Source: an uncultured Acidobacteriota bacterium (lineage in GTDB: Bacteria > Acidobacteriota > JAQAZP01). From it: a DNA stretch of 64,000 nt. Position numbers and translations under genes: made by a program. The DNA lies in assembly GCA_963836075.1 (NCBI GenBank), contig CAWIIB010000009.1, positions 1,696,001 through 1,760,000 of the forward strand. Reading direction: 5' to 3'. The notes under the pieces were generated by a model. The model saw only the letters and a list, made by a program, of their open reading frames with translations, was not told where the DNA came from and ran no database searches. Positions within the stretch are counted from its first letter, which is position 1. Each line of letters starts with the position of its first letter. Of the stretch, positions 1 to 64,000 are shown one piece after another.

Positions 1-2
1 GG

Positions 3-593
3 GCCCAGCTCCATGCCAGGGTGGCCAACATCCATCGCGAGAACGGCGATTATGATGAGGCTCTTGCCGCCATCGATGAGGCGTTGCGGCTGGACCCGGC
101 AGGGCGGGAGCAGTATTTCCTCACCCGGGCCACCACGCTGCTGCAGATGGGAAACGTCTCCGGGGCCATCGACGCCTGCAGGGCATTGCTCTCGGCCAAC
201 CCCGGGTATGAGGAAGGGTATGTCTTGCTGGCGGACTGTTTCATCGAACAGGGAGAGGCGTGGAATGCCATCAGCACTTACCGGGAGGCCCTCTGGCGAA
301 TCCCGCGGAGGAGCCGGATCCACCGTCTGCTGGGCGACCTGTATGCCGCGAAGGGAAAACAGCACCAGGCGCTGGAGGAATACCAGGCCGGTGTCCGGGA
401 AGCGTCCACCGACTACGAACGGAAGCTGGTGCTCTATCGGATGGGTCTCTGTTACGAGGAACAGGGACGTCTGGAGGAAGCCCTGGAGGCGCTGGCCAGG
501 GCCGCGGAACTCCCCGTGGAGGGGAGGAAAAATCTTGACCAGCGGGTGGCCAAGGCCGTGGCCCGTATCGAGGGGAAGCTGGGGACATCTTGA
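3..593 (+). CDS. TPR-repeat protein, 5'-partial (frame open to window edge)
   Basis: Repeated TPR helices (e.g. GDYDEALAAIDEALRLDP, GRLEEALEALARA); no upstream stop in frame. Confidence 0.8.
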   Translation, partial: AQLHARVANIHRENGDYDEALAAIDEALRLDPAGREQYFLTRATTLLQMGNVSGAIDACRALLSANPGYEEGYVLLADCFIEQGEAWNAISTYREALWRIPRRSRIHRLLGDLYAAKGKQHQALEEYQAGVREASTDYERKLVLYRMGLCYEEQGRLEEALEALARAAELPVEGRKNLDQRVAKAVARIEGKLGTS

Positions 594-618
594 CGCCGCT
601 AAGGGATGCTACTATCCT
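590..618 (+). promoter_or_regulatory. Candidate sigma70 promoter for the polysaccharide operon
   Basis: TTGACG (590-595), 17-nt spacer, TATCCT (613-618), ~115 nt upstream of the flippase ATG. Confidence 0.4.
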
Positions 619-732
619 TACAAATTATTGACTACGCGACCAGTTAGGCATTGTGACCTCCCGGTTTCCCGGCGCTTTTCCTGCGCGAGGTGAACGCAGG
701 TACGAACCCTGCCCGGGAAGCATGAGAACCAC

Positions 733-2058
733 ATGAGCGATACCCGGATGGATGCAGAGCGAAAAGGACCGCGGCCTGGGTCAAGGTTTCGCAAGGGTAT
801 GGCCAATGCCTCCTGGCTGGCCATGGGCAACCTGGTCACCCAGGCCATCGTCCTTGCCGGGTTCATCTACATCGCCAGGACACTGGGCAAGGAACAGTAC
901 GGTGTCTACGCCACCGTGGTGGCCTACGTGGCCATGTTCACCATGTTCACCTTCAAGGGGCTGAACAAGGTGATTGTGCGCACCGGCAGCAGGGACCAGT
1001 CGTCACTGCCGGATCTCTACAACCAGGTGGTGGGCCTGAGGCTGTTCTTCCTCGTCGGGTCCATGGCGCTCTGCATCCTCTGTGTCCTGCTCACACCCTA
1101 CGACCTGACCACCCGCCTGCTGGTGCTCCTCTACAGCTTTCACATCTTCTACGAGGGCATGAACACCTTCTTTTCCAGCATCTACCAGATCGTGGAAAAG
1201 ATGCAGTTCATTTCCGTGTTCAACATCACCAACCGGACGCTGTTTGTCCTGCTGGCCATCCTCTTTCTCTACCTCGGCCATGGTGTGGCCACCCTGATCG
1301 TGATCGCCGTGGCGGTGAACCTGGTGACCATCGTGGCCAACTACATCGTCACCCGGCGATTTGTGAAGTTCAATCTTCTGTCCCGGCCGCGTTTCGAGCG
1401 GGAGATCCTCAAGCCGGGGCTCTCCTTTTCCCTCTTCACCATGGTGGCCACCCTCTCCAAGCGTTACGACCTGTTCATGATTTCCCTGCTCGGGTCGCCG
1501 GTGGAGGTGGGTATCTACGCGGTGGCCAACAGGATCGTCAAGGAAGGCCACATGTTGAAGAACGTCAACTCCATGGCTTTCTTCCCGGTGCTGGTCAAAC
1601 GGTTCGACGAAGGCCGGGTCAACGGCACGAAGATGGTCCGCTACGCCCTCGGGTTCTTCATCGGGGTACTCCTCCTCTCCGCCCTGTTCGCCTTCTTCAG
1701 CACCGACCTGGTGGTGCTGGTCTTTGGCGAGGAGTACCGGGAGTCGGGCCGGCTGCTCAGCGTGCTGGTCTTCTACCTGGCGGCGGTGTGGGGCACGCTG
1801 CCCTTCACCATTGCGGCCCAGGCCACCGACAACGAGGACCTGCTGCTGAAGATCCGCACCGCCATGGCCATCGCCAGCGTCACGCTTAAAACAATCTGCT
1901 TCCTGCTCTATGGCCTGATGGGGGTGGCGGTGTGCACGGTGGTGGTCTGGACTCTCGGCGGGCTGGCCACCTGCATCCTGCCCTACCGGGCGATGAAACG
2001 CGAGGGACGCCTGAGGTTCGGAAATGCTGGAGCAAGCGGGGCTGCCGATGACCAGTGA
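733..2058 (+). CDS. wzx: Polysaccharide flippase (Wzx/MOP family)
   Basis: Many TM helices; motifs IARTLGKEQYGVY and EVGIYAVANR; first gene of a glycan operon. Confidence 0.85.
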   Translation: MSDTRMDAERKGPRPGSRFRKGMANASWLAMGNLVTQAIVLAGFIYIARTLGKEQYGVYATVVAYVAMFTMFTFKGLNKVIVRTGSRDQSSLPDLYNQVVGLRLFFLVGSMALCILCVLLTPYDLTTRLLVLLYSFHIFYEGMNTFFSSIYQIVEKMQFISVFNITNRTLFVLLAILFLYLGHGVATLIVIAVAVNLVTIVANYIVTRRFVKFNLLSRPRFEREILKPGLSFSLFTMVATLSKRYDLFMISLLGSPVEVGIYAVANRIVKEGHMLKNVNSMAFFPVLVKRFDEGRVNGTKMVRYALGFFIGVLLLSALFAFFSTDLVVLVFGEEYRESGRLLSVLVFYLAAVWGTLPFTIAAQATDNEDLLLKIRTAMAIASVTLKTICFLLYGLMGVAVCTVVVWTLGGLATCILPYRAMKREGRLRFGNAGASGAADDQ

Positions 2059-3358
2059 GGCCGGCAGACGAATATGCCTGTGGGGCGGAGGCTTCAAGAA
2101 CAAGGGTGCCGAAGCCATGCTGCTGGTGGTCCGGCAGGAACTGTCCCGGCGGCTGGACGGTGCCCGGTTCCATGCCCGGCTGCACCGCAGGCAGGCCCGG
2201 CTGGCCCGGTCCAGCGGTCTGCTGCCCCTGGCCCTTGGTGATGACCGGCTGGGCCGGCTGCTGGGTGTGGCCGCCTCGAACCGCTGGTCGGTCTACCGCT
2301 ACCTGGCCGGTAGAGGAGACCTGAAGCGCCTGGCCGGCAGCCTGCTCAACTACCGTGAGGCCAGTGACTACTGCCACCCGCGGCGAATCGATGCCCTGGC
2401 CGGCGGTCTCGATGCCGTGGTGTCTGTTCACGGTTTTGCCTTTGGCGGGCCCTGGGGGGTGGGAGCGGCACGGATGGCGGCGCAGTGGGCCCGGTTCTGC
2501 CATGAATCGGGCACGCCGCTGATCTTCATGCCCCAGGCCTGGGGGCCGTTCGAAAAGGAGGAGTTCCGCGAACCGCTCCGGGAGATGGTCCACCGGTCAT
2601 CGCTCTGCTACGCCCGCGATGCCGTCTCCCGCACCCACCTGGCCCGGCTGCTGGAAGAGGATGAAAATGACATCCCCCTGGCCCCGGACATCGCCTTCCT
2701 CTTCCCGAGTGCGTCGCCGGAACAGGGGGACCTGCTGCTCCGCCGGATCGGCGTTGAGGCGGGGCAGCGGCCGTTGCTGGGGGTGGCGCCAAACATGAAG
2801 GTCTACCAGCGCACCGGGGGGACGGAGGGCGGCAACAGCTACATCCAGCTGCTGGCCCGTCTCTGCGATCACGCGGTGGACCGTTTTGGCGCCGGCATCA
2901 TCCTGATCCCCAACGACATTTCCCCGGCCGGCGACGGGCGAACCGACGACAGCCACCTCTGCGGCCTGGTCCACGCCGCGGTGCAGCATCCCGCGGCATG
3001 CTTCCCGGTCCGGGGATACCGCAGCGCCGAGGAGATCCATGCGCTGGCCGGCCGCTGTGACCTGCTGGTTGGGTCGCGGTTCCACGCGCTGGTTTTCGCC
3101 CTGGCCCAGGGGGTCCCGGCCCTGGCCTTGAGCTGGGCGCACAAGTACCGGGAATTGCTGGGCACCTTCGGCATGGAAGACGCCGTCTGCGAACATGACA
3201 CGATGGAACCGGACCGGGTGGTTGCCCTGCTGGACCGGGTCTGGGAAGAACGGGGTTCACGGGCGGCCGCTCTGGGTGAGCAGCTGCCCGCGGTCCGTGA
3301 ACAGGTGGCCGCGGTGTTCGACCGGGCCGCCGCCATACTGCGGGGAACGGGATCGTGA
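2048..3358 (+). CDS. Polysaccharide pyruvyl transferase family protein (WcaK-like)
   Basis: N-terminal NKGAEAM, PQAWGPF, ARDAVS, PDIAF and GSRFHALVFA motifs. Confidence 0.85.
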   Translation: MTSEAGRRICLWGGGFKNKGAEAMLLVVRQELSRRLDGARFHARLHRRQARLARSSGLLPLALGDDRLGRLLGVAASNRWSVYRYLAGRGDLKRLAGSLLNYREASDYCHPRRIDALAGGLDAVVSVHGFAFGGPWGVGAARMAAQWARFCHESGTPLIFMPQAWGPFEKEEFREPLREMVHRSSLCYARDAVSRTHLARLLEEDENDIPLAPDIAFLFPSASPEQGDLLLRRIGVEAGQRPLLGVAPNMKVYQRTGGTEGGNSYIQLLARLCDHAVDRFGAGIILIPNDISPAGDGRTDDSHLCGLVHAAVQHPAACFPVRGYRSAEEIHALAGRCDLLVGSRFHALVFALAQGVPALALSWAHKYRELLGTFGMEDAVCEHDTMEPDRVVALLDRVWEERGSRAAALGEQLPAVREQVAAVFDRAAAILRGTGS

Positions 3359-4674
3359 AAACGGAATCAACCGTGGAACAGGTGGTCGCCGCCGGCCTGT
3401 GCACCCAGTGCGGCTGGTGCGCCATGGTCTGTCCGGCGCAGGCCATCGCCCTGCACGAGACCCCGGCCGGTCAGCAGTTTCCCCGGATCTGTGCGGAGGC
3501 CTGCACCAGTTGCGGGTTTTGTTTTTCCGTCTGTTCCGGCTGGAACAATGTTCTCCGCGGGATGGACGGCGAGGCGGACCCCTTCCGGGGGGCCGTGCTG
3601 GCGGCCTTCTGCGGGCACGCCGCCGACCCGGCCACCAGGGCCGGCTCCCAGAGCGGCGGCCTGGTGTCGGCGCTGATCGAGCACCAGCTGGCCAGCGGTG
3701 CGATCCAGGGGGCGGTGCTGGCCTCCATGCCGGCGGACGGCTCGCTGCGGCCCGTGGCCGTGCTGGCCCGGGACCGCGACGCGGTGCTCCGCGCCGGGGG
3801 CTCCAAATACTGCCCCATCCGTTTCGAACCGTCCCTGGCCACGGAGGTGCTGGAAGCGCGGCAGATCGCGGCGGTGGGGATCTCCTGCCAGGTGCAGACC
3901 CTGCGCAACATGGAGCAGCAGTTGCCGCCGTGGCGGAAACGGCTGGGCCTGGTGATTGGCCTGTTCTGTGACCGCACCATGTCCACCCTGGCCATCGACA
4001 TGCTCTGCCGCACCGCCGGGTGTCCGGCGCCGGAGGCGGTTTCCTTTGCCTGGCGCAGCAAGGAGCGCCATGGCTGGCCGGGGGAGGTCCGCGTTGAAGA
4101 CCGGCAGGGGCGGGGGCATTTTCTCCCGTCGCGGGAACGGATCCGTCTCAAGGATGTCCTCACTCCCGCCCGGTGCCGGGTCTGTTTCGACAAGATGAAC
4201 GTCTGGGCCGACATCTCCGTGGGGGATCCTCACGGGATCAACAGTGACCGGGAGGGGCACTCCGTGGTACTGGCCAGGAACGCACGGGGCCTGGAGGCCC
4301 TGCGCCGGGCTGAAGCGGACGGGGCGGTCCGGCTGGAGCCGCTGGAGCAGGAGAAGATCTTCACCGCCCAGAAAGTGGAGCAGCGGCGGATGAGCTGTGC
4401 ACTGTACACCGCCGCCTGGGAGAAGATGGGACGCCGCCGGCCCGCTCTGCCTTTCGCCGGATCGATGCCGCCCGCCCCGGCGGGCCGGGCGGTGCGGGGG
4501 ACGGAGTGGGAGCTGCGGCAGACGGCGCGTCTGGCGGAGGCGGAGACCACTGAGGCCGCGCTTGGCGAAGCGCAGCGGCAGTTGCTGGCCGAACAGGCTG
4601 CGGGGGGCACGGTCCTCAAGCGGGCCCGCCGGCTGGCGGGGAAATATCGGCGCCGGCTCATCGGGGGGCGGTGA
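3355..4674 (+). CDS. 4Fe-4S/FrhB-family (F420 hydrogenase beta-like) oxidoreductase
   Basis: Two ferredoxin motifs (CTQCGWCAMVCP, CTSCGFCFSVC), SQSGGLVS, GSKY, GLFC, RCRVC...ADISVGD. Confidence 0.85.
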   Translation: MKTESTVEQVVAAGLCTQCGWCAMVCPAQAIALHETPAGQQFPRICAEACTSCGFCFSVCSGWNNVLRGMDGEADPFRGAVLAAFCGHAADPATRAGSQSGGLVSALIEHQLASGAIQGAVLASMPADGSLRPVAVLARDRDAVLRAGGSKYCPIRFEPSLATEVLEARQIAAVGISCQVQTLRNMEQQLPPWRKRLGLVIGLFCDRTMSTLAIDMLCRTAGCPAPEAVSFAWRSKERHGWPGEVRVEDRQGRGHFLPSRERIRLKDVLTPARCRVCFDKMNVWADISVGDPHGINSDREGHSVVLARNARGLEALRRAEADGAVRLEPLEQEKIFTAQKVEQRRMSCALYTAAWEKMGRRRPALPFAGSMPPAPAGRAVRGTEWELRQTARLAEAETTEAALGEAQRQLLAEQAAGGTVLKRARRLAGKYRRRLIGGR

Positions 4675-5795
4675 TGTCGGGATCATCCAGGCGAATCTGT
4701 TTTGTGGGCGCGCACTACTACAGGTATGCGGTGGGCGGTGCCGAGGTCCAGATGTATCTCCTGGGGAAGCTGTTCGCGGCCCACGGGTGGGACGTGCACT
4801 ACGTGACCACCGATGCGGACATCCCCGCTGAAGACGAATCGATCCGCTTGCACCGCTTTGATCCCCGGCCCAAACGGGGGCGCTACAACAGGCTGAGAAA
4901 GATCCTGGACAGCATCGACGCCCATGTCTATTACCAGCGGGGCCGGACCGACTTCACCTGGCTGGTGGGCCGCTATGCCAGGGAGCGCGGCAAGTTGTTC
5001 CTCTACGCCGTCTCCATGGACATCGATGCCGGGCGCTACAAGGAACTGGGCCGGGTGCGCCTGTCGCCGAACCCCCTGAAAACCATCAAGCGCTATGTGG
5101 GCGGGTTCATCAGGGACCGCAACTCACTGGCCGGCATGAGGAACGCGAGGATGGTCCTGGCGCAATCGGTCTCCCAGCAGCAGGCCATTGAGGCCAATCT
5201 CTCCCTGGAGTCCACCATCATCAGGAAGGTGCAGGACATCCCGTCGTCGGACCCGGACAAAACGCATCCCCCCGTGGTGCTGTGGCTGGCCAATGTCAAG
5301 CGGTGGAAGCGGCCTGAACTCTTCCTGCAACTGGCCGGCGCCCTGCAGGGCCTGGACTGCCGGTTCGTCATGGCCGGGGAGATGCGTGACCGGAGCTATG
5401 AGAACGAAGTGCGGGCCTTCTCGCAGTCGCACGGCAACTTCAGCTATCTCGGCGGCGTGCCCTACGAGGAGAGCAACCGGCTGATGGGGGAGGCGAGCGT
5501 TTTCGTCAACACCAGCATGAACTATGAAAGTTCGCCCAACACCTTTATCCAGTCCTGGCTGCGGCGGACCCCGGTGGTCAGCCTGCACCATGACCCGGAC
5601 GGTGTGATCGTGAAGCGGGGCCTCGGCTTCCACTCCCGGTCCTTCCCGCAACTGGTGGAGGATGTCCGGACGCTGGTCACCGACACGCCGCGGCGAGACG
5701 AAATGGGGGATAATGCACGGGAGTACGCCATGGCCGAATACGGTGGTGAGCGCAACTTCACATTGCTCTGCGATCTGATAGAGAGGTATCTTTGA
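4671..5795 (+). CDS. Glycosyltransferase family 4
   Basis: GGAE N-terminal motif, KRWKRPE, ESSPNTFIQS. Confidence 0.85.
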   Translation: MMSGSSRRICFVGAHYYRYAVGGAEVQMYLLGKLFAAHGWDVHYVTTDADIPAEDESIRLHRFDPRPKRGRYNRLRKILDSIDAHVYYQRGRTDFTWLVGRYARERGKLFLYAVSMDIDAGRYKELGRVRLSPNPLKTIKRYVGGFIRDRNSLAGMRNARMVLAQSVSQQQAIEANLSLESTIIRKVQDIPSSDPDKTHPPVVLWLANVKRWKRPELFLQLAGALQGLDCRFVMAGEMRDRSYENEVRAFSQSHGNFSYLGGVPYEESNRLMGEASVFVNTSMNYESSPNTFIQSWLRRTPVVSLHHDPDGVIVKRGLGFHSRSFPQLVEDVRTLVTDTPRRDEMGDNAREYAMAEYGGERNFTLLCDLIERYL

Positions 5796-6640
5796 AAAGC
5801 GGCAAAGACCTGCTTCCGGGGCCGCTGCGGTCACGGATGCATCACCTGAGAACAGGGACTCTGCGGAAGTGGCGTCGCGCCACCGCCCGCTGGCGGGCCT
5901 TGCCCGGCTTCATCGTTTTCGGCGCCATGAAGTCCGGGACGACGAGCCTGCTCCACTACCTCTCCCAGCACCCGCACGTCTTTGCCAGTTACAAGAAAGA
6001 GGTTCATTTCTTCGACCTCAACTACCGGCAGGGCGTGGAGTGGTACCGCTCGTTCTTCCCCCTCCGCCGGACCCTGGGGCCGGGGGATGCCGCGGGTGAG
6101 GCCTCTCCCCTGTATATCTTCCATCCCCCCGCGCCGGAGCGCATCCACCGCCTGCTGCCGGAGGTGCGGTTGGTCGCGCTGCTCAGGAACCCGGTGGAAC
6201 GGGCGATCTCCCAGTACTTCCACGAAGTGCGCAAGGGGCGGGAGACCCTGGACCCCATGGAGGCGCTGGCCCGGGAGGAGGAGCGAATGCGTCCCGCTCT
6301 GCAGCGTGCTGATTTCAACAGCACCGAGTTCATCCACTGCTCCTACAAGAGCCGCGGCCGCTACGCCGAACAGATCGCACGATACCTGGAGTTTTTCCCC
6401 CGGGAGCAGTTGCTGGTGCGCAGCAGCGAACAGTTCTTTCGCGAACCGTCGCGGGTCCTGGACGAAGTTTTCCGGTTCATCGGTGTGGATGCGGACTTCA
6501 GGGCGCGGGACCTCGAGCCCCGGAACGTTTCGTCCAACCGGACGCGGGTGGACGACCGGGTGTACAGCTATCTCAACGAGTATTACCGGGACGAGAACGA
6601 GACCCTGCAGAATCTGCTGGGTCTCGATTTCGGCTGGTGA
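5792..6640 (+). CDS. Sulfotransferase (heparan sulfate 3-O-sulfotransferase-like)
   Basis: 5'-PSB GAMKSGTTSL, KEVHFFD, EASPLY, 3'-PB LRNPVERAISQY. Confidence 0.9.
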   Translation: MKSGKDLLPGPLRSRMHHLRTGTLRKWRRATARWRALPGFIVFGAMKSGTTSLLHYLSQHPHVFASYKKEVHFFDLNYRQGVEWYRSFFPLRRTLGPGDAAGEASPLYIFHPPAPERIHRLLPEVRLVALLRNPVERAISQYFHEVRKGRETLDPMEALAREEERMRPALQRADFNSTEFIHCSYKSRGRYAEQIARYLEFFPREQLLVRSSEQFFREPSRVLDEVFRFIGVDADFRARDLEPRNVSSNRTRVDDRVYSYLNEYYRDENETLQNLLGLDFGW

Positions 6641-7548
6641 GGACATTTGAACCTGGTGAAAGGAACCGCAAGGGCATGTCGGACAGCCAAACTCAGACAG
6701 AGCGCACGGAGGCCGCCAGATTCCTCCGTCAGGCAAGGGAAAGGGTCACCCGGGATCTGGCCCGGCTGGTCTCCCTGGGGCGGTGGAAGAAGAGCAACAC
6801 GATCTTTCTGCTCTCCACCGGACGCAGCGGGACGGCCACGCTGGCCAAGGTGCTGGACCTGGCCCCGGAGATCACCGCCTTTCACGAACCGTGGCCCCAG
6901 ATGCTGGAAGAGCGGCAGCAGGCCCTGCACGGGGTCTGGACCGAAACAGAGCGCTACCGGCAGATCTTCTGCACGGCGCGCGCCGGGCTGATCGCCCGGT
7001 CCACTCGCGGTGGCAAGGTCTTCGCCGAGACATCAGCGCGTCTCACCTTCTTCGCGCCGGCCATCGCCCGGGCGCTCCCGGAGGCGCGGTTCATCCACCT
7101 GGTCCGGCATCCCGGCGACGTGATCCGCTCGGGGATGCGGCGTTCCTGGTACAGCGACAACCGGTCCGACCGCTACCGCATCCGGCCGCAGGAGGGCGAC
7201 CCGCATTTTGCCGGCTGGGAGTCGCTGCCCCGGTTCAACAAGATCTGCTGGTACTGGAACGCCTACAACGCATTCGCCCTGCGCTTCAGGGACAGTGTGG
7301 ATTCCAGTCGCCTGCTGCTGCTCAAGGCGGAGGACCTGTTCGCGGCCCGGGGGGACAACATGGACCGGCTCTTCGGTTTCATCGGTGTGCCGTCCCCCGG
7401 CCGCGACGCCCTGGCCGCGGAACTGGGGCAGAAGCACAACCGGCAGACCCGCAACGAATTCCCCAGGTTCGAGGAGTGGGGCCAGGAACAGAAAAGAATC
7501 CTGAACGACATGGCCGGCGACACCATGAGGGCCCTGGGATACGCCTGA
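6637..7548 (+). CDS. Sulfotransferase family protein
   Basis: STGRSGTATL, HEP, VRHPGDVIRS motifs. Confidence 0.85.
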   Translation: MRTFEPGERNRKGMSDSQTQTERTEAARFLRQARERVTRDLARLVSLGRWKKSNTIFLLSTGRSGTATLAKVLDLAPEITAFHEPWPQMLEERQQALHGVWTETERYRQIFCTARAGLIARSTRGGKVFAETSARLTFFAPAIARALPEARFIHLVRHPGDVIRSGMRRSWYSDNRSDRYRIRPQEGDPHFAGWESLPRFNKICWYWNAYNAFALRFRDSVDSSRLLLLKAEDLFAARGDNMDRLFGFIGVPSPGRDALAAELGQKHNRQTRNEFPRFEEWGQEQKRILNDMAGDTMRALGYA

Positions 7549-8528
7549 TGATCAACGGTGACAACAGGACGGTGATCTTCGTCGGCGGGACGGCCTACAG
7601 CGGTTCCACTTTTTTCGACATGATGCTGGCCAACGACCCGCGCGGGTTCTCCTGCGGCGAGGTCCACGCTTTTTTCCGGCCCTTCCGCCCCCATCACCAC
7701 CACCCGCCCTGCGGCTGCGGCGACCACCGGTGCACCCTGTGGGGCGAGATCAGGAATAGCGGCGAGGCCCGGCTCTACCGGTCGATCTTCCAGCAGAACC
7801 CGGACACGAGGTTCATTGTCGACTCCAGCAAGAGCCTGCCCTGGATCACCGCCCAGGCGGGGCGCCTGGCCAAGGCCGGCATCCAGGTACGGCACATCCT
7901 GATCTGGAAGTCGCCGGCGCAGATCGCCCGGTCGTTCCACAAGCGGGGCCGCGGCCGCCGCTGGACCAGGAGCTGGGCCAACTACCACCGTCTCTACTTC
8001 AGGCTCATTCCGGAGTACCGCACCGTGAACCACTTCTCCCTGGTGGACGATCCCGCGGTCCTCGAACAGGCCTGCGCGTATCTGGGGATCGGGCACTTCC
8101 CCGGCAAGGCGGAATACTGGAACAAGCGCCACCACACCCTGTTCGGCAACACGTCGGCCAAGATCCACACCAGGGATCCGGACAGTGGACTGTTCGAGGA
8201 GGATGCCGAGGCGCTGGCCCAACGGTCGGGCGCCCGCCCGGCGGACCTGCGGCGGGAATTCCGGACGATCCACATTTCCACGGGAGAGGCCGGGGACGAC
8301 CCCCTGCTCCAGGAGACGCAGGAAACCCGGGAGGAGATCGCCGTGATCGAAGAGCACCTCCAGCGCTGCGGGGTGGGGGCGGACAGGGGCGCCAGGTCGG
8401 ATCCGCCGGCCGCCGGAACGCTGGAGACCCTGGCCCACCAGGCCAGGTGGAAGGCATCACACGTGGGGTTGAAACTGCTGCCCCGGAATCTTGTTCACCG
8501 GCTCTGGCCCGGGCAGAGCGGGAGATAG
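7548..8528 (+). CDS. Sulfotransferase family protein with Cys-rich insert
   Basis: Start at TGATG overlap (7548); GTAYSGSTFF, GE, CGCG...C..W, VDSSK. Confidence 0.75.
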   Translation: MINGDNRTVIFVGGTAYSGSTFFDMMLANDPRGFSCGEVHAFFRPFRPHHHHPPCGCGDHRCTLWGEIRNSGEARLYRSIFQQNPDTRFIVDSSKSLPWITAQAGRLAKAGIQVRHILIWKSPAQIARSFHKRGRGRRWTRSWANYHRLYFRLIPEYRTVNHFSLVDDPAVLEQACAYLGIGHFPGKAEYWNKRHHTLFGNTSAKIHTRDPDSGLFEEDAEALAQRSGARPADLRREFRTIHISTGEAGDDPLLQETQETREEIAVIEEHLQRCGVGADRGARSDPPAAGTLETLAHQARWKASHVGLKLLPRNLVHRLWPGQSGR

Positions 8529-8535
8529 AGAGCCC

Positions 8536-9723
8536 ATGGATCACTCGTCGATCAGCGATTCCGTTCTCACCTGGCTGGAGACCATGCGGGTGGCGCCGGC
8601 CCGCTACCTGATGAACGCCGGGGCGGACGACACGCATTTCACCTCCTGTTTTGCGCTCTACATCCTCGACCTGTTCGGGGGAACAGACCGCCTCTCCGCC
8701 GAGGAGCGGCAGCAGTGGGTCTCGCGGATCCAGTCCGCCCAGGATCCGCGGGACGGGCTGTTCAAGCTGCCCGAGGAGCTCCATGCGGACCCGGAACGCA
8801 GCCGGCACCAGCTGACCTGTTTCAGCCTCAGCGCGCTGCGGATCCTTTCTGCCGAACCGCTCTACCCCCTGGCCTTCCTCGAGGCCTGGTCATCACCCGA
8901 TGAGGTGCGGGACTACCTGGCGGCCTGCGGCTGCCACCAGGGGCGGCCCGGCTCGGGGAACAAGGCGATGTTTCTCGGCATCTTCCTCACCCGGGCCTGG
9001 GAGCAGACCGGGGAGGAGCGCTACCGCTCGCTGCTGGAGGCCTGGTTCCAGTTCCACGACGAGCAGCAGAACGCGCACGGCCTGTGGGGCGGCGATCGCC
9101 AATCCCTCTATCTGCACGGCATCCAGAACGGCCTGCACCAGCTGGCGGTCTACTTTTACTGGAAGAGGGAACACCGGGCCCTGGACCGGGTGGTGGACAC
9201 GGCCCTGACGATCCAGGACCGGGACGGCTTCTTCTCCTCCACACCGGGGGGGATCGGCTGCCACGATTTCGACGCCATCCACATTCTGGCCACGGCCCAC
9301 GGGTTGTCGGCCTACCGGCACACCGATATCGAGGCCGGCCTGGGGCGCGCCGCCGGGGCCCTGCTCAGCACCCGGAACCCGGACGGAGGCTTCTGCCAGT
9401 CGAAGAAGACCGTGGACACGGCCGGACAGCTGCTCCGGCGGGTGCCCGGTTTCTTTTGCGGCAGCCATCCCTATCTCTGGTACTACCGGGCGCGGAAAAC
9501 CGCCGGCGTCTTCTCCCGCGGGAAACAGGTGATCAAGACCGGCTGGACCCGAACGGGGAGGCGCTGGACCGACAGCAACCTCTGGGACACCTGGTTCCGC
9601 TGTCTGGCCCTGGCCGAGATCGAGGCCGTCCTCCCCACGCCGGAGGGCCAGGGCTTCAGCCGGTGCCGTTTCCATGACATGATCGGACTGGGACACTTCG
9701 GAGCCGGCGGGGATCGAACGTGA
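8536..9723 (+). CDS. Prenyltransferase/squalene-oxidase-repeat (alpha/alpha toroid) protein, function unknown
   Basis: Repeated QxxDGxF/W-like motifs: AQDPRDGLF, QQNAHGLWG, IQDRDGFF, TRNPDGGFC. Confidence 0.6.
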   Translation: MDHSSISDSVLTWLETMRVAPARYLMNAGADDTHFTSCFALYILDLFGGTDRLSAEERQQWVSRIQSAQDPRDGLFKLPEELHADPERSRHQLTCFSLSALRILSAEPLYPLAFLEAWSSPDEVRDYLAACGCHQGRPGSGNKAMFLGIFLTRAWEQTGEERYRSLLEAWFQFHDEQQNAHGLWGGDRQSLYLHGIQNGLHQLAVYFYWKREHRALDRVVDTALTIQDRDGFFSSTPGGIGCHDFDAIHILATAHGLSAYRHTDIEAGLGRAAGALLSTRNPDGGFCQSKKTVDTAGQLLRRVPGFFCGSHPYLWYYRARKTAGVFSRGKQVIKTGWTRTGRRWTDSNLWDTWFRCLALAEIEAVLPTPEGQGFSRCRFHDMIGLGHFGAGGDRT

Positions 9724-10859
9724 AACTGCTCTACCTCCACTCGGGGACCATCGATTCGGGCATGGCCAATGCCGTTCAGGTGGTGCAGATGTGCTCGGCC
9801 TTCGCCCGGGCCGGTGTGGACGTGGTACTGGCCGTGCCGGGAACGGACGCCGCGGCGGCCCGGGAAACCATTGCCGCCCAGACCGGGCAGCAGCCGGAGT
9901 TCCAGATGCGGACCTTTCGCAAGCGGACGCTGTTCGGACGGCTGCAGATGATCGGCGGGTACCTGGGGGTGAAGCGCCTGCTGGCCACCGAGCCCGCCGA
10001 CTGCTGTTTCGTGCGCAACCCGGTGTTCCTCAACGCTCCCCTGCAGTCCGGCATACCCACGGTCTTTGAAGCGCACAACGCGTCGATCCACCAGAGCAGG
10101 CTGATGAACGTCTTCTGGAAACGGCGGTTGATCCGCAATGCCCGGGACCGTCACTGTTCCGCCTTCGTCAGCATCAGCCAGGCCCTCACCGACTTCTGGG
10201 TCCGCTCCGGCGTCCCGCCATCGAAGACGCTTTCGCTGCATGACGCCGTGGATGCCCGGCACTATGCCGAGGTGGAAGACCGCCAATCGGCCCGCCGAGC
10301 TGTCGGGCTCCCGCAGGCCAGGAAAACAGTGGTCTACACCGGCAGCCTCTACCGGGACCGCGGCATCGAGAACATCCTCGAGCTGGCCGGGACCTTCACC
10401 GAGCCGCTCTTCGTGGTGGTGGGGGGGCCGGAAGACCGCCGGCGTCACTACCAGGCCTTGTGCGAAGACCGGGGCATGACCAACATCATTTTCACCGGCC
10501 GGGTGCCGCACAAGGACGTCCGCCGCTATCTTTTTGCCGGTGATGTCCTGCTCATGTTATGGTCTCGGGACGTACCGACAATCGACTATTGCTCGCCGCT
10601 GAAGACCTTCGAGTACATGGCTGCGGGCCGCATCATCGTGGGTCACGGGTTTCCCACCATCCGCGAGGTGCTGACGGACGGCGAAAACGCTTTCCTTGCC
10701 GATCCCGATTCGCTGGCCGACCTGCGGGAGAAACTCGCCGCGGCACTGGACCGGTCCTATCCGGACCCCATGGCGGAGAAGGCGCGCGCGCTGGTTTTGA
10801 ATCGCTACACATGGGATGCCAGGGTCCGGACGATCCTGGAGTTTACGGGATTCGCATGA
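9720..10859 (+). CDS. Glycosyltransferase family 4
   Basis: YTGSLYRDRG, SPLKTFEYMAAG, YTWDARV. Confidence 0.9.
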   Translation: MKLLYLHSGTIDSGMANAVQVVQMCSAFARAGVDVVLAVPGTDAAAARETIAAQTGQQPEFQMRTFRKRTLFGRLQMIGGYLGVKRLLATEPADCCFVRNPVFLNAPLQSGIPTVFEAHNASIHQSRLMNVFWKRRLIRNARDRHCSAFVSISQALTDFWVRSGVPPSKTLSLHDAVDARHYAEVEDRQSARRAVGLPQARKTVVYTGSLYRDRGIENILELAGTFTEPLFVVVGGPEDRRRHYQALCEDRGMTNIIFTGRVPHKDVRRYLFAGDVLLMLWSRDVPTIDYCSPLKTFEYMAAGRIIVGHGFPTIREVLTDGENAFLADPDSLADLREKLAAALDRSYPDPMAEKARALVLNRYTWDARVRTILEFTGFA

Positions 10860-12178
10860 TCTCCTTTCTGCTCTATGCACTGCTGTTCCTGGCCTTCTTC
10901 GTCAACAGTCTGACGGCGTATCAGATCGTGCCCTATTTCTTTTCCTGGTTTATCGAGGGCATCATCGTCCTGCTGTTGTTCATCGCCCTGGCCTCGAAGA
11001 CGAAATCCAGGGACCGGCAGATCTACACCTTTGGCTGGCCCTTCGTCCTCCTCTTCCTCGCCGTCTCCGCCATATCCTTTGTGCTGAACGATACGCGGTT
11101 CCAGCTTGCGCTGCTCTTCTTGCGGCAGACCCTGCGTTTCCACCTGCTGTTCTGGGTACTGCTCACCCTGCCCATCCCGCAGAAGACGATCCGCCGGATT
11201 CACACGCTGCTGGTCTGGCTCTTCCTGCTCCAGATCCCCACCGCCATCGTCAAGCTGGTCATCTTCGGCCATGGTGAACGGGCCATCGGCACCTATGCCA
11301 TCCGGGGCGGGGGCAACTCCACCGTCATCCCGATGATCGCGGCAGGGTTCATCATCTGCTTCCACTACATCCACCGGCCCCGCATCACCTCGTGGCTGTT
11401 CCTGTTGGGATTCCTGGTCTTTGGCCTGGTGGGTGACAAGCGCGCCGTGATCCTGCTGGTCCCCATGGTCATCATCTTCTCGGCGTGGACCATCATCGGC
11501 CGGCGGCTGGAGATGAAGAAGGTGGTGAGCGTCATTTTTCTTTCCATCATCGTGATCGCGATCATTTTCTATGCCGGGGTCAGATTGTTGCCGACCCTCA
11601 ACCCGGACCACAAGGTGGGCGGCCGGTTTTCCCTCGATTTCGCCATCAGTTACATCAAGAACTACAGCGTGGGCTACTCGGGTGTGCGCCACCTCTCCTA
11701 CGGCAGGGTGGAAACCACGCGGAGAATCCATGACCACCTCAAGCGGAGGGGACCCGCCACCTGGCTGTTCGGCATGGGACCGGGCACCTTCACCAAGTCG
11801 AGCTTCGGCCAAAGAGACAAGCACTTCATGGAGGACCAGTTGAGCGGCGTGGGGGTGGCGTACGGGATCATGTCGCTGAACTTCCTGGCTCTGCAGGTGG
11901 GCTATCTCGGCGTGATCTCCTGGATGGGCTTTTTTGTCTACGCCCTGGTGGTGGTGCGGCGCAAGGCGTTGCGGGAGACCGACCCCTACTGGAAGGCCTA
12001 CCAGTCGGGCATGGTCTCCCTCTGCTTCGTCGCCCTGATGATCTCCCTGACCTACAATAATGTCTTCATGGAAAGCGATCTGATCGCCATGGTATATATG
12101 ATGCTGCTGGCCTTTTCGCTGCGGCGCGGCCGGCGTCCCAGCGTCCGGCGCGTGGTGCCGCTGGGCCGGCCTGCATGA
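10856..12178 (+). CDS. Putative polysaccharide polymerase (Wzy/O-antigen ligase-like)
   Basis: ATGA overlap start; ~10 TM helices with a large periplasmic loop (FGMGPG) in a Wzx operon. Confidence 0.65.
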   Translation: MISFLLYALLFLAFFVNSLTAYQIVPYFFSWFIEGIIVLLLFIALASKTKSRDRQIYTFGWPFVLLFLAVSAISFVLNDTRFQLALLFLRQTLRFHLLFWVLLTLPIPQKTIRRIHTLLVWLFLLQIPTAIVKLVIFGHGERAIGTYAIRGGGNSTVIPMIAAGFIICFHYIHRPRITSWLFLLGFLVFGLVGDKRAVILLVPMVIIFSAWTIIGRRLEMKKVVSVIFLSIIVIAIIFYAGVRLLPTLNPDHKVGGRFSLDFAISYIKNYSVGYSGVRHLSYGRVETTRRIHDHLKRRGPATWLFGMGPGTFTKSSFGQRDKHFMEDQLSGVGVAYGIMSLNFLALQVGYLGVISWMGFFVYALVVVRRKALRETDPYWKAYQSGMVSLCFVALMISLTYNNVFMESDLIAMVYMMLLAFSLRRGRRPSVRRVVPLGRPA

Positions 12179-12193
12179 ACCTGGGGGCTGGGC

Positions 12194-12997
12194 ATGAGAC
12201 GTCCGCTGAACAGGGTGGCCAACCTGGTCATCACCACCAAGAACCACATTTTCGGCCGGCAACTCCGGCCGTTCACCGCCTTCTTCGATTCGAGGTATCC
12301 CCCGACCAAGTTCCTCTCCCTGAAAAAGCCGATGGTGAACATCCGCTGCATCCTCTGCGGTTATCCGCGCAGCGGCACGGCCTGGATCCTCAACGTGATC
12401 AATCAGAGCACGTCGCACAAGACCGCACAGATCCAGAAACGCACGGTCACCCCGGGGGACAGGGAGATCTGCCTGATCAAGGTCCACGCGCGCAACAGGC
12501 TGGTGGCCCGGCTCAAGACCCTGCTCATCCTGCCGCGGCACCGTTTCGGGGGGAAGTACATCTACGTCTACCGTGACCCGCGCGACGCGATCCTCTCGCT
12601 CTACGAGATGTACAAGAATTCCAAGGACACTCCGGACCTGTCCCAGGAGGAGTTCATCAGACAGACCGATCCCATCGGTCAATACAAGTGGGAAATTCAG
12701 GACTGGGTGCTCAAGCCGCACAAGAATGTGTTGCTGGTCCGCTACGAGGACCTGAAGGAAGATCCGGTGGCCATGTTCCGTCGGATTTTCAGCTACCTGG
12801 GTATCGACGATCCGGTGAACGAGGAGGCGCTGGGCCAGAGGGTGGGCGGGGCCGACCGCAAGGACCGTCCCCGGGCCACCGCTTACGGGTGGAAGAACGC
12901 TCCGCCGGAATACCGGCACCTCATCGGGGCGATCAACGATCGCCTGGCCGGGGAAATCAAAGCGCTGAACTATGAAATCGAACGTCCTCTTCATTGA
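12194..12997 (+). CDS. Sulfotransferase domain protein
   Basis: GYPRSGTAWI, YRDPRDAILS, VRYEDL. Confidence 0.88.
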   Translation: MRRPLNRVANLVITTKNHIFGRQLRPFTAFFDSRYPPTKFLSLKKPMVNIRCILCGYPRSGTAWILNVINQSTSHKTAQIQKRTVTPGDREICLIKVHARNRLVARLKTLLILPRHRFGGKYIYVYRDPRDAILSLYEMYKNSKDTPDLSQEEFIRQTDPIGQYKWEIQDWVLKPHKNVLLVRYEDLKEDPVAMFRRIFSYLGIDDPVNEEALGQRVGGADRKDRPRATAYGWKNAPPEYRHLIGAINDRLAGEIKALNYEIERPLH

Positions 12998-14147
12998 CAC
13001 CGGAGACTTCGAGTCGTTCCCGCCCGGGGGGACCCTCAACTTCGCCAAGCAGATGCTCTCCTCGTTTGGCAACCGGCTCTGCCTGGTGGGGATCACCACC
13101 GACGGGCTGCCGGTGGGCCGCTGGGTGGAGCGGGAGATCGGCGGGGAGACCTACGACTACTTCGCCGTGGGCCGTCGCGCCGCATCGGCGAAGAAACCCC
13201 TGGTCCCGCCGCGCATCTCGGGATACCTGCAGCTGCGCCGCCACCGGGAGGAGATCCTGGCCCGGGGTGTGCGAAGCGTGTTCATCCAGACCCACCACGT
13301 GATGCTGGCGGTGCACGACTGGCCCTGGGAACATGTCTGTTTCCGCTTCCCCGGCGTGGAGAACCCGCTGGCCATCTCGCGCTACCCGGGGGTGCAGTTG
13401 CTGGCCCGACCCTTTGCCCGGCGGTTCTATGGCGCCGTGCAGCGGGCCGACTGCATCCTGGCCGCGGCCGATGATCAGGCGATAACCGGGATGGTGGGAC
13501 AGAGCGGCGGTCTTCTCAGCCGCGAGCAGGTGACCGGTTTCCCCACGCGGGTGGACACCGAACTGTTCCGCCCCGCCTCCCGTTCCCGCAGCCGGCAGCA
13601 GGCGGGGTTGCCGGAGACGGCGGTGGTGCTGGCCAGCTGCGGCCGGATCCACTGGGCCAAGGGCTGGAAGCTGCTGATCGACGCCTTTGCCATACTGCTC
13701 CAGACGCACCCGGACGCGTATCTCTGCTTCATCGGGGACGGCCAGGACCGGGGCCGACTGGAAACCTATGCCGCCGAGAGAGGAGTCAGCGAGCGCATCC
13801 GCATCACCGGCTTCCAGCCGCCACGCCTGGTGGCTGCCTGGCTCAATGCCGCGGACGTCTATGTCTCCGGCTCGCTGCGCGAGGGGTGGTCCACGGTGAT
13901 GATCGAAGCCCAGGGGTGCGGCCTGCCCATTGTCACCACCCGGGTGAGCAGCGCGGGGGAAATCATTGCCCCGGGCCGCACCGGGTATATTATTGACGGG
14001 CGCGACCCCGACGACTTTGCCGCGGCGGTGCGGAACGCTCTCGCCCTGGAGAACGTCGGGGATATTGCGGTGCCGCATGCTGACCGATACGCACTGAAGC
14101 ATCTGAAAGAGGATCTCGAAACGCTGTTCCCACCCTTGCGAGCGTGA
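12972..14147 (+). CDS. Glycosyltransferase family 4
   Basis: [24 protein letters not shown]. Confidence 0.88.
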
Positions 14148-14773
14148 CCATGATCAGACCCGACAACCAGCGGACCACCGGAAACGACCCGCTATCCAAT
14201 GTGCGGCCGGGGCGTTCCCCGGCAATGTTCAAGCTGCGCCTGCTGCTCAACTCGCTGCGCTCCTGGCTCTATTTCAGACTGCGGGCGCCGTGGGTCAGGA
14301 GAAGCGGGATGGTGCGCGTCCCCTGGAGCGTCAGGATGTTCTCGCCCCACCGGGACATCAGCCTGGGCAACCGGGTGCAGTTCGGCCGGGGCTGCCTGAT
14401 CCAGTGCGATTGCCGTTTCGGCGACAACATTCTGATGGCCCGGGACGTGGCGTTCATCGGACGGGACGACCACCGCTACGACATGGTGGGAGTGACTCTC
14501 TGGGATTCGCCACGGGGCGACACCAGGAAGACGGTGGTGGAGGACGATGTATGGATCGGGTTTCGGGTGACGATCCTCGCCGGGGTGACCATCGGCCGGG
14601 GCGCCATCGTCGCCGCCGGGGCCCTGGTCACCGAGGACGTTCCCCGTTACAGCATCGCCGGGGGTGTTCCCGCACGGGTCATTGGAACGAGATTCACCAC
14701 CGAACAGATTGTGGCCCACGAGGACGCTCTGGGCTACGCGGAGCGCAGCGGAACCACGGACGGGATGCCATGA
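14144..14773 (+). CDS. Hexapeptide-repeat (LbH) O-acyltransferase
   Basis: VEDDVWIG...[24 protein letters not shown]...GGVPARVI. Confidence 0.9.
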
Positions 14774-15636
14774 ACAGCTTGACCCACAGGATATTGATGA
14801 CGCGGCGGCACTGGCTGAAGCGGGTGCAGTACCTGATGATGCGGCACCCGTTGCCGTTGACCCGCCATGGCCGGCAGGCGTTCAGCACCGGGCCGCGCAT
14901 CTTTGCCAACAGTATTCCCAAGGCCGGGACGAACCTGATCAAGCGCACGGTCAACCTGCTGCCCTGCGTGGTGCCCCGCTGGACCTACCACCTGGACCAG
15001 CGGATCCCCGGCACCATGAAGCAGCTGCAGTACACCCACAAGGGCCAGGCGGTCACCGCGCACATGGGGTGGAGCGCTGATCTGGTGGCCCTGCTCAGCT
15101 CGCGGGAGTTCAGGATCCTCTTCATCCTGCGCGACCCGCGCGACGTGCTGGTCTCCTTCGTGGACTATGTCACCCGCAAGGACCCCAGCCACCTGCTCCA
15201 CGCCTACTTCAATACGCTGCCCTCGGATGACGAACGGTTGCTGGCATCGATCATCGGTGTGGACGGGCGGCATCTGCCTTACGGCATTCCCCTGCTCTCG
15301 GCGGGGGAGCAGCTTGAAGCCTATCTCCCGTGGCTCGACGAGCCCGGCTGCCTGACCTTCTCCTTCGAGGACCTGGTGGGCAGTGCGGGCGGGGGCGATG
15401 ACGCGAACCAGCTGCGGACCGTCGCCGCCATCGTGGACCACCTGGGGTTGAAGGCCACCCGGAAGGAGATCGATGATCTGGCCGGCAGGGTGTTCTCCCG
15501 CAAAGTCCGGACCTTCCGCAAGGGCCGAATCAGGGACTGGCCCAACCATTTCACCGGGCGGCACAAGGAGGCGTTCAAGGAGAATGCCGGCGACACCCTG
15601 ATCAGGCTGGGCTATGAAACCGGAAATGACTGGTGA
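14770..15636 (+). CDS. Sulfotransferase domain protein
   Basis: ATGA overlap start; [28 protein letters not shown]. Confidence 0.88.
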
Positions 15637-16418
15637 GCGGAGTGGACGAACGGGTTGCAGTGAGCGGCGAGCAGTTGCTGGACTACCGGGTGGTCAACGA
15701 TGGTGCGGACCGCCTCGTCGAATCCATCGGGACCTGGATAGAAGAGGGGGACCGCTGCAGGTGGTTTGCCTGTATGAACCCGCACTCCTGGGTCGTTGCC
15801 CGGTCCAACGCTGTTTTTGCCCGGGCGCTGCGCCAGGCCGACTGGCTGGTGCCCGACGGGCAGGGCATCGTGCTGGCCTCCCGGCTGTTCGGGGGCAGGA
15901 TACGGGAACGGGTGACCGGCAGCGATGTGTTCAACGGCATCAACGGCTTCCTGGACCGCACCGGGGGTCGGGTGTTTTTCCTGGGGTCCACCGAGGAGAC
16001 CCTGGACGGCATCAGGCAACGGAGCGGCCGGGACTGGCCGGGCATTGCCATCGCGGGGACCTGGTCGCCGCCCTTCGTGCCCCGGTTTTCCGCAGAGGAC
16101 ACCGACCGGATGGTGGAGGCGATCAATGCCGCCCGGCCCCAGGTGCTCTGGGTGGGAATGACCGCGCCCAAGCAGGAGATGTGGGTTTTTGAAAATTTCC
16201 ACCGTCTGGAGACGGTGCGGTTCGCGGGGGCCATCGGTGCGGTCTTCGATTTCTACGCCGGGAATATCAGGCGCTCGCACCCGCTGTTCCTGCGGACGGG
16301 GCTGGAGTGGCTGCCCCGGCTGCTGCGGGAGCCGCGCCGGCTCTGGAGACGGAACTTCGTCTCCACACCGCTGTTCCTCTTCCACCTCACCGCCCGCCGC
16401 CTGGGAGTGAAACAATGA
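15633..16418 (+). CDS. WecB/TagA/CpsF family glycosyltransferase (GT26)
   Basis: NPH, PDGQG, RVTGSD, VGMTAPKQE, GAVFDF, GLEWLPRLLREPRRLWRR. Confidence 0.92.
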   Translation: MSGVDERVAVSGEQLLDYRVVNDGADRLVESIGTWIEEGDRCRWFACMNPHSWVVARSNAVFARALRQADWLVPDGQGIVLASRLFGGRIRERVTGSDVFNGINGFLDRTGGRVFFLGSTEETLDGIRQRSGRDWPGIAIAGTWSPPFVPRFSAEDTDRMVEAINAARPQVLWVGMTAPKQEMWVFENFHRLETVRFAGAIGAVFDFYAGNIRRSHPLFLRTGLEWLPRLLREPRRLWRRNFVSTPLFLFHLTARRLGVKQ

Positions 16419-17515
16419 CGGGTGTCCGCACCCTGTTCGCCCTGGCCGCCGGAGACCGGGCAGCGGCTCTTCCCTGCGATGCTGAGCAGACAGCTATTGA
16501 TCTGCTGGGCCCCCGGCGCTCGCTGTTCCTCCGCCTGATCCCCCGCATTACCCGTACGCTGGCCCGGGCCGGAGCTCTGGGAAGCATTTCGGAGCGCCTG
16601 GCCGCCGACCTGCACCGGTTCTCCCAGTCCCTGGTGGCCCACGACCTGCACCAGCAGCAGTGGCTCCGCCGGTTCCTCACCGAGCGGCGGCCAGGGGACA
16701 TCCCGGTGATCCTGCTCAAGGGCACCGCCTTCTCGGGGTCGCTCTATCCGCCCGATGCGCCGAGACTGTCACAGGATATCGACCTGCTGGTCAAGCCGGA
16801 ACAGTTCCACCGCATGTGCGAAATCCTCGCTGCTGAAGGGGAGCCGCTGAAGGTTGATACGGGGCGGAGATATACCTGGAGCAGGCTTTTCGAGGCCGTC
16901 TTCCGCATCCCCGGCGCGCTGCCCCTGCTGGTGGAAGTTCACCGGGATCTCACCAGGGCGCACCAGTTCCGTATCGAACACCACGGCCTCTGGGAGCGGA
17001 GCGATCAGAGCCCGGAATACCAGGACCCGGCGGTGCGCCAGCTGTCGCCGGAGGATACGCTGCTCCACCTCGCGCTGCATGAATACAGGCACGGCGCACC
17101 CCAGCCGCACAGTTACCTCGACGCCTGGTCGGTGCTCAACCGCTGGACCCCGGACCTGGGCCGGGTGGTCCAGCTGGCCCGCCGGTGGGGCTGTTCGACC
17201 ATCCTTTACTCGCTGCTCCGCCGGGTGGAATATTGGTTCGATCCGGAGGGGTGTGAAGGGGATGGCCTGGAAGGCGTGCTGCAGGCGCTGGAACCGTCAG
17301 GCATCAAAAAGGCCGTGCTGGACAGGCTATTCCCCTGCAACTGCTTCGAGCCGGTGCGCCATACCTGGCCCTGGCCCCAGCGAACCGCGTCGCTGTCGCT
17401 GCTGGACCACACCTCCCGCATACCACGCTTCGCCTTCTCCTACCTGGCCCACCGCAGCGCCGACCTGGCCCTGCTCCTCATCGATCGCATCAGCGGAGCC
17501 ACTACAGGGCGCTGA
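16415..17515 (+). CDS. Nucleotidyltransferase family protein (NTP_transf_5 type, often lasso-cluster associated)
   Basis: LLKG, RLSQDIDLLV, VEVH, DTLLHLALH; ATGA overlap with the upstream gene. Confidence 0.8.
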   Translation: MTGVRTLFALAAGDRAAALPCDAEQTAIDLLGPRRSLFLRLIPRITRTLARAGALGSISERLAADLHRFSQSLVAHDLHQQQWLRRFLTERRPGDIPVILLKGTAFSGSLYPPDAPRLSQDIDLLVKPEQFHRMCEILAAEGEPLKVDTGRRYTWSRLFEAVFRIPGALPLLVEVHRDLTRAHQFRIEHHGLWERSDQSPEYQDPAVRQLSPEDTLLHLALHEYRHGAPQPHSYLDAWSVLNRWTPDLGRVVQLARRWGCSTILYSLLRRVEYWFDPEGCEGDGLEGVLQALEPSGIKKAVLDRLFPCNCFEPVRHTWPWPQRTASLSLLDHTSRIPRFAFSYLAHRSADLALLLIDRISGATTGR

Positions 17516-17592
17516 CCGGATCTCGCCTGTCCCTTTCCCCTGACCAGGTGCCGCTCTATACTGGGGTACACCTGCTCAGTTCCGGAGGCACC

Positions 17593-19431
17593 ATGGGCGC
17601 ACTTCTGGCGGTGCTGGGGGAAGCCGGTGATCCGGCGCTTCCCGGCCTTCTTCAGCGAATGACCGAGCGATCGCCTTACTGCGGCGCCGTGGAGCGGCGG
17701 ATCGAGGGCGGACTCGCCGTGGCCGTGCAGTCACTGGGCTGGGACGCCTCGCTGGCCGTGGCTGCGGACCGGCTGGTGGCCGTGCACGGCTACCTGGGCC
17801 GCTGGGAGCGCGAGGCCCGGGGCCTGGACCTGGACCCCGCCTGGCCCGCGGCGAAGAAGCTGGCGCTGGCGCACCGCCAACTGGGGCCCGACCTGTTTCC
17901 CTTGCTGCGCGGCGAGTTTGCGCTGCTGATCCACGACCTTGAGCGGCGACACCTTCTCGTCCTGCGGGATGTGGTGGGTTGCCGGCCGCTGTTCTTTGAA
18001 CAGGCGGGAGGCCGGGCCTTTCTGGCCACCGAGATCCAGCAGGTACTGGCCGGCTCCGGCAGCACGCCGCGGTTGAACAGCGATGCCGTGGTGGACTACC
18101 TGCTCAACCGTCCGCTGGCTCGGGAGGAGACGATCCAGTTGCCCGTTCGCCGGGTGCTGCCGGGGCGGAGCTATTCCTTCGGCGGCGCCGAGCCCTGCTC
18201 CCCGCCCCGACGGACCGAATACTGGACCCCGCCGCAGGTCCGCCGCCCCGCACCCGGCATGGAGGAACTGGTCCATCAGCTGGGGTCCCTGCTGCGGAGC
18301 GCACTGCAGGCCTCCCTTCCGGACCGGCCCTTTGCGCTGGCGCTCAGCGGGGGAGTGGATTCCCCCACACTCTGGGGGCTGCTGGCCCGTCTGGCCGCCG
18401 ACGGGGACCGGCAGGCGGCAAATGGCGCCCCGTTTTCGCTGGTCTACCCGGGGATGGAGTGTGACGAGCGGCCGCTGATCGAACAGGTGCTCCAGCGCAG
18501 CGGTTCGGCTGGCCGGTTCATCGACATGACCGGCCGCGGGCCCCTGGAAGCCTACCCGGAGTTGCTGGCCATCACCGGGACGCTGTTCCCCCTGACCCTC
18601 TACCAGTTCGGCCCGCTTTTCGAAGCGGCGGGCCGCGAGGGCCGGAATGTTCTGCTCACCGGCCTGGGGCCGGACGACTGGCTGCGGGGCAATCTGGGGT
18701 ATATTCCCGACCTGCTGCTGCGGGGAAGGCTCCCCAGCGCCCTCCGCGACACGTTCACTTTCGAGCTGCCCCATGGGCTTTCCCGCCCGGCGCTGCTCAG
18801 GCGGCTCCTCGGACAGGCCGGCAGGCGTTTTCTACCCCGGTTGCGCCGCGATACCCGTCCGCCGTGGCTCACCAAAACGGCCTGGCAGCGGGCGGGAGCG
18901 GGGACATGCCGCTATCCCTGGGACCGGGTCCGCATCCCCCTGGCCCGCCGGGCCCTGCTCCGCGATCTGGAGCGCTATCGCAGCGGTCTGTTTCTCGAGC
19001 CGGCGGCCCAGTTCGCGGCCAGCGCCGGGATGGAACTGCGGCACCCGCTGCTGGGCGTGGATTTTGTGGAGTTCGCCTTCCGTTCCCCGGCCCGGGCGTT
19101 CATCGGCGGCCGGCGGTTTAAGGATCTCCTGCGCCTGTCCGCCGGAGATCTCCTGCCGCCGGAAGTTCGCGACAAGACCCGGCGGGTGGTGTTCGACTGC
19201 CTTTTCGGGCCCGCGGTCCGGCGATTTGCCGAAATTGGAAACCCGCATGGTGTTGAATGTGTACGTTGTGATATATTAACGGCTACAGAAACATCAAAGC
19301 GTTACTACAGATTGGCGACAGAAGGTACGGTTGGATCGTCCACTCTTCATGATGTTCGGATTCATATTGCGGAGAGCCTTTTCCAACATTTTCTAATGCA
19401 ACGGACAGAGGTGGGCGATAAGACCTGCTAG
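17593..19431 (+). CDS. Asparagine-synthetase-like lasso peptide cyclase (C protein)
   Basis: GEFA, RDVVGCRPLF, PP-loop ALSGGVDS, TGLGPDD, ELRHPLL; no N-terminal catalytic Cys (MGALL...); RBS GGAGG; next to the precursor and in a cluster with B1/B2. Confidence 0.85.
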   Translation: MGALLAVLGEAGDPALPGLLQRMTERSPYCGAVERRIEGGLAVAVQSLGWDASLAVAADRLVAVHGYLGRWEREARGLDLDPAWPAAKKLALAHRQLGPDLFPLLRGEFALLIHDLERRHLLVLRDVVGCRPLFFEQAGGRAFLATEIQQVLAGSGSTPRLNSDAVVDYLLNRPLAREETIQLPVRRVLPGRSYSFGGAEPCSPPRRTEYWTPPQVRRPAPGMEELVHQLGSLLRSALQASLPDRPFALALSGGVDSPTLWGLLARLAADGDRQAANGAPFSLVYPGMECDERPLIEQVLQRSGSAGRFIDMTGRGPLEAYPELLAITGTLFPLTLYQFGPLFEAAGREGRNVLLTGLGPDDWLRGNLGYIPDLLLRGRLPSALRDTFTFELPHGLSRPALLRRLLGQAGRRFLPRLRRDTRPPWLTKTAWQRAGAGTCRYPWDRVRIPLARRALLRDLERYRSGLFLEPAAQFAASAGMELRHPLLGVDFVEFAFRSPARAFIGGRRFKDLLRLSAGDLLPPEVRDKTRRVVFDCLFGPAVRRFAEIGNPHGVECVRCDILTATETSKRYYRLATEGTVGSSTLHDVRIHIAESLFQHFLMQRTEVGDKTC

Positions 19432-19452
19432 TGGATTTGCAGAGGAGGGTAA

Positions 19453-19650
19453 ATGTCAATCAGAGATTATCCAGCGTCTGCCGATCGTCCGGGCCTCGAG
19501 CCGATGGATGATCGGAAACACCCACCGTGCGGCACCGCCGGGCTGCGGCCTTATCAGCCACCGGTGGTAAAGGTCTTCCCGGTTGCCGAGTTGGTACGCA
19601 GTGGCGGCGGCTCCAACACAGATGCATTTGGTGAGGGCGAATTCGAGTAG
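19453..19650 (+). CDS. Lasso peptide precursor (A)
   Basis: RBS AGGAGG; leader YQPPVV...VAELVR followed by core SGGGSNTDAFGEGEFE with Asp at position 8. Confidence 0.8.
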   Translation: MSIRDYPASADRPGLEPMDDRKHPPCGTAGLRPYQPPVVKVFPVAELVRSGGGSNTDAFGEGEFE

Positions 19651-19743
19651 GACGTGCTCACCTCATACCGGCCACCCTGCCCGGTCAAAGCCCGTGGTCT
19701 TCACGGCATCCGGCAGGGCCGCTGGTCAGAAAGGGGAAAGGTG

Positions 19744-20388
19744 ATGGCCTTCAAGTGGAAAACGTGGACGGCCGGTTGGCTGCTCATGATCTGCTGGTTG
19801 ATGCTCCCGGCGGTTCTTGTTGCTGAAGAGGGGACGACCCCTGATGCTGATCTCATGCCAGCAGATATGTCTCCCGACATCACGAAAATGTTTGGTGCGC
19901 CCAATCCTTCCAGTGTCGGCATCGACTTCGCACCGCCTGACGGGAGTCCCCGGCCGGCACCGGTCACTGTCCGGCAGTGGACCATCCGTGACGATGACGC
20001 CGAACCCTGGTGTTTCGAGCTGGCGGCCGGCCCCTGGACCACGGTGCTTCTCGAGGACTTTACAACGGGCCCGCTCACCTCGTATGTGGAACTGAACTAC
20101 AGTGCGCAGTTCAATGTCTCCGGCGGAGCAGGTCCATTCAACGGCATCATGTTCCGGGCGCGTTTGGTGCAGGACGGCGTCGAAGCCTGGTTCCCCGGCG
20201 GTGGTGAGGGGTTCGCCCCCTTCCTCTCCCGACGGGACCTGGGTTCCAGCGGCCAGTTCATGTTCGGCAATTTTGTCGGCATGCTGAATGTGGACTCCGG
20301 TACGGAGACCCGGCTGATCATCGAACTGCGAGCCACTGATCTGGACGGCACGGCCTGTTTCCAGAACATCGTCGTACGCAACGACTAG
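19744..20388 (+). CDS. Secreted hypothetical protein, paralog 1 of 3
   Basis: Signal peptide; shared motifs PAPVTVR, TSYVEL, VQDG, FPG, ACFQN, C-terminal RND. Confidence 0.75.
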   Translation: MAFKWKTWTAGWLLMICWLMLPAVLVAEEGTTPDADLMPADMSPDITKMFGAPNPSSVGIDFAPPDGSPRPAPVTVRQWTIRDDDAEPWCFELAAGPWTTVLLEDFTTGPLTSYVELNYSAQFNVSGGAGPFNGIMFRARLVQDGVEAWFPGGGEGFAPFLSRRDLGSSGQFMFGNFVGMLNVDSGTETRLIIELRATDLDGTACFQNIVVRND

Positions 20389-20428
20389 GGATGCGGCCGG
20401 AATCAGCCGCTTAGCGGAAAGGGGAGGA

Positions 20429-21007
20429 ATGATGGCCACCAGGATCCGGAAGAGGGTTTTCAGCACGCTGCTGCTTGTCAGCTTGCTGTTTCTGCTGCCG
20501 GGCGTGGCAGCCGGGGAACCGGCTTCGCCAGGTCCGGGCCGTGCAATGAGTGTTCCCGATGGTGAAGCGCTGCCGGCACCGGTGACTGTCCGGACCATAC
20601 GCTACCATGATGACGATTCATTGCCTTTCTGCCTTGAATGTCCCGCCGGCTCATGGAGGACTCTTGCCCGGAATACCTTCAGCACAAATCCCACCACCTC
20701 CTACGTGGAACTGGATTGGACGGGACAGTTCACGGTAATCAGCACCAACCCGGCACTGGAGGGCATCCGCTTCCGGGCCGGCCTGGTCCAGGACGGACAG
20801 TCGATGGCTTTCCCCGGGGCCGGCGATGACGGTTTTCCGTTTATGGCGCGGTGCGACTTCTCCGGGCAGGGGCCCCAGTGGTTCGGCGGGTTTCACGGAA
20901 TGCTGCTGGTGGAGCCTGACACCGACACCACCCTGGTGATCCAGGTCTATTCCACTGCGCCGGAAGCCTATGCCTGCTTCCAGAACGTGACCATTCGTTA
21001 CGATTGA
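20429..21007 (+). CDS. Secreted hypothetical protein, paralog 2 of 3
   Basis: Signal peptide (…VAA); PAPVTVR, TSYVEL, VQDG, FPGAGDD, ACFQN, RYD. Confidence 0.75.
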   Translation: MMATRIRKRVFSTLLLVSLLFLLPGVAAGEPASPGPGRAMSVPDGEALPAPVTVRTIRYHDDDSLPFCLECPAGSWRTLARNTFSTNPTTSYVELDWTGQFTVISTNPALEGIRFRAGLVQDGQSMAFPGAGDDGFPFMARCDFSGQGPQWFGGFHGMLLVEPDTDTTLVIQVYSTAPEAYACFQNVTIRYD

Positions 21008-21079
21008 TCAACTTCCGGTCGCCCTCGGGCATCGGGTCACCGCAACCGGTGAAGACTGAAAACGTAAAGGGGGAAGTCG

Positions 21080-21664
21080 ATGACCTCCAGGAGCAGAAAT
21101 CGAATGTTTGCGGGAATGGTCATGGCCGCCGTGCTGCTGTTCCCGGTATGTGTGCCGGCACAGGATGCGGCGGGCACGGATGATGTGTTCTCACTCATCC
21201 CCGAGGCGATCGGCGGAGATCCGATGCCCGCGCCGGTGACCGTCCGTTTCTGGAATTACCGTGACGCGGTTGCCGAGCCGTATTGCGCGGATTTGCCGCC
21301 GGGCACCACGGTGGATCTGTTTACGCAGACCTTTACCACCAATGCCACCACCAGCTATATCGAGATGATCTGGACCGGGCAGTTCACCGTCCCTTCCGGG
21401 GTCACCGAGGACGAGGGGATTTACTTCCAGGTGCAGATGGTCCAGGACGGTGTGCCCGTCTCCTATTTCCCGGGAGCGGGGGATGACTTTCCGCCGCTGA
21501 TGACCCGGCGGGATGACAGTGCCGCAGGTCAGATGATGTTCGGCGGCTACCGGGGCATCATTGCCGCGCAGCCCAACCTGTCCACCACCATCACGGTCAG
21601 GGCGTACTCCACCCAGAAGCCCGGGCTGGCCTGCTACCAGAACCTGAGTCTGCGATACGATTGA
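21080..21664 (+). CDS. Secreted hypothetical protein, paralog 3 of 3
   Basis: Signal peptide (…VPA); PAPVTVR, TSYIEM, VQDG, FPGAGDD, ACYQN, RYD. Confidence 0.75.
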   Translation: MTSRSRNRMFAGMVMAAVLLFPVCVPAQDAAGTDDVFSLIPEAIGGDPMPAPVTVRFWNYRDAVAEPYCADLPPGTTVDLFTQTFTTNATTSYIEMIWTGQFTVPSGVTEDEGIYFQVQMVQDGVPVSYFPGAGDDFPPLMTRRDDSAAGQMMFGGYRGIIAAQPNLSTTITVRAYSTQKPGLACYQNLSLRYD

Positions 21665-22696
21665 TCGTGGTTTCTCATTGCGCTGAAATCGTCTGCCGGG
21701 GCAGCGGGGAAGGAGGCGCCGACGCCCTTCCCCTCCGGCTGCCGGTTGAAGGCGTGAGCCTTGAACTCCTCTCCGCGGCCTTGCGGCCCCTGCATCTCAC
21801 CGCCGGTCCCGGCGGAAGCCGATCGGATCTTCAGCCATCTGTTCCACCATTGCGTGTCCAGCCTCTGCCCGCACCTCTTCCCGGTGGCGGGCCGGCCGGG
21901 CGCGGAGGGCGGGTGCTGCCGCTGATCACCCGCCACCACAGCGGCGACACGCTGAAGCTGGCCGGCGGGTACGCTCCGTCTCCGGCCCGCCGGCGGCGAC
22001 ACCATCTCCTGTTCCCTGGACAGAATGTCGCAACGCCGGGGCACGCTGCCTCTGCTGCTGGAGATGGCGGTGATCCATGCGCTGGCGCTGGAGGGGATCC
22101 CGGTGTTTCACGGGGCGGGGTTCACCTTTGGCGGTGAAGCCGTGCTGGCCCTGGGCCCGAGCGGTGCGGGCAAAACCACCCTGGCGGCCGCTGCGCTCCG
22201 CGCCGGGGGGCAGGTGATCTCCGACGATTCGCTGATCGCACGCCGCCGCCGGTGCGGGGCGCTCGCAGTGCAGCCCTTCCGCCGCGACCTCCAGGTGCGG
22301 CGGGGGAGCCGCCGGCTCTTTCCCCGGGCCATCGCCCCCCTGCTGGAGCCGCTGACCGGCGCCGTGGAGCCGAAGTGGGTCCTGCGGCGTGAGGCGGCTG
22401 CATCCTGCTTCACCGATGATGTATCCTTGAGCCGCATCTGGATCCTTACCCTGGACCGCCGGTTGCGCGGCTGCCGGATCAGCCCGCTCCGCCAGGCAGA
22501 AGTGCTGGTGGCGCTGATCCAGGGCTCGTCACCGCTCTATCTTTCGGACCGCTATCCCCGGGAACGGGCGGCGCTGCTGCCGCTGCTCCGTTCGCTGGTG
22601 GAACAGGTCCCGGCTTACGGGATCCGGCTGGGCAAAGCGCTGCTGGAGGAACCGGTGGCGGAACTGGAGCGACTGCTGGCCTTTCACGGAGCTTGA
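21661..22696 (+). CDS. HPr-kinase-like P-loop kinase (lasso-associated type), frameshift near 21968
   Basis: FHGAG, GPSGAGKTT, ISDD; removing one G from GGG at 21967-21969 joins 21661.. to 22025..22696. Confidence 0.75.
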
Positions 22697-22716
22697 CCCC
22701 GCCGGAGGAGGATCGC

Positions 22717-24390
22717 ATGGCGCCGGCCATTGAAACCAGAGGACTGGGCAAGGTCTACCCCCGGGCGACCAAAGTTGCCGGGATCCCCCTCGGCTTCTCG
22801 GCCCGCGGCGGTGCTCCCGCCCTGGATGGTGTGGACCTGACCCTGGAAGAAGGGTCCATCTTCGCCCTGATGGGTCCCAATGGCGCGGGCAAATCGACCC
22901 TGGTGAAGATCCTCTGCACGCTGGTGCTGCCCAGCACCGGCCAGGCGCGGGTGGCGGGGTTCGAGTTGCAGCGCGAGCGGGAGGTCAAGTCCCGTATCGG
23001 CCTGGTCACACCCAACGAGCGGAGCTTCTTCTGGCGGCTGTCCTGCCGGGAGAACCTGCGGTTCTTTGCCGGCCTGTACGGCATCACTGGTTCCCGCGCC
23101 GAGGCGCGGGTGGCCGAGCTCTCGGATCAGCTCAACCTCGACGACGTCCTGCACAAGCGGTTCGATGCCTGCTCCACCGGTATGAAGCACCGTCTGGCCC
23201 TGGCCCGGGGGCTGATCCACCGGCCGCGGGTCCTTTTTCTCGACGAACCCACCCGGAGCCTCGACCCGCTGGCCGCCAACCGCTTCCGGCAGCTGCTGGC
23301 CCCGCTGGCCCACCATACCGGGCTGACCATTTTCCTGGTGACCCATGATCTGGAGGAGGCGGTGGAGCTGGCCCACCGGGCGGGAGTGATGGTTGACGGG
23401 AAGCTCCGGCTGTTCCAGCGGCCCGAACAGCTGCGGCAGGCCATCGGCGCGGCCAGCAGCGGCGAGGTCTCCTGGGAGTCGTTGCTGGACCATGTCGCTG
23501 CCGGACCGCCGGAGACCGTGGAGCCGCCGGCCCGTCCGGCCGTTCACGGTGAGCGCAGTGATTTTCCGGCTCCCCGGCCGGGGGCCGCCGGGCAGCTGCT
23601 GCTCTTCCTGCGGCGGGATCTGCTGACCCAGCTCAGCTACCGTTTCAACTTCCTGCTGGACATCGGCGGCGTGGCCCTGATCGTCACCGCGTTCTACTAC
23701 CTAGCCCGGCTGTTCGGGGATGGCCGGTCCACACATCTGGCCAGCACTGGCGGCGACTATTTCTCCTTCGTGCTGGTGGGCATCGCCTTTCTCGGTTATC
23801 AGAACGTGTCGCTCCGCACCTATGCCGACGCCATTCGCCGCGGTCAGCTCACCGGCACGCTGGAGCAGATGCTGGCCAGTCCCCTCTCCCTGCCGAAGAT
23901 TCTCCTTTTCTCCGGCCTCTGGCCCATCCTCTTCGGGGCGTCGCGGCTGCTGATCTACTTCCTCGTGGGCGTGCTGGTCTTCAAGGCTGACCTGGGAGCG
24001 GCCAACATCCTCGCTTCGCTGATCATCCTGCTGCTCTCCGTAATGGCGCTCAGCGGGTTCGGTCTGCTCTCCGCCAGCTTCATCATGGTCTTCAAGCGGG
24101 GTGACCCGGTGAACTTTCTTCTCGGCGGCCTTTCGGTGCTGCTGGGTGGGGTCTACTTCCCGGTGTCGGTGCTCCCGGCCTGGCTGGAGACCCTGGCCCG
24201 GTTCTTTCCCCTGCGCTACACCCTGGACGCCATGCGCGGGGCGCTGATTCGCGGGGAGCCGATCTCGGTGCTGGCCTCGGAGGCGCTGGTTCTGCTGCTG
24301 TTCAGCGTGGTGTTGCTGCCGCTGGGACTGTTCTTTTTCCGCCTGGCGGTGCGAATCACCAGACGGGCCGGCAGCCTGGGGCAGTTCTGA
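22717..24390 (+). CDS. ABC exporter, ATPase fused to an ABC-2-type permease
   Basis: Walker A GPNGAGKST, CSTGM signature, FLDEPT, VTH; C-terminal 6-TM region with GTLEQML and GVYFPVSVLPAWL. Confidence 0.88.
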   Translation: MAPAIETRGLGKVYPRATKVAGIPLGFSARGGAPALDGVDLTLEEGSIFALMGPNGAGKSTLVKILCTLVLPSTGQARVAGFELQREREVKSRIGLVTPNERSFFWRLSCRENLRFFAGLYGITGSRAEARVAELSDQLNLDDVLHKRFDACSTGMKHRLALARGLIHRPRVLFLDEPTRSLDPLAANRFRQLLAPLAHHTGLTIFLVTHDLEEAVELAHRAGVMVDGKLRLFQRPEQLRQAIGAASSGEVSWESLLDHVAAGPPETVEPPARPAVHGERSDFPAPRPGAAGQLLLFLRRDLLTQLSYRFNFLLDIGGVALIVTAFYYLARLFGDGRSTHLASTGGDYFSFVLVGIAFLGYQNVSLRTYADAIRRGQLTGTLEQMLASPLSLPKILLFSGLWPILFGASRLLIYFLVGVLVFKADLGAANILASLIILLLSVMALSGFGLLSASFIMVFKRGDPVNFLLGGLSVLLGGVYFPVSVLPAWLETLARFFPLRYTLDAMRGALIRGEPISVLASEALVLLLFSVVLLPLGLFFFRLAVRITRRAGSLGQF

Positions 24391-24429
24391 TGACGGCGGA
24401 ACGGTGCGGCAATGTGTGAAAGGGACGGC

Positions 24430-24861
24430 ATGGTGAGCGAGATCAGCCTGTTTCTCCGGGCCCTGCGACTGGTGCGCCTGGCCCAGCAGGTCAGCGCGGA
24501 GCCGGTGGACCTGGTGGCGCGGCGGATGCTCGAACAGCCGTGGCTGCCGCGCAACCTGTCACCCCCTTCGGCAGCGCGGGCGGCCGGCCGGGCCAGCCGC
24601 TGGTGGTCCCGTCTGACCACCGGGCTGGACAGCTGCCTGACCCGCACGCTGGTCACCGCGGTCCTGCTGGCCGATCGCCCCGGCGTGGTGCTGCATGTGG
24701 GTTTCCGCCCGTCGGAGGGAAGCGGGGCGCCCCACGACGGGCATGCCTGGCTCACCCTGGAGGGCCGGGATCTGCCCGAGGCCTCCACAACTGCCGAGCC
24801 CGGTGAACCATACACCGAACTGCGGACCATCCCGCTGGCCCGTGACGGAGGGGAGGGGTGA
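24430..24861 (+). CDS. Lasso peptide leader peptidase B2 (transglutaminase-like)
   Basis: Catalytic motifs SCLTRTL, VGF, GHAWL. Confidence 0.88.
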   Translation: MVSEISLFLRALRLVRLAQQVSAEPVDLVARRMLEQPWLPRNLSPPSAARAAGRASRWWSRLTTGLDSCLTRTLVTAVLLADRPGVVLHVGFRPSEGSGAPHDGHAWLTLEGRDLPEASTTAEPGEPYTELRTIPLARDGGEG

Positions 24862-25136
24862 TGAGCGTTCTTGGCGAACTGGCCCGGGCCCTCCGCTCGG
24901 ACAGCCTGGCCCGCACCGAACTGGCCGACGGCACCGGTGTGATCCTCCATCTGGATGGTGCGCAGATTTACTCGCTCAACGACACCGGCATGTTCCTCGT
25001 CGGTCGGCTCTGCGCTGGCGAGGAGAACGCCGACCAACTGGTGCGGGCCCTGGCCTCCGCCTTCAACATCGACGAAATCACCGCCCGCCGCGACCTGGAC
25101 CGCTTCGCCACCGAGCTGCATCGCCTGCTCTGCTAA
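24858..25136 (+). CDS. PqqD-family RiPP recognition element (lasso B1)
   Basis: IYSLNDTGMFL...LASAFNIDEITARRDLDRFATEL, typical RRE. Confidence 0.88.
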   Translation: MMSVLGELARALRSDSLARTELADGTGVILHLDGAQIYSLNDTGMFLVGRLCAGEENADQLVRALASAFNIDEITARRDLDRFATELHRLLC

Positions 25137-25137
25137 G

Positions 25138-25294
25138 TGGGGACAGCTACCTGGCTACCCAAGCTATTGATTTCAAACACCGCCAGGAAAGTGGGGACAG
25201 TTACCATTTTCCGATATCAATTAATTGGTGACTGTCCCCGGCTTTTCCAAGTAGTTGAAAGGCAAGTTGATGGCGGGAGAGGTAGCTGTCCCCA
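25138..25294. repeat. Nested palindromic element (REP/MITE-like)
   Basis: Outer IR TGGGGACAGCTACCT (25138-25152) / AGGTAGCTGTCCCCA (25280-25294); inner IR GGGGACAGTTACCA (25193-25206) / TGGTGACTGTCCCC (25226-25239). Confidence 0.7.
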
Positions 25295-25326
25295 TAAAAA
25301 GAGGGGCACCACTTTCGTGATGCCCC
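25295..25326 (-). terminator. Rho-independent terminator of the minus-strand acyl-CoA operon
   Basis: Minus strand GGGGCAUCAC-GAAA-GUGGUGCCCC followed by UCUUUUUA. Confidence 0.8.
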
Positions 25327-25349
25327 CCATGAACAGCGATTCAGCTGAA

Positions 25350-27440
25350 TCAGATTTTCACGGTCTTTTTATACATCCCGCCGATGACGCCGCCGAGGCA
25401 GGCCCTGGTGGTCATGAAGTCGCCGGAGTGGCGGGCCTGGACATCCAGTGCTTCGGCCAGCGGCACCGAGGTGGAACCCTTGATGTTGGCCAGGATCGCT
25501 TCGCGGCCGGCCTCCATCCCCGGGTCACCGGCCGGGCTCAGCTGGGGCACCATGTCGGCCACGCCCTGGAGCGCCCCGTCGGCGAACTCCTGTGGCGGCA
25601 GGCCGCCATCGGTGCCCGAGGCCGTCTTCCAGGCCACGGCGATGGCCTCCTCCAGCGGCCCGGCAAAGTCCACCAACCAGCCCAGGGCCTTGGGTGCCCG
25701 CACCGCCCGCCCTTCCAGGAGGAAGGAGAGCAGCCGCGGCCAGTGTTCCTTGGCCGCCCGGCGGAAGGGCCAGTGGCAGCCCTCCATGCCCGGCACCACC
25801 GGCAGGGTCACTTCCGGCATGCCCACAGAGGCATCGTCCACGGCCACCAGGTGGTGACAGTGCATCAGCAGTTCAAGCATTCCGCCCAGGGCGCGCTTGC
25901 CGTTGACAAAGCCCACCGACACGGCGAACTCGCTGCGCAGCCGGCGGGCGGTTTCGGACCAGCCCTTTGCAATGGCCACGCCCATCTCGGCGTCCTCGAG
26001 GGCGGGGAAGAAGTCGCCGGTGTCGGCGCCGGTGAGCTGGGTGGTGAGGTGGAAGTCGCCGGTGACGATCACCCGCTCGATCCCCTCGCTCTTCAGCCAG
26101 TCGATGGCGCGGCTCATCTCGGCATTGACGTCGCTATTGTATGCCTCGCGGCCGATGCTGATCACGCCCACCGTGCCGTCGTGCTCGGCATTGACGTAGA
26201 GCTGCTGCCACTCGGGCGAACCGATGGCGTCAAAGGCCTCGGGGTGCCAGGCGCCGCCCGCCGCCTCGGGGTGCAGCTGGTGATACTGCTCGACGAGAGC
26301 CCGGGATGCGTCGGCGCCGCGGGCCCGGATCACCGCCGGCAGGCCGCGGGTGAACTGGGCACAGAGCTCGCCGATGGCGTTCATGGTGGCCAGGTGCGAC
26401 CGTTTCTCGTGGACCATCAGGCTGGTCATCTGGAACATCGGTCCCAAGAGGCGGGTCTCGAACTCCTGGTTCTCCTCATCGCTCAGCGCCCAGTCCACCA
26501 GCGGGCGGAAGTGGTTCAGCGGGTACCAGTTCTGTCCGCTGATCCGCTTCTCGTTCAAAACGTCGCTGGGGGTGAACAGGTCGCCGTAGTGCTGGCTCAG
26601 GTGGTGCAGGCAGCTCCAGGTGAGGAAGTTGGCCCCGGCGGCACCGATGGCGTCGTGGGCCCGGAAGGGGTTGGGGCCGATGAGACGGCGGACGAACTTG
26701 TCGATCTTCCAGTAGGGCATGTTGCTCGCCTCGTGGTAGCGCGAGGCGGCCAGGGTCAGCCCGCAGAAGAAGACGTCGAGCACGAAGGCCCAGTCGTCGC
26801 TGACCATCATCGGGATCAGGCCCAGGGCCCAGAGCAGCTGGGTTACCGACGAGGGCTCGTTCTCCACGATCTCGTAGATCTTGTTGATCTCGTGGGGGAA
26901 GGCCGGGTGGGCGATGCCCACGCCCAGCTGCGACTGGGGAAAGCCCGAGGTGACCGAGCGGATTTCGATCCCGGGAAACGTTTTGGTGAAGATGTCGAAG
27001 TGCGCCTTCTTGATCTCGAGGATTTCGGGGATCGCTTCCAGCAGGAAGCGCGGATTGAAGTCCTTGAGGCGTGGGGGCAGGCTCTTGCCGTCGTAGGAGA
27101 ACTGCACCACGTTGGACATCACATTGGCTGCGCCATCCGCGCCGAAGGCGCGCACCAGGCCTGGGTACTGCTGGCCGATGCCGTCGGGCACGCCGGGGAA
27201 GTCGAGGGCCACGATGGGGATGCCAAAGGGCTCGAGACGGGAGCCCAGCTGCATCACCTTGCCGGCGCCGACGATGCCGTTGGCCCCGGAGACCACCAGG
27301 GCCCCCCGCCGGCCGGCCGGGCCGAAGACCTTGTCCACCAGTTCGCCGGTGTTGGCCGGCAGCTTGCCGCTGGCAAAGATGTCGATCACGTTTCCCAGGC
27401 CGAGGGTGCTGAGCGTTGAAGGCCTCATTGCGTTCTTCAT
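25350..27440 (-). CDS. 3-hydroxyacyl-CoA dehydrogenase / enoyl-CoA hydratase fusion (HAD-ECH order)
   Basis: N-terminal Rossmann-like SGANGIVGAG and LEAIPEILEIKK; C-terminal crotonase GADT, ALGGMLEL, GMPEVTL. Confidence 0.8.
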   Translation of the reverse strand: MKNAMRPSTLSTLGLGNVIDIFASGKLPANTGELVDKVFGPAGRRGALVVSGANGIVGAGKVMQLGSRLEPFGIPIVALDFPGVPDGIGQQYPGLVRAFGADGAANVMSNVVQFSYDGKSLPPRLKDFNPRFLLEAIPEILEIKKAHFDIFTKTFPGIEIRSVTSGFPQSQLGVGIAHPAFPHEINKIYEIVENEPSSVTQLLWALGLIPMMVSDDWAFVLDVFFCGLTLAASRYHEASNMPYWKIDKFVRRLIGPNPFRAHDAIGAAGANFLTWSCLHHLSQHYGDLFTPSDVLNEKRISGQNWYPLNHFRPLVDWALSDEENQEFETRLLGPMFQMTSLMVHEKRSHLATMNAIGELCAQFTRGLPAVIRARGADASRALVEQYHQLHPEAAGGAWHPEAFDAIGSPEWQQLYVNAEHDGTVGVISIGREAYNSDVNAEMSRAIDWLKSEGIERVIVTGDFHLTTQLTGADTGDFFPALEDAEMGVAIAKGWSETARRLRSEFAVSVGFVNGKRALGGMLELLMHCHHLVAVDDASVGMPEVTLPVVPGMEGCHWPFRRAAKEHWPRLLSFLLEGRAVRAPKALGWLVDFAGPLEEAIAVAWKTASGTDGGLPPQEFADGALQGVADMVPQLSPAGDPGMEAGREAILANIKGSTSVPLAEALDVQARHSGDFMTTRACLGGVIGGMYKKTVKI

Positions 27441-27455
27441 GGTCTGACCTCCTCC

Positions 27456-28652
27456 TCAGGAAACCTGGAAAATGGCTGCGATACCCACGTCGCCGGCGGC
27501 GCAACCGTAGATCAGCACGTAGCCGCCGCCGAGGTCCACCGCCTCTTCCAGCGCCTCGATCAGGGTGCGGGTGAGGGTGGGCCCCTGTGGGTGCCCGTAG
27601 ACCAGCGAGCAGCCGTTGTTGTTCATGTTGGTCCAGTCGCAGTCGATGATCCGGGCAAAGATGGCGTCATTGACTGCGAAGGGGTTGTGGCTCTTGACCA
27701 CCGCCATGTCCTCGAACTTCAGCCCCACGCGGTCGAACAGCTTCTTCACCGCCAGCCCCGGCGCTTCGGGCATCAGGCCGGCTACGGTCCTCAGCTCGAT
27801 CTTGGCCACCAGCCCGATCTTCACCTCGGGCTTGGGGCTCAGTTCGCGGGCTTTCTCCTCGGTGGTCATCAGCAGGCAGGCCATGCCGTCGCCGGCGTGG
27901 GTCTGGCTGCCGCCGGTGACACAGGTGTCCAACTCGCGCTGGGCGGCCAGCGAACCGGCGGAGATGCGCCGCACGCCCACATCCGAGTCGACACGGCCGA
28001 GGAAACGGCCCTGGATGTTGAGCACGTCCAGCGGCACCAGGTAGCGGTCGTGGAAGCCGGAGTCCTTCCCCTCGAAATACTGCTCGTAGCGGCGCAGGGT
28101 GATCTCGTTGACCTCCTTCAGCTCGATCTTGTATTTGCGGGCAGCGGTGCCGGCGGTGGCGATCATCGCCCCGCCGGTGGCCGGGTCGAAACCGAAGTTG
28201 TCCCAGACGTCGGCCAGGGCCATGGTCCGCTCGTAGGCCCGCCGTTCGGGGAAGACGCCCACCGGCGAGTCGCTGGCCCGGTCAAAGGTCAGCACGCCCA
28301 CGGTGTCGTAGGCCCCGCCCTCGATCTCGGCGGCGGCGAGGACCACCGACTGCAGGCCGGTGGCGCAGGCCTGCTCCATGTGGAAGCCGGGCACCCGGTG
28401 GCCCATGCAGGAGGAGACCAGCGGTGCGGTCCAGAACTTCCAGTGCCAGGGGATGGTGGAGCCGATCACCAGGTAGTCGAGGGTCGATGCCGGCACCTTG
28501 CGCAGGCCGAGGATGCGGTTCATCGCCTCGCCGGCGAACTGGCCGATGTTCACCTCGGCCAGCGCCGAGGTCTGCCAGGCGGGGAAGTAGCTGCTGCCCC
28601 ACGTGCCGTAGGGAATCCGCGCCCGGGGGAAGAGGGTGATGTCAGTCTTCAT
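27456..28652 (-). CDS. Thiolase family protein
   Basis: EQACATG (catalytic Cys), HNPFAVND, GHPQGPT, GCAAGD. Confidence 0.88.
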   Translation of the reverse strand: MKTDITLFPRARIPYGTWGSSYFPAWQTSALAEVNIGQFAGEAMNRILGLRKVPASTLDYLVIGSTIPWHWKFWTAPLVSSCMGHRVPGFHMEQACATGLQSVVLAAAEIEGGAYDTVGVLTFDRASDSPVGVFPERRAYERTMALADVWDNFGFDPATGGAMIATAGTAARKYKIELKEVNEITLRRYEQYFEGKDSGFHDRYLVPLDVLNIQGRFLGRVDSDVGVRRISAGSLAAQRELDTCVTGGSQTHAGDGMACLLMTTEEKARELSPKPEVKIGLVAKIELRTVAGLMPEAPGLAVKKLFDRVGLKFEDMAVVKSHNPFAVNDAIFARIIDCDWTNMNNNGCSLVYGHPQGPTLTRTLIEALEEAVDLGGGYVLIYGCAAGDVGIAAIFQVS

Positions 28653-28689
28653 GAAAACCTCCGGAAATCACTGCTGAATATCCCGCCCC

Positions 28690-29637
28690 CTACACCTCGA
28701 GGAGCGTGTCCGAGCTCTTGATCACGTATTCACTGAAGTCGCGCTGGCCGACGATCTTCCAACCGTCCCACTCGTAGAAGCCCTTGCCGGTCTTCACCCC
28801 CATCTCGTTGTTCTTGAACATCCGGGTCAGGATGGCCGGCGGGTAGTAGCGCGGGTCCTGGGTGGCCATGTACATCGCCACCGCCACGCGATACATGGTG
28901 TCCGAGCCGATGAAGTCGTGGAGCTTGAACACCCCCTGGGGGTGGCCCAGGCTGCCCAGCAGACCCGAGTCGCCGTCCTCCACGGTGATCTCGCCCCGCT
29001 CCAGGGCGCGGTAGGCTTCCAGCATGAAGGGCACCAGGTGCTTGTTGACCCAGAAGCCGGTGACGTCGCTGGCCACGAAGGGGTTCTTGCCCAGGCCGCG
29101 CAGGGCCTCGAGGGTCAGGTCGAGGGCGGCCTTGTCGACCTCGCGGTGCCGTACCACCTCGACGGCCGGCATCTGGTAGACCGGGTTCATGCCGTGGGTG
29201 CCGACAAAGTTGCCCACCCGGCCCGAAGCCACCGCCATGGTGTGCACCGAGAGGGACGAGGTGTTGGTCCAGATCAGGGCATCTGCGGGCAGCGCCGGGC
29301 AGATCTTGTTCAGCACCTGGCATTTGAGGGCCAGGTCCTCGAGGATCACCTCCAGCAGCACGTGGGTGGAACCGAGCTCGGTGAGGAAGTCTTCCTCGCT
29401 GGTGATCACCTTGAAACGGGTGGCCGCCTCGGCGGCGAAGTTCTCGTCCTCGGCGTGGCGTTTCTTGCCGATCCAGCCCAGGGCCTTGCCCAGGGCCTTG
29501 TTTGCCTTTTCACCCGCTTCCGGCGCCACGTCGTATCCCACCACACGGTAGCCCCCCTCCAGCAGGTTGGCCACCCAGTCCACACCCATCTTGCCCAGAC
29601 CGATGACGGCGAATTGCTTTATGTCGGATAATTGCAT
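28690..29637 (-). CDS. 3-hydroxyacyl-CoA dehydrogenase
   Basis: GLGKMG, EVILEDLALK, TNTSSL, GTHGMNP, GVKTGKGFY. Confidence 0.9.
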   Translation of the reverse strand: MQLSDIKQFAVIGLGKMGVDWVANLLEGGYRVVGYDVAPEAGEKANKALGKALGWIGKKRHAEDENFAAEAATRFKVITSEEDFLTELGSTHVLLEVILEDLALKCQVLNKICPALPADALIWTNTSSLSVHTMAVASGRVGNFVGTHGMNPVYQMPAVEVVRHREVDKAALDLTLEALRGLGKNPFVASDVTGFWVNKHLVPFMLEAYRALERGEITVEDGDSGLLGSLGHPQGVFKLHDFIGSDTMYRVAVAMYMATQDPRYYPPAILTRMFKNNEMGVKTGKGFYEWDGWKIVGQRDFSEYVIKSSDTLLEV

Positions 29638-29970
29638 GGCAGTGTCCCTCTCTCTGGTCAGGGCCGCTGGACGGCCCGAAACTCTGGTCAGTGGGGTAAG
29701 CCCTGACTCCTCAAGAGGTTCCGAAGTGGGGCGTGTCGAAATGTCCTCTTCAGCAGCCCGGGCAGGATGACAGAAGTCCTGTCAGCCATGATATACTCTG
29801 CTCACGACAAGTTCAATGTTTCCACCTCGTGCGGGACTGCTCCCACGGGGACATATCCGGCCCTTTCAGACTGAATGTGCCCCCAAAGAGGGATGAGACC
29901 GCACCGGTTGGATTGGTGTGGAACCCGGCCCTCAGAGCCGGGATGTGCCGTGACCCACGGAGAGGTAAAC

Positions 29971-31221
29971 ATGAGTCAGGAGAAGAAGCCCTCGTTGATC
30001 AAAAAGATCGCTGCGTCCGGTCCCATGCGCCAGCTGATGGCCGACTATTTCAAGGAACTGGACGATGCCGCCACCACCGGCAGCGGGAAGGTGGCCTGGT
30101 GCACCAGCGTCGGTCCGGCCGAGCTGCTGCGCTCCTTCGGCTTCAAGGTCTACTTCCCCGAGAACCACGGCGCGGTGCTGGGCTCGTCCCGGATGGCTGC
30201 TGACCTGATCCCCGCGGCCAACGCGGTGGGCTACTCCCCCGACATCTGCTCCTACCTCACTTCAGACGTGGGGTCCTATCTGAAGAAGATGACCCCGCTG
30301 ACCAAGGCCTTCGGCATGGCCGGTGTCCCCAAGGCCGACGTGCTGGTCTACAACACCAACCAGTGCCGCGACGTCCAGGACTGGCTCGCTTTCTACCAGA
30401 AGGAGTGGGATGTGCCGCTGATCGGAATCGACACGCCCCGCGGTGTGGGTGACATTACCGACGACCACCTGAGCAGCCTGATCGGGCTGCACAAGGCGCT
30501 GATCCCCACGCTGGAGGAAGTGTCCGGCGTGAAGTTCGACATCGACCGCCTGCGCGAGGTGGTGGCCTCTTCGTATCGCTGCACCCTGCTCTGGAAAAAG
30601 GTGCTCCGCGCGGCCGAGTCCAAGCCCTCACCCATCACCTTCTTCGACGCCACGATCCACATGGGCCCGGCGGTGGTGCTGCGCGGCGATCCGCGGGCCG
30701 AGGAGTACTACGAGATCCTCATCGCCGAGCTGGAGCAGCGGATCGCCGACGGCGTGGGCGCGGTGGACGATGAGGCCCAGCGGTTCTACTGGGAGGGGAT
30801 GCCGGTCTGGGGCAAGCTCCGCGAACACGCCGAGTTCTTCGGCGGCCAGAAAGCTTGCGTCACCGCGTCCACCTACTGCAACTCCTGGATCTTCGAGCCC
30901 CTGGGACACGACGACCCCTTCGAGGGCATGGCCCGGGCCTACACCGAGCTGTTCATCGTCCGCTCCGAGGTGTTCAAGGAAAAGTATCTCGAGGGGATGA
31001 TCAACGACTACGCCATCGACGGCATCATCTACCACGACTGCAAGACCTGCCCCAACAATACCAACAGCAGCTACGGCATGCCGCTCCGCCTCACTGAAAA
31101 GCTCGGCACTCCGTACGTGGTGATCAACGGCGACCTCAACGACCTGCGCCTCTACTCCGACGAGCAGGCCAAGACCCAGTTCGAGGCGCTGGTGGAGCAG
31201 ATCAAGGAGAAAGCAGTTTAG
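29971..31221 (+). CDS. 2-hydroxyacyl-CoA dehydratase D-component (HGD-D/Bcr-like subunit)
   Basis: PENHGA, DICSY, NQC, DGIIYHDCKTC, C-terminal TQFEALVE. Confidence 0.85.
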   Translation: MSQEKKPSLIKKIAASGPMRQLMADYFKELDDAATTGSGKVAWCTSVGPAELLRSFGFKVYFPENHGAVLGSSRMAADLIPAANAVGYSPDICSYLTSDVGSYLKKMTPLTKAFGMAGVPKADVLVYNTNQCRDVQDWLAFYQKEWDVPLIGIDTPRGVGDITDDHLSSLIGLHKALIPTLEEVSGVKFDIDRLREVVASSYRCTLLWKKVLRAAESKPSPITFFDATIHMGPAVVLRGDPRAEEYYEILIAELEQRIADGVGAVDDEAQRFYWEGMPVWGKLREHAEFFGGQKACVTASTYCNSWIFEPLGHDDPFEGMARAYTELFIVRSEVFKEKYLEGMINDYAIDGIIYHDCKTCPNNTNSSYGMPLRLTEKLGTPYVVINGDLNDLRLYSDEQAKTQFEALVEQIKEKAV

Positions 31222-31230
31222 AGGTCCGGG

Positions 31231-31337
31231 GCCGGGGACGTACATGAATATATGAATTTTTTTCGACCTGGGGTTGGAGAAGAACATAAAATTCATATAT
31301 TCATGTACGTCCCCGGCATCCCGGCATCCCGGCATCC
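31231..31337. repeat. Perfect 30-bp inverted repeat plus three copies of CCCGGCAT
   Basis: GCCGGGGACGTACATGAATATATGAATTTT (31231-31260) pairs exactly with 31288-31317; tandem 8-mer at 31312-31335. Confidence 0.8.
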
Positions 31338-31369
31338 GTCATTCGATGCAGAGGAGACCACACCGGCAC

Positions 31370-32161
31370 ATGACATCCCCCCACTTTTTTTGCGGCGTCG
31401 ACGTCGGCGCCTCGGCCACCAAGCTGGTGCTCATCGACGAGGACAAGAATCCCCTTGCCCGTGTGGCCACACCGTCAGGAGTCGATTACGCCGCCACCGC
31501 CAAGAGCTGTCTCGAACGGGCCATGGCCGAAGCCGGCCTGGTAGACAACCCCGCCCGCACCGTTTCCACCGGCTACGGCCGGCACAACGTCGACTTCGCC
31601 GATGACGCCCTGACCGAGATTCATTGCCATGGCCTGGGGTGCTATCATTTCCTCCCTCACGCCCTCTCGATCATCGATATTGGCGGCCAGGACAACAAGG
31701 TCATCCGGCTGAATGACAGCGGCGGGCGGATCAACTTCAAGATGAACCGGAAGTGCGCGGCGGGCACCGGGGCCTTTATCGAGGAGATCGCTCTCCGTCT
31801 CGACGTGCCGGTGGGCGATATGGACCTGCTGGCCCGCCAGGCGAAAGAAGCGGTGACCCTGAGTAGCTTCTGCACCGTCTTTGCCAAGACCGAGATCCTG
31901 GCCCACCTGCGCAAGGGCGTGCCGGTGGGCGGCATCGTTCGCGGGGCCTTCCGCTCGGTGGTGGACCGGGTGGTGGAGATGGACACCCTTGACGGCGAGG
32001 TGGTGCTCACCGGCGGGGTGGTGGCCTACAACCCCGCGGTGGCCGAGATCCTGGCCGAGAAGATCGGCCGTGACGTTTCCGTCCCGCCCCACCCCCAGTT
32101 CACCGGGGCCATGGGTGCGGCGTTGACGGCGCTGAAGCAGAGCTACGCGGGGTGGTCGTAG
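31370..32161 (+). CDS. Acyl-CoA dehydratase activase (HgdC/BadF-BadG ASKHA ATPase)
   Basis: GVDVGASATK, STGYGR, IDIGGQD, MNRKCAAGTG, FCTVFA, TGGV. Confidence 0.9.
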   Translation: MTSPHFFCGVDVGASATKLVLIDEDKNPLARVATPSGVDYAATAKSCLERAMAEAGLVDNPARTVSTGYGRHNVDFADDALTEIHCHGLGCYHFLPHALSIIDIGGQDNKVIRLNDSGGRINFKMNRKCAAGTGAFIEEIALRLDVPVGDMDLLARQAKEAVTLSSFCTVFAKTEILAHLRKGVPVGGIVRGAFRSVVDRVVEMDTLDGEVVLTGGVVAYNPAVAEILAEKIGRDVSVPPHPQFTGAMGAALTALKQSYAGWS

Positions 32162-32168
32162 GGCCTCT

Positions 32169-32210
32169 GTCATTGCGAGGAGTCAGCTTTGCTGACGACG
32201 AAACAATCTC
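32169..32210. repeat. Short palindromic repeat element (GTCATTGCGAG...CAATCTC type)
   Basis: GTCATTGCGAGGAGTCAGC-TTT-GCTGACGACGAAACAATCTC, intergenic, with an internal hairpin. Confidence 0.5.
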
Positions 32211-32277
32211 GTGAAAGGTACTAACACGAATTAAATACACCAATCCCATTCATACCCCACCACAAGGAGTGACTCCA

Positions 32278-34356
32278 ATGCTCGACGGACTTTTCTATCC
32301 CCGCGGTATCGCCATCATCGGCGCATCGGCCAATCCCTACTCCATCGGGCATATCGTGCTCAAGAACCTTGCGGCCTACGGCTACAAGGGCCCCATCTTT
32401 CCCATCAACCCCAAGACGCCGCAGATCCGGTCGTTCAAGTGCTTCAAGTCGGTGCTGGAAGTGCCGGACGTCATCGACCTGGTGAACATCTCCATTCGTG
32501 CCGACCTGCTGCCATATGTGCTCAAGGAGTGCGGTGAGAAGGGCGTCAAGTTCTGCATCGTGCACAGCGCCGGCTTCAAGGAGGTTGGTGCCGAAGGGAT
32601 CAAGCGCGAGCGGGAGATGGTGGCGCTGGCCCACCATTACGGGATGCGGATCTACGGCCCCAACTCCCAAGGGATCCAGAACAGTGACCCCGAGATCTCG
32701 GTCTATGCCAACTTCACCTTCGTGCCGATGAAGCCGGGCAACATCTCCATCGTGGCCCAGGGCGGCGGCATGGGCGAGATGCTCAAGCTGCACCTGCACA
32801 ACGTGGGGCTGGGCCACCGGATGTATGCCTCGTACGGCAACGAGTGCGACCTCTCCATGCCGGAGATCCTTCGCTACTACGGCGAGGACGAGGGCACCCG
32901 GGTGATCATGATGCAGACCGAGAGCTTCAAGGACCCGCAGATGTTCCTCGACGTGGCCTCGAAGATCACCCCGCACAAGCCGATCCTGGCCATCAAGGCC
33001 GGCCGGACCCGTGAGGGATCGGTGGCCGTCTCCTCGCACACCGGCGCGCTGGTGGACCAGGCAGCGCTGGCCAAGGCGATGTACCGCAAGGCCGGCGTGG
33101 TGCAGTTCACCGATACGCACCAGATGATCAAGACCGCCATCGCCATGTCGACCCAGGAAGCGCCCACCGGAAAGAAGATCGGTTTCATCACCAACACCGG
33201 CGGCCCGGGCATCCAGGCGGTGGACGAGGCGGTGGACCTGGGTCTCGAGCTGGCCAAGTGGAGCGATGCGGGCAGGAAGCGACTGAAGGAAACCCAGTAC
33301 CCCGAGGCCAGCATCGGCAACCCGGTGGACGTGGTGGCCACCGGCGGCCCGGAGCAATACCAGGCGGCCATCGAGACACTGCTGGCGGAAGAAGATGTGG
33401 ACATGGTGCTGGTCTTCTTCGTCACCGCGCCCTTTGTCGACCTCGACGCCATCGCGGCCAAGATCAAGGAAGCCTGTGGCACCTCGAAGAAGCCGGTGGT
33501 GACGGTGATCGAGACCAGCTCCGAGTGGTATGGGTTAATGGACAACCTGCGCGAGGGCGGCATCCCGGTCTACGAGTTCTCCGAAGACGGGGTCCGTGCC
33601 CTGGCCGCCATGAGCCGCTACGCCGAACTGCGGGACCGCAAGAAGCAGAAGCCGCCCACGCTCAAGGTGAATGCGAAGAAGGCGAACGAGATCATCACCC
33701 CGTATCTCGGCAAGGGCAAGTACCTGCCGCAGTTCGAGGCCTTTGAACTGCTCAAGGCTTATGGCATCCCGGTGCCCAGGTACGCCGCGGTGAACGACTC
33801 GAAGGACCTGACCAAGGCGGCGAAGAAGACCGGCTTCCCCTGCGTGCTCAAGGTCGACTCCTCAACGGTGATCCACAAGTCGGACATGGGCGGTGTGGTG
33901 CTCAATATCGCAAACCGCAATGCCCTGGGCAAGGCCTTCAGCGCCATGGACAAGCGCTTCGGCAAGAAACAGGCCACCTACCTGCTGATGGAGCAGAAGC
34001 CGGCCGGCCAGGAGTTGATCATGGGTGCCGCGGCCTCTCCCGGCCTGGGCAGCCTGGTGCTCTTCGGACTCGGTGGCATCCTCGTCGAGGTGATGAAGGA
34101 CGTGGCCACGGCCGTCGCCCCCCTGAGCCGCCCCGAAGCGAAGGAGATGATGCAGGAGATCAAAGGCTTCGAGATCCTCAAGGGCGTCCGCGGTAAGAAG
34201 GGCGTCGACCTCAAGGCTCTTGAAGATGTCCTGCTCCGTGTCTCGCGCCTGGCCGCCGACTTCCCCGAGATCACCGAGATGGATCTCAACCCGGTCTTTG
34301 CCTACCCCAGGGGCAAGGCCCCGGCCGCGGTGGATGTCCGGGTGAAGGTGGGGTAG
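32278..34356 (+). CDS. ADP-forming acetate/acyl-CoA synthetase (fused alpha-beta)
   Basis: IAIIGAS, GPNSQG, phospho-His SSHTGAL, TNTGGPG, NPVDV; ATP-grasp HKSDMGGV, EMDLNP. Confidence 0.9.
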   Translation: MLDGLFYPRGIAIIGASANPYSIGHIVLKNLAAYGYKGPIFPINPKTPQIRSFKCFKSVLEVPDVIDLVNISIRADLLPYVLKECGEKGVKFCIVHSAGFKEVGAEGIKREREMVALAHHYGMRIYGPNSQGIQNSDPEISVYANFTFVPMKPGNISIVAQGGGMGEMLKLHLHNVGLGHRMYASYGNECDLSMPEILRYYGEDEGTRVIMMQTESFKDPQMFLDVASKITPHKPILAIKAGRTREGSVAVSSHTGALVDQAALAKAMYRKAGVVQFTDTHQMIKTAIAMSTQEAPTGKKIGFITNTGGPGIQAVDEAVDLGLELAKWSDAGRKRLKETQYPEASIGNPVDVVATGGPEQYQAAIETLLAEEDVDMVLVFFVTAPFVDLDAIAAKIKEACGTSKKPVVTVIETSSEWYGLMDNLREGGIPVYEFSEDGVRALAAMSRYAELRDRKKQKPPTLKVNAKKANEIITPYLGKGKYLPQFEAFELLKAYGIPVPRYAAVNDSKDLTKAAKKTGFPCVLKVDSSTVIHKSDMGGVVLNIANRNALGKAFSAMDKRFGKKQATYLLMEQKPAGQELIMGAAASPGLGSLVLFGLGGILVEVMKDVATAVAPLSRPEAKEMMQEIKGFEILKGVRGKKGVDLKALEDVLLRVSRLAADFPEITEMDLNPVFAYPRGKAPAAVDVRVKVG

Positions 34357-34360
34357 GGGA

Positions 34361-34471
34361 TTAGCCGGTAAAGACCGAGCCCAGTGCCCGGTCGAAGGTC
34401 ATCACTTTCTTGATGCCGTGACGTTTGCACACCGAGAGGTGCACCAGGTTGCGACCACTGAGTTGGGGGTT
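34361..34471 (-). pseudogene. C-terminal remnant of a PIN-domain (VapC-like) gene
   Basis: Minus frame reads NPQLSGRNLVHLSVCKRHGIKKVMTFDRALGSVFTG*; no start codon or N-terminal part. Confidence 0.5.
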
Positions 34472-34473
34472 TG

Positions 34474-34809
34474 TTACCTGGCCAGGAACAATAGTGTCCC
34501 CACGGCGCCGCGGACCACTGAGATGGAGGAAACGAACAGATAGAACCAGTTCAACTGCGGAAATCCCAAGTAGACGATGGCCATGATGACGGCAATGATG
34601 ATTCCCTGATACGAGTCCGTCTTCTGGATGAGGGAGAGTTCCCGCTCATCCGGTGTGTGTTTCGCCTGAACCAGGACCAGGGCCACGAAAAAGGGGATGA
34701 ACCCGTACGCCACCCCCACGAGTCCGAATCGAGTGCAGGCGTAGTAAGTCCAGATACCGCTGAAAAACTGGATGATGAACATCAGTATGTAATTGCCTCT
34801 CACTTTCAT
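34474..34809 (-). CDS. Small membrane protein with DERE motif, coupled to the HTH regulator
   Basis: About 4 TM segments, PDERE, ATGA overlap with the upstream HTH gene. Confidence 0.65.
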   Translation of the reverse strand: MKVRGNYILMFIIQFFSGIWTYYACTRFGLVGVAYGFIPFFVALVLVQAKHTPDERELSLIQKTDSYQGIIIAVIMAIVYLGFPQLNWFYLFVSSISVVRGAVGTLLFLAR

Positions 34810-35015
34810 CTCTCGTCTCCCTTTACAAAGAAGATGCTCTCCACGCTCGTCTCGAAGTATCGGGCGATCTTGATCGCCGATAACACCGACGGAACGAACT
34901 TGCCACGCTCGATGGAGTGGATGGTCTGACGGCTCAAACCCACCTCCTTGCCAAGCCGCTCCTGGGTAATGTCCCTACGTGCCCGCCACACTTTCAGTTC
35001 ATTTGTTAGTTCCAT
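34806..35015 (-). CDS. Cro/XRE helix-turn-helix transcriptional regulator
   Basis: NELKVWRARRDITQERLGKEVGLSRQTIHSIERGKFVPS...SVESIF. Confidence 0.9.
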   Translation of the reverse strand: MELTNELKVWRARRDITQERLGKEVGLSRQTIHSIERGKFVPSVLSAIKIARYFETSVESIFFVKGDER

Positions 35016-35042
35016 GCTCACCTCACGATTGATGTTATGGCC

Positions 35043-35071
35043 AATGTAAGCCATTGTTGATTAAAAGTCAA
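35043..35071 (-). promoter_or_regulatory. sigma70 promoter of the XRE/membrane protein operon
   Basis: Minus strand TTGACT-N17-TACATT in an AT-rich intergenic region. Confidence 0.6.
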
Positions 35072-35241
35072 GTATGATTTACATAATGTCTCGTATAATT
35101 GTCGGACATATGGAGCATGAATTGGTGGCTGCTCATGGTATCGCCTGCCGCATTGTGATAGAGAAGATGGGAGAATCCTGCTCGTCGCAGTCGGGTGTAA
35201 GGCTGGATGTCGGGCTGATAACTGTTGGGAAAGGCAGGGAA

Positions 35242-37556
35242 GTGGCAAGAAGCAAGGTCAAAGACCGGGGGGATGCGGGCAGAGAACGCCGCAGTTCGAT
35301 GGCACCCTGGTGGTGGCTGCTGGCTGTAGCCGCGGCGGCCGTCCTGCTGCGGCTACTCGAAGTCCACTGGATCTCCGGCCACCCGTTCTTCGCCACGCCG
35401 GTGATCGATGCCTCCGAGTACCAGCAGTGGGCAGTGGAGATCGTTGAGGGCCTGCGGGCCGGTGAGGGCCTGAGGGCGTTCCTCTGGGACGAGGTGCCGA
35501 TCCACGGCCCGGTCTACCCTGCCCTTCTCGCCCTGCTCCACTTGGTCGCCGGTGGCTCGATGTTTGCTGTGCGGGCGCTCCAGGGGGCACTTCTCGGCGT
35601 CGGTCTCTGTGCGACGCTCTACCTGATGACCAACCGGATGTGCCCCCGGTTCGCACCGTGGGCCGGCATACTCGCCGCCGCTCTCTCGGCGACATCTGTT
35701 CCCCTGATCCGCTATGACGTGGAATTGCTGGCCACGTCAACCAGCGGGCTACTCATCGCTCTCGCCGTGCTGGCGCTGACCGTGAAACCGCGGGCGGGGG
35801 AGGACGACCGTCCGCTGCATCCGCCGGGTCCCTCGCCGACGCTCGCGGCAGGCCTGTTCCTCGGCCTGGCCGCGCTGACCCGCCCCAACGCGCTGCTCTG
35901 TCTTCCCTTTCTCGCGGCCTGGATCGTCTGGGCGGCATGGCGCGAACGGTCCGCCGTTGCGGGGATCGGTGGCGGTGCGAAGTCAATGGGGGCGTTCCGG
36001 TCCCTGGTCCCGGCGCTTCTCCTTCTCGCCTCGGCCTCGGTCACGGTGCTGCCGGCGATGCTCTGGAACGCCCACCTGGGGAGCGGCAGGCTGACCATGA
36101 TCCAGGCCAACAGCGGCCTCAACCTCTATATGGGCAACAGCCCCATAGCTACCGGGGTGCCGATCATCAGCCAGGGGACGGACTGGATCCGTCTGCTGCA
36201 CGCACCGCGCATCGGGGCCGGGGCAAAGAACCCGGCCGAAGAGGATGCCTACCACATCGCCAGGGTGAAGGCGTTCATCCGCTCGTCGCCGGGGCAGTGG
36301 CTGAAGCTGCTCTTGCGCAAGGCCGGCCTGCTGCTCCACGGCGGGGAAGTTCGCGGGGGCATCTGGGCCGCCGGCTACCCCGGAGACCCGCTGGGCCGTT
36401 TCCCGCTGCCCCGTTTCGGCTGGATCCTGCCGCTGGCCCTGGCCGGGCTGTTCGCGGCCGCTCGCGGGAGGCGGCTGGCCTCGCCCGCATCGGTGATGCT
36501 CGGTGCCTACGGCCTGACCCTGGTGGCGACGATGATGGGGGAGCGCTACCGGCTCCCGGCATTGCCGCTGCTCATGCCCTACGCTGCGTTCGCGGTGATG
36601 CTTCTCGGTCGCCGGCTGCTGGGGCGCGAGGGCGAGCAGGCCCGGCGGCGGGCACTGGTCATCGGGCTGCCCGTGCTGACCGCGATCTACCTGCTGATCA
36701 ACGTCCCGATATTCAATGTCCGGCCGCCGGATCCTGCCGAGGGTCACTACCTGCTGAGCCACGTCCATTACAAGAACGGCGACTTCGAGCTGGCGCTCGC
36801 CGAGGCCGAAGACGCGGTTGAGTACCGATAGTACCGTACGCCCTGGGCTGGTACCACCTCGCGCTCTGCCTGCAGCGGACCAGTTCCGGGGCGGGCCGAG
36901 GTCCTGCTGCCGGCCGGATCGAGGCGGCCTACCGCCGGGCCGTCGACCTGGCCCCGGATTACGCCGAGGCCATGGAGAACCTGGGCACCCTTCTGTTCCA
37001 GCAGGGCCGGCCCGCGGATGCGGCTTCCTGGTTCCGGCGCGCAGCCGGAGTCCGGCCGTTCCGGCCGCAACCGCATCACGCGCTCGGCGTCCTGGCCGAG
37101 CACGGGGGGGACGGCCGCCGCTTCTCCGCCGGCTGGGATGCCGTGGCGGCCGAGGGCCATTTCCGGAAAGCGGCGGAACTCGATCCTGGCTGGCCCGCTC
37201 CCCGCTTCGACCTGGGGGTGGTCCTCAGCCGGACCGGCCGCCACGCTGAAGCGACCGAGCAGTACCGGCAGGTCCTGGCCATGGATGACGGTCACTACCA
37301 GGCCTGGTTCTACCTGGCGCTGGCGCTGGAGCAGACCGGGGATTTGCAGGACGCGATCGGTGCCATGGACTACTGCCTGCGCCTTCGGCCCCGCGACCCT
37401 GAGGCCTGGTTTCATGCCGGGCGGCTGGCCGAGGCGAGTGGCGACCCTGCTGCGGCCCGGGAGCGCTACCGGCAGGCGCTGGAGTTGAATCCCGAGCACC
37501 GCTGGGCCGCGCAGCGGCTCGAGCGCCTGCGCAAGGTCAGTTCGCCTCCCCGATAG
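35242..37556 (+). CDS. GT39/ArnT-like (PMT_2) membrane glycosyltransferase with C-terminal TPRs, frameshift near 36825
   Basis: DASEY, PVYP, LTRPN, NLYMGN, ERYRLP in 35074..36831; TPRs continue in another frame (YALGWYHL...to 37556); start position uncertain. Confidence 0.72.
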
Positions 37557-37779
37557 ACCTGGAGGTCGAAGGCGGACCGACCTCGGCCGCGGTGGATATC
37601 AGGGTGAATGTGGGGTAGTGGCTTTTCGAGAGAGATTGCCACGTCGACGACCAAGGTCGTCTCCCCGCAACGACCATGGGGAACAGCCCCACCTGCCCCA
37701 GCTCCCAGAACTTTCCCCTCTCTCCATCCGTCAGAGTACCGTCCGGCCGATTTCAAACTCATGAGGATGGGACTCGCCA

Positions 37780-38700
37780 ATGCTCAAAATCAGTCAGCTG
37801 GTGAAGGTGTACCCCGGTCCGGTGGCCGCTCTGCAGGGGATCGATCTGGAGCTTGCCAGTGGCATGTTCGGGCTACTGGGCCCCAACGGGGCGGGCAAGT
37901 CCACCCTGATGAAGATCGTGGCCGGTATCCTCGAGCCGACGTCGGGCGAGGTCTGGCTTGACGGGGTCAACGTTACTGCCAAACCGCAGCATGTTTGGGA
38001 AAGGCTGGGGTATCTGCCCCAGGATTTCGGTTTCTACCCCCAGCTCACCGGCCGGGCCATGCTGGCCCACCTGCTGCGGCTCAAGGGGGTGCGCGCTCCC
38101 GGCGGGGAGAAGAAACTGTGCAACGAACTGCTGGAGCGGGTCAACCTCGGTCACGCCGCGGGCCGCAAGGTGGGCGGTTACTCCGGCGGGATGCTGCAGC
38201 GGCTGGGCATCGCCCAGGCCGTGGCCGGCGACCCGAAGATCCTGGTGGTGGATGAACCCACCGCCGGTCTCGACCCTGAAGAGCGGCTCCGTTTCTATCG
38301 CATCCTGGCCGATCTGGCAGAGAACCGGGTGGTGCTCCTCTCCACGCACATCGTGGAGGACGTCGCGGTTCTCTGCCCCCAGTTTGCCATCATCCACCAG
38401 GGCAAGCTGCTGACCCGCACCACACCGGTGTCGGCCCGCGCCGGCGTTGCAGGAACGATATACCAGGGTGACGTCGAATCCGGTGAGCTGGAAGAGCTGC
38501 AGCGGCAAAACACGGTGATCCACTGCCTGCTCTTCGAGGGCCGCAACCGGGTGCGTATCCACCAGCCCCAGGGCGAGCCGCCTGCCAGCTTTACTGCTGT
38601 CGAGGCCACACTGGAAGACGCTTACGTCGCCGCTGTGCGCAACGGGGCCACGGTGCCACCCGAAATGGCCGACAGTTTGAACAGTGAGGCCGGGACATGA
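37780..38700 (+). CDS. ABC transporter ATP-binding protein
   Basis: GPNGAGKST, YSGGM, VVDEPTAGLDPEER, STH. Confidence 0.92.
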   Translation: MLKISQLVKVYPGPVAALQGIDLELASGMFGLLGPNGAGKSTLMKIVAGILEPTSGEVWLDGVNVTAKPQHVWERLGYLPQDFGFYPQLTGRAMLAHLLRLKGVRAPGGEKKLCNELLERVNLGHAAGRKVGGYSGGMLQRLGIAQAVAGDPKILVVDEPTAGLDPEERLRFYRILADLAENRVVLLSTHIVEDVAVLCPQFAIIHQGKLLTRTTPVSARAGVAGTIYQGDVESGELEELQRQNTVIHCLLFEGRNRVRIHQPQGEPPASFTAVEATLEDAYVAAVRNGATVPPEMADSLNSEAGT

Positions 38701-41700
38701 GCCCGCAACGCCTCTGGACCATCTGCCGTCTGGAGCTGGTCACCACTTTTAAACGTCCCCTCTTCTGGATCTGGATCTTTCTCGTGCTGCTGCTGGCGAT
38801 GATCGTCTCCGCCGGGGTGATGAAGATCCACTCCGGCGAGGACATGGCCGGCGGCCTGCAGGCCAACATCACGTCACAGTTCGCCAATGCCTGGGAGATC
38901 GCCCTGCTGGGGGCGATGCTCTACCCGCTCTTCGTTGCCGCCCTGGCCGGGATGGGTGTACTGCGGGACGGCGAGCTGCGTATGGAGGGTCTGCTGCACT
39001 CAACGCCGCTCAGGCCGGTGGAGTATGTCTGGGGCTCCTTTCTCGCCGCGATGATCATCTCGCTGGTGGTGCTCGCCGTTCAGCTGGGGCTGACCATGCT
39101 TTACAAACATACGATGACGGCGGGGGCGCACCCGGAACTGGCCGGCGAGTTTGTCCTGGCCAATTACCTGGTGCCGGCACTCTACTTCGCCCTGCCGCTG
39201 ATCGTCTTTGTCGCCGGCGTGAGCTTTGCCGTTGGTGAACGGACGCGTAGCCCGATGATGGTCAACATGGTGCCGCTGGTCCTGCTGCTGGGCAGCGTCT
39301 TTTTCCTCTGGACCTGGTCCCCCGGCTGGCTCGCTCCGGGCTGGAACCGCTTCCTGATGCTGATCGAACCCACCGGTTTTCGCTGGCTCAACGAGACCTG
39401 GATCAAGGCCGACATGGGGGCCTCGTTTTACAACACGGCCCGGGTCACCCTCGATCCGGCATTCCTGCTCAGCCGCCTGGCCCTGGTGGGGATCGGGCTG
39501 GGCGCCGTCTTTCAGGCGCAGCGTCACCTGGCCCGTACCCTCCGCGGCGGAAAAGTGGGTCGCGCCGCAGTGAAAAGCGCCCTGGCCGCTCCCCGCAGTG
39601 AAACCGTCCGTCCGGTGGTTACCGAAGCGAAGCTGGGCGACCTGGGCATGACCAGCCGGCGGCCCGGGCTGCTGGCCAGCCTGCTGGAGGTCACCCGCCT
39701 GGAGCTGCATGCCCTGGTGCGGCACCCGGCCATCTGGCTGCTGCTCTTCCTGGTGGTGCTCAACTGCACCGTTGACGCGATCTATGCAGTGGGCCCCTTC
39801 GATGCGCCGCTGCTGCTGACGCCCGGGGTGAGCGCGGTGGGCTCGCTGGTGGAGCTGACCTTTACCCTCTGCCTGCTGCTGATGTTCTACACGGTGGAGT
39901 CGCTGCGCCGCGAGCGCAAGACACGGATCGACTCCATCGTCTACGCCACGCCCCTGCCTACCAGCGCCCTCATCCTGGGCAAGGCCCTGGCCAGCAGCCT
40001 GGTGGGGGTGATGACGCTCCTCGCCGTGTTCCTGACCTGCGCGGTGCTGCTGCTGCGGCAGGGGACCGTCCCCCTGGACCCGCGGCCCTACATCATCGTC
40101 TACGGCCTGCTGCTGGGGCCGGTGGTCATCTTCTGGTGCGCCCTGGTGGGCCTGATCTACTCGCTCACCGGCAGCCGCATGACCACCTATGCCCTCTCCA
40201 TCGTCGTGATGATCATCTCCCCGATCCTGCTGGTCACAAAAAAGATGAGCTGGGTCTGGAACTGGTCGCTGGCCGGTGCCCTGCGCTGGAGCGACATCGC
40301 GCCTTTTGAGATGAACCGCGCACCGCTGCTGCTCAACCGCCTGCTGGTGCTGTCGCTGGCCGCTTTGCTGCTGGTGCTCATCGTGCGGGTCTTCCCGCGC
40401 CGGGCTTTCGACGCCGTCCGTATCTCCCAGCGGCTGCGCCCCTCGGCCCTGGTGAAGACCGCGCTGATCCTGTCCCCACTGATCATTCTGCCCTTTGCCC
40501 TTGGCGTCACCCTGCAGAAGGGGGTCAACCGCGGTCTGGAGGGACGAAAGATCGAGCGCTGGTCAAAAAACTACTGGCAGCGCAACCACGCCACCTGGCT
40601 CGACGTCCCCACACCCGATTTGGTCTTCTCGGACATCGAGCTGGAACTCGATCCCGCAACGCGCTGGTTCTCCACCCGGGGGCGCTTTCAGATGGTGAAC
40701 GGGGGAGAGGAGGCGCTGGTGCAGATCCCGATCACCGGCGGGCCGCACTGGCAGAAGCTCAACTGGACTTTGAATGGCGTGGCATACGAACCCGAGGACC
40801 GCCAGGGCCTCTACCTCTTCACCCCATCCGAGCCACTGGCCCCGGGTGAGCACTGCTCGGTGGGGTTCTCTTTCGAAGGCGTCTTCATCGAAGGATTCTC
40901 CAAAAACGGGGGGGAGAACAGCGAGTTCATTCTCCCCTCCGGTGTGGTGCTCACCTCGTACTCGCCCACTGTTTTCCCGGTGGTGGGCTACCTCGAGGAA
41001 CTGGGGATCAACGAGGACAACGAGTACGACGCGCGGGAATACCCTGAAGATTTCCACCAGGGTGTGACCCCGGCGCTCTGGGGGCCGGACTCCCCGCAAC
41101 GCACCCGGGTGCGGATCACCGCTCCTGAGCGGTACACCATGAACTCGGTGGGTGTGAAGACCGGGGATGAGGTCAACGCCGGCAAGCGGACGGTCACCTG
41201 GGAGAGCGACTACCCGGTGAAAAGCTTCAACGTGGTGGGCGGATTGTGGGATGTGCGCCGCGGGGAGGGAACCGCGATCTTCCACTACCCCGGGCACACT
41301 TACAATCTCGATGAAATGATCGAGGCGCTGGACGGCGCCCGCCGTTACTACTCGGAGTGGTTCCACCCCTACCCCTGGCAGGAGCTGAAGCTCTCCGAGT
41401 TCCCGGCCGAGGCCAGTTACGCCCAGGGCTTCTCCACCAACATCACCTTCTCCGAGAACATGGGGTTCCTCGCCCAGCCCGACCCGCGGGCCAACGCTCC
41501 GTTCATGGTCACCGCCCACGAGGCGGCACACCAGTGGTGGGGCGGACTGGTGGTACCCGGGGAAGGTCCGGGGGGCAACATCATCTCCGAGGGGATGGCC
41601 CACTTCTCCACTGCGCTGCTTTTCGAGGAACTGCGCGGCCCCGGGCAACGCACGGAGTTCTGCAAGCGGATCGAGGAACGCTACCTCGACCGGCGGGTGG

Positions 41701-42293
41701 TCAACTCGGAGCGGCCCCTGGTCAGGACAGACGGTTCCCGCGACGGTGACAACACCGTGACCTACGACAAGGGCGGCTGGGTCTTCTGGATGCTGTTCAA
41801 CCATCTGGGGCGTGAGAACGCGCTGGACGGGCTGCGCTCATTCATCGCCCACTATTCCCGGGATCCGGACCACCCGGTGCTGCAGGACCTGGTGGGCCAC
41901 CTGCGCCCCTTTGCCTCTGATAAGGAAGCCTACGACGCCTTTGTGGAGCAGTGGTTTTTCGAGATCGTCCTCCCCGAATACACCCTGAACCGTGTCGAGC
42001 GTGAGGAGTCACCGCCCGGCAGCGGAAACTGGCTGGTGCGTCTGGTTGTACGCAACGTGGGCACCGGGCGGATGCCGCTGGAGATCGCGGCGGAGCGGGG
42101 AGAGCGCTTCCCCGGTGCCGAGGAAACAGCCTCCACAGAGCCGTTACACGTGCAAACGGCCTCGGTCACCCCTGGCCCGCGCGAGGCGCAGGAAGTGGAG
42201 ATCCGCTGTGACTTCGAACCCCAGCGGGTGGTTGTCGACCCCGAGGTCAAGGTTTTGCAGCGTGGTCGTGCGTCTGCCATACGCCGGTTCTGA
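38697..42293 (+). CDS. ABC-2 permease (duplicated) fused to an M1-family zinc aminopeptidase domain
   Basis: Two 6-TM halves, then HEAAHQWWG...ISEG and YDKG motifs. Confidence 0.85.
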   Translation: MSPQRLWTICRLELVTTFKRPLFWIWIFLVLLLAMIVSAGVMKIHSGEDMAGGLQANITSQFANAWEIALLGAMLYPLFVAALAGMGVLRDGELRMEGLLHSTPLRPVEYVWGSFLAAMIISLVVLAVQLGLTMLYKHTMTAGAHPELAGEFVLANYLVPALYFALPLIVFVAGVSFAVGERTRSPMMVNMVPLVLLLGSVFFLWTWSPGWLAPGWNRFLMLIEPTGFRWLNETWIKADMGASFYNTARVTLDPAFLLSRLALVGIGLGAVFQAQRHLARTLRGGKVGRAAVKSALAAPRSETVRPVVTEAKLGDLGMTSRRPGLLASLLEVTRLELHALVRHPAIWLLLFLVVLNCTVDAIYAVGPFDAPLLLTPGVSAVGSLVELTFTLCLLLMFYTVESLRRERKTRIDSIVYATPLPTSALILGKALASSLVGVMTLLAVFLTCAVLLLRQGTVPLDPRPYIIVYGLLLGPVVIFWCALVGLIYSLTGSRMTTYALSIVVMIISPILLVTKKMSWVWNWSLAGALRWSDIAPFEMNRAPLLLNRLLVLSLAALLLVLIVRVFPRRAFDAVRISQRLRPSALVKTALILSPLIILPFALGVTLQKGVNRGLEGRKIERWSKNYWQRNHATWLDVPTPDLVFSDIELELDPATRWFSTRGRFQMVNGGEEALVQIPITGGPHWQKLNWTLNGVAYEPEDRQGLYLFTPSEPLAPGEHCSVGFSFEGVFIEGFSKNGGENSEFILPSGVVLTSYSPTVFPVVGYLEELGINEDNEYDAREYPEDFHQGVTPALWGPDSPQRTRVRITAPERYTMNSVGVKTGDEVNAGKRTVTWESDYPVKSFNVVGGLWDVRRGEGTAIFHYPGHTYNLDEMIEALDGARRYYSEWFHPYPWQELKLSEFPAEASYAQGFSTNITFSENMGFLAQPDPRANAPFMVTAHEAAHQWWGGLVVPGEGPGGNIISEGMAHFSTALLFEELRGPGQRTEFCKRIEERYLDRRVVNSERPLVRTDGSRDGDNTVTYDKGGWVFWMLFNHLGRENALDGLRSFIAHYSRDPDHPVLQDLVGHLRPFASDKEAYDAFVEQWFFEIVLPEYTLNRVEREESPPGSGNWLVRLVVRNVGTGRMPLEIAAERGERFPGAEETASTEPLHVQTASVTPGPREAQEVEIRCDFEPQRVVVDPEVKVLQRGRASAIRRF

Positions 42294-42443
42294 GTGGATG
42301 GGTTCCTGGTTGGCGGGGTGATCAAGGACGCCGGTCGGGCCGCGAGATCGATCCGGTGTTTGAATTATGTGGTAATTAGTTCTGCTTTGTGGTAATTGAA
42401 GCTGTATACTTTCTGCTCATCCCTGACTACCGCAAGGCGGAAA

Positions 42444-43985
42444 ATGACCACAGAGGCCAACATCACCCGTCTCCTTAACCTGGGCAAGCGGGTCCTCTCC
42501 GAGTCCGACCTCGATCAGGTCCTGACCATCGCCATCGACGAGGCCATCGAGATCACCGGGGCCGAACGGGGGTTGATCATCCTTTTCGACGAGGACGGGG
42601 GGACGCTCTTCCAGACCGCGCGGAAGCTGAAGAAGGAGGACCTCGATCATCCCCGTTTCGAAGTGAGCCGGACCATCATCGAGAGGGTCAAGGCATCAGG
42701 AGAGACGATCTTCCTGGAGAACGCTCTCCAGGACCGGCCGTTGAAAAACAGCAAGAGCGCAAGCCGCCTGGGGATCCTTTCCGTGATCTGCCTCCCCCTG
42801 TACCGGGACGGTGAAATCTTCGGTGTGATTTACCTTGATATCCGGTCAATCGGCAGGGCGTTCGGTCGGGAGGACTGCCGTTTCGTGGAGATGTTCGCGG
42901 ACTTCTTCTCGCTGGCCGCGCACTCCGCCCTGGAGAGCAGGAAGCTGCAGAGCCGGGTCAGCGAGCTGGAGTCCGAACTGCGCAGCAAGTATGACTTCGA
43001 GGCGATCATCGGCCACGATCCCCGGATGATGAAGATCCTCGAGCTGGTGACCCGGATCGCCGACACCGACGCCACGATCCTGATCCGCGGGGCCAGCGGC
43101 ACCGGCAAGGAACTGATCGCCCAGGCGCTGCACACCCACAGCAGCCGCAAGGAGAAACCATTCGTTCCGGTGAACTGCGGCGCCCTGCCGGAAACGCTGA
43201 TCGAGTCCGAGCTGTTCGGCTACGTCGCGGGCGCGTTCACCGGCGCCGTGCGGGACAAGCCGGGCTGGTTCGAGCGGGCCGAGGGCGGATCGATCTTCCT
43301 CGACGAGATCAGCGAGCTGGCGCCGGAACTGCAGGTCCGGCTGCTCAGGATCCTGCAGACCGGGGAGTACAGCCGGTTGGGCAGCACGGAGATCCGCTAC
43401 TGCGACGTGCGCATCATTGCCGCCACCAATCGCGATCTGGCCGAGTTGATGAAGGGAGGGAAATTTCGCGAGGACCTGTTCTACCGTCTTAACGTGATCG
43501 ACATCGAGCTGCCTGCGCTGCACGAACGAAAGGGTGACATCATCGTCCTTGCCCGGCACTTCGTCGCGAGGTTCTGCCGGCAGCACTACAAGGAGGAGAT
43601 GCAGTTGTCACCCCGGGCCGAGTCCTGTCTGCTGGCATACGACTTTCCGGGCAACATCCGCGAACTGGAAAACATCATCCGCCGCGCCGTGGTGCTGGCT
43701 GAGGGAACCACCATCGAACCGCACCACTTCCCGGCGGGCGTCAGGGGTGAGACCGCCTCCGGCCGGTCCGCCGATCACCCGTCCAGTTTCAAGGTAGCAA
43801 AAGAGCGACTGATCGAGAGCTTCGAGCGCGACTTCATTGTCCACTGTCTCGACGTCGCCGGCGGCAACATCCGCCAGGCCGCCCGGGAGGCGGGCCTGCA
43901 CTACAAGAATTTTTACGAGAAAATGGTCAAGCGGGGAATCGATCCCCACGATTTCAAAAAGGCGGATGATCGGAAACTGAAATGA
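42444..43985 (+). CDS. sigma54-dependent Fis-family transcriptional activator with GAF domain
   Basis: GAF domain; GASGTGKE, NCGAL, ESELFG, GAFTGA, FLDEI, FREDLFYRL, PGNIREL; C-terminal HTH. Confidence 0.92.
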   Translation: MTTEANITRLLNLGKRVLSESDLDQVLTIAIDEAIEITGAERGLIILFDEDGGTLFQTARKLKKEDLDHPRFEVSRTIIERVKASGETIFLENALQDRPLKNSKSASRLGILSVICLPLYRDGEIFGVIYLDIRSIGRAFGREDCRFVEMFADFFSLAAHSALESRKLQSRVSELESELRSKYDFEAIIGHDPRMMKILELVTRIADTDATILIRGASGTGKELIAQALHTHSSRKEKPFVPVNCGALPETLIESELFGYVAGAFTGAVRDKPGWFERAEGGSIFLDEISELAPELQVRLLRILQTGEYSRLGSTEIRYCDVRIIAATNRDLAELMKGGKFREDLFYRLNVIDIELPALHERKGDIIVLARHFVARFCRQHYKEEMQLSPRAESCLLAYDFPGNIRELENIIRRAVVLAEGTTIEPHHFPAGVRGETASGRSADHPSSFKVAKERLIESFERDFIVHCLDVAGGNIRQAAREAGLHYKNFYEKMVKRGIDPHDFKKADDRKLK

Positions 43986-44129
43986 TGGTTCATTTGCCAT
44001 AATTATGGCAGTGCGGTGATCATCCGCTGCCCGCGTCCAGACTGTCAGCGGCACCTCCCCACCCGTTCAATTCACTGAATAAACATCGCTTCCGATCCGC
44101 GAAAACAATCCCACCCTTCCGTCGCAAAC

Positions 44130-44145
44130 TGGCACGAAGTTTGAT
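44130..44145 (+). promoter_or_regulatory. Candidate sigma54 (-24/-12) promoter
   Basis: TGGCAC-GAAGT-TTGA: GG-N10-GA, one mismatch at -12; directly downstream of a sigma54 activator gene. Confidence 0.55.
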
Positions 44146-44239
44146 CTTTACTGTTTCCGACATTCAGAAGAAACCGTCTCCACAACAGGTGATTGGCAGG
44201 CATTACGGGGCGGCAAAACCCTGTCCGCGAGGCTGCATC

Positions 44240-44674
44240 GTGAGCAAAGCGTGCATCCTGATTTCCGGGTCGGCAGTAGGCAAGGATAAGCAGTTGTATG
44301 CGGAACTCCAGCAGAGTGCGGAGGTCCTTCGAAATACGGACAACAGCAAGCTTCAGGCGATCCTCTCCAGCCGCAAACCCGACCTGGTGATCATCGAAAT
44401 CACCGGCATGGGGCATGAGGAGATGGAGCAGGTCCGGCTGGTCAGGAACCGATTCCCCGGATTGCCGGTCATTCTTGTCAATGGTGGTGGAGACCAGGAG
44501 TTGATTGTGGCCGCCTTCGCCTGCGGGGTGAAGGATGCCTTCCGGAAGCCGTACAAACGCTACCTGCTGGCCGAACGGGCCAACGCGCTGCTGCGGCGGT
44601 CTTCAAGGCAGGGAGGACCCGGAGATCGAATAACTGGTGGAGACCTTTCACCCGGCAAGGGACCGGCCGGCTGA
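44240..44674 (+). CDS. Atypical stand-alone receiver domain protein
   Basis: PDLVIIE (Glu at the phospho-Asp site), PVILV, GVKDAFRKP. Confidence 0.65.
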   Translation: MSKACILISGSAVGKDKQLYAELQQSAEVLRNTDNSKLQAILSSRKPDLVIIEITGMGHEEMEQVRLVRNRFPGLPVILVNGGGDQELIVAAFACGVKDAFRKPYKRYLLAERANALLRRSSRQGGPGDRITGGDLSPGKGPAG

Positions 44675-44733
44675 AATAGCAATCGCGGTTCACCGGCGAA
44701 TCATTCGCCACAACCCCCAAAGGAGGGAGTGCC

Positions 44734-46527
44734 ATGAAACGTCTTCTGATTCTGCTTGTAATGTTCACCTTCGCGGCCATCGGCGCCGCGGACACCATCT
44801 ATGTCCCGGACGATCACGGGACGATTCAGGGGGCGATCGTTGCCGCCCTGGACGGGGACACGATCATCGTCCGCCCCGCAACCTACGAGGAGAACATCGA
44901 CTTCCTGGGCAAGGCCATCACCGTGAAGAGCGAGCTGGGACCGGAGCTGACGATCATCGATGGCAGCGATCCGGTGAACCCCGACTATGGAAGTGTCGTC
45001 ACTATGATGAGTGGCGAGGGTTTGGATTCGGTGCTTGACGGATTCACCCTCAGCTATGGGACCGGAAACTACTATCCGGATTCCGACGAGACTGCAGGCG
45101 GAGGAATTATGATCGAGCTCTCCTCCCCGACGATTATCAACAATATCATCAGCGAGAATACGGCGGACGGTGGCGCCGGAATAAATTGCTATGACAATTC
45201 TTCCCCCGTCATCTCCAACAACACTTTCACGGCCAACGCTGCCGGGGGTGGTGGGGGAGGGATCTTTTGCTGGGAAGGGTCTTCGCCGCTGATCACGGGC
45301 AACACCTTCACCGAAAACACGGGCCTCGAAAATGGTGGCGGGGCGATTGGCTGCTACCTTTTTTGCTCCCCGACGATCGCCAACAACGTCTTCACACTAA
45401 ACGCCGCCACCGGAGAGTATTCCCTTGGGGGGGCGGTCGGTTGCATTGGCCAATGTGATCCGGTGATCAGTAACAACGTCTTCGACCTCAACTCCTCGCC
45501 AAACGAGGGCGGTGCGCTCGCCTTCTTGACGGCCTGCGATCCGACCATCGAGAACAACATCATCACCAACAACTCGGCAGGCGACGCTGGCGGCGGAATG
45601 ACGTTCTGGACCGGATGTCATGCGACCATCACCAACAACCTGATCAGCGGCAACACATGTCAGGCAGTTATGGGTAGCGGCTGGGGTGGCGGTATTAACT
45701 CTTACAGCAGCATACTGACCCTGGCCAACAACACGATCACCGGGAATTCTGCCGAGCTAGTCGGCGGTGGGATTAGCCTCTTGTCGAATTCAGCCGCCAC
45801 CATCAGCAACACAATCCTTTGGGCCAATGATGCACCCGTAGGATCTGAGGGCTATGTTGGAGAACAAGACGAACTCACCATCAGCTTCTCCGACGTGTTT
45901 GGCGGACAGGACTCAATAAAACTTGATCCAGGCGCTACTCTCAACTGGGGCGCCGGGATGATCGACGCGGATCCGCTGTTTTATCTTCCAGCAGACGACG
46001 ACTACCACCTGCAGCAGGATCCCTGTCAGCCGGGGGTGGTCAACCCCTGCGTGGACGCGGGGAATCCGTTCAGTCCGATGATCGCGGGGACAACCCGCAG
46101 CGACTGCGGTCCCGATGTGGACCCCGTGGACATGGGCTATCACTACGCCCTCCTCGATACGGTCTCGGCAGATCTCGGCTGCGTTCCCGATTCTGGCGTG
46201 CTGCCCTTTGCCGTCCAGCTCAGCGTGACCCTGGGCAACGTCGTCGACTACGACCGAACAATCGCCGGACGGATCAACCTGACCCTGGCCGGCGGTGCGA
46301 CCTACCAGAGCTGGCGGGCGGGATACACCAACCTCGGACCGAACGAAATGTTCGTCACCACCTGGATGCAGACGCTGCCGGCGCTGGGAAGCCTGGTGGG
46401 GGGCAATGTCTTCGTACTTCACGCCGAAGACGTGACGCCGCCGCCATTCAACCAGCCGCCATTCCCGCCGTCGGGCGACATCGACACGGCCAGCTGCACG
46501 GTGACGGGGGAGGCATCGACGAGATAG
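44734..46527 (+). CDS. Secreted right-handed beta-helix repeat protein with shared C-terminal domain
   Basis: Signal peptide; TIQGAI, YEENIDFLGKAITV; repeated GGGI.C..SSP.I.NN; DPLF...DYHL...NPCVDAG. Confidence 0.82.
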   Translation: MKRLLILLVMFTFAAIGAADTIYVPDDHGTIQGAIVAALDGDTIIVRPATYEENIDFLGKAITVKSELGPELTIIDGSDPVNPDYGSVVTMMSGEGLDSVLDGFTLSYGTGNYYPDSDETAGGGIMIELSSPTIINNIISENTADGGAGINCYDNSSPVISNNTFTANAAGGGGGGIFCWEGSSPLITGNTFTENTGLENGGGAIGCYLFCSPTIANNVFTLNAATGEYSLGGAVGCIGQCDPVISNNVFDLNSSPNEGGALAFLTACDPTIENNIITNNSAGDAGGGMTFWTGCHATITNNLISGNTCQAVMGSGWGGGINSYSSILTLANNTITGNSAELVGGGISLLSNSAATISNTILWANDAPVGSEGYVGEQDELTISFSDVFGGQDSIKLDPGATLNWGAGMIDADPLFYLPADDDYHLQQDPCQPGVVNPCVDAGNPFSPMIAGTTRSDCGPDVDPVDMGYHYALLDTVSADLGCVPDSGVLPFAVQLSVTLGNVVDYDRTIAGRINLTLAGGATYQSWRAGYTNLGPNEMFVTTWMQTLPALGSLVGGNVFVLHAEDVTPPPFNQPPFPPSGDIDTASCTVTGEASTR

Positions 46528-46680
46528 TCACGGGCGCCACCGTGGCGGCGGGGAGGTTGTAAATCGAGTCCAGCTCTTATCACGGACATCTTTGGCGAAG
46601 GGAGGTGGAAATCCCTCGGATTGAAGAAAGCAGGCGCTTTGGGAGTTCAAATATCATCAACCCTTGGAGGAGGACCTATC

Positions 46681-47808
46681 ATGTATCGCTCAACTTTTAT
46701 CCTGGCTATTGCCGTCCTGTTCCTGACAGTGCTCTCGCCCTGTGTGTCGGCTGAGATCCCTGACGGGACACAGGAAGTGCTCGGAGAATCAGATGGCGCT
46801 CTGTACGCCCTCTATCACCCGCCCTCGTGGAACGGTGACCTGGTGCTCTACGCCCATGGACACGTGTATCTCGACCAGCCGATCCAATTGCCTCAAGGCT
46901 TTGCGCCGACCCGGGACGGTCTTCTGGAACTTGGATACGCTGTGGCCTATTCCAGCTTCTCGAAAAACGGGTGGGCGGTCAAGGAAGGATTCAAGGAGAC
47001 CCGTCAGCTGCGCACGATTTTTGCCGAATGGTTCCAGATGCCGAACAACATATACGTCATGGGGCACTCGATGGGCGGACTGATCGCCGTGATGCTGGCC
47101 GAGAAGCACCCCAGCCTCTTTGCCGGGGCCGTCCCCATGTGCGGTGTGATCGGTGGTTCACAGATGGGGATTGACTATAAGTATGATATCCGCGTGTTGT
47201 TTGACTACTTCTATCCGGATGTGCTGCCCGGCAACGCCCTGGAGGTTCCGGAAGACTTTGATTGCTATGACGGTACCGCGTTCTTTGTTGCAGTCTACAC
47301 CAACCCCGGAGCGCTCTACGAACTCGCTGGCATAGACCAGGTTGAGATCCCGTATGCCAGCTTCGATGAGCTGGTCTGGTCGGTCATGATGAATATTTGG
47401 GGTCACTGCATGGGCTGCAATGGATATCTGGAGCTGATGAACAATCACATCTTCTATGACAACTCGGCCACCTACTACACCGGCTCCATGGATGACGAGG
47501 CACTCAACGCCGGCGTGGACCGCTTCGAGGGACATCCCGCCGGGCACAATTATTTACGGCGCTATTACCAGCCGACCGGCAGGCTGAACATTCCGGCCCT
47601 CACCCTGCACACTTCGGGCGACGGTGTGGTGCACCCGACGCATCAGGCTGCGTACGCGGCAATCGTTGCCGCGCAGGACAATCTGGATCAACTCGTGCAG
47701 CGTGAGTTTGACCGCTTCGATCACTGCACTTTCACCACTGAGGAGGAGATCGAAGCTCTCCTGGACGTGGTTGACTGGGTGGAGACGGGGGTGCCGCCAA
47801 CGCCGTAG
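46681..47808 (+). CDS. Secreted alpha/beta hydrolase
   Basis: Signal peptide, YAHG, nucleophile GHSMGG, DGVV, HCTF. Confidence 0.8.
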   Translation: MYRSTFILAIAVLFLTVLSPCVSAEIPDGTQEVLGESDGALYALYHPPSWNGDLVLYAHGHVYLDQPIQLPQGFAPTRDGLLELGYAVAYSSFSKNGWAVKEGFKETRQLRTIFAEWFQMPNNIYVMGHSMGGLIAVMLAEKHPSLFAGAVPMCGVIGGSQMGIDYKYDIRVLFDYFYPDVLPGNALEVPEDFDCYDGTAFFVAVYTNPGALYELAGIDQVEIPYASFDELVWSVMMNIWGHCMGCNGYLELMNNHIFYDNSATYYTGSMDDEALNAGVDRFEGHPAGHNYLRRYYQPTGRLNIPALTLHTSGDGVVHPTHQAAYAAIVAAQDNLDQLVQREFDRFDHCTFTTEEEIEALLDVVDWVETGVPPTP

Positions 47809-47840
47809 GGACTGAATTCGGTGAGAAAAGGAGAGACCTC

Positions 47841-49497
47841 ATGAACACCACAAAGAAATTTGTCTATTTGAGCATTGTCGGCTTCACGGCCATGCTGCTC
47901 GTTTTTCCAGTGACCAACCCGGCCGTCGCGGTTGAGATCAACAAGGATTTCGTTCAGAACTGGAAAGTGCTTGTCAGGGGCTCTCCGATTCACGGAGCCA
48001 ATGGCCTCGCGTTCGATAGTCACGACAGACTGCATATCGCCAGTGCCATGGGCCGCGAGATCGTTGTGATGGACCCCGGCACAGGCAAGATTCTCTATCG
48101 ACTCGGTCCGGCGGATGGCGTCGAGTCCCCGGACGACGTCACTTTCGGCCCGCCGGGTTCGGTGTATCAGGACGAACTGTTCTGGACGTCGATATTCACC
48201 GGTGAGGTCGGTCGGCTGTCCCCGAACGGGACAAAGATCACCGCCGGTCAGCTCTTTCCGGGGGTGAACCCGATCACCTTTTCCGACGACCTCCGGCTGT
48301 TCGCGGCGCACGACTTCTATGGGTTCGCCGGCCTGTACGAGATCGATCCGGACGGCACGCTTCCGCCGACCGAATTGGACCCCGACTTTTACAACCTCAA
48401 CGCGTTCGACTTCGGACCGGACGGCCTTCTTTATGGCCCGATCTTCCAGGAGAAAATTCTCAGAGTCGACGTCGATTCGGGTCCTCCGCCGCTTTGGTTC
48501 GAGGACGTCCTCAACCCGTTTGCCTCCGCTGCGGTGAAGTTCGACGCCGAGGGGTGCCTTCACGCACTCAATCTCGACCGGGTGGTGAGTATCGATCTGG
48601 GCACAGGTGCCGTCATGGTGGTTGCCGACGTCGGGCCGGGCCTCGACAACCTGGCGTTCGACTCGCAGGGGAATCTGTTCGTGTCAAGTTTCGTCAGCGG
48701 AACCATCTACCGTGTTCTTCCCAGCGGCGAGGTGCGCGAGATCAGCAAGGGAGGAATGATCGCGCCGGGTGGCGTCGCAGGTACTGCCTCGTCCTCTGGG
48801 CGGTGATTCCGTCTTCGTTGCGGACGTGTTTTCCGCGCGCGAGTTCAACGCGAAAACCGGACGGCCCGGGGCGTTTGCGGAGATGTTCGGCAGCGCTCTG
48901 ACCATCGCCCCGTATGGTGAGGGCCTGGTTCTCTCATCCTGGTTCACCAATTCGGTGGAGGTGCGGGACGGAGAGACGCTGGAGCTCATCTCTGGCCCGA
49001 ATCTCTTCTCTTTCCCGTTGAACGCTATTGCGTTTCAGGGTGACATGGCCGTGGCCGAGCTCGGCACCGGGAGCGTTGTCCGCGGCGATTACTCGCCAAT
49101 TGCCACCGGTCTTGCCGTGCCGACAGGCCTGGCAGCGACCGAGACCGACCTCTGGGTGGCCGACTGGGCGTTGGGGGCTGTATACCAGATTGTGGAAGAC
49201 GGCGTTCCGGTCACCCCCATCCTCGTTGCTTCAGGCCTGATGGCGCCCGAGGGGCTTGCCGTCAACACCGACGGCAGCCTGCTGGTAGTGGAATCCGGTG
49301 CCGGCCGTCTGTCGAGTATCGATCCTGCGACCGGTGCCGTGACGACGGTTGCCGAGGGGTTAGAAACTGGAGCGCCGGCGGCTCCAAATGCTCCTCCGAC
49401 CTGGTTTTTTAATGGCGTTGCAGTCGGGCCGTCGGGCCACATATATGTGACGGGTGACAGGGCAAACGAACTCTACCGTTTCAAACAACACCCGTAG
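47841..49497 (+). CDS. Secreted beta-propeller (SMP-30/NHL-like) protein, frameshift near 48780
   Basis: NGLAFD, PDDVTFGP, DNLAFD, PTGLA, PEGLAV repeats; deleting one G at 48780-48781 joins the two ORFs. Confidence 0.75.
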
Positions 49498-49832
49498 CGT
49501 CCCGTCGCGCGTCGCGCACCACGCCTGCCCCGGCGTTCGAGCAGTATTGTCGGCGCCGGGGCAGCGATGCTTTTTTGTTCACATCCCGAAGCCCTGACGC
49601 CTGACAGAGGCCTTGGTTCCGGCAGACAGCGCTCCTGCCATTCATCTACATCGACGACGTTGGCCATTTCCAGGCCGGGGACGGTCACGACTCGGCACGG
49701 AGACACATCGACCTCTCAAATAAGCCTCATTCCCCTCTTGATAAAAAAACGCTAATATGGCAAAGTCACCTTACATGTTCCGGCGAGATCCGCAGAATGT
49801 CTCCCAGGAGACCGGAAGATCGGGTGGATCTG

Positions 49833-52304
49833 ATGCTCGGCCAGACCATCTCTCACTACAGGATTGTCGAAACCCTCGGCGAGGGCGGTATGGGCGTGGT
49901 CTACAAGGCCCAGGACCTGAAGCTCGACCGCCAGGTGGCCCTCAAGTTTCTTCCCACGCATCTCAGTTCGGATGAAGAGGTGAAGAAGCGGTTCATCCGC
50001 GAAGCCCGGGCCGCTTCGGCCCTGGACCACCCCAATGTTTGTCCAATACACGAGATCGACGAAACCGAAGACGGGCGGATGTTCATCGCCATGGCTTACT
50101 GTGAGGGCGAGTCGATCAGGCAGATGCTCTCCAGGGGCCCGCTGGAACCGGCGGCAGCCATGGATTACGCGCGGCAGGTGGCCGAGGGCCTGGCCCGGGC
50201 CCACGAAAAGGGGATCGTGCACCGGGACGTCAAGCCGGCCAACATCATCGTCTCCGGCGACGGCGTGGCCCGGATCGTCGACTTCGGCCTGGCCAAGCTT
50301 GCCGGGGAGAGCAGGGTGACCCGGACTGGCAGCACCCTGGGCACCGCGGCCTACCTCTCACCGGAGCAGGCCCGCGGAAGCGACGTGGACCAGCGAAGCG
50401 ACATCTGGTCGCTGGGCGTGGTGCTCTACGAGATGGCCACCGGGCAACTGCCCTTCAAGGGTGATCACGAGCATGCGGTGGTCCACTCGATCCTAAACGA
50501 TGACCCGTCATCGGCATCAGATATACGACCGGCAATTTCAGCGGAACTTGATGATGTGATCCACAGGGCGCTGCTCAAGGATTCCCTGGAGAGGTATCAG
50601 GACGCCGGGGAACTGGCGGCCGATCTGCGGCGGATCAAAGAGTGGGAATCGGGTGAGGCGGCCGCGCCTCCCGTGATCCGCAGCCCGCGAAAGGGCTACC
50701 GGAAACCGTGGGGCGAACAGCCGCGGATCCGGTCACCATGGGTAATGGTTCCGCTTGCCATTATCCTGCTCTCGGTGATTGCGCTCACCTCATACTTCGG
50801 CTTCGGTCGTCGAGGGGAACCGGCCGGGAGCGGTGGAAACGGAGGGCGGGCGTCATCGGCGGCAGCAGGGGCCGTAGCGGCAGTGGCAGGGGACTCGGTG
50901 CAGTGGGAGAACTCGATCGCGATCCTGCCCTTTAACGACGCCAGTCCGGATCGGGACCAGGAGCACTTCTGCCGCGGAATGGTGGAGGCGATCAGCGAGA
51001 AACTGGGCCGGGTCAGCAACCTGAAGGTCGTCTCGCCGCGGGTGACCATGAAATTCAGGGACGGCTCAACTTCGATCAGGGAGATCGGCAGGGAACTGGG
51101 TGTGAACACCGTGCTGGAGGGCAGCGTTCTCACCGACACGGCCAACATCCGCCTGGTGGTCCGCCTGGTGAACACGGCGGACGAGTCAACCATCTGGTCC
51201 GATACCTACACCCTTGAAGCAACAGACAGCTTTCAGGTCCAGGACGAGACATCGGTGACCATTGCCAGGGAAATGAAGTTCGCCCTGGATCCCAAACCGC
51301 ACCAGGCCTTCGAGGCCGGCTTGCCGGCCAACCCCGAGGCCTACGAATACTACTTGAGGGCCCGGCACTATATCAGCACGTACTACAATTCAGAGGACGA
51401 GCGGGACTACAACGCGGCGATCAGCATGCTGGACAAGGCGATGGAACTGGAGCCGGACTATGTGCTGGGCTACTGCGGTTACGCCATGGCCTGTTCGACG
51501 TATTGCGCCAACACCGGTGATCAAACCGATGAGATGTGGTCACAATTGACGCTCCATGCGGAAAAGGCCTACGAACTGAACCCGGACATAGCCCACTCGA
51601 ATGCACTGATGGGCTACATTCGCTGGAACGGGATGGATATCGACGGTGCCTATGGTTACCTCAAGAAAGCCGTGGACGCCGATCCGCTGCTCTTCGAATC
51701 CAACCATTTTTCGGGAATCCTCCTTTGGACCCTGGGGCTCAATCTGCAGGCGATACCGCACTTCAAGAAAGCCCTAAAGCAGGAACCGTTCAGCTACAAG
51801 GTCCAGCTCTTCCTCGCCGACAACTATGCCCGGATCGGCGACGAGGAGGGCTACTGGGAGCAGCTGCGGATCGCTGAAGAGATCGAGCCGGTCTCCGGCG
51901 ACCTGTTCATGCGCCAGGCCATCGGGTATGTCGAAAGGGGAGACTACGAAAAGGTGGAGGAAATCATCGCCCTGGCCCGCGAAAACGGCCTCGAAGGCTG
52001 GACAATCGGGGCGCAGGCGCTGATGTACGCGAAACAGGGTCGGCGGGAGGAAGCGCTCGCGCTGAATCAATCCTCCTTCGTCTATGCGCTGCTGGGAATG
52101 AACGATGAAGCGATCGAAGCGATCGAACAGATGGAACAATACAGGGGGGGATTTGGCTATGCTTACAGCCTGTTCGCCTCCTGGATGAGCCTGACCAACA
52201 GCCCCTTCTATGCCAACCTCCGTGACGATCCCCGCTTCCTGGAGATCGTCGTCCGGCAGCACGAAATCTACGATGAGCGGCTGAAGAAATACGGCGATCT
52301 CTAA
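49833..52304 (+). CDS. Hanks-type Ser/Thr protein kinase with TM segment, TolB-like domain and TPRs
   Basis: LGEGGMG, VALK, HRDVKPAN, DFG, YLSPE, DIWSLG; SIAILPF; TPRs. Confidence 0.92.
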   Translation: MLGQTISHYRIVETLGEGGMGVVYKAQDLKLDRQVALKFLPTHLSSDEEVKKRFIREARAASALDHPNVCPIHEIDETEDGRMFIAMAYCEGESIRQMLSRGPLEPAAAMDYARQVAEGLARAHEKGIVHRDVKPANIIVSGDGVARIVDFGLAKLAGESRVTRTGSTLGTAAYLSPEQARGSDVDQRSDIWSLGVVLYEMATGQLPFKGDHEHAVVHSILNDDPSSASDIRPAISAELDDVIHRALLKDSLERYQDAGELAADLRRIKEWESGEAAAPPVIRSPRKGYRKPWGEQPRIRSPWVMVPLAIILLSVIALTSYFGFGRRGEPAGSGGNGGRASSAAAGAVAAVAGDSVQWENSIAILPFNDASPDRDQEHFCRGMVEAISEKLGRVSNLKVVSPRVTMKFRDGSTSIREIGRELGVNTVLEGSVLTDTANIRLVVRLVNTADESTIWSDTYTLEATDSFQVQDETSVTIAREMKFALDPKPHQAFEAGLPANPEAYEYYLRARHYISTYYNSEDERDYNAAISMLDKAMELEPDYVLGYCGYAMACSTYCANTGDQTDEMWSQLTLHAEKAYELNPDIAHSNALMGYIRWNGMDIDGAYGYLKKAVDADPLLFESNHFSGILLWTLGLNLQAIPHFKKALKQEPFSYKVQLFLADNYARIGDEEGYWEQLRIAEEIEPVSGDLFMRQAIGYVERGDYEKVEEIIALARENGLEGWTIGAQALMYAKQGRREEALALNQSSFVYALLGMNDEAIEAIEQMEQYRGGFGYAYSLFASWMSLTNSPFYANLRDDPRFLEIVVRQHEIYDERLKKYGDL

Positions 52305-52310
52305 TGCTGC

Positions 52311-54971
52311 TCAGAAAGAGAACTTTAGTCCTGCCACGAAGGTACCGGCCTCCATCCAGGTGTCGGCCTCGCCCCAACTCTGGTTGTCATACCACACGCG
52401 GCTCAGCACGAACTGGTTGTTGGTCACGTTGTAGGCGTCAAGGGTCAGGCTCAATACCGTTTCACCGATATTGATGCCCTTGGTCAGCCGCAGGTCGAGT
52501 TGCCAGGCATTCCCCAGGCGATGGGAGCCGGGCCGGTCGACATGATAAAAATACCCACCGTAATATATGTTAAAAGCGCCCTGGGCAGTCCCCGGAAGGA
52601 GATAATCTTGAACATCACCGAGCCGGTAATAGGGTGTGCCGGTACGCCACCTGAAAACAGCGCCGAGGATGATTCCCCATGGCATGTGGTACGCGCCGTT
52701 GAATTTGACATGGTGGCGAATGTCCCAGGGGAGCTCGCCATAGTGGTTGAAGTAGCGGAGCTCGGCAAAGTCGCCGAAGGGCTGTGTGCCCTCGTGGTTG
52801 AAGTCACCCATTGAACCCTCGGCCCTGGAGAGCGTGTAGGCAAGGTAGAACTGGCTGTTGCCCGAGAGCCGCTTCCGCAGTTGCAGGTCAAGGCCCCGGT
52901 ACTTCCGTTTCCCATCCGGGAGATTGGTGAAGTAATACTTGATTGTTGTCTCCTCCCCGCTGCGGATGGCGTCTTCGTTGCCGATGATATCTTCGATCAT
53001 GTTGTCCTGCCAGGAATAGCTGAGCCTGATCGCTGCCGAATAGTCAATGGCGAACTCGAACTCGTACCCGGCGGTCAGTTCATCCTTGAAGTTTGCCATG
53101 AGGTATGGATCCACCAGGGTGAGGTTGTCTTCCGGAGTAGTGTGGGAAGTCTCTTCCCAATCGCCGGTCTCGTAGTCGCCCTGATATTGCCAGGACTCGT
53201 TCTGCCGGCGGTTCAGATTCTGGCCGAGATACGTGCCCACGGCGTCGAAGTAACGGCCGTAACCAAGATGCACCTTGCTGCGTCCGTCCCCCCCGATGTC
53301 CCAGACGATGCCCGACCGCGGGGCGATAAGGTTGTCCAGCCGGTAGACCCGCTCACCCAGGTCGTTCTCCTGGGTCTGGGTCTCCCAGCGCAGACCCAGG
53401 TTGAAGGTCCACTTCTCATTCCAGTTCCAGCTGTCCTGGGCAAAGAACGTGAGGATATCGCCGCCGTTGCTGTACAGAAGGTCACTGGTTCGATTCAGCA
53501 GGTCCGGGCGGCCGTTGGGGCGGTTGATGATGTAGCTATCGGGATAGATCTCGTAACCCTCCAACTCGAATGTTTGGTATTCCGCTCCGAACTTGAAGTT
53601 GTGCGCACCGGCCCAGTCGCCCCGGTAGTAGTTGAGGGTTGCGGAGTAGAGGTCACGGGGGTGTTTTTCTTCGGGTACTGGCGGAGATATTTCCAGAGAT
53701 AATACTTCCATCGCCATTCCGGTTGTCCACGATGCGGTCGTCTCGCACGCCGGCGGAGGCCGGACCAACGGTCAGGTTCACAGTGTGCGTGGCCATCCTG
53801 GCCTCAAGGAAGAGGTTTGGTGTGAAGATGCTGGTCCAGAGCAGTGATCCCAGGCCGCTGCCTTCCTCTTCTACCGAATAGGCGCTTTCCATGATATCCG
53901 GGTCCTGTGAGTCCTTGCTGTCGATGGTGGTGGGGGTCGCCACATACTGGCCAACGATCTTGTTGTTCGGGTTCACCTGCCAGCTCAGCTTGAGCAGCAG
54001 TTCCTCGTAGATCTCGTTCCGCTTCACCTCCTCTTCGAAGTTGTTGATCCCCGTGATTCGGCGGGTCAGGTTGTTGTATGAGGCGAAAAACCAGAGTCTG
54101 TCTCTGAGCACCGGCCCACCCAGTGAGATCCCCGGTTCGACCTCGTAGAAGCTGTCCTCCTCAACATTGGTGCGGTCGGCCTGCTGGTGACGTTTGAGGT
54201 CGAGGTTGGTGTAGTAGACCGGCACCGTCCCATGGAACTCGTTGCCGCCCGATCTGGTGACCACATTGGAAATCGCTCCAGTGGCTTTCCCGTACTCGGC
54301 CTCCAAGCCCCCGGTGAGCGTCGTGACTTCCTGAACTGCTTCATAGCTGACCTTCAACCCGAAGTTCCCTGATGCGCTGTCGGTGGTGTCCATGCCATCG
54401 ACGAGGAAAACATTGTCGAACCAGGAGGCGCCGTGGCTGCGGATGTTGTAGAAATCGGTAGCTACTATACCGGGGACCATGTTTATGGCGGAGAAATAGG
54501 TTCGGCCATTGGGGATGTCATCCATCAATTCAGACGAGATTGTGTCACTGATGGTGGACGCCTTTGTGTCGACCATCGGTGTCTCGGCGACCACGGTGAT
54601 CTCGTAGTGGCTTCCTGTATCTGCCGTCAGGGTGAAATCCGCCCGGGCCTTGGTGCCCATTTTCACCTTGATGTCGGTTTGGACTACCTTCTGGAATCCA
54701 TCAAGGAATACGGCAACCTGGTATCCCTGTCCCACCGGCACCAGGGGGATGCGGTAGATTCCTTCGGTATCGGTGACTGCCTGTTGCTCGCCCGGCAGGG
54801 CGGGACCGGTGATGGATATAACCACCCCAGGCAGGGGATCTCCCGCCTGATCAACAATCAGGCCGGACAGGCTGCCGTCCTGTGTAGCGGCAACGGTATC
54901 AGTCATGCCCGGAGGAGGAGGAGGAGAAAGAGGATCGGGAGCAACAGCCGGTGGACCTGCCTGGTCTTCAT
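52311..54971 (-). CDS. Oar-type TonB-dependent receptor with carboxypeptidase-regulatory-like N-domain, two frameshifts (~54910, ~53674)
   Basis: GGAGG RBS plus signal peptide MKTRQVHRLLLPILFLLLL; GDPLPGV, AEYGKATG, SGGNEFHG, LGGPVLRDRLWFF, NLGLRWE; ends GLKFSF. Confidence 0.82.
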
Positions 54972-55364
54972 GGTGATCCCTCCAAAGGGCTCCTCCTTTC
55001 AGACATGAACTATGATGGATGTGAACGGATTTAGAGGTGCAGGTGCAGGTGTAGGGGGCAGGAGGTGGCGCGTTCAATTGTGACGGCTCAAAGGTTCAAC
55101 AGATGTATGAAATAAACGTGCGACCTATGACTGTATTTGTCAAGTGGTAATTTCATTTCATTTGAGGTTATTCAATTAAGGTTTTTTATTGCAATGAATA
55201 ACATGATCATCCTTCTGATGGTTGGCGATCGCAACCTGACTCAGCTCGGTTCCCAGGCCCCATACTGAGTTCCCGTCCGAGGCGGTGCTAAAGTTCCGGC
55301 GGCAGTACACGGTGATGTACTGCCTGTGCTTAGAGGGCTCTAACCGCGTACGAATGTACCAGCT

Positions 55365-56888
55365 TCAGGATCCGCCACCCTGGCCGAGGAAGGTGATCGA
55401 GGACGGTGCCGAGGCCACGGGTTCGCCCAGGGCGCTCTGGCCAACAACCCGCCAGTAGAGGGATCTCTGCAGGGGGGGGAGATTCCAGAGCGCCTGCCAA
55501 TTGAAAAGCGCCGGCGTGTAGCTTTCGCCGCTGATCCACCCCGGGCCGATGCCGCACTGCGAGGGCATGGCCGCCACCGAGCCGCTGAAGTCGGGCTGCC
55601 GGCAGAACTGCAGACGGTAGTGGGAGGCGCTTTTGCTTTTCCAGACAAAGGTCGGCGGCTGGAAGAGGGGCACACTGGCCTTGGCCGAGGGGGCCAGCAG
55701 GACGATGTCCGCTTCTCCCACCGTGGCCCTTGCCGGACCATACAGGTTGCTGCGTCCTTCGAAATCGATATCTTGCAGCTTGTAGAAATATGTGGTGCCG
55801 GTGCGGACGCCGGTGTCCTCGAACTCATAGACCGCACCCCAGCTGACACCGCCCTGCGCCGGGATCATGGTGTCGGTGATCCGGGAATAGTCCGTTGACG
55901 CCACGTCGGTCCGCCAGAGGTGAAAGCCGGCCGTATCATTCTCGGAGGCGGTTTCCCAGGCCAGAGCCGCGCTATGTTCCCGCCCGTCTGCGGTGAAGGA
56001 GGCCAGGTCGATCAGGGTCGCGCCGCCGCCAAAGGTCAGGACGTCACCAAAAGTGATCGGGTTGTTCAGCGGCTCCGTGGTGCCCGGGTCCATCATCAGA
56101 TCCTTTTGCAGGGGGTCGGAGTTGGACCGCGCCGTGCTGTAGAACATAGCCAGGGGGGTATCGGGATAGATCAGCTGGTCGCCCGAGAGGTTTTTAAAGG
56201 CGATCAGCGGCACCTGCAGGTCGAACCAGGTACCTGGTTGTCCCCGTCGCACAGGTTATCGCCATCCATCCGCACCGTGACGTGGTTGTATGTCTGGACA
56301 CCGCCGCTGCCGGCAGCGACGAAGGTGTCCACCGTGTCGGTGGTCTCCTCGATGCCATTGCCCTCCAGGTCGCTGTAAAAAACCCAGAGCAAATCTTCAA
56401 CCTGTGAAGCCTCGGTGCCGTCAATGGCCAGGACGAACTCCTTGTATCCGTCGCCATCGATGTCGATCAGCACGTCCCACGTGGAACTGACAAAGCCCTT
56501 GGCCGCTCCATTTTCCGTGGGATCGGCGCCCACACGCAGGCGGAACAGCACGAAATCATCGTTCATGGTCGAGGGTGTAGTCCGGGTCGTATGGCGTTCC
56601 GCCGTCGTAGTAGGCCCAGAGCACGCTGGGTTGGCCGCCGGGGGCCGCGCCGTCGGCCGAGCAGGAGGCGATGTCTGCCGAAGCGGGCCGCACCGCCGCA
56701 CCGCCATTGGACGGGTCGGAGGACCCCTCGTGATCGGTGATTGCGACAAATCCTGACGTGTAGATGTTAAAGATCGGGAAACTTCTCCAGGGCGTGGGCG
56801 TATCCGTGGTGCCGGCGAAAAGGTCGGAATAACTGCCGGCAATCGTCAGCACAAATAAAATCAGCACTATCCCGTATGTGAATTTCAT
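55365..56888 (-). CDS. Secreted protein with Asp-rich and Ig/Fn3-like domains, two frameshifts (~56574, ~56230)
   Basis: Signal peptide in 56556..56888; DIDGDG in 56204..56842; LASFTA...LAWETASENDTAGFHLWR...YFYKLQDID in 55365..56252. Confidence 0.6.
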
Positions 56889-57135
56889 ATACCCCTATCC
56901 TTTGTTGGAATTGGCCTGTTTTGTTACATCTGAAATACAATAATCCCTGACTCTTATCGGCATACTGCGGTATTTCAATCACCTGGAATCGCTTACCGCA
57001 ATCGGCGGCAGCTGAAACAAATCCCGCCATACTTCGTTGTATTTCATGTGATCACCACACCGGGGTCCACCTGTCTCCAGCGGACGATCCGCGGCGGTGG
57101 TCCCCCATTTCTTCTACGTTATCATGGAGGACGCG

Positions 57136-57612
57136 ATGAAACGAACGGCACTGGTTCTGGCCACTGTCTGTCTCCTTGCCTGGCCGCTCTGCGCCATGGG
57201 CGGAGAGGTGAGCGACGCCGACAAGGCCGCCATCAAGCAGACCGCAATGGACTATGTGGACGGCTTCTACTCGTCGAGCCCCGAGCGGATGGACAAGGCG
57301 CTGCACCCCAACCTGCAGAAGGTGACCCTGCACACCCTGCCCACCGGACGGACCCTGCTGGATTTCAACGGCGTGGCGGCCAACCTCAAGGAATACGCCT
57401 CAGCCGGTCTGGGGGGAAAACCTGAGGACGAGCGGCAAATCGAGGTCACCATCCTCGATGTCTTCGACAGCATCGCCACGATCAAGATCGATTCGGCCGA
57501 TTTTCTCGACTACGCCCACGTTGCAAAAATTAGCGGCGAGTGGAAGATCATCAACGTCCTCTGGGCCCCGCACCGCAAGGCGCCTGCGGGCGAAGCGGCC
57601 AAGAACGAATAA
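57136..57612 (+). CDS. Secreted NTF2-like (putative lumazine-binding) protein
   Basis: Signal peptide; DYVDGFY...ERMDKALHP; DYAHVAKISGEWKIINVLW. Confidence 0.8.
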   Translation: MKRTALVLATVCLLAWPLCAMGGEVSDADKAAIKQTAMDYVDGFYSSSPERMDKALHPNLQKVTLHTLPTGRTLLDFNGVAANLKEYASAGLGGKPEDERQIEVTILDVFDSIATIKIDSADFLDYAHVAKISGEWKIINVLWAPHRKAPAGEAAKNE

Positions 57613-57630
57613 CCCCGGGGAGAATATGTG

Positions 57631-58221
57631 ATGAACAGGTGGATTGCTTTCGTGATGCTTGCCCTGCTGGCCCTGTTTTCTCCTCTCCTGGCCCAGGAGG
57701 AGGAGGCGAAGCAGCCGATCAAGCCGGTGCTGCTGGTGATCGACGTCCAGAACAAGTACATCCCGATGATGGACGAGAAGGAGCAGGGACCGGCGATGCG
57801 GATGGTCAACGGGGCGATCTGGCAGTTCCGGCAGTTCAACATGCCGGTGGTCCGGGTCTACCACACAGACCCCAAGTGGGGGCCGGAACCAGGGAGCGAG
57901 GACTTCGAGTTCCCTGAATCGGTGATCGTCACCGACGAGGACCCGAAAATCGTCAAGAACCACGCCAGCGCCTTTCAGGACACCGAGCTGGACAAGGTGC
58001 TGAAGGAGATGGAGGCCAACACCGTCTTCATCTGCGGCCTCAGCGCCACCGGCTGCGCCCTGGCCACCTATTTTGGTGCCCTCGAACGGGGTTACAACGT
58101 CTTCATGGTGGAGGGGGCGCTGCTCAGCGGTGACGCCGAACACACCGAGGTGATCAAGGACATCCTCGACTCGGTGACCTGGGGCGGGTTGGAGCTGATT
58201 CTCAGGGGGGCGTCAAGGTAG
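57631..58221 (+). CDS. Isochorismatase-family cysteine hydrolase with signal peptide
   Basis: LLVIDVQN, K...SAF, GLSATGC. Confidence 0.85.
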   Translation: MNRWIAFVMLALLALFSPLLAQEEEAKQPIKPVLLVIDVQNKYIPMMDEKEQGPAMRMVNGAIWQFRQFNMPVVRVYHTDPKWGPEPGSEDFEFPESVIVTDEDPKIVKNHASAFQDTELDKVLKEMEANTVFICGLSATGCALATYFGALERGYNVFMVEGALLSGDAEHTEVIKDILDSVTWGGLELILRGASR

Positions 58222-58275
58222 TGGGAATGACATGTTTGTCATCGCTCTCTGAGCATGGAAAGTGCTGTTCCCTGC

Positions 58276-59138
58276 TCATGTGGCGGCGATTCGTTTTTTG
58301 ACCGCAACGATGTCAAAGTCCCGGGGAACGAAGAGGTAGTCGTTGGTATCTACGCTCTCCGGGCTCCACTGCTTGAGAATGATGCCGTCGATCGCTTCGA
58401 TACTGAGGGCGTCGTTGCGGTGGTTCAACCGGTAGAGCCTGTACCCCACTGATTCAGTTTTTCCACCATTGCATCGGCTCGCTGCTGCACATCGGGCAGG
58501 AACTCCCCGCTGTGGGCATCCAGCACTTCGCAAATGATTGCGGGCTGTTGCTGCGCCAGGAACGCTTCCATTCCGTCGAGGACGAGACTTTCCGCCCCCT
58601 CGACATCGATTTTCACCAGGGCCACCGTCTGGTCCTTCCAGAAGTCGAGCTCGTCGAAGCGGAAGACCGGGATGCTGGCAACATCTTCCTCCGCGTAGTG
58701 TCCCGGCCGGAAGTTCTCGATGATCGTGGCGCCCGAATCACTTTCGTCCGTGAGGTACAGCTTCTGGATTCCCGTGGTTCGAGAGAGCCCAACGGGGATC
58801 AACGTGGCCCTGGTGATCCGGTTGGTCCGGATGAGCGTGTCGATGTACGAGAGACAGTGCGCATTTGGTTCAAAGCCGAAGTAGTGGAGATCGTAAATAC
58901 TCTTGAACAGGAGAAGCGTCTGTCCCAGGTTTGTCCCCACATCCACAAATGAGCTCTTCTCCGGCAGCGCCATTGACTGCAACAGTGTTCCCATCCACTT
59001 CTCTTTTCCATAGAGCAGCGTCAAGCCGGTTTTCCGGATGACCGGAATTTTGAAAGTCCGGTTGTTGAACCGGGCCGGCACCGTGAAATTGAAAATCATC
59101 AACAGCGGATTGAGCAGTGCTTTTATCATGGCCTTCAT
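58276..59138 (-). CDS. FkbM-family methyltransferase, frameshift near 58445
   Basis: VDVGTNLG, FEPN, VKIDVEGAE; C-terminus GYRLYRL...NDYLFVP continues in 58276..58533. Confidence 0.82.
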
Positions 59139-59368
59139 CGGTGCGACCCTCTTAGAAGCGGAGCTATCCGTTCATTGCATGGCAGAATCGAATCAGTTTC
59201 CTGGGCGCCTTCCCGGCACCTTTGCACCATGTTTTTTTTACCAGTATACGCTCTTCTCTCCTCATCCGTCTCATGGTTCAGGGGCTCGGTCCTGGAAGGA
59301 AGAGACCGCTGCAGCTCTCCCCAACACAAGGGTGAAAGTGATACACTGTCCCCGCAGGAGGTTCCACT

Positions 59369-61156
59369 GTGCGTTTTTCTCGCCTCATCGCCATCACTCT
59401 CCTCTTCGTCCTCGATATCCTGGTGTGTACCACCGGGGCGATTGCTTCCGAACCTGACATCCCTGACGGCATGGCCGTCGAGATCGTGCTCGACGACTTC
59501 GAGACCCAGTTCCCCGCTTTTCACCAGGGCACCCGCTACGATCTGGCCGGCTGGGACGCCGCCCGCTCGGTGGTGGGGCTGGTGGTGGACCGGGCGGAGC
59601 TGGAAGCGCTCCGAGAGGAGGGCTATGAACCGGAAGTGGTGGCCCGGGCCACGCGGGGCGGTGTCGATCCCGAATACGTGGATTACGAGGAGATCCTCGC
59701 CCGCCTGCAGGAGATCGAGGGGGACTACCCAGCCATTGCCCGGGTGGTCAACCTCAACCAGGAGCTGGGTACGCCGCTGACCAGCGAAGGCCGGGCGCTC
59801 TGGGCGCTGAAGGTCTCTGACAACGTCCAGCTTGCCGAGGACGAACCGGCCTTCGTGGTGGACGGCGTCCACCACGCCCGCGAACTGGTCACTCCACTGG
59901 CTGTGCTCGACATCGCCGAGACCCTGACCCAGCGCTACGGCGGCAACCCCAGCGCCACCGCCTGGGTCGACGGTTACGAGATCTGGCTCATCCCGGCGGT
60001 CAATCCCGACGGCCTGGAATATGTCTTCGACGTCTACGACATGTGGCGCAAGAACCGCACCTATTTTCCCCTGGTCGATGAATACGGGGTGGACAACAAC
60101 CGCAACTATTCCTTTCTCTGGGGAGAGTGCGGAGCTGTGAGCAGCGATCCGTACAGCGATCTTTTCATCGGGCCTGCTCCTGAGTCGGAGGCCGAGACCC
60201 GGACCGTCGAGGCGCTGATGGCCCGGGAAAAACCGGCGGTCTACGTCAGTTACCACAGTTACGGCCAGGAGGTGCTCTATCCTTACGTCTGCGCCACCCT
60301 GGCCGAGACGGCGCTCTACCATGAAATCCGCGACGGGTACGCTGGACAGATGAGTTATGGTACCCGCCTCGCCTCGGCCAGCGGGGAGAGTTTCGAGGAT
60401 GCCTACAACGAACACGGGGCGATCGCCTTCCTCACCGAAACCGCCACCTGGTTCCAGCCCGCTTTCAGCGAGGTGCCGGTGATCCTCGAGCGGATCCGGC
60501 CCGGTTGGACCTACCTGATGGAGCGGGGGCTCAGTTCTTCGCTCACCGGCCGCGTCACCTCCGCGCTCACCGGGGCCCCGCTTCCCGGGGCGACGGTGTC
60601 GGTGCAGGAGGTGGCCTTTGTGGAAGGGGAGCGGCGCAATCCCGAACCGCTCTTTGGCGGCTTCACCCGGCTGCTCCAGCCCGGGACGTATACCGTGGAC
60701 GTCTCCTGTGATGGATACCAGACCCAGGTCCACCCGGTAACCATCGGGGCGGTGCCCTACCGGTTGGAGGTGCAGCTCCAGCCGGTGTCCCTCATCGGCG
60801 CCGGGCTGACCTGCGCTCCGGCTTCGGGCACCCTCCCCTTTGCCGTATCCATCAGCGCCACGCTGCAGAACCTCTACCCCGGCCTGGCCCGGACCGTGGC
60901 CGCCCGGCTCCACGTCACCCTGGCCGACGGGACTCAGCTGCCCAACTGGCGGGCCGGCTTCACCAACGTCCCGGCCGGAGGCGAATATGTCGCCGCCTGG
61001 ACCACCCAGTTGCCGGCCCTGGGTGCGCTGGTGGGGGCGAACCGCTTCCTGCTTTTTGCCGAGGATGTAACCGCCTCGCCCTGGAACCAGCCGCCCTACC
61101 CGCCCTCCGGCAGCACCGGCAGCGCCCAGTGCCTGGTGACCGGCGCCGCGCCCTGA
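59369..61156 (+). CDS. Secreted M14 zinc carboxypeptidase with regulatory-like domain and shared C-terminal domain
   Basis: Signal peptide; HHARE, NPDG, WRKNR, DNNRN, SYHSY; GRVTSALTGAPLPGATV. Confidence 0.9.
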   Translation: MRFSRLIAITLLFVLDILVCTTGAIASEPDIPDGMAVEIVLDDFETQFPAFHQGTRYDLAGWDAARSVVGLVVDRAELEALREEGYEPEVVARATRGGVDPEYVDYEEILARLQEIEGDYPAIARVVNLNQELGTPLTSEGRALWALKVSDNVQLAEDEPAFVVDGVHHARELVTPLAVLDIAETLTQRYGGNPSATAWVDGYEIWLIPAVNPDGLEYVFDVYDMWRKNRTYFPLVDEYGVDNNRNYSFLWGECGAVSSDPYSDLFIGPAPESEAETRTVEALMAREKPAVYVSYHSYGQEVLYPYVCATLAETALYHEIRDGYAGQMSYGTRLASASGESFEDAYNEHGAIAFLTETATWFQPAFSEVPVILERIRPGWTYLMERGLSSSLTGRVTSALTGAPLPGATVSVQEVAFVEGERRNPEPLFGGFTRLLQPGTYTVDVSCDGYQTQVHPVTIGAVPYRLEVQLQPVSLIGAGLTCAPASGTLPFAVSISATLQNLYPGLARTVAARLHVTLADGTQLPNWRAGFTNVPAGGEYVAAWTTQLPALGALVGANRFLLFAEDVTASPWNQPPYPPSGSTGSAQCLVTGAAP

Positions 61157-61331
61157 CCCTCTCACAAACCCTTACATCGACACCCCATTGTGCCGAATAG
61201 AACTGTGTCAGCCGCAGTGTTGTGCTCCATCCGCTGACAGCGAAGATATTCCTGGCCTGGTCCCGCGGACGCCGCCGTGTGGCAGTGCTGCGGGCCGGAT
61301 TGACTGTACACGTGTGTGGGGGTGCGGCTGG

Positions 61332-63557
61332 ATGAACGAGAATAGCACGATGGAGGACCTGGGGTTGCTGGAGGATGTCCTGCTGCGCACGTCCCGGGGC
61401 CAGGCGTCATTCGAGGAGCTGGCCGAGTCACTGAACCAGCTGGAGAACGTGGTGCAGATCATCCCATCGGGCGAGTTCACCCGCTTCATGGGTGACATGA
61501 ACCAGGCGCTGAAGGACAAGGGCTATGGCAATGTCAACGCGAACGACGCCGAACAGCCGCGGGTGGCCGGGATCCGGACCGAGGACGGCCGCTTCGTCCC
61601 CTGGGTCTTCACCGATGATGCCATCGCCCGCGAGTTCGCCATCGCCAAGGGGATGATCCAGCCCGATGAGGCGCTGTCCCTGATTACCCGCCCGCCCGAT
61701 GTGGTGCTTTACGAGTGCCTGGCCGCCGGTCAGGCCGGCCTGGTGATCGACGAGGGCTCCGATCACAAGATCAATATGCAACGAAACGTGGTGGCCCGGC
61801 TGTACGGGCTGGTCACCTTCGGTCGCTTTGTTGCGCTGCCCGAATTGCAGGCGGTGATCCACGAGAACAAGGTCTTCTACCAGCAGCCCAAGCAGGGGGA
61901 GGGGCTGCAGGCCTTTGTCTACGACAGCACCGACGGGGCCATGGCCGGCATTGCCCGGATCCAGGAGAAGGCGCCGGCCATTTCGTTCCAGGCCGCGCCC
62001 ACCCTGCCGCACATCGCGAACCTGCTCAAGGCAGGAGTCACCCTCCTGGTGGTCAACCCGGCGCTGGCCAGCGAGCGGACGTACAACCGCGAAGACCTGG
62101 AACGCATGGCGTCCGCCGGTGAAGCCGAACCGCGGCCCGACCCCACTCCCGACTCGAATCTCAAATCCGATCCCGACCGGCGGGAGGCGGCGGGCAGCGA
62201 CCCGGCGCTGAACCTGCCGGAGCTGCTGCGCAAGGCCACAGCCTATCCCGCTTTCCCCATGGTGCCTCCGCCGGGGCGGGACGACCCGGCTTCCCAGGTG
62301 CGGTTCCAGGAACTGCGGCTCCAGGCCGAGAGCAAGGAGATCAACGTCTGGGAATACGTGGAAGCCCTGGCCTTCGACCTCGACGTTTACACCCCGGTGC
62401 ACGAACGGCCGGTGGACGGCCTCACCTGGCCGATGATCTACGCCCACCACTCGGAGGAGGGGAAGACCATCTCTTACGCCTACAGTGGTGAATCGCGGGT
62501 CAGGGAACAGCTGTCTGCCAACCCCGAGGAAGCGAGGAACTACCACCGTCTCTCGGGTATCGAGGCCATGCGCTGGGTTTGGGCCGCACCCAGGGAGATC
62601 CACGAGGTGGCGATCAATCTTTACAAGGATACCGATGGCTGGCTCTCCTTCCCCAGCTACTGGGCGGTGAGCGCAGCCTTCCCCCTGTTTTATGCAATTC
62701 CCGACCTGGGCCAGGTGTCCCGGGTGCCCCTGACCGGGATCACCGCCCTGCCCGGGGCTCGTGGCTTGAAGCCTGAAGTGGCCCGGGCGCTGATCGAGGG
62801 CTGGAAACTGCTGGTGTTGAGCGATGCCGGAGCGGCCAGCCCGGCCAGCCTGGTGGACTACCGGGGGCTGCACTGCGTGCCGCTGTTCTGCGACCAGGAG
62901 CAGTTTTTCGCCTTCCAGTCGGTCCACCCCGGAAACCCCTGCTCGGTTCTGGCCACGGGTGAGGAGCCTCCTTTCGAGCGGCTGCTGCGCGCGTCCGCCG
63001 GCTGCGACGGCGTCCTCCTCGACCCTGCAGGACCGCGGCCGCTGCTCCTCGAGCACGGCGACCTGCTGGCCCTCGCGCTCTGGGCGCGCAACAGCGGCCC
63101 TGCGCCACATGGGGGGGAGGTGGCGATTGAGACGGCCATGCTGCTGGGGGAGGGGGTGATCGATTCCGCCACTGCCGGGCGGATCGCGGCCTGCTGGCCC
63201 CGCTACTTTGCCGGACTGCACCAGAAGGAGGACGGCGGCGCCGAGCTGTTGATGACCCCGGACGCCGACCGCTGCGCGGTCTTCTCCAGCATGGAACTGG
63301 CCGGTGACTATATCGCCGCCAGCGAGAACCTGGGGCTGATCCCCCGGGGGACGATGAAGCCGGTGCCGATCCTGCACCGCTGGCAGTACAACATTTTCCA
63401 GACCATGGCGGCCAGTTTCACGCTGGGGGGCGTGATCGACCCGGTGGCCGGCGGAGGCGGGGGACTGTACCTCGACCCCCAGGCGGTGGAAGCGGCGATC
63501 CGTCACGTGGACCGGATGCTCAAGCCGCGGGTCGACGGCTTCGTGGCCGGGGAATAG
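61332..63557 (+). CDS. Hypothetical protein with tandem SseB-like repeats
   Basis: Repeated xVFTD/xLFCD/xVFSS followed by GLVID/LVVNP/GVLLDP/GVIDP. Confidence 0.55.
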   Translation: MNENSTMEDLGLLEDVLLRTSRGQASFEELAESLNQLENVVQIIPSGEFTRFMGDMNQALKDKGYGNVNANDAEQPRVAGIRTEDGRFVPWVFTDDAIAREFAIAKGMIQPDEALSLITRPPDVVLYECLAAGQAGLVIDEGSDHKINMQRNVVARLYGLVTFGRFVALPELQAVIHENKVFYQQPKQGEGLQAFVYDSTDGAMAGIARIQEKAPAISFQAAPTLPHIANLLKAGVTLLVVNPALASERTYNREDLERMASAGEAEPRPDPTPDSNLKSDPDRREAAGSDPALNLPELLRKATAYPAFPMVPPPGRDDPASQVRFQELRLQAESKEINVWEYVEALAFDLDVYTPVHERPVDGLTWPMIYAHHSEEGKTISYAYSGESRVREQLSANPEEARNYHRLSGIEAMRWVWAAPREIHEVAINLYKDTDGWLSFPSYWAVSAAFPLFYAIPDLGQVSRVPLTGITALPGARGLKPEVARALIEGWKLLVLSDAGAASPASLVDYRGLHCVPLFCDQEQFFAFQSVHPGNPCSVLATGEEPPFERLLRASAGCDGVLLDPAGPRPLLLEHGDLLALALWARNSGPAPHGGEVAIETAMLLGEGVIDSATAGRIAACWPRYFAGLHQKEDGGAELLMTPDADRCAVFSSMELAGDYIAASENLGLIPRGTMKPVPILHRWQYNIFQTMAASFTLGGVIDPVAGGGGGLYLDPQAVEAAIRHVDRMLKPRVDGFVAGE

Positions 63558-63757
63558 TGTGATGGGGCAGAGCGGGGTGTTCGAAAAACTGCCGGAGACC
63601 GGGATCGCCAGGGTGGCTGCCGGGGACGGCTTTTTCAACGCGCCGGCACAGGTCGTGATCTAGGAGAGAAAATAGGTTACAATAGGTCCACACCTTGACA
63701 GTTATTGCTCCATGGTCCTGTACAACAGGATATCTGAATCGGGGAGGATGCTGGGAT

Positions 63758-63922
63758 ATGGATGGTGAACGACTGCGGGAGAGAGAAGAGAACAGCTCGG
63801 ACCAGGAGACCCGGAACCCCGAGTATATTCCCCCGACAATCACCACGTACAGCAGTGAAGAGATCCTCGAGCAGGTGGGGCCAGCCCAGGCCTGCAGCCC
63901 CGCCCCCTGCGCGATTTTCTAG
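63758..63922 (+). CDS. Putative RiPP precursor peptide (54 aa)
   Basis: GGAGG RBS; acidic leader with YIPPTI motif, then GPAQA and a short Cys-containing tail CSPAPCAIF. Confidence 0.6.
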   Translation: MDGERLREREENSSDQETRNPEYIPPTITTYSSEEILEQVGPAQACSPAPCAIF

Positions 63923-63958
63923 CCGGGACGCAGCCCGGTACGGGTCTTCGCGAGTGGA

Positions 63959-63995
63959 ATGCAACTGAATGGGGTCAGGCCCCTTTCTGTTGCAT
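63959..63995. repeat. Imperfect hairpin (REP-like or terminator-like)
   Basis: ATGCAACTGAATGGGG / CCCCTTTCTGTTGCAT, 14 of 16 paired, 5-nt loop. Confidence 0.45.
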
Positions 63996-64000
63996 ATTCT

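Follow-up and report, generated by a model that had tools for sequence, protein, structure and literature searches.

Kinase-type lasso peptide systems

Lasso-type clusters that encode a peptide kinase and carry Ile or Val at leader position -2 have been described in Bradymonas sediminis FA350 (the bsf cluster) and were also noted in Acidobacteriaceae and Sphingomonadales (Duan 2023, PMC10368454). According to that paper, the mature bsf lasso peptide was never detected in any of five heterologous hosts. The gene set analysed here lies at positions 16415-25136 of the window, the whole 64,000-nucleotide stretch of DNA from an uncultured Acidobacteriota bacterium. As far as bsf is described in the same text, the two clusters have in common the genes C, A, K, B1, B2, N and D, a YxxP leader in which Ile or Val replaces Thr at position -2, a ring from Gly/Ser1 to Asp8 and a kinase that is distantly HPrK-like, with identical catalytic spacing. 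Neither peptide has a C-terminal Ser, and the phosphorylation site would therefore be internal in both. Judged by gene set and motifs, the cluster matches this Ile/Val(-2) kinase-type class. The differences concern the conserved hydroxyl residue of the core (position 5 in the window family, position 3 in bsf), the leader Tyr (-16 in the window, -17 in bsf) and the gene content: bsf consists of seven ORFs, and the text available to us mentions no secreted protein, whereas the window has three genes for secreted proteins (Sec1-3) between A and K, a fused ABC-2 type exporter and a coupling to a polysaccharide locus.

Paeninodin and pseudomycoidin (Zhu 2016, Zyubko 2019), both from Bacillota, are phosphorylated on a C-terminal Ser; phosphoglycosylated lasso peptides are known, and decoration of the pseudomycoidin phosphate has been reported (reviewed in PMC8498205). 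As covered in that review, their clusters share with the window an HPr-kinase homologue and a nucleotidyltransferase as tailoring enzymes, split B1 and B2 genes and nearby sulfotransferase genes. Their leaders have a WxxP motif instead of YxxP (PMC13381572). The initial annotation had placed the locus beside these two systems. That comparison points to the wrong subclass, since their modification sites are C-terminal Ser residues and none of the 16 precursors aligned here ends in Ser.

In Bacilli, paeninodin-like lasso clusters and clusters of the LPP family are embedded in capsular polysaccharide loci, and the authors suspect further modifications by the neighbouring glycan genes (PMC13381572, 2026). 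These clusters resemble the window in that a RiPP cluster with K and N sits within a glycosyltransferase-rich polysaccharide locus; they belong to another phylum, and the accessible text mentions no Sec-like protein. LPP leaders carry Tyr(-16) and Pro(-13), Ser3 is phosphorylated, and the products are linear phosphopeptides made by clusters that contain K, N, an RRE and a SipW-like peptidase, without cyclase and B2 (PMC13381572). The LPP NTP-transferase was silent in a heterologous host, for which the authors suggest a missing partner. As both the class and, in Bacilli, the embedding of such K- and N-containing lasso clusters in polysaccharide loci have already been published, the earlier suggestion that the locus is an undescribed lasso system shrinks to two features, its ABC-2 type exporter and its Sec proteins. 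The new part of the locus is the Sec family that follows the precursor; the lasso class itself is a published one.

Organisation of the gene set

It is probable that positions 16415-25136 form an operon-like array for an Ile/Val(-2) kinase-plus-nucleotidyltransferase lasso-type RiPP pathway, with Sec as a conserved accessory of this subfamily. The genes run in the order N, C, A, Sec1-3, K, D, B2, B1 (Table 1). Every gene listed in the initial annotation was found and could be given coordinates, all on the + strand, and family matches agree with its reading of an A/B1/B2/C lasso-type cluster with a kinase, a nucleotidyltransferase and an exporter. Start and stop codons overlap by 4 bases at WecG/N (ATGA), K/D and B2/B1, and the genes at the remaining junctions are 21-93 bases apart. 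A second possible start of the cyclase gene is a GTG at 17548. Downstream, a hairpin separates the lasso cluster from a convergent gene and marks the 3' boundary of the cluster. Rfam and tRNA scans across the window gave no match, and a promoter scan returned no + strand site within 15000-26000.

Table 1. Features of the lasso-type gene set and its borders, in window coordinates
Feature	Position	Strand	Evidence
WecG/TagA/CpsF-family glycosyltransferase	15633..16418	+	PF03808 E 1.1e-49; TIGR00696 117 bits vs cut-off 69
N, nucleotidyltransferase, NTP_transf_5 family	16415..17515	+	PF14907 E 1.1e-34
C, Asn-synthetase-like macrolactam cyclase	17590..19431	+	PF00733 Asn_synthase E 1.9e-22, GATase_7
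A, precursor, 65 aa	19453..19650	+	Translation; alignment with 15 related-locus precursors
Sec1, secreted paralogue 1, predicted beta-sandwich	19744..20388	+	No Pfam or NCBIfam match
Sec2, secreted paralogue 2, predicted beta-sandwich	20429..21007	+	AF2 model, Foldseek
Sec3, secreted paralogue 3, predicted beta-sandwich	21080..21664	+	Paralogy to Sec1/Sec2
Interval between Sec3 and kinase homology, 291 bases	21665..21955	+	Frame-1 ORF from TTG 21661, overlaps Sec3 stop
K, HPr-kinase-like peptide kinase, catalytic part	21956..22696	+	Family HMM positions 97-337, 272 bits
D, fused ABC exporter, 565 aa	22693..24390	+	PF00005 E 5.2e-29, PF01061 E 6e-14
B2, transglutaminase-like leader peptidase	24412..24861	+	NF033537 38.8 bits vs cut-off 33; PF13471
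B1, PqqD-like RiPP recognition element	24858..25136	+	PF05402 46.7 bits vs 23.4
GC-rich hairpin and T-run	25301..25328	-	12 pairs, 8 G-C

The cluster lies directly 3' of a 16-kb polysaccharide locus, the last gene of which encodes the WecG/TagA/CpsF glycosyltransferase. A fusion to a glycan operon had been proposed, and the stop codon of WecG indeed overlaps the start of N; as read from the sequence, the lasso cluster is translationally coupled to the polysaccharide locus. Sulfotransferase genes are also found near the cluster. The proposed anaerobic diderm host is plausible: a TonB-dependent receptor and a 2-hydroxyglutaryl-CoA dehydratase-type enzyme with its activator are encoded nearby. 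Elsewhere in the window, a TonB-dependent receptor gene is broken into two ORFs that overlap.

Precursor

Bases 19600-19647 encode the predicted core, SGGGSNTDAFGEGEFE. Cleavage is predicted after Val(-2)-Arg(-1), and the ring is predicted to run from Ser1 to Asp8. We aligned 16 precursors, namely that of the window and 15 from related loci, which follow the pattern Y(-16)xxP(-13)...V/I(-2) in the leader and G/S1...S/T5...D8 in the core (a precursor is kept in 16 of 17 loci). The leader Tyr and Pro are present in all 16 sequences, and position -2 is Val or Ile in 15. Core position 1 is Gly, Ser or Ala throughout (16/16), position 5 is Ser or Thr in 13/16, and the core Asp occupies position 8 in 13 precursors and position 9 in the other three. 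The cores contain much Gly, Ser, Thr and Asp and few bulky residues, and the window precursor ends in Glu. Thr(-2) is the classical recognition residue of lasso leaders; it is absent from the window precursor, which has Val at this position, and it is this substitution that defines the Ile/Val(-2) subclass.

Cyclase, leader-processing proteins and exporter

The Cys-less, asparagine-synthetase-like cyclase of the initial annotation was recovered by its PF00733 match, the SGGVDS PP-loop and a Gly where the N-terminal Cys would stand. It belongs to a group of about 30 close homologues (32-75% identity) that is separate from generic AsnB. The N-termini of this family read MGA(I/L)LAV (MGALLAV in the window), without Cys2, whereas 9 of the 12 generic AsnB matches inspected begin with MCG; SGGxDS is kept in 20 of 21 family members. 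The cyclase passed no curated NCBIfam cut-off (asn_synth_AEB, 103.8 bits vs 267), and it missed the lasso cyclase model NF033535 (90.6 bits vs 525), a narrow 'exception' model whose verdict carries little weight. A phmmer search against the PDB gave only weak matches, to hydroxyamidotransferase and AsnB. The XrtA/PEP-CTERM amidotransferase model TIGR03108 scored 63.9 bits and missed its cut-off of 816.9. With Cys2 lacking and this model missed, the identity of the gene as a polysaccharide amidotransferase is refuted as far as the sequence can tell.

The B2 motifs DSCLTR, with the Cys, and DGHAW, with the His, are present in all five in-frame sequences (the window and four homologues) of an eight-row alignment, from which three wrong-frame ORFs were left out. 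The Streptomyces-type B1 model NF033530 was missed by the window B1 (38.9 bits vs 70). The exporter combines an ATPase (N-terminal) and an ABC-2 permease (C-terminal) in one protein; its top NCBIfam model was drrA, at 208.5 bits under a cut-off of 312. The exporters of loci L009, L011 and L016 are MsbA-like, whereas that of the window is of the ABC-2 type and could instead serve the glycan pathway.

Kinase

For the HPr-kinase-like enzyme, the catalytic part and its relatedness to HPrK/P held up, but the gene did not prove intact. The ORF at 22025-22696, searched alone, gave weak NCBIfam matches (HprK_rel_B, 19.4 bits vs a cut-off of 200), and single-sequence phmmer against the PDB found P-loop matches only. 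The kinase family profile searched against structures placed HPr kinase/phosphatase on top (1ko7, E 2.1e-6), and the homologue in L009 passes Pfam Hpr_kinase_C (39.9 vs 33.3 bits). The catalytic residues H..G..G.GKT...DD are H52, G67, G70, G72, K73, T74, D90 and D91 in the window kinase and are spaced exactly like H148-G163-G166-G168-K169-S170-D186-D187 of BsfK.

The 5' side of the window gene reads as truncated or frameshifted, because an in-frame stop (21953-21955) immediately precedes the kinase homology, the first usable start (ATG 22025) lies 23 codons into it, and the N-domain, about 96 positions of the family profile, was not found by HMM or hhalign in any frame of the 291 bases upstream. 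The interval 21665..21955 may represent the 5' part of K in degenerate or frameshifted form.

Related loci and the Sec family

Homologous neighbourhoods were searched by the cyclase family, which yielded 16 related loci; together with the window, the counts below refer to 17. The MAGs are labelled as Acidobacteria, Chloroflexi, Planctomycetota, Gamma- and "delta" proteobacteria. A precursor was detected in 15 of the 16 related loci, or 16/17 with the window. K was present in 15/17, B1 in 10/17, B2 in 9/17, N and Sec in 8/17 each, and an ABC gene in 6/17. The DNA examined of three long loci (L008, L014 and L016) yielded no B2. Polysaccharide genes occur in the DNA examined of 6/17 loci. The cyclase is split into pieces in L008 and L010, both from long-contig MAGs.

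As anticipated from the gene calls, Sec1-3 are secreted paralogues: they are 36-44% identical to one another and share signal-peptide-like, hydrophobic N-termini and two invariant Cys. The trio inserted after the precursor is real but not a one-off, as seven of the 16 related loci likewise have relatives behind this gene; in all eight loci with Sec, it stands immediately after this gene. A first-pass HMM built from 8 sequences and run on 2928 ORFs matched L010 (E 3.3e-44), L005 (2.3e-10), L008 (4.3e-9), L014 (1e-8), L013 (1.3e-7), L009 (6.7e-7) and L016 (1.7e-6). No match was obtained in 9/17 loci, at least four of which (L006, L007, L011 and L012) are readable past the precursor; Sec is therefore not essential to the pathway. 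A genome scan with patterns from the Sec alignment returned 65 matches, none of them confirmed. These patterns were too narrow, because seven related loci proved to hold Sec relatives. A word-based homologue search with Sec2 retrieved only 6 clusters. Secreted proteins in two other loci were compared as well: by hhalign, the likeness between the Sec profile and the protein of L004 is confined to the signal peptide, and the similarity between the proteins of L002 and L004 is limited to an IPTL-type tail.

The family is small, with 45 representatives among 1.84 billion proteins, and has no match in Pfam, NCBIfam, PHROG or PADLOC (Pfam on 44 representatives, 0 hits). A hydrophobic N-terminal stretch is present in 40 of 48 members, and Sec1, Sec2 and Sec3 each fall in an orthologue clade of their own, all well supported. 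The AF2 model of Sec2 has a pLDDT of 74.4, and its best Foldseek TM-scores are 0.4-0.6 (top matches, 4jdn_C at 0.56 and 9ib6 at 0.53). This model weakly suggests a TNF-/jelly-roll-like beta-sandwich. The best Foldseek and Atlas matches include TNF-like jelly-roll proteins, namely the Pgp3 C-terminal domain, the PLTL lectin and the Bc2l-C N-terminal domain. Sec is modelled as an all-beta sandwich of about 150 residues, but there is no sequence similarity to these proteins, the TM-scores reach at most 0.53-0.56, and an Atlas score of 0.86 is a lead only. Lectins and carbohydrate-binding modules are likewise among the nearest fold matches. In the openly licensed PMC papers and bioRxiv texts searched, no lasso cluster was reported to have a secreted, TNF-like or lectin partner.

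Alternative readings

The reading that departs furthest from a RiPP pathway assigns the asparagine-synthetase-like gene to the glycan operon, as a polysaccharide amidotransferase, and sees no RiPP at the locus. It has in its favour that the gene adjoins glycan genes and matches the XrtA/PEP-CTERM model weakly, but this match is far under the cut-off, the glutaminase Cys is replaced family-wide, and B1, B2 and a lasso-type precursor stand beside the cyclase in most loci. The case named in advance as speaking against a lasso system, in which the cyclase clusters with amidotransferases and homologous loci lack a precursor, was not what we found, and we regard the amidotransferase reading as extremely improbable. 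A product that is not a threaded lasso deserves more credit, though it too is rather unlikely: it could be branched-cyclic, or could remain linear and (poly)phosphorylated, perhaps also glycosylated, in the manner of the LPP family. Such a product would be in line with the undetected bsf lasso, with the cores poor in bulky residues and with LPP clusters, which share K, N and the RRE and yield linear phosphopeptides. LPP clusters, however, lack the cyclase and B2, which are present and conserved here; position 1 and Asp8/9 show the conservation that a ring requires, and Phe10 and Phe15 of the window core are possible plugs. Decay of the cluster to an inactive state in the window organism, as the broken kinase gene might indicate, seems somewhat less likely again. 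The stop directly before the kinase homology, the 23 codons without a start and the undetected N-domain would fit it, as would the split TonB-dependent receptor gene, but none of the remaining genes is broken and their catalytic motifs are conserved, K retains its whole catalytic part, and the cyclase gene is fragmented in L008 and L010 too. Split genes in related long-contig MAGs suggest single-base assembly errors rather than decay.

The alternative that bears on the new part of the locus accepts an ordinary kinase-type lasso cluster and holds the Sec trio to be cargo of the neighbouring polysaccharide system, for example matrix lectins, with no tie to the peptide; we consider this possible, if clearly the weaker reading. 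The joining of the cluster to the 16-kb locus, the polysaccharide genes in six of the 17 loci, the lectin and carbohydrate-binding folds among the nearest matches and the nine loci in which Sec is missing would all agree with it. Against this stands the position of Sec, which in 8/8 Sec loci, under three phylum-level labels, follows the precursor inside the lasso set and does not lie among the glycan genes; moreover, L005, L008 and L013 carry Sec with no polysaccharide gene in the stretch scanned. Were Sec unrelated cargo, the locus would be one more member of a published class.

Proposed pathway and possible role of Sec

Returning to the lasso-type pathway with Sec as an accessory, steps one to four can be proposed from the protein families and by analogy with the published bsf system. 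B1 would use the invariant Tyr(-16)xxPro(-13) motif to bind the leader, and K would phosphorylate the still-linear precursor on a ring residue, most likely the conserved Ser/Thr5, by analogy with Ser3 of BsfA. B2 would then cleave after Val(-2)-Arg(-1), and C would activate Asp8 with ATP at its PP-loop and join it to the amino group of Ser1. The expected product has an 8-residue ring and the tail AFGEGEFE, with Phe10 or Phe15 as possible plugs. Its computed monoisotopic mass (neutral) is 1541.59 Da, 18 Da below the 1559.60 Da of the cleaved core, and a single phosphate would raise it to 1621.56 Da. As a fifth step, N may decorate the phosphate, as in pseudomycoidin, and in a sixth D would export the product. 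The Sec proteins would leave separately via the general secretion pathway.

Once outside the cytoplasm, the Sec proteins might bind the acidic modified peptide as its carrier, tether or receptor, a role that we propose only tentatively. Still more speculative, and in our view improbable, is a narrower version in which the anciently separated paralogues Sec1-3 form an extracellular C1q/TNF-like heterotrimer whose specific ligand is the phosphorylated lasso peptide, perhaps with a glycan decoration. If this were true, the peptide would be no free antibiotic but a component tethered in the matrix or at the surface, or else a ligand that comes with a secreted receptor of its own; the adjoining glycosyltransferases and sulfotransferases would lengthen the phosphate-linked decoration begun by K and N.

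Lasso clusters with a kinase and a nucleotidyltransferase are widespread, and the Sec family is a testable candidate for their missing biology, as a partner that could hold, present or sense the peptide. It also serves as a simple marker by which uncultured genomes, whether Acidobacteriota-like, proteobacterial or possibly Latescibacterota-like, can be mined for this subfamily.

Gene content and bounds of the cluster

Eleven closely packed genes on the + strand occupy positions 16415-25136 of the window. Family matches and the tight gene packing confirmed the gene content and coordinates of the lasso-type cluster proposed in the initial annotation, which includes a nucleotidyltransferase (N), a cyclase (C), a precursor (A), three paralogous signal-peptide proteins (Sec1-Sec3), an HPr-kinase-like kinase (K), an ABC exporter (D), a leader protease (B2) and a PqqD-type recognition element (B1). 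Start and stop codons overlap at WecG/N (ATGA), K/D (TTGA) and B2/B1 (GTGA), which points to a single transcription and translation unit running on from the upstream glycan genes. The fusion to a glycan operon, also claimed in that annotation, is borne out by the ATGA overlap, which joins N to the polysaccharide genes. G+C content is uniform over the cluster and its flanks. The cluster is real, complete and well bounded.

Features of the window discussed in the text
Feature	Position	Strand	Match or remark
Polysaccharide locus	733-16418	+	long, co-directional
ORF in polysaccharide locus	6783-8528	+	no family match
ORF in polysaccharide locus	8491-9723	+	no family match
Sulfotransferase	12194-12997	+	in polysaccharide locus
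Sulfotransferase	about 14761-15636	+	in polysaccharide locus
N	16415-17515	+	NTP_transf_5, E 1.1e-34
C	17548/17590-19431	+	Asn_synthase, E 1.9e-22, plus GATase_7
A (65-aa ORF)	19453-19650	+	no Pfam or NCBIfam match
Sec1	19744-20388	+	no Pfam or NCBIfam match
Sec2	20429-21007	+	no Pfam or NCBIfam match
Sec3	21080-21664	+	no Pfam or NCBIfam match
D	22693-24390	+	ABC_tran + ABC2_membrane, single chain
B2	24412-24861	+	Transglut_core3; curated lasso B2 model NF033537, 38.8 bits vs cut-off 33
B1	24858-25136	+	PqqD, 46.7 bits vs 23.4
GC-rich hairpin	25301-25328		with a convergent gene, ends the cluster
Acyl-CoA genes	27456-34356		3' of the cluster, convergent
ABC ATPase gene, then 1198-aa ORF	37780-42293		
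TonB-dependent receptor	52311-55077	-	CarboxypepD_reg + OMP_b-brl_4; overlapping ORFs 53653-55077 and 52311-53768

Cyclase family and related loci

By itself, C scored under the cut-off of every NCBIfam model (asn_synth_AEB, 103.8 against 267; lasso cyclase NF033535, 90.6 against 525), and an identity as XrtA amidotransferase was rejected (63.9 bits against a cut-off of 817). Its assignment as a lasso cyclase rests instead on the separateness of its family, on the N-termini and PP-loop of that family, and on the gene neighbourhood. Its relatives form a block of protein-search matches (P0009-P0040) with E values of 1e-61 to 1e-258 and 35-74% identity, after which scores fall to 1e-29; judged by sequence, this family stands apart from generic AsnB. 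We aligned 21 members, namely 20 hand-picked from this block and the window protein. The PP-loop SGGxDS is found in 20 of them, and none begins with MCG (MGA or VGA in 12, MGG in 2, other annotated starts in the rest). Since an MCGI, MCGL or similar start is present in 9 of the 12 generic AsnB matches inspected and absent from this family, its members are predicted to be unable to use glutamine in the fashion of amidotransferases.

Scanning species-representative genomes with this alignment retrieved 16 related loci (L001-L016), all on MAG contigs, with host labels comprising Acidobacteria/Acidobacteriota, Thermoanaerobaculia, Holophagae, Terriglobales, Chloroflexi, Planctomycetota, Gammaproteobacteria (including Ca. 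Contendobacter) and 'delta proteobacterium'. Genes were counted over 17 loci, window included, using tblastn and HMM searches; locus ORFs came from in-house lists from high-G+C DNA, in which several greedily picked, matchless ORFs were in the wrong strand or frame. This search for homologous neighbourhoods, put forward in the initial annotation as a check, showed a short precursor ORF kept shortly 3' of the cyclase in 16/17 loci and the kinase in 15/17, the two misses (L001 and L003) being contigs shorter than 4 kb. B1 was found in 10 loci, B2 in nine, NTP_transf_5 in eight and an ABC gene in six. Three long loci, L008, L014 and L016, encode cyclase, precursor, Sec and kinase but gave no B2 match in the DNA scanned; L014 and L016 do carry B1. 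In two long-contig MAGs, the cyclase gene lies in two or three pieces (L008:10001-11856 and L010:9938-11670), probably through single-base assembly errors. The gammaproteobacterial locus L013 encodes, at 14107-14997, 15247-16554 and 16466-16762, a sulfotransferase directly 3' of the kinase, followed by NTP_transf_5, and a second, weak PqqD-like ORF (E 5.8e-5).

Precursor and kinase

One gene separates the cyclase from the precursor ORF in L002 and L004, and the sole locus without a precursor, L001, stops 119 bases past the cyclase match. Alignment of the 16 precursors showed the Tyr and Pro of a YxxP motif to be invariant. Val or Ile stands two residues ahead of a Gly/Ser/Ala in 15 of them, the Ile of L015 being shifted by one place, and we take this Gly/Ser/Ala as the putative core position 1. 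So numbered, Asp occupies position 8 in 13 precursors and position 9 in three, and Ser/Thr occupies position 5 in 13/16. A register with Tyr(-17) and a seven-residue ring was rejected because position 1 would be Pro, Ile or Asn in several loci. With Gly/Ser/Ala as position 1, the window precursor is predicted to split into a leader ending in ...RPYQPPVVKVFPVAELVR and the core SGGGSNTDAFGEGEFE, with a Ser1-Asp8 ring and an eight-residue acidic tail carrying Phe10 and Phe15. The computed core mass is 1559.60 Da when linear, 1541.59 Da when cyclised and 1621.56 Da with one phosphate.

The window K ORF alone retrieved only P-loop-level matches. In an 11-member alignment of its family, H52, G72, K73, T75, D90 and D91 are invariant, and the family profile ranked HPr kinase/phosphatase first among structures (1ko7, E 2.1e-6, then 3tqf, 1jb1 and 2qmh). 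Of 10 kinase ORFs scanned, two matched Pfam Hpr_kinase_C: that of L009 reached 39.9 bits (cut-off 33.3) and that of L004 fell slightly under the cut-off (32.8). The H, G, G, G, K, T, D and D of the window K are spaced as reported for H148, G163, G166, G168, K169, S170, D186 and D187 of BsfK, from the kinase-type lasso cluster (bsf) of Bradymonas sediminis (PMC10368454).

Kinase homologues with unambiguous starts measure 316-356 aa. The family HMM matches the window frame from position 97 on, at the first codon past an in-frame stop (21953-21955) and 23 codons upstream of the first ATG/GTG/TTG (22025). The 291 bases upstream hold a frame-1 ORF whose TTG start overlaps the Sec3 stop; neither HMM nor hhalign found similarity between it and the poorly conserved kinase N-domain. 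Either a one-base change near 21950-21975, by error or by mutation, splits K, or K is truncated. We lean towards an assembly indel because the TonB-dependent receptor of the window is also split and the cyclase is fragmented in two related long-contig MAGs. The overlapping ORFs of the receptor point to a frameshift, by assembly indel or in a pseudogene.

A secreted family encoded beside the precursor

Sec1-Sec3 are mutually 36-44% identical. Common to all three are a hydrophobic segment at the N-terminus, two invariant Cys and, at the C-terminus, the motif AC(F/Y)QN...R.D. A word-based search recovered only six clusters of homologues, and an exhaustive profile search of 1.84 billion proteins recovered 45 representatives at E <= 1e-3 (24 at <= 1e-10). 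No Pfam domain was found in any of the 44 scanned, and PHROG and PADLOC gave no match. An HMM from the eight closest sequences, run on 2928 ORFs from the window and the loci, detected one homologue each in L010, L005, L008, L014, L013, L009 and L016 (E 3.3e-44 to 1.7e-6; next-best match, E 3.1); a second round returned the same seven at 1e-37 to 1e-68 and no additional ones. In all seven loci, the Sec gene lies directly 3' of the precursor. In L008 the signal-peptide part of this gene is apparently no longer in frame, probably through a single-base assembly error.

Elsewhere the precursor is followed by other genes: directly by the kinase in L006, L011 and L012, and by a gene for a PRMT-like methyltransferase (PrmA + PRMT_C domains) in the Thermoanaerobaculia locus L007 (2363-3625), whose core end is Arg-rich (..VSRQRQT). 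Beside the precursor in L002 (4177-5046) and L004 (12267-13034) lies a gene for another secreted protein, which ends in a sorting tail of IPTL-CTERM type and showed no relationship to Sec in hhalign and BLASTP comparisons. Sec therefore appears to be a frequent, not a universal, accessory of this lasso subfamily.

In a tree of 21 sequences, Sec1, Sec2 and Sec3 fell into three clades, and every clade also holds orthologues from elsewhere (support 99/98 for Sec1, 100/99 for Sec2 and 100/99 for Sec3 with P0129), which argues that the triplication is old and that all three copies have been retained. An enlarged alignment took 33 of the 45 representatives, fragmentary sequences, the weakest matches and the longest protein being excluded; by a rough criterion (9 or more AVLIFMW among 12 residues), 40 of 48 aligned members carry an N-terminal hydrophobic stretch. 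The AF2 model, from a shallow alignment, is all-beta with ten strands (pLDDT 74.4, pTM 0.66). Foldseek returned many weak jelly-roll matches, including the C-terminal TNF-like domain of Pgp3 (TM 0.56), the TNF-like lectin PLTL (0.53), birnavirus VP2 and CBM22. Matches in a viral structure library included phage fibre tips and giant-virus collagen-repeat proteins (TM 0.4-0.6), and an Atlas match to the N-terminal lectin of Bc2l-C (0.86) is under the level counted as more than a lead. We conclude that Sec is probably a secreted beta-sandwich, possibly TNF-like.

As to its role, the leading candidate, held tentatively, is that Sec binds the modified peptide outside the cytoplasm; the Sec gene follows the precursor wherever it was found in related loci. 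Nearly as likely, Sec is glycan-associated cargo unrelated to the peptide; the cluster runs on from glycan genes, and lectins are among the structural matches.

Proposed pathway and relation to known systems

The proposed pathway takes its genes, motifs and conserved precursor features from the observations described here, and its order from family knowledge and bsf experiments. B1 would dock the leader, and K would phosphorylate the linear precursor, presumably at Ser5; in bsf, BsfB1 is reported to stimulate precursor phosphorylation (PMC10368454). B2, with B1, would then cut off the leader after Val-Arg, and C would close the Ser1-Asp8 ring of a presumably threaded product. N may attach a sugar to the phosphate, an addition reported for pseudomycoidin (PMC8498205), before export by D.

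By its features, the cluster groups with the Ile/Val(-2) kinase-type lasso clusters as these are described in PMC10368454, where such precursors are already noted in Acidobacteriaceae. The likeness to paeninodin-type clusters suggested earlier did not hold, as no precursor of the 16 has a C-terminal Ser. For Bacilli, PMC13381572 describes K/N-type lasso clusters within capsular polysaccharide loci and suggests that enzymes of the adjoining glycan genes act on the peptide. Our literature search, which covered CC-licensed PMC papers and bioRxiv, found no conserved secreted family inside such clusters (the supplementary maps of PMC10368454 might show an unlabelled Sec ORF), no triplication of one into three maintained lineages, and no fused ABC-2 exporter replacing the MsbA-like one. 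The suggestion of an undescribed lasso system thus stands for these three features and not for the kinase-type class or the polysaccharide embedding, both already published. The significance of the locus rests mainly on the Sec family.

Glycan locus and host

The polysaccharide locus encodes a Wzx-type flippase, a pyruvyl transferase, four GT1/GT4 glycosyltransferases, a hexapeptide acetyltransferase and WecG, besides the two sulfotransferases; the membrane protein in the polymerase position gave no family match. This gene set suggests a sulfated, pyruvylated and acetylated glycan. Polysaccharide genes occur in the scanned DNA of 6/17 loci, window included (Wzz in L009; GT4 and heparinase II/III in L010; GT1 and carbamoyltransferase in L012; Poly_export in L014; Polysacc_synt_2 in L016), a raw count that is suggestive of an association.

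The acyl-CoA genes encode a thiolase, a 3-hydroxyacyl-CoA dehydrogenase, a 2-hydroxyglutaryl-CoA-dehydratase-type subunit with a BcrAD/BadFG activator, and an ADP-forming acetyl-CoA synthetase, a set that appears fermentative and anaerobe-like. Among named relatives, those closest to the synthetase come from Ca. Latescibacterota MAGs (76-77% identity), a one-gene hint to the host. The TonB-dependent receptor shows the host to possess an outer membrane. Between these regions, the 1198-aa ORF that follows an ABC ATPase gene has a C-terminal peptidase M1 domain as its only family match.

Follow-up and report, generated by a model that had tools for sequence, protein, structure and literature searches.

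In Bacilli, clusters for kinase-type lasso peptides are often embedded in capsule loci; the roles of these peptides are stated to be unknown, and a role in biofilms has been speculated upon (accessible text of a 2026 study, PMC13381572). The same text gives [Y/W]xxPx[L/V/I/F/A] as the RRE-binding leader motif, and the accessible part of a second paper places phosphorylation on a C-terminal Ser that is extremely conserved among precursors (PMC9266682). We analysed a 64,000-nt stretch of DNA from an uncultured Acidobacteriota bacterium (hereafter, the window) that holds a complete kinase-type lasso cluster, with the gene order N-C-A-T1-T2-T3-K-D-B2-B1 on the plus strand. As far as paeninodin-like clusters are described in the accessible parts of three papers (PMC13381572, PMC8498205, PMC9266682), they have in common with the window a precursor (A), a cyclase (C), a split B1/B2, an HprK-like kinase (K), an NTP_transf_5 protein (N) and an exporter, as well as nearby sulfotransferase genes, adjoining polysaccharide genes and a YxxPxV leader motif. 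The three genes T1, T2 and T3, which stand between the candidate precursor and the kinase, probably encode a new partner of the lasso peptide outside the cell.

The sequence-only reading of this DNA had placed the trio inside a lasso operon, and the surrounding genes bear this out: the cyclase and the precursor candidate lie upstream, and the kinase, the ABC pump, B2 and the PqqD-type B1 lie downstream, all on the plus strand (Table 1). The cyclase matches the lasso cyclase model NF033535 at 8.8e-26, under the curated cut-off. The candidate precursor matches nothing in Pfam or NCBIfam; its leader sequence YQPPVV fits the RRE-binding motif, its predicted core, with a net charge of -4, starts at Gly or Ser and has Asp as residue 7 or 8, in line with lasso cores that begin with Gly, Ser or Ala and carry Asp or Glu at position 7-9, and 29 of its residues align without gaps to a small ORF in the same slot of a second locus, L001, described below. 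The kinase matches TIGR04355 (4.7e-4) and TIGR04352 (1.4e-3), both under cut-off, and aligns with residues 112-326 of the L001 kinase (330 aa) at 37% identity; the window protein lacks the N-terminal ~110 aa. A displaced N-terminal part of the kinase may lie in the stretch that separates T3 from the kinase ATG. This stretch is covered by a frame-1 ORF (21661-22137), which begins with a TTG overlapping the T3 stop and matches no Pfam family. The best NCBIfam match of the pump is drrA (1.3e-61). Upstream, the polysaccharide operon encodes a flippase, a pyruvyl transferase, an FrhB-like protein, GT4 glycosyltransferases, a hexapeptide acyltransferase, WecG and four proteins with sulfotransferase domains. 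The N ORF is open from 16307, with a likely start after the WecG stop, and the GTG start of B1 overlaps the B2 stop. A hairpin after the precursor gene was not better than in shuffled sequences (z -1.18), and the other two spacers behaved likewise; a terminator and promoter scan of 16000-25600 gave no more than background, with 8 terminator-like sites where shuffled sequences had 6.0 +/- 2.2, and Rfam matched nothing in the window.

Table 1. Features of the lasso cluster and the adjoining polysaccharide operon (window coordinates).
Feature	Coordinates	Strand	Description or match
Polysaccharide operon, upstream	733-16418	+	Pfam matches of its ORFs
N, NTP_transf_5 nucleotidyltransferase	16415-17515	+	PF14907, E 1.1e-34 to 1.4e-34
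C, lasso cyclase, asparagine-synthase-like	17548-19431	+	PF00733, 1.9e-22
A, candidate lasso precursor, 65 aa	19453-19650	+	Leader YQPPVV; Asp in acidic core
T1, exported-looking paralogue 1	19744-20388	+	214 aa from ATG; AG-rich ribosome-binding site upstream (by eye)
T2, exported-looking paralogue 2	20429-21007	+	192 aa; short linker
T3, exported-looking paralogue 3	21080-21664	+	194 aa
Stretch between T3 and kinase ATG, 360 nt	21661-22024	+	Covered by frame-1 ORF only
K, HprK-like kinase, 223 aa, P-loop part only	22025-22696	+	Weak TIGR04355/TIGR04352 matches
D, fused ABC ATPase and ABC-2 permease	22693-24390	+	PF00005, 5.2e-29; PF01061, 6e-14
B2, lasso leader peptidase	24412-24861	+	NF033537, 38.8 bits (cut-off 33); PF13471
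B1, PqqD-type RRE, 92 aa	24858-25136	+	PF05402, 3.9e-12, 46.7 bits (cut-off 23.4); NF033530, 7.6e-10

T1, T2 and T3 had been read as tandem paralogues with a shared domain of ~150 aa, and they are indeed intact plus-strand ORFs whose products align over 149-195 residues with 41-47% pairwise identity (BLASTP in a 50-sequence database, E 4e-35 to 7e-44), a degree of sequence similarity far beyond chance. The trio alignment contains the domain, 51 invariant columns, all of the motifs picked out by eye in the earlier reading (PAPVTVR, P[WFY]C, TSY[VI]E, QF.V, GI.F, VQDG, FPG.G, AC[FY]QN and a terminal R[YN]D), and both Cys residues said to be common to the three proteins (C90 and C205 in T1). The Pro/Asp linker proposed for each protein is long and rich in Pro, Asp and Ser in T1, whereas the linkers of T2 and T3 are shorter. 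At the DNA level, four conserved blocks are kept among the copies at spacings of 619 and 654 nt. Third codon positions agree less well (identity 0.39-0.46) than first and second ones (0.52-0.63), a pattern that points to old duplicates under protein-level constraint rather than recent copies. An AG-rich, strong ribosome-binding site, recognised by eye, precedes each T gene, which would suit abundant proteins made in stoichiometric amounts. A longer T1 ORF with a GTG start at 19654 was considered and set aside, as relatives give it no support. The database copy of T2 starts one ATG further on and has 191 aa.

The trio had been said to belong to no recognised family, and our searches agree: no match reached cut-off level in Pfam, NCBIfam, PADLOC, PHROGs or the sequences of the PDB. 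In Pfam, no family matched the trio at E <= 0.01, C1q and TNF included, and none reached its cut-off when 44 relatives were searched at E <= 0.1. PADLOC matched none of six T-family proteins, PHROGs returned sub-threshold, non-recurring matches (best E 0.0097), and PDB sequence and profile searches with seven queries gave two chance-level matches (6d0t_A, E 0.87; 7zgt_A, E 0.28). Aligned with hhalign to the single sequence of the E. coli lipocalin Blc, a comparison of low power with one sequence on one side, the 50-sequence T profile reached a probability of 0.2%. Relatives are few. The family has 45 representatives among 1.84 billion proteins, and a word-indexed search with the 50-sequence profile gave at least 7 proteins. 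A genome scan with an 8-sequence profile found no relative, one with the relatives P0017 and P0019 found L001 as the sole relative, and tblastn of the relative P0025 and of T3 against plasmids found no match. The trio are thus real paralogues from a new and rare family, one that has no Pfam or NCBIfam model.

Genomic context could be read directly for T genes in the window and in L001, and was deduced from matching contig size in one or two further cases. L001 is a locus in a metagenome-assembled genome of an uncultured delta proteobacterium. Its cluster has six genes only, a T gene among them: C, a small precursor-like ORF (9700-9930), a single T gene (encoding P0017) and K follow one another on one strand, with B2-B1 divergent. 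The precursor-like ORF carries YERPSV in the same register as the window YQPPVV. The slot between precursor and kinase is thus conserved for T in two divergent clusters. The near relatives whose context was read or deduced do not lie mostly outside RiPP or exopolysaccharide loci, an arrangement that the sequence-only reading had named as telling against it; among them, the L001 T gene lies between a lasso precursor and a kinase.

T proteins and cyclases appear to have diverged in parallel. P0017 is 36-42% identical to the window trio and 50% identical to P0019, while the L001 cyclase is 50% identical to the cyclase homologue P0062, and each of these two is ~39-40% identical to the window cyclase. 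The records of P0062 and P0019 each give a Logan contig of 8,165 bp as the source, so P0019 appears to lie on the same 8-kb contig as P0062. Because T divergence tracks cyclase divergence, we infer that T has been inherited together with the cyclase. Among seven T-bearing contigs of at least 5 kb, five sizes (449,674; 42,120; 29,917; 27,821; 5,695) had no counterpart among the 52 cyclase homologues listed, a list drawn from the best 7,998 word-sharing candidates that were scored.

In a tree of the family, T1 forms a clade with P0013, P0015 and P0016 (support 99/97), T2 with P0005-P0009 (100/99) and T3 with P0014 (100/99). On this phylogeny T1, T2 and T3 are three ancient orthologous lineages, and the triplication is old and has been retained. 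One member of each clade (P0013, P0009 and P0014) comes from the same source, each record reporting 449,674 bp as the longest contig, and a second genome thus appears to keep all three paralogues. In these clades, which are too small for such counts to carry much weight, 33 positions are common to all and none is fixed within each clade yet different in all three. Three ancient lineages are compatible with a hetero-oligomer, without demonstrating one.

A signal peptide had been claimed for each protein. In all three N-termini, 2-4 Lys/Arg precede a hydrophobic stretch, whose best 10-residue Kyte-Doolittle mean is 2.4-3.3, and an Ala-x-Ala-like site, and we infer that they are signal peptides; a hydrophobic segment after basic residues is likewise present in 45 of 50 aligned family members. 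Chou-Fasman propensities averaged over the 50-sequence alignment assign 48% strand and 0% helix to the mature part, in ~10 segments, which lends crude support to the beta-rich character ascribed to the trio. No internal repeat was found between domain halves or thirds (probability <= 0.4%), and nothing hints at a trefoil or at duplication of a Greek-key unit. Conservation is highest at Gln100 and Gln121 (47/50 each), Tyr155 (45/50), Gly and Pro positions, and the Cys68/Cys183 pair (42/50). With a pI of 4.1-4.6 and a net charge of -6 to -15, the mature domains are strongly acidic.

Based upon these features, we tentatively favour a reading in which T1-T3 are non-enzymatic, exported proteins that bind or scaffold the mature lasso peptide; we consider it a plausible proposal, still short of an even chance. 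The T proteins would be Sec-exported, disulfide-stabilised, all-beta proteins, and would form the dedicated extracytoplasmic part of a kinase-type (paeninodin-like) lasso system built into a polysaccharide locus. The mature, modified peptide would be bound by them outside the cytoplasm, and held, carried or presented at the envelope or in the polymer matrix, and the three ancient paralogues of this lineage would probably act together. We count the conserved slot, the co-inheritance with the cyclase, the export-type N-termini, the old triplication, the strong ribosome-binding sites and the published placing of kinase-type clusters in capsule loci in favour of a peptide partner, and the lack of a catalytic signature in the best-kept columns, together with the lack of an enzyme family match, in favour of a non-enzymatic role. 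Other observations weigh against it or temper it. A subgroup (P0022, P0026, P0030) has neither signal peptide nor Cys pair, and we count this against a partner of the peptide, together with the five T-bearing contig sizes that had no counterpart among the cyclase homologues listed. Charge complementarity between the T proteins and the core peptide was looked for and not found; since both are acidic, charge-driven binding is unlikely unless cations bridge them. No ABC pump and no N gene lie within 20.6 kb in L001, so exit of the peptide from that cell, with no dedicated exporter nearby, is presumed. Finally, both loci adjoin polysaccharide genes, and T may therefore link to the polymer rather than to the peptide.

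Two alternatives fare best, and we regard both as unlikely. The T proteins could serve self-immunity, sequestering the peptide in the periplasm or on the outer side of the inner membrane and so protecting the producer, with the help of the ABC-2 pump. They are small, exported and beta-rich and lie within a RiPP cluster, and the window pump also matches the lantibiotic-protection ATPase family TIGR03740 (2.8e-36). In P0017 and P0019, the hydrophobic segment is immediately followed by a Cys that may mark a lipoprotein, though the residues before it are atypical. Yet a strict lipobox ([LVIMFA][ASTVIGLC][GAS]C in residues 11-40) occurs in none of 50 members, the N-terminal signals of the window trio end in signal-peptidase-I-type sites, no ABC match accompanies the T gene within 20.6 kb in L001, and the acidity of protein and peptide speaks against immunity as well. 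Moreover, kinase-type lasso peptides are not known to act as antibiotics; their roles are given as unknown in the accessible text of PMC13381572.

Alternatively, and with as little probability in our judgement, the T proteins might have no part in the action of the peptide and instead bind the sulfated polysaccharide or help to form the matrix, in which case they would stand in the lasso operon only through co-regulation with the polymer. Many carbohydrate-binding modules are likewise acidic and aromatic-rich, and 10-13% of T residues are aromatic; polysaccharide genes adjoin the window and L001 clusters, and the strong ribosome-binding sites would suit abundant structural proteins. However, the polysaccharide genes of L001 (GT4, a heparinase II/III-like protein, an epimerase and GT2) are on the opposite strand, and T still stands between precursor and kinase there. 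The parallel with cyclase divergence is a further argument against independence from the peptide, as is the finding that no carbohydrate-binding family in Pfam matched the trio or its 44 relatives, and, without bridging cations, an acidic protein would be ill suited to binding a polyanionic sulfated polymer.

A combination of peptide and polymer binding seems improbable to us: the three paralogues would form a heterotrimeric, C1q/TNF-like jelly-roll particle at the cell surface, which would capture the lasso peptide in its phosphorylated or glycosylated form and, via bridging cations, anchor it to the sulfated polysaccharide. Less probable again is that the T proteins are small outer-membrane beta-barrels through which the peptide passes the outer membrane of a diderm producer. 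A ~150-aa domain with ~10 amphipathic strand segments, acidic and rich in aromatic residues, would fit a barrel. A terminal aromatic residue recalls barrel C-termini, and the column of Tyr191 holds Tyr in 37 of 50 members and is the last residue in most of the distant ones. In the window trio, however, the chain ends in Asp after an aromatic residue, long low-complexity linkers follow the signal peptide, and the family has one or two conserved Cys pairs, which are unusual in outer-membrane barrels. The 50-sequence profile aligned to E. coli OmpX with an hhalign probability of 0.2%, in a weak test of low power, as one side was a single sequence.

We give very little credence to the remaining two alternatives. 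That the T proteins are periplasmic enzymes tailoring or opening the lasso peptide recalls the isopeptidases and other accessory periplasmic or secreted enzymes of some proteobacterial lasso clusters, but their best-kept columns hold no conserved Ser/His/Asp, Cys/His or metal-ligand set, and no enzyme family or PDB sequence was matched. Nor are they at all likely to be substrates, that is, large precursors like those of linear polyphosphorylated peptides (LPPs; 35-200 aa, 1-3 copies) that K, N or the sulfotransferases modify by phosphorylation, glycosylation or sulfation: LPP clusters do lie in capsule loci with K, N and one, two or three precursor ORFs no longer than 200 aa (PMC13381572, accessible text), and T proteins conserve Thr/Ser-rich motifs such as TFTT and TSY, but LPP precursors combine a conserved YxxP-type leader with a variable C-terminus and T proteins show the opposite, [YW]xxPx[LVIFA] occurs in 5 of 50 members at unrelated positions and in none of the trio, the longer YxxPxVLxHQ-type leader motif occurs in 0 of 50, no signal-peptidase family (SpI-like) was found among the cluster ORFs scanned, and a cytoplasmic kinase acting on a Sec substrate would be awkward.

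A cyclase-linked family of probably exported proteins, encoded between precursor and kinase, gives a handle on the role of kinase-type lasso peptides and points to an event outside the cytoplasm. The T family provides a protein for pull-down, localisation and deletion experiments on this question, and it adds a lasso accessory family that domain-based genome mining does not see, as neither Pfam nor NCBIfam has a model for it. If the three paralogues form one particle, they would be a clear case of a bacterial hetero-oligomer born by tandem duplication. If that particle ties the peptide to a matrix, lasso peptides would gain their first dedicated protein partner outside the cell, and the kinase-type ones would be directly shown to be matrix-building molecules and not antibiotics.

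Several known systems resemble the trio in part. In lantibiotic self-protection, LanI lipoproteins act with LanFEG ABC-2 pumps. As in that system, the T proteins are small, exported-looking and beta-rich, and their genes neighbour that of an ABC-2 transporter in a RiPP cluster, which may amount to an analogy in extracellular peptide binding. They differ from LanI in that no sequence relation was found in Pfam or NCBIfam, and in the features that argue against immunity: the missing lipobox of the trio, the absence of a pump near the L001 T gene, and an acidic protein paired with an acidic peptide. The C1q heterotrimer is encoded by three tandem genes, and C1q and TNF domains are trimeric jelly-rolls. 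The ~150-aa domain, the ~10 crudely predicted strands and the three anciently diverged tandem paralogues recall these proteins, whereas T sequences match no C1q/TNF family in Pfam and no chain in the PDB above chance level, and the Cys pair, which would join N- and C-terminal parts of the domain, and the linker are not collagen-like. With LPP systems, as the accessible text of PMC13381572 presents them, the T genes share an arrangement of 1-3 tandem ORFs of up to 200 aa in RiPP clusters with K and N in polysaccharide loci; unlike LPP precursors, T proteins have signal-peptide-like N-termini, a conserved C-terminal domain and no YxxP leader, and no SpI-like gene was found among the scanned ORFs of their cluster.

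The closest counterparts are the paeninodin-like clusters of Bacilli. In comparison, the window organism is Gram-negative-type, the record of the relative is that of an uncultured delta proteobacterium, the window pump is of the ABC-2 type, and the last residue of the candidate precursor is Glu in the window and Arg in L001 instead of the C-terminal Ser. T-like genes had been described as unfamiliar from characterised lasso clusters, and the literature that we searched gave none; the accessible descriptions of paeninodin-like clusters make no mention of a gene of this kind between precursor and kinase, where the clusters reported here carry one to three T genes.

The trio of exported-looking paralogues T1, T2 and T3 predicted by the sequence-only reading is present as three consecutive, real genes at the positions given there. 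All the motifs assigned to the proteins, including the terminal R[YN]D, recur in their alignment, which contains 51 invariant columns, and the two conserved cysteines are invariant in it. In pairs, the proteins are 41-47% identical across 149-195 residues (E 4e-35 to 7e-44), and at the DNA level four conserved blocks are common to the copies, spaced by 619 and 654 nt. Codon positions 1-2 are more alike (identity 0.52-0.63) than position 3 (only 0.39-0.46), which marks T1-T3 as apparently ancient duplicates maintained by protein-level selection. The N-termini have a hydrophobic stretch as well as basic residues and finish in an Ala-x-Ala-like site, and by inspection we read them, as had been claimed, as predicted Sec signal peptides. 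Chou-Fasman propensities averaged over 50 relatives give the mature part 48% strand, no helix and about 10 segments, so the description of the proteins as beta-rich holds by this crude measure.

Features of the window
Feature	Position	Strand	Details
Polysaccharide operon	733-16418	same as T1-T3, upstream	flippase, pyruvyl transferase, glycosyltransferases, four sulfotransferase-domain proteins, acyltransferase, WecG; also an FrhB-like Fe-S protein
N	16415-17515	+	NTP_transf_5 nucleotidyltransferase
C	17548-19431	+	asparagine-synthase-like cyclase
A	19453-19650	+	precursor candidate, 65 aa
T1	19744-20388	+	214 aa
T2	20429-21007	+	192 aa
T3	21080-21664	+	194 aa
K	22025-22696	+	HprK-like kinase, 223 aa
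D	22693-24390	+	fused ABC ATPase and ABC-2 permease
B2	24412-24861	+	leader peptidase, above NCBIfam cut-off
B1	24858-25136	+	PqqD-type RRE
ABC ATPase	37780-38700		precedes the 1198-aa ORF
1198-aa ORF	38697-42293		ABC-2 permease-like segments, C-terminal M1 peptidase domain
Outer-membrane protein	52311-55077	-	TonB-dependent-receptor-like, CarboxypepD_reg and beta-barrel domains; divided between two ORFs that overlap in different frames

The polysaccharide operon, whose gene content suggests production of a sulfated, pyruvylated exopolysaccharide, is followed by a complete lasso set in the order N, C, A, T1, T2, T3, K, D, B2, B1, and beyond B1 lie convergent fatty-acid-oxidation-type genes. 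With N-C-A upstream and K-D-B2-B1 downstream, the trio does sit within the lasso operon. In the precursor leader, the sequence YQPPVV fits the RRE-binding motif [Y/W]xxPx[L/V/I/F/A] (PMC13381572, section 6). A frame-1 ORF, with a TTG start that overlaps the stop codon of T3, spans the 360 nt ahead of the K ATG, and the K ORF matches only residues 112-326 of a 330-aa kinase from L001, a related locus described below; the kinase at 21661-22696 may be frameshifted, split or a short version.

The family is undescribed and rare. In keeping with the earlier failure to recognise it, T1, T2 and T3 have no Pfam or NCBIfam match. Among 44 relatives compared with Pfam at E <= 0.1, seven had one sub-threshold match each, all to different families and none at the gathering score, and sequence searches of PADLOC, PHROGs and PDB (seven queries) returned nothing beyond chance. 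Among 5.8 billion proteins, a word-indexed search recovered five non-self clusters. Exhaustive profile searching of 1.84 billion representatives gave 45 proteins with E <= 1e-3; 24 of these have E <= 1e-10 and 9 have E <= 1e-30. All 27 family proteins whose records were consulted come from a metagenome or MAG, most on contigs of 1-3 kb. An N-terminal hydrophobic segment is found in 45 of the 50 aligned members and the Cys68/Cys183 pair (T2 numbering) in 42; a second pair, at columns 117 (33/50) and 130 (28/50), is missing from the window trio. Conservation is highest at Gln100 and Gln121 (47/50 each) and at Tyr155 (45/50). No internal repeat is detectable in the domain. Distant members share S-L-x-[DE]-x-x-G about 25-35 residues ahead of the domain, in an otherwise variable linker, and a hydrophobic-Phe/Leu-Gly motif resembling it occurs in some near members. 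One subgroup (P0022, P0026 and P0030) has neither a signal peptide nor the two conserved cysteines, and two of its members are extended at the N-terminus by about 130-210 aa; a match of P0022 to the C-terminal region of a phage tail-fibre family is non-significant (E 0.12). The domain may also be a C-terminal module of larger proteins.

One relative, P0017, lies on a 929-kb contig (929,060 bp) of an uncultured delta proteobacterium MAG, and its surroundings (L001) run cyclase homologue, 76-aa ORF, P0017 and 330-aa HprK-like kinase, with B2 and a PqqD protein divergent just upstream. Here the T gene is one of six clustered genes, and it occupies the same slot between A and K as in the window. 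The 76-aa ORF carries YERPSV and aligns with the window precursor without gaps over 29 residues across the leader/core junction. The cyclase homologue is 39% identical to the window cyclase and lies in two reading frames (7798-9689; frame 1 to ~9021, frame 3 from ~9267), so that it is either misassembled or a pseudogene. Polysaccharide genes (GT4, heparinase II/III-like, epimerase, GT2) come next on the other strand, and within 20.6 kb neither an ABC pump nor an N gene was matched. A lipoprotein-like ORF at 5703-6959, convergent on B1, combines a Gly/Ser-rich spacer with Cys-rich repeats in tandem and has no Pfam match. Both candidate precursors (19453-19650 in the window, 9700-9930 in L001) lack the usual Thr at the penultimate leader position, where, depending on the cleavage site, both have Val, or the window has Arg and L001 Leu; unlike described kinase-type precursors, neither has a terminal Ser.

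A further relative, P0019, is 50% identical to P0017, and P0062, a cyclase homologue, is 50% identical to the L001 cyclase; both are recorded on one Logan contig each, 8,165 bp long, and this equal size suggests, but does not prove, that they share a contig. Against a general link with lasso genes, seven sizes are known for T-bearing contigs of at least 5 kb, and the 52 cyclase homologues listed share only two of them (929,060 and 8,165). Because the search behind that list scored only the 7,998 candidates with most words in common, the absence of the other five is weak evidence. The near clade of the family is tied to lasso clusters (window and L001).

With a family HMM, six-frame translation of the 64-kb window yields three copies and no more, and that of L001 yields one, P0017. 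A maximum-likelihood tree was built from 21 rows that we chose out of the family's 50, namely the near clades and three distant rows. In it, T1 groups with P0016, P0013 and P0015 (99/97), T2 with P0005-P0009 (100/99) and T3 with P0014 (100/99). The three clades form one group (85/89, not starred) beside that of P0017, P0019 and P0022. P0013, P0009 and P0014 have the same longest contig size, 449,674 bp, and one source, which suggests, but does not prove, that they lie on one contig; none of the 52 cyclase homologues listed has a contig of this size. A second organism thus seems to keep all three lineages, and since every window copy falls with orthologues of its own, the lineages are older than the split from that organism. 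An obligate hetero-oligomer would leave such a pattern, but so would subfunctionalised monomers.

We tentatively propose, with more doubt than conviction, that T1-T3 may be exported, non-enzymatic proteins that would bind or scaffold the mature lasso peptide. Pointing this way are the shared slot between A and K, divergence in parallel with the cyclase, the apparent export signals, a strong ribosome-binding site for each gene, and the lack of any catalytic-looking residue set among the best-kept columns of the 50 aligned members, which also weighs against a periplasmic enzyme. Against binding or scaffolding stand the lack of a pump match in the 20.6 kb of L001 and the charges, since strong acidity of the mature domains (pI 4.1-4.6) is paired with a predicted core peptide that is likewise acidic (net -4). 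The proteins could instead confer immunity in the manner of LanI, the lantibiotic immunity lipoproteins, act on the polysaccharide as matrix proteins or lectins, form small outer-membrane barrels or be periplasmic enzymes. A modified protein substrate resembling the precursors of linear polyphosphorylated peptides is a further rival, which fails on its defining features: there is no YxxP leader (the short motif occurs in 5/50 members at unrelated positions and in none of the window trio), and the T C-terminus is conserved, not variable.

The available text of PMC8498205, PMC9266682, PMC5067487 and PMC13381572 does not mention an exported beta-rich accessory family, and titles and abstract openings yielded no literature on such genes in lasso clusters; cluster maps in the primary paeninodin paper or the PMC13381572 supplements could bear on this. 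The window cluster is a Gram-negative-type variant of paeninodin-like lasso clusters, from which it differs in its ABC-2 pump, its T genes and its precursors without the terminal Ser, a residue that PMC9266682, in the part available, describes as extremely conserved in kinase-type clusters. Sections 6, 7 and 12 of PMC13381572 describe kinase-type clusters of Bacilli as often embedded in capsule loci and co-expressed with a polysaccharide gene, with roles that are not known and a speculated part in biofilms. This background fits an extracellular role.

Follow-up and report, generated by a model that had tools for sequence, protein, structure and literature searches.

Hundreds of exported proteins from a small number of uncultured bacteria, otherwise unrelated, share a C-terminal domain whose family has no name. 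Two of its copies lie in the window, the whole 64-kb stretch of DNA analysed here, at the ends of a beta-helix protein (P0002) and an M14 carboxypeptidase (P0001). Judging from sequence, the domain is most likely an address label for export or surface placement of its carriers. We give about even chances to a more specific reading, in which the domain is a C-terminal tag that sorts exported proteins and is specific to the lineage. It would be a functional analogue, and not a detectable relative, of the T9SS CTD. The preliminary description of this DNA had proposed a candidate C-terminal sorting or attachment tag, and the analysis supports it as a candidate. The features in the window are as follows.

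44734..46527, forward strand: gene of P0002, a 597-residue secreted right-handed beta-helix protein carrying copy 1 (ORF, Pfam).
44734..44790, forward strand: probable Sec signal peptide of P0002, residues 1-19, MKRLLILLVMFTFAAIGAA (sequence reading and crude scanner).
46162..46524, forward strand: copy 1 of the C-terminal domain, 121 residues up to the stop codon (alignment, profile).
46180..46182, forward strand: Cys7 of copy 1, first member of the conserved Cys pair.
46429..46476, forward strand: Pro-rich motif of copy 1, DVTPPPFNQPPFPPSG, the segment of highest conservation.
46495..46497, forward strand: Cys112 of copy 1, second member of the Cys pair.
59369..61156, forward strand: gene of P0001, a 595-residue M14 carboxypeptidase with a CarboxypepD_reg domain, carrying copy 2.
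59369..59446, forward strand: probable signal peptide of P0001, residues 1-26 (by eye; the weakest-supported part).
60794..61153, forward strand: copy 2 of the C-terminal domain, 120 residues (tblastn, MAFFT).
60812-60814 and 61130-61132, forward strand: Cys pair of copy 2 (residues 7 and 113).
61064..61111, forward strand: Pro-rich motif of copy 2, DVTASPWNQPPYPPSG.

A GGAGG-type ribosome-binding site precedes the ATG of P0002 and the GTG of P0001. The N-terminal parts of the two proteins are unrelated, as had been described: the Pfam search of window proteins assigns Beta_helix (3.4e-19) and NosD (2.1e-10) to P0002, and Peptidase_M14 (1.6e-47) and CarboxypepD_reg (2.9e-11) to P0001. P0001 also weakly matches an anammox S-layer model of NCBIfam, and this match covers the CarboxypepD_reg region.

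Signal-peptide calls were made with our own crude scanner, or by eye. The N-terminus of P0002 (MKRLLILLVMFTFAAIGAA/D) is signal-peptide-like according to the scanner, with a putative cleavage site after MKRLLILLVMFTFAAIGAA. That of P0001 (VRFSRLIAITLLFVLDILVCTTGAIA/SE) was recognised by eye and is negative in the scanner because an Asp lies within the hydrophobic run. The signal peptides claimed for both proteins stand on the scanner for P0002 and on visual reading only for P0001.

A tblastn search of the domain against the whole window aligns the two copies with 52.1% identity over 119 residues (E 1e-35), and MAFFT gives 52%, which agrees with the manual count of ~62/120 and confirms a terminal domain of ~120 residues common to two secreted proteins. 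The copies had been placed 14 kb apart, and the copy-2 ORF was found 14.6 kb downstream; there is no third copy in the 64-kb window, all remaining matches having E>=2. The frame of copy 1 is free of stops over 121 residues and closes with TAG at 46525-46527. All the strings quoted for it earlier are present (LGCVPDSGVLPFAV, WRAGYTN, LPALGSLVG, AEDVT, PFNQPPFPPSG and CTVTG), and the two flanking Cys are found at residues 7/112 in copy 1 and 7/113 in copy 2. Copy 2 ends in ...CLVTGAAP followed by the stop codon, the typical ending of the family, and the tail of copy 1, ...CTVTGEASTR, is atypical within it.

The expectation that a two-copy HMM would match many proteins was borne out. The profile finds 486 representative proteins at E<=1e-3 (50% clustering) and 285 at E<=1e-30, and a later family search returned 860 clusters at 90% identity, so that hundreds of members exist and not just the two in the window. 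The best 80 of 158 genomic matches all fall within two MAGs, which hold at least 53 and at least 33 distinct copies. On the window's own contig (3,516,849 bp) 10 carriers occur among the matches listed, with P0001 as the 11th. Identity between paralogues is ~0.50-0.54 both within and between genomes, a comparison that reveals no per-genome homogenisation of copies in the two MAGs. In databases the carriers bear only the name “hypothetical protein” or names derived from their passengers, and neither the domain nor its motifs are described in the open-access PMC and bioRxiv literature searched.

In terms of position, the last copy lies at most 4 residues from the C-terminus in 145 of the 150 listed representatives (0-4 residues in 147/152 with both window proteins added), and of 86 ORFs taken from genomic DNA, 84 leave only 0-3 residues between its end and the stop codon. 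At least 246 of 273 carriers have Pro as their final residue, and 191 end in “AP”. A strictly C-terminal position, which the preliminary description had named as a sign in favour of a tag, holds for these proteins but not for 5/150, where the domain is internal and followed by CBM96-like, Laminin_G-like or FG-GAP parts. Two full copies occur in 8 of the 150 listed proteins. No low-complexity linker was found ahead of the domain.

The passengers comprise beta-helix and FG-GAP proteins, peptidases (S8, M28, M14, C25, C1), PETase-like proteins, GH5, LTD, CotH, sulfatase-type and BNR proteins, and in one carrier, P0256, a PPC domain is found in addition. The domain itself never falls within a Pfam family match. 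Signal peptides, which the preliminary description had named as a further sign in favour of a tag, are enriched: the crude scanner reports signal-peptide-like starts in 53 of 62 full-length carriers vs 30 of 85 neighbouring genes (p 6e-10).

As for known families, Pfam at E<=10 on 78 copies returned only 7 unrelated families, one member each, and NCBIfam at the same threshold scattered single matches at most; the C-terminal domains of P0001 and P0002 have no match in either. At the sequence level, the curated CBM, Ig-like, dockerin, SLH and PPC models match none of the 78 copies, and PF18962, TIGR04183, CHU_C and TIGR04131 match none even at E<=10. A PDB sequence profile search of the domain gave nothing, with a best E of 0.33. 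Against 8 beta-sandwich families hhalign reached a probability of at most 7%, on a panel of low sensitivity in which PKD vs PKD_6 scores only 1%. The best of the 8 was Por_Secre_tail (P 0.005-0.007, probability 5.6-7.1%, far from significance), with 7.1% and 5.6% against 45 and 25 type A CTDs respectively; C25_C, PKD, PKD_6, fn3, CARDB-like, GEVED and PPC gave at most 0.8%. At the sequence level, these searches bear out the earlier statement that the domain matches no recognised sorting or attachment domain, and they turn up no CBM or Ig family either.

The domain is ~118 residues long in the family. Its Cys pair is lost together more often than by chance: among 287 distinct copies, 243 have both Cys, 22 neither and 22 only one (Fisher p 4e-17). 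In residue couplings, computed on gap-free alignment rows, this pair is also the strongest (z 13.4). The Pro-rich motif has the family consensus DVTPaPyNQPPypp.G, with invariant D, T, P, N, Q, P and P (78 and 98 aligned copies), and the invariant Trp51, Arg52, Trp68, Asn26, Asn97 and Gln98 couple mutually and with the Pro-rich loop. Seven amphipathic segments are present, with coupling ladders between strands 2-5, 3-4, 3-6 and 6-7. Together with the Cys co-variation, these couplings, on which alone the fold is based, suggest a disulfide-clamped Ig-like sandwich. The Cys co-variation would also indicate an oxidising compartment, which we count in favour of export.

The closest parallel is the T9SS type A CTD (TIGR04183 / PF18962 Por_Secre_tail). 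Both sit at the extreme C-terminus of unrelated Sec-exported proteins, dozens per genome, on cargo such as gingipain-like C25, S8 and M14 peptidases and adhesin-like repeats. In the T9SS, PorU removes the type A CTD and the cargo becomes linked to anionic LPS. According to passages of PMC4804311, the RgpB CTD is an Ig-like Greek-key sandwich whose seven antiparallel strands are arranged 3+4, and the coupling ladders of our domain, itself a probable seven-strand Ig-like sandwich, fit that topology. The two differ in that there is no sequence or profile similarity, and in size, the type A CTD having 65 ordered residues in RgpB (same passages of PMC4804311) or ~100 (excerpts of PMC12618676). The type A CTD lacks the domain's conserved Cys pair, its invariant Pro-rich loop and its conserved ...G-x-A-P end, and paralogues of the domain are ~50% identical, whereas those of type A are given as <40% in excerpts of PMC12618676.

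The two also occupy the same place on a conserved C25 passenger. The MAG in which at least 53 copies were counted encodes P0085, whose 1212 residues include the domain at 1094-1211. Over 904 residues this protein shares 55% identity with P0292, a protein of candidate division LCP-89 in the FCB group. Both contain Propeptide_C25, Peptidase_C25 and C25_C, and P0292 ends in Por_Secre_tail at 1276-1351 of 1354. PF18962 is present on most of the 120 homologues listed for this passenger. On one conserved passenger, the domain takes the place of a T9SS type A CTD.

The T9SS type B CTD (TIGR04131 / CHU_C, PF13585), read by PorP/SprF-like shuttles, resembles the domain as a larger C-terminal secretion domain. 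In excerpts of PMC12618676, one machinery reads more than one tag class, and a T9SS tag can additionally set the final destination. Type B domains differ in being 150-235 residues long and give no HMM match; a gene for the cognate shuttle often comes after theirs, whereas this domain has no recurring neighbour in 76 loci and the window.

Several traits link the domain to the PEP-CTERM/exosortase, MYXO-CTERM/myxosortase and LPXTG/sortase systems: numerous paralogous carriers in one genome, N-terminal signal peptides, varied passengers and an uneven presence across lineages. These serve as criteria for recognising sorting signals in the parts consulted of PMC1569441 and PMC11980579. The PEP-CTERM, MYXO-CTERM, LPXTG and GlyGly-CTERM signals consist of a short motif, a transmembrane helix and a basic tail, unlike this probably folded domain of 118 residues. 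No carrier (0/273) has a 17-residue hydropathy window >=1.6 in its last 45 residues, and in 258/273 the last 8 residues contain neither Lys nor Arg; NCBIfam gives no match to these signals either. Lastly, PPC (PF04151), PKD, fn3, CARDB and C25_C are likewise small beta-sandwiches behind catalytic domains of secreted enzymes; unlike the domain, which has no HMM match to them and hhalign probabilities <=0.8%, such add-ons are not tied to the chain end and lack dozens of terminal copies on unrelated passengers per genome.

Among the neighbours of the carriers, the only recurring genes were Ser/Thr kinases, in 3 loci and the window, and these were rejected as linked genes because such genomes commonly contain them. 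No component of a secretion or sortase system was found among 184 neighbouring genes or in the window, no classic type A CTD in 1,555 locus ORFs or the window's six frames (own HMM of 45), and no T9SS component (PorV, SprA/Sov, PorK-N, PorU) over the cut-off in the 64-kb window and ~450 kb of two MAGs. Two kinds of NCBIfam match were discarded: a weak PorU-like one in locus L038 is the N-terminus of a C25 cargo, 84% identical to P0204, and the GldK-like ones are the FGE-sulfatase domain of a kinase. Locus L004 contains a choice-of-anchor J protein without a recognisable tag. The window holds an EPS gene cluster that includes a gene for a CsaB-like pyruvyl transferase; its presence may be coincidence. 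Promoter and terminator scans, Rfam and the tRNA search gave nothing useful.

If the domain is a sorting tag, an N-terminal signal peptide would first take the carrier through Sec into the periplasm. There the C-terminal domain would fold into an Ig-like sandwich of seven strands, which a disulfide would clamp shut between the first strand and the last. A hypothetical outer-membrane export or attachment machinery would then recognise the folded domain, possibly through the cluster of invariant Trp, Arg and Asn residues, the DVTPxPxNQPP loop and the free carboxyl end ...G-x-A-P. Finally, the passenger, be it a protease, an esterase, a glycosidase, a beta-helix or an FG-GAP protein, would be released or held on the cell surface. 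The fold, the recognition by a machinery, the passage of the outer membrane and any cleavage or anchoring are all inferred. What speaks for this reading from observation is the existence of the family, its extreme C-terminal position, the dozens of copies in one genome, the variety of passengers, the enrichment of signal peptides, the co-varying Cys pair, the replacement of a T9SS CTD on one conserved passenger, the lack of a classic type A CTD in the sampled DNA and, as evidence of selection, the median dN/dS of 0.31 for the domain in 13 orthologue pairs.

Some observations speak against a sorting tag. In the DNA sampled, no machinery for it turned up and no linked gene recurs beside the carriers. 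Paralogues stay ~50% identical, and between orthologues the domain is not more constrained than its passenger, with identities of 0.72 vs 0.70 and a median dN/dS of 0.31 (13 orthologue pairs) vs 0.22. The internal copies and the two-copy proteins are more easily explained by a binding module than by a signal that has to stand at the chain end. Furthermore, homologous passengers in the same MAGs end instead in a 340-residue FG-GAP repeat module, so C-terminal modules there need not be signals.

A different reading, which we consider rather unlikely, is a passive surface-retention or adhesion module, a lectin-like binder to the cell's own envelope polymer (EPS/LPS) or to particles. No dedicated translocon would be involved, and export would proceed by Sec and a general pathway. 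An autonomous domain that tolerates internal position and duplication would suit this, as would its replacement by the FG-GAP module. Trp, Arg, Asn and Gln-type residues are common in sugar-binding sites, and the coupled invariant cluster could equally be a glycan-binding site; the EPS cluster of the window also points this way, with the same caveat of coincidence. Against it stands the exact conserved ending, both the terminal Pro and the 0-3 residue tail, because a binding module needs none. The domain moreover replaces a secretion signal on a conserved 900-residue passenger, the passengers are far broader than carbohydrate-active enzymes, and no CBM family matches.

An improbable reading is that of a very divergent true type A CTD, which an ordinary T9SS (PorV shuttle, SprA translocon) would recognise. 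The bacteria would then be members of the FCB group or have acquired the T9SS from it. Position and kind of cargo are the same, including C25 gingipain-like peptidases, and the nearest outside homologues of one passenger, among those listed, are T9SS cargo of FCB-group bacteria. The strand pairs match the RgpB topology of the PMC4804311 passages, and Por_Secre_tail ranks first in hhalign, although far from significance. This reading is opposed by that same probability of at most 7%, by the absence of any CTD model match among the 78 copies, by a length of ~118 vs 65-100 residues, by the Cys pair and the Pro-rich loop of 20 residues, both absent from type A CTDs, and by the lack of T9SS genes in the sampled DNA. 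In addition, one MAG is labelled Acidobacteriota by its depositor; to our knowledge the T9SS has not been reported in that phylum, and a text search of open-access PMC and bioRxiv returned nothing on it.

Finally, a PPC-like folding aid, pro-domain or protective cap, which would help folding or keep an enzyme inactive before being cut off, its terminal Pro shielding the chain from the cell's own secreted carboxypeptidases, is very improbable: many carriers are peptidases (S8, M28, M14, C25, C1), and the conserved C-terminal Pro is a residue that resists many carboxypeptidases, but the domain occurs just as often on beta-helix, FG-GAP, LTD, GH5, esterase and BNR proteins, has no Pfam PPC match (hhalign 0.2% vs a single PPC sequence) and coexists with PPC in P0256.

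Returning to the sorting tag, a more far-reaching version, which we consider rather unlikely, is that the domain marks the cargo of an undescribed outer-membrane secretion or attachment pathway outside the FCB group, given the MAG labelled Acidobacteriota. If true, the folded C-terminal beta-sandwich export ticket known from the T9SS would have been invented independently, with its own receptor, and the swap on the C25 passenger would represent a transferred gene retagged for the recipient's system.

C-terminal sorting domains have repeatedly led to their machinery, as with sortase, exosortase, T9SS and myxosortase. A profile of this family would name, and predict a location for, hundreds of “hypothetical” proteins, would permit phylogenetic profiling for the cognate machinery, and would test a T9SS-style principle outside the FCB group or a T9SS that reads a third signal class. 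Once a host is cultured, the domain might also find use as a secretion handle. In the uncultured sediment- or soil-type bacteria that carry it, the tagged proteins look like the complete extracellular repertoire for degradation and adhesion.

Both copies of the domain in the window stand at the ends of genes that have a GGAGG-type ribosome-binding site:

44734-46527 (+): gene of the beta-helix protein P0002, 597 aa, with a right-handed beta-helix region (Pfam Beta_helix 3.4e-19, NosD 2.1e-10)
46162-46524 (+): copy 1, 121 residues up to the stop, at the 3' end of ORF 44734-46527
46525-46527 (+): stop codon of P0002, TAG in the sequence
59369-61156 (+): gene of the carboxypeptidase P0001, 595 aa, Peptidase_M14 (1.6e-47) followed by CarboxypepD_reg
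60794-61150 (+), as delimited by tblastn: copy 2, at the end of P0001

A tblastn search of the window with copy 1 returned copy 2 at 52.1% identity over 119 residues (E 1e-35) and no third copy, all remaining matches being no better than E 2. The preliminary description had proposed a tail shared at about this identity, bracketed by two Cys, on proteins with unrelated N-terminal regions. The alignment bears this out. Both copies have the Cys pair, and the beta-helix of P0002 and the Peptidase_M14 and CarboxypepD_reg domains of P0001 leave the two proteins nothing in common except the tail. The N-terminus of P0002 is signal-peptide-like.

Three genes follow copy 1 directly on its 3' side (46621-49497). 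Two encode an alpha/beta hydrolase and an SMP-30/ScyE-like protein with signal-peptide-like starts, the third an NHL-repeat protein, and the domain is absent from all of them. Directly 3' of copy 2 lies a 789-aa ORF (61188-63557, +) that matches no Pfam or NCBIfam model and has no relative among the 76 loci surrounding carrier genes in two MAGs, JAQAZP01 and CBESOE01.

The domain family is large and has no name. A profile of the two window copies, scored on 1.84 billion representative proteins, gave 486 matches at E<=1e-3, 444 at E<=1e-10 and 285 at E<=1e-30, so that the many relatives anticipated for such a profile do exist. A further search, word-indexed and run with a profile of 78 sequences, gave 860 clusters at 90% identity among 8,000 scored candidates. 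Detailed inspection covered 150 of the 486 matches and 120 of the 860 clusters, the best in each case. The two window copies match nothing in Pfam or NCBIfam; for 78 copies at E<=10 these databases returned scattered single matches only, in line with the earlier impression that no recognised family fits. The best E among PDB sequence profiles was 0.19, and text searches of open-access PMC and bioRxiv returned no description of the domain. Source names are “hypothetical protein” or derive from the passenger, the N-terminal part of the carrier. Where a protein consists of little more than two copies, as P0003 does, it lacks any precomputed Pfam domain.

As to position, 147 of 152 proteins (the two of the window and the best 150 of the 486 representatives) have 0-4 residues after their last copy. 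The same set has a second match in nine proteins (eight full copies, one partial) and an internal domain in five, followed by a CBM96-like, Laminin_G-like or FG-GAP part. The two-copy proteins are P0003, P0004, P0005, P0007, P0008, P0009, P0012 and P0015, and several of the second copies have the first Cys replaced; internal copies occur in P0026, P0054, P0064 and P0146. Metagenome gene calls can be wrong, so the position was tested again on genomic DNA. Among 86 domain-carrying ORFs in the 76 loci, 84 end 0-3 residues after the domain and the remaining two 6 and 12 residues after it. The expectation that the domain is always C-terminal thus holds for nearly all carriers and fails for the five internal cases, which are real proteins. 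The typical ending, present in copy 2, is C-T-V-T-G-[IVL]-A-P directly before the stop; at least 246 of 273 terminal carriers have Pro as their final residue, and 191 end in “AP”. Copy 1 (…GEASTR) and P0006 (…GEVSTK), its closest relative among the matches listed, end atypically.

One genome per species was scanned with a single degenerate peptide pattern, which gave 158 confirmed matches. The best 80, which were kept, all fall in the two MAGs, JAQAZP01 (“Acidobacteriota bacterium”, the depositor's phylum label) and CBESOE01 (“uncultured bacterium”). The counts of at least 53 and at least 33 distinct copies, respectively, are lower bounds for this reason. The window's own genome is not among the 76 loci; ten family proteins among the matches listed come from a contig as long as its own (3,516,849 bp), and with P0001 there are 11.

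Passengers are highly diverse. A Pfam scan of 90 of the 150 listed representatives found Beta_helix/NosD, FG-GAP, peptidases S8, M28, M14, C25 and C1, PETase-like hydrolase, GH5 cellulase, LTD, F5/8 type C, CBM96, BNR and DUF4465, and no Pfam family in 40 passengers. In none of the 90 did the best-matching Pfam stretch overlap the C-terminal domain. Further passengers, from precomputed domain lists, are CotH, arylsulfotransferase, FGE-sulfatase, metallophosphatase, sialidase-type and M23. There is no low-complexity linker ahead of the domain. Signal-peptide-like starts, foreseen for the relatives, were found in 53 of 62 full-length carrier ORFs and 30 of 85 neighbouring genes (p 6e-10), by a crude heuristic scanner that missed P0001 and is therefore neither sensitive nor specific.

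The most telling result is a tag swap with the type IX secretion system's C-terminal domain (T9SS CTD) on a C25 passenger. P0085, a gingipain-like protein of JAQAZP01 attributed to locus L067 (17,651 bp), has Propeptide_C25, Peptidase_C25, C25_C and a MAM-like domain, and residues 1094-1211 of its 1212 are the new domain. In five relatives among the matches listed (83-88% identity) the Pfam domains are the same and PF18962 (Por_Secre_tail) is absent. The next-best homologues among the matches listed (61-66% identity over a 651-residue query region) have PF18962; one is from candidate division LCP-89, a member of the FCB group, and some further ones bear the name “T9SS type A sorting domain-containing protein”. 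The LCP-89 homologue, P0292, is 55% identical to P0085 over 904 residues and divergent afterwards, with Por_Secre_tail at 1276-1351 of 1354 (41.5 bits against a cut-off of 27). The same passenger therefore ends in a proven secretion signal in some bacteria and in the new domain in others.

Ten positions are invariant in the 98-row and 78-row alignments (copy 1 numbering): P9, G12, P15, R32, G54, G80, D90, P95, N97 and P100. Conserved at >=90% are F16, N26, A35, G45, W51, R52, W68, P73, N82, F84 and V91. Of 287 distinct copies, 243 have both Cys, 22 neither and 22 a single one (Fisher p 4e-17). A mean-field coupling analysis of 350 gap-free copies (effective number 276) ranks the Cys pair first by a wide margin (z 13.4). 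It is followed by antiparallel ladders that join segments 2-5, 3-4, 3-6 and 6-7 of the seven alternating strand-like segments in the hydrophobicity pattern, and the Pro-rich loop is coupled with the N26, W51/R52 and W68 positions. From this co-variation, the pairings would be those of a 3+4 Ig-like Greek-key sandwich, the fold that a passage of PMC4804311 gives for the CTD of RgpB. The domain has neither a transmembrane helix nor a basic tail.

Copies are about 50-54% identical both within one genome and between genomes, hence there is no homogenisation within a genome. About half of the positions are fixed and the remainder saturated. Between orthologues of the two MAGs, domain and passenger have changed at similar rates (identity 0.72 and 0.70, 19 pairs; median dN/dS 0.31 and 0.22, 13 pairs), and the domain is under purifying selection without unusual constraint.

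No recurrent gene family lies beside carrier genes. Components of T9SS, exosortase or sortase systems above cut-off were absent from 184 neighbouring genes (NCBIfam) and from the window's genes (Pfam or NCBIfam). Weak PorU-like and GldK-like matches near carriers were considered as machinery and explained away. Since carrier genes are scattered, machinery, if any, is encoded elsewhere. The window has a polysaccharide biosynthesis cluster (733-17515) with a flippase, a CsaB-like pyruvyl transferase, several GT4 glycosyltransferases and a WecB/TagA-type transferase; linking it to surface anchoring is speculation only.

Other features of the window include a lasso-peptide-biosynthesis-like cluster (17548-25136) with an Asn-synthase-like cyclase (NF033535, 9e-26), ABC ATPase, B2 protein and PqqD-like chaperone. 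A 65-aa ORF in it (19453-19650), with the C-terminal end ...GGGSNTDAFGEGEFE, could be a lasso precursor closing a Gly1-Asp7 ring. Also in the cluster are three paralogous ORFs in tandem, whose starts are signal-peptide-like and which have a common ending, ...C[FY]QN..R.D:

19654-20388 (+): first paralogue, no Pfam or NCBIfam match
20429-21007 (+): second paralogue
21080-21664 (+): third paralogue, no NCBIfam match

At 37780-42293 an ABC ATPase gene precedes a 1,198-aa ORF in which an ABC-2-type permease region and an M1 peptidase domain are joined. A TonB-dependent-receptor-like gene (52311-55077, -; CarboxypepD_reg and outer-membrane barrel) comes as two overlapping ORFs in different reading frames. 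The break adjoins homopolymer runs (A5 and C5) near 53653-53700, and the split is either a frameshift, a pseudogene or an assembly error.

The main rival explanation, a passive lectin-like retention module, is rather unlikely in our judgement. It draws on the internal and tandem copies, on the conserved Trp/Arg/Asn cluster, and on homologous passengers of the same MAGs that end in a 340-residue FG-GAP module instead. This second C-terminal module (about 340 residues of FG-GAP repeats, 58-77% identical between proteins) has beta-helix and M28 passengers homologous to those of the 120-residue domain:

L003:3587-6076: FG-GAP-module protein
L014:2108-4516: FG-GAP-module protein
L053:3673-6012 (-): FG-GAP-module protein
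L032 and L064: FG-GAP-module proteins

A very divergent true T9SS CTD is improbable. The domain has no detectable kinship to the type A CTD (hhalign 7.1% and 5.6%, in an insensitive panel where most pairs of known families score <2%). An HMM of 45 type A CTDs also found none in 1,555 locus ORFs, the six frames of the window and 372 family proteins. A PPC-like pro-domain or protective cap is very improbable. In the same insensitive panel PPC scores at most 0.8% against the domain, as do C25_C, PKD, PKD_6, fn3, a CARDB-like region and GEVED.

Sorting signals, according to a passage of PMC1569441, were earlier recognised by a characteristic signature. The domain resembles the signals described there: it is terminal with a conserved carboxyl end, occurs in many copies per genome and in a narrow range of hosts, and its unrelated passengers have signal peptides. 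Its putative disulfide fits, as expected, a periplasmic or extracellular location. This signature, the replacement of the CTD and the disulfide together favour a sorting or attachment tag. We thus see an even chance that the domain is a lineage-specific C-terminal tag for sorting or attachment, which would work like the T9SS CTD while lying outside that family.
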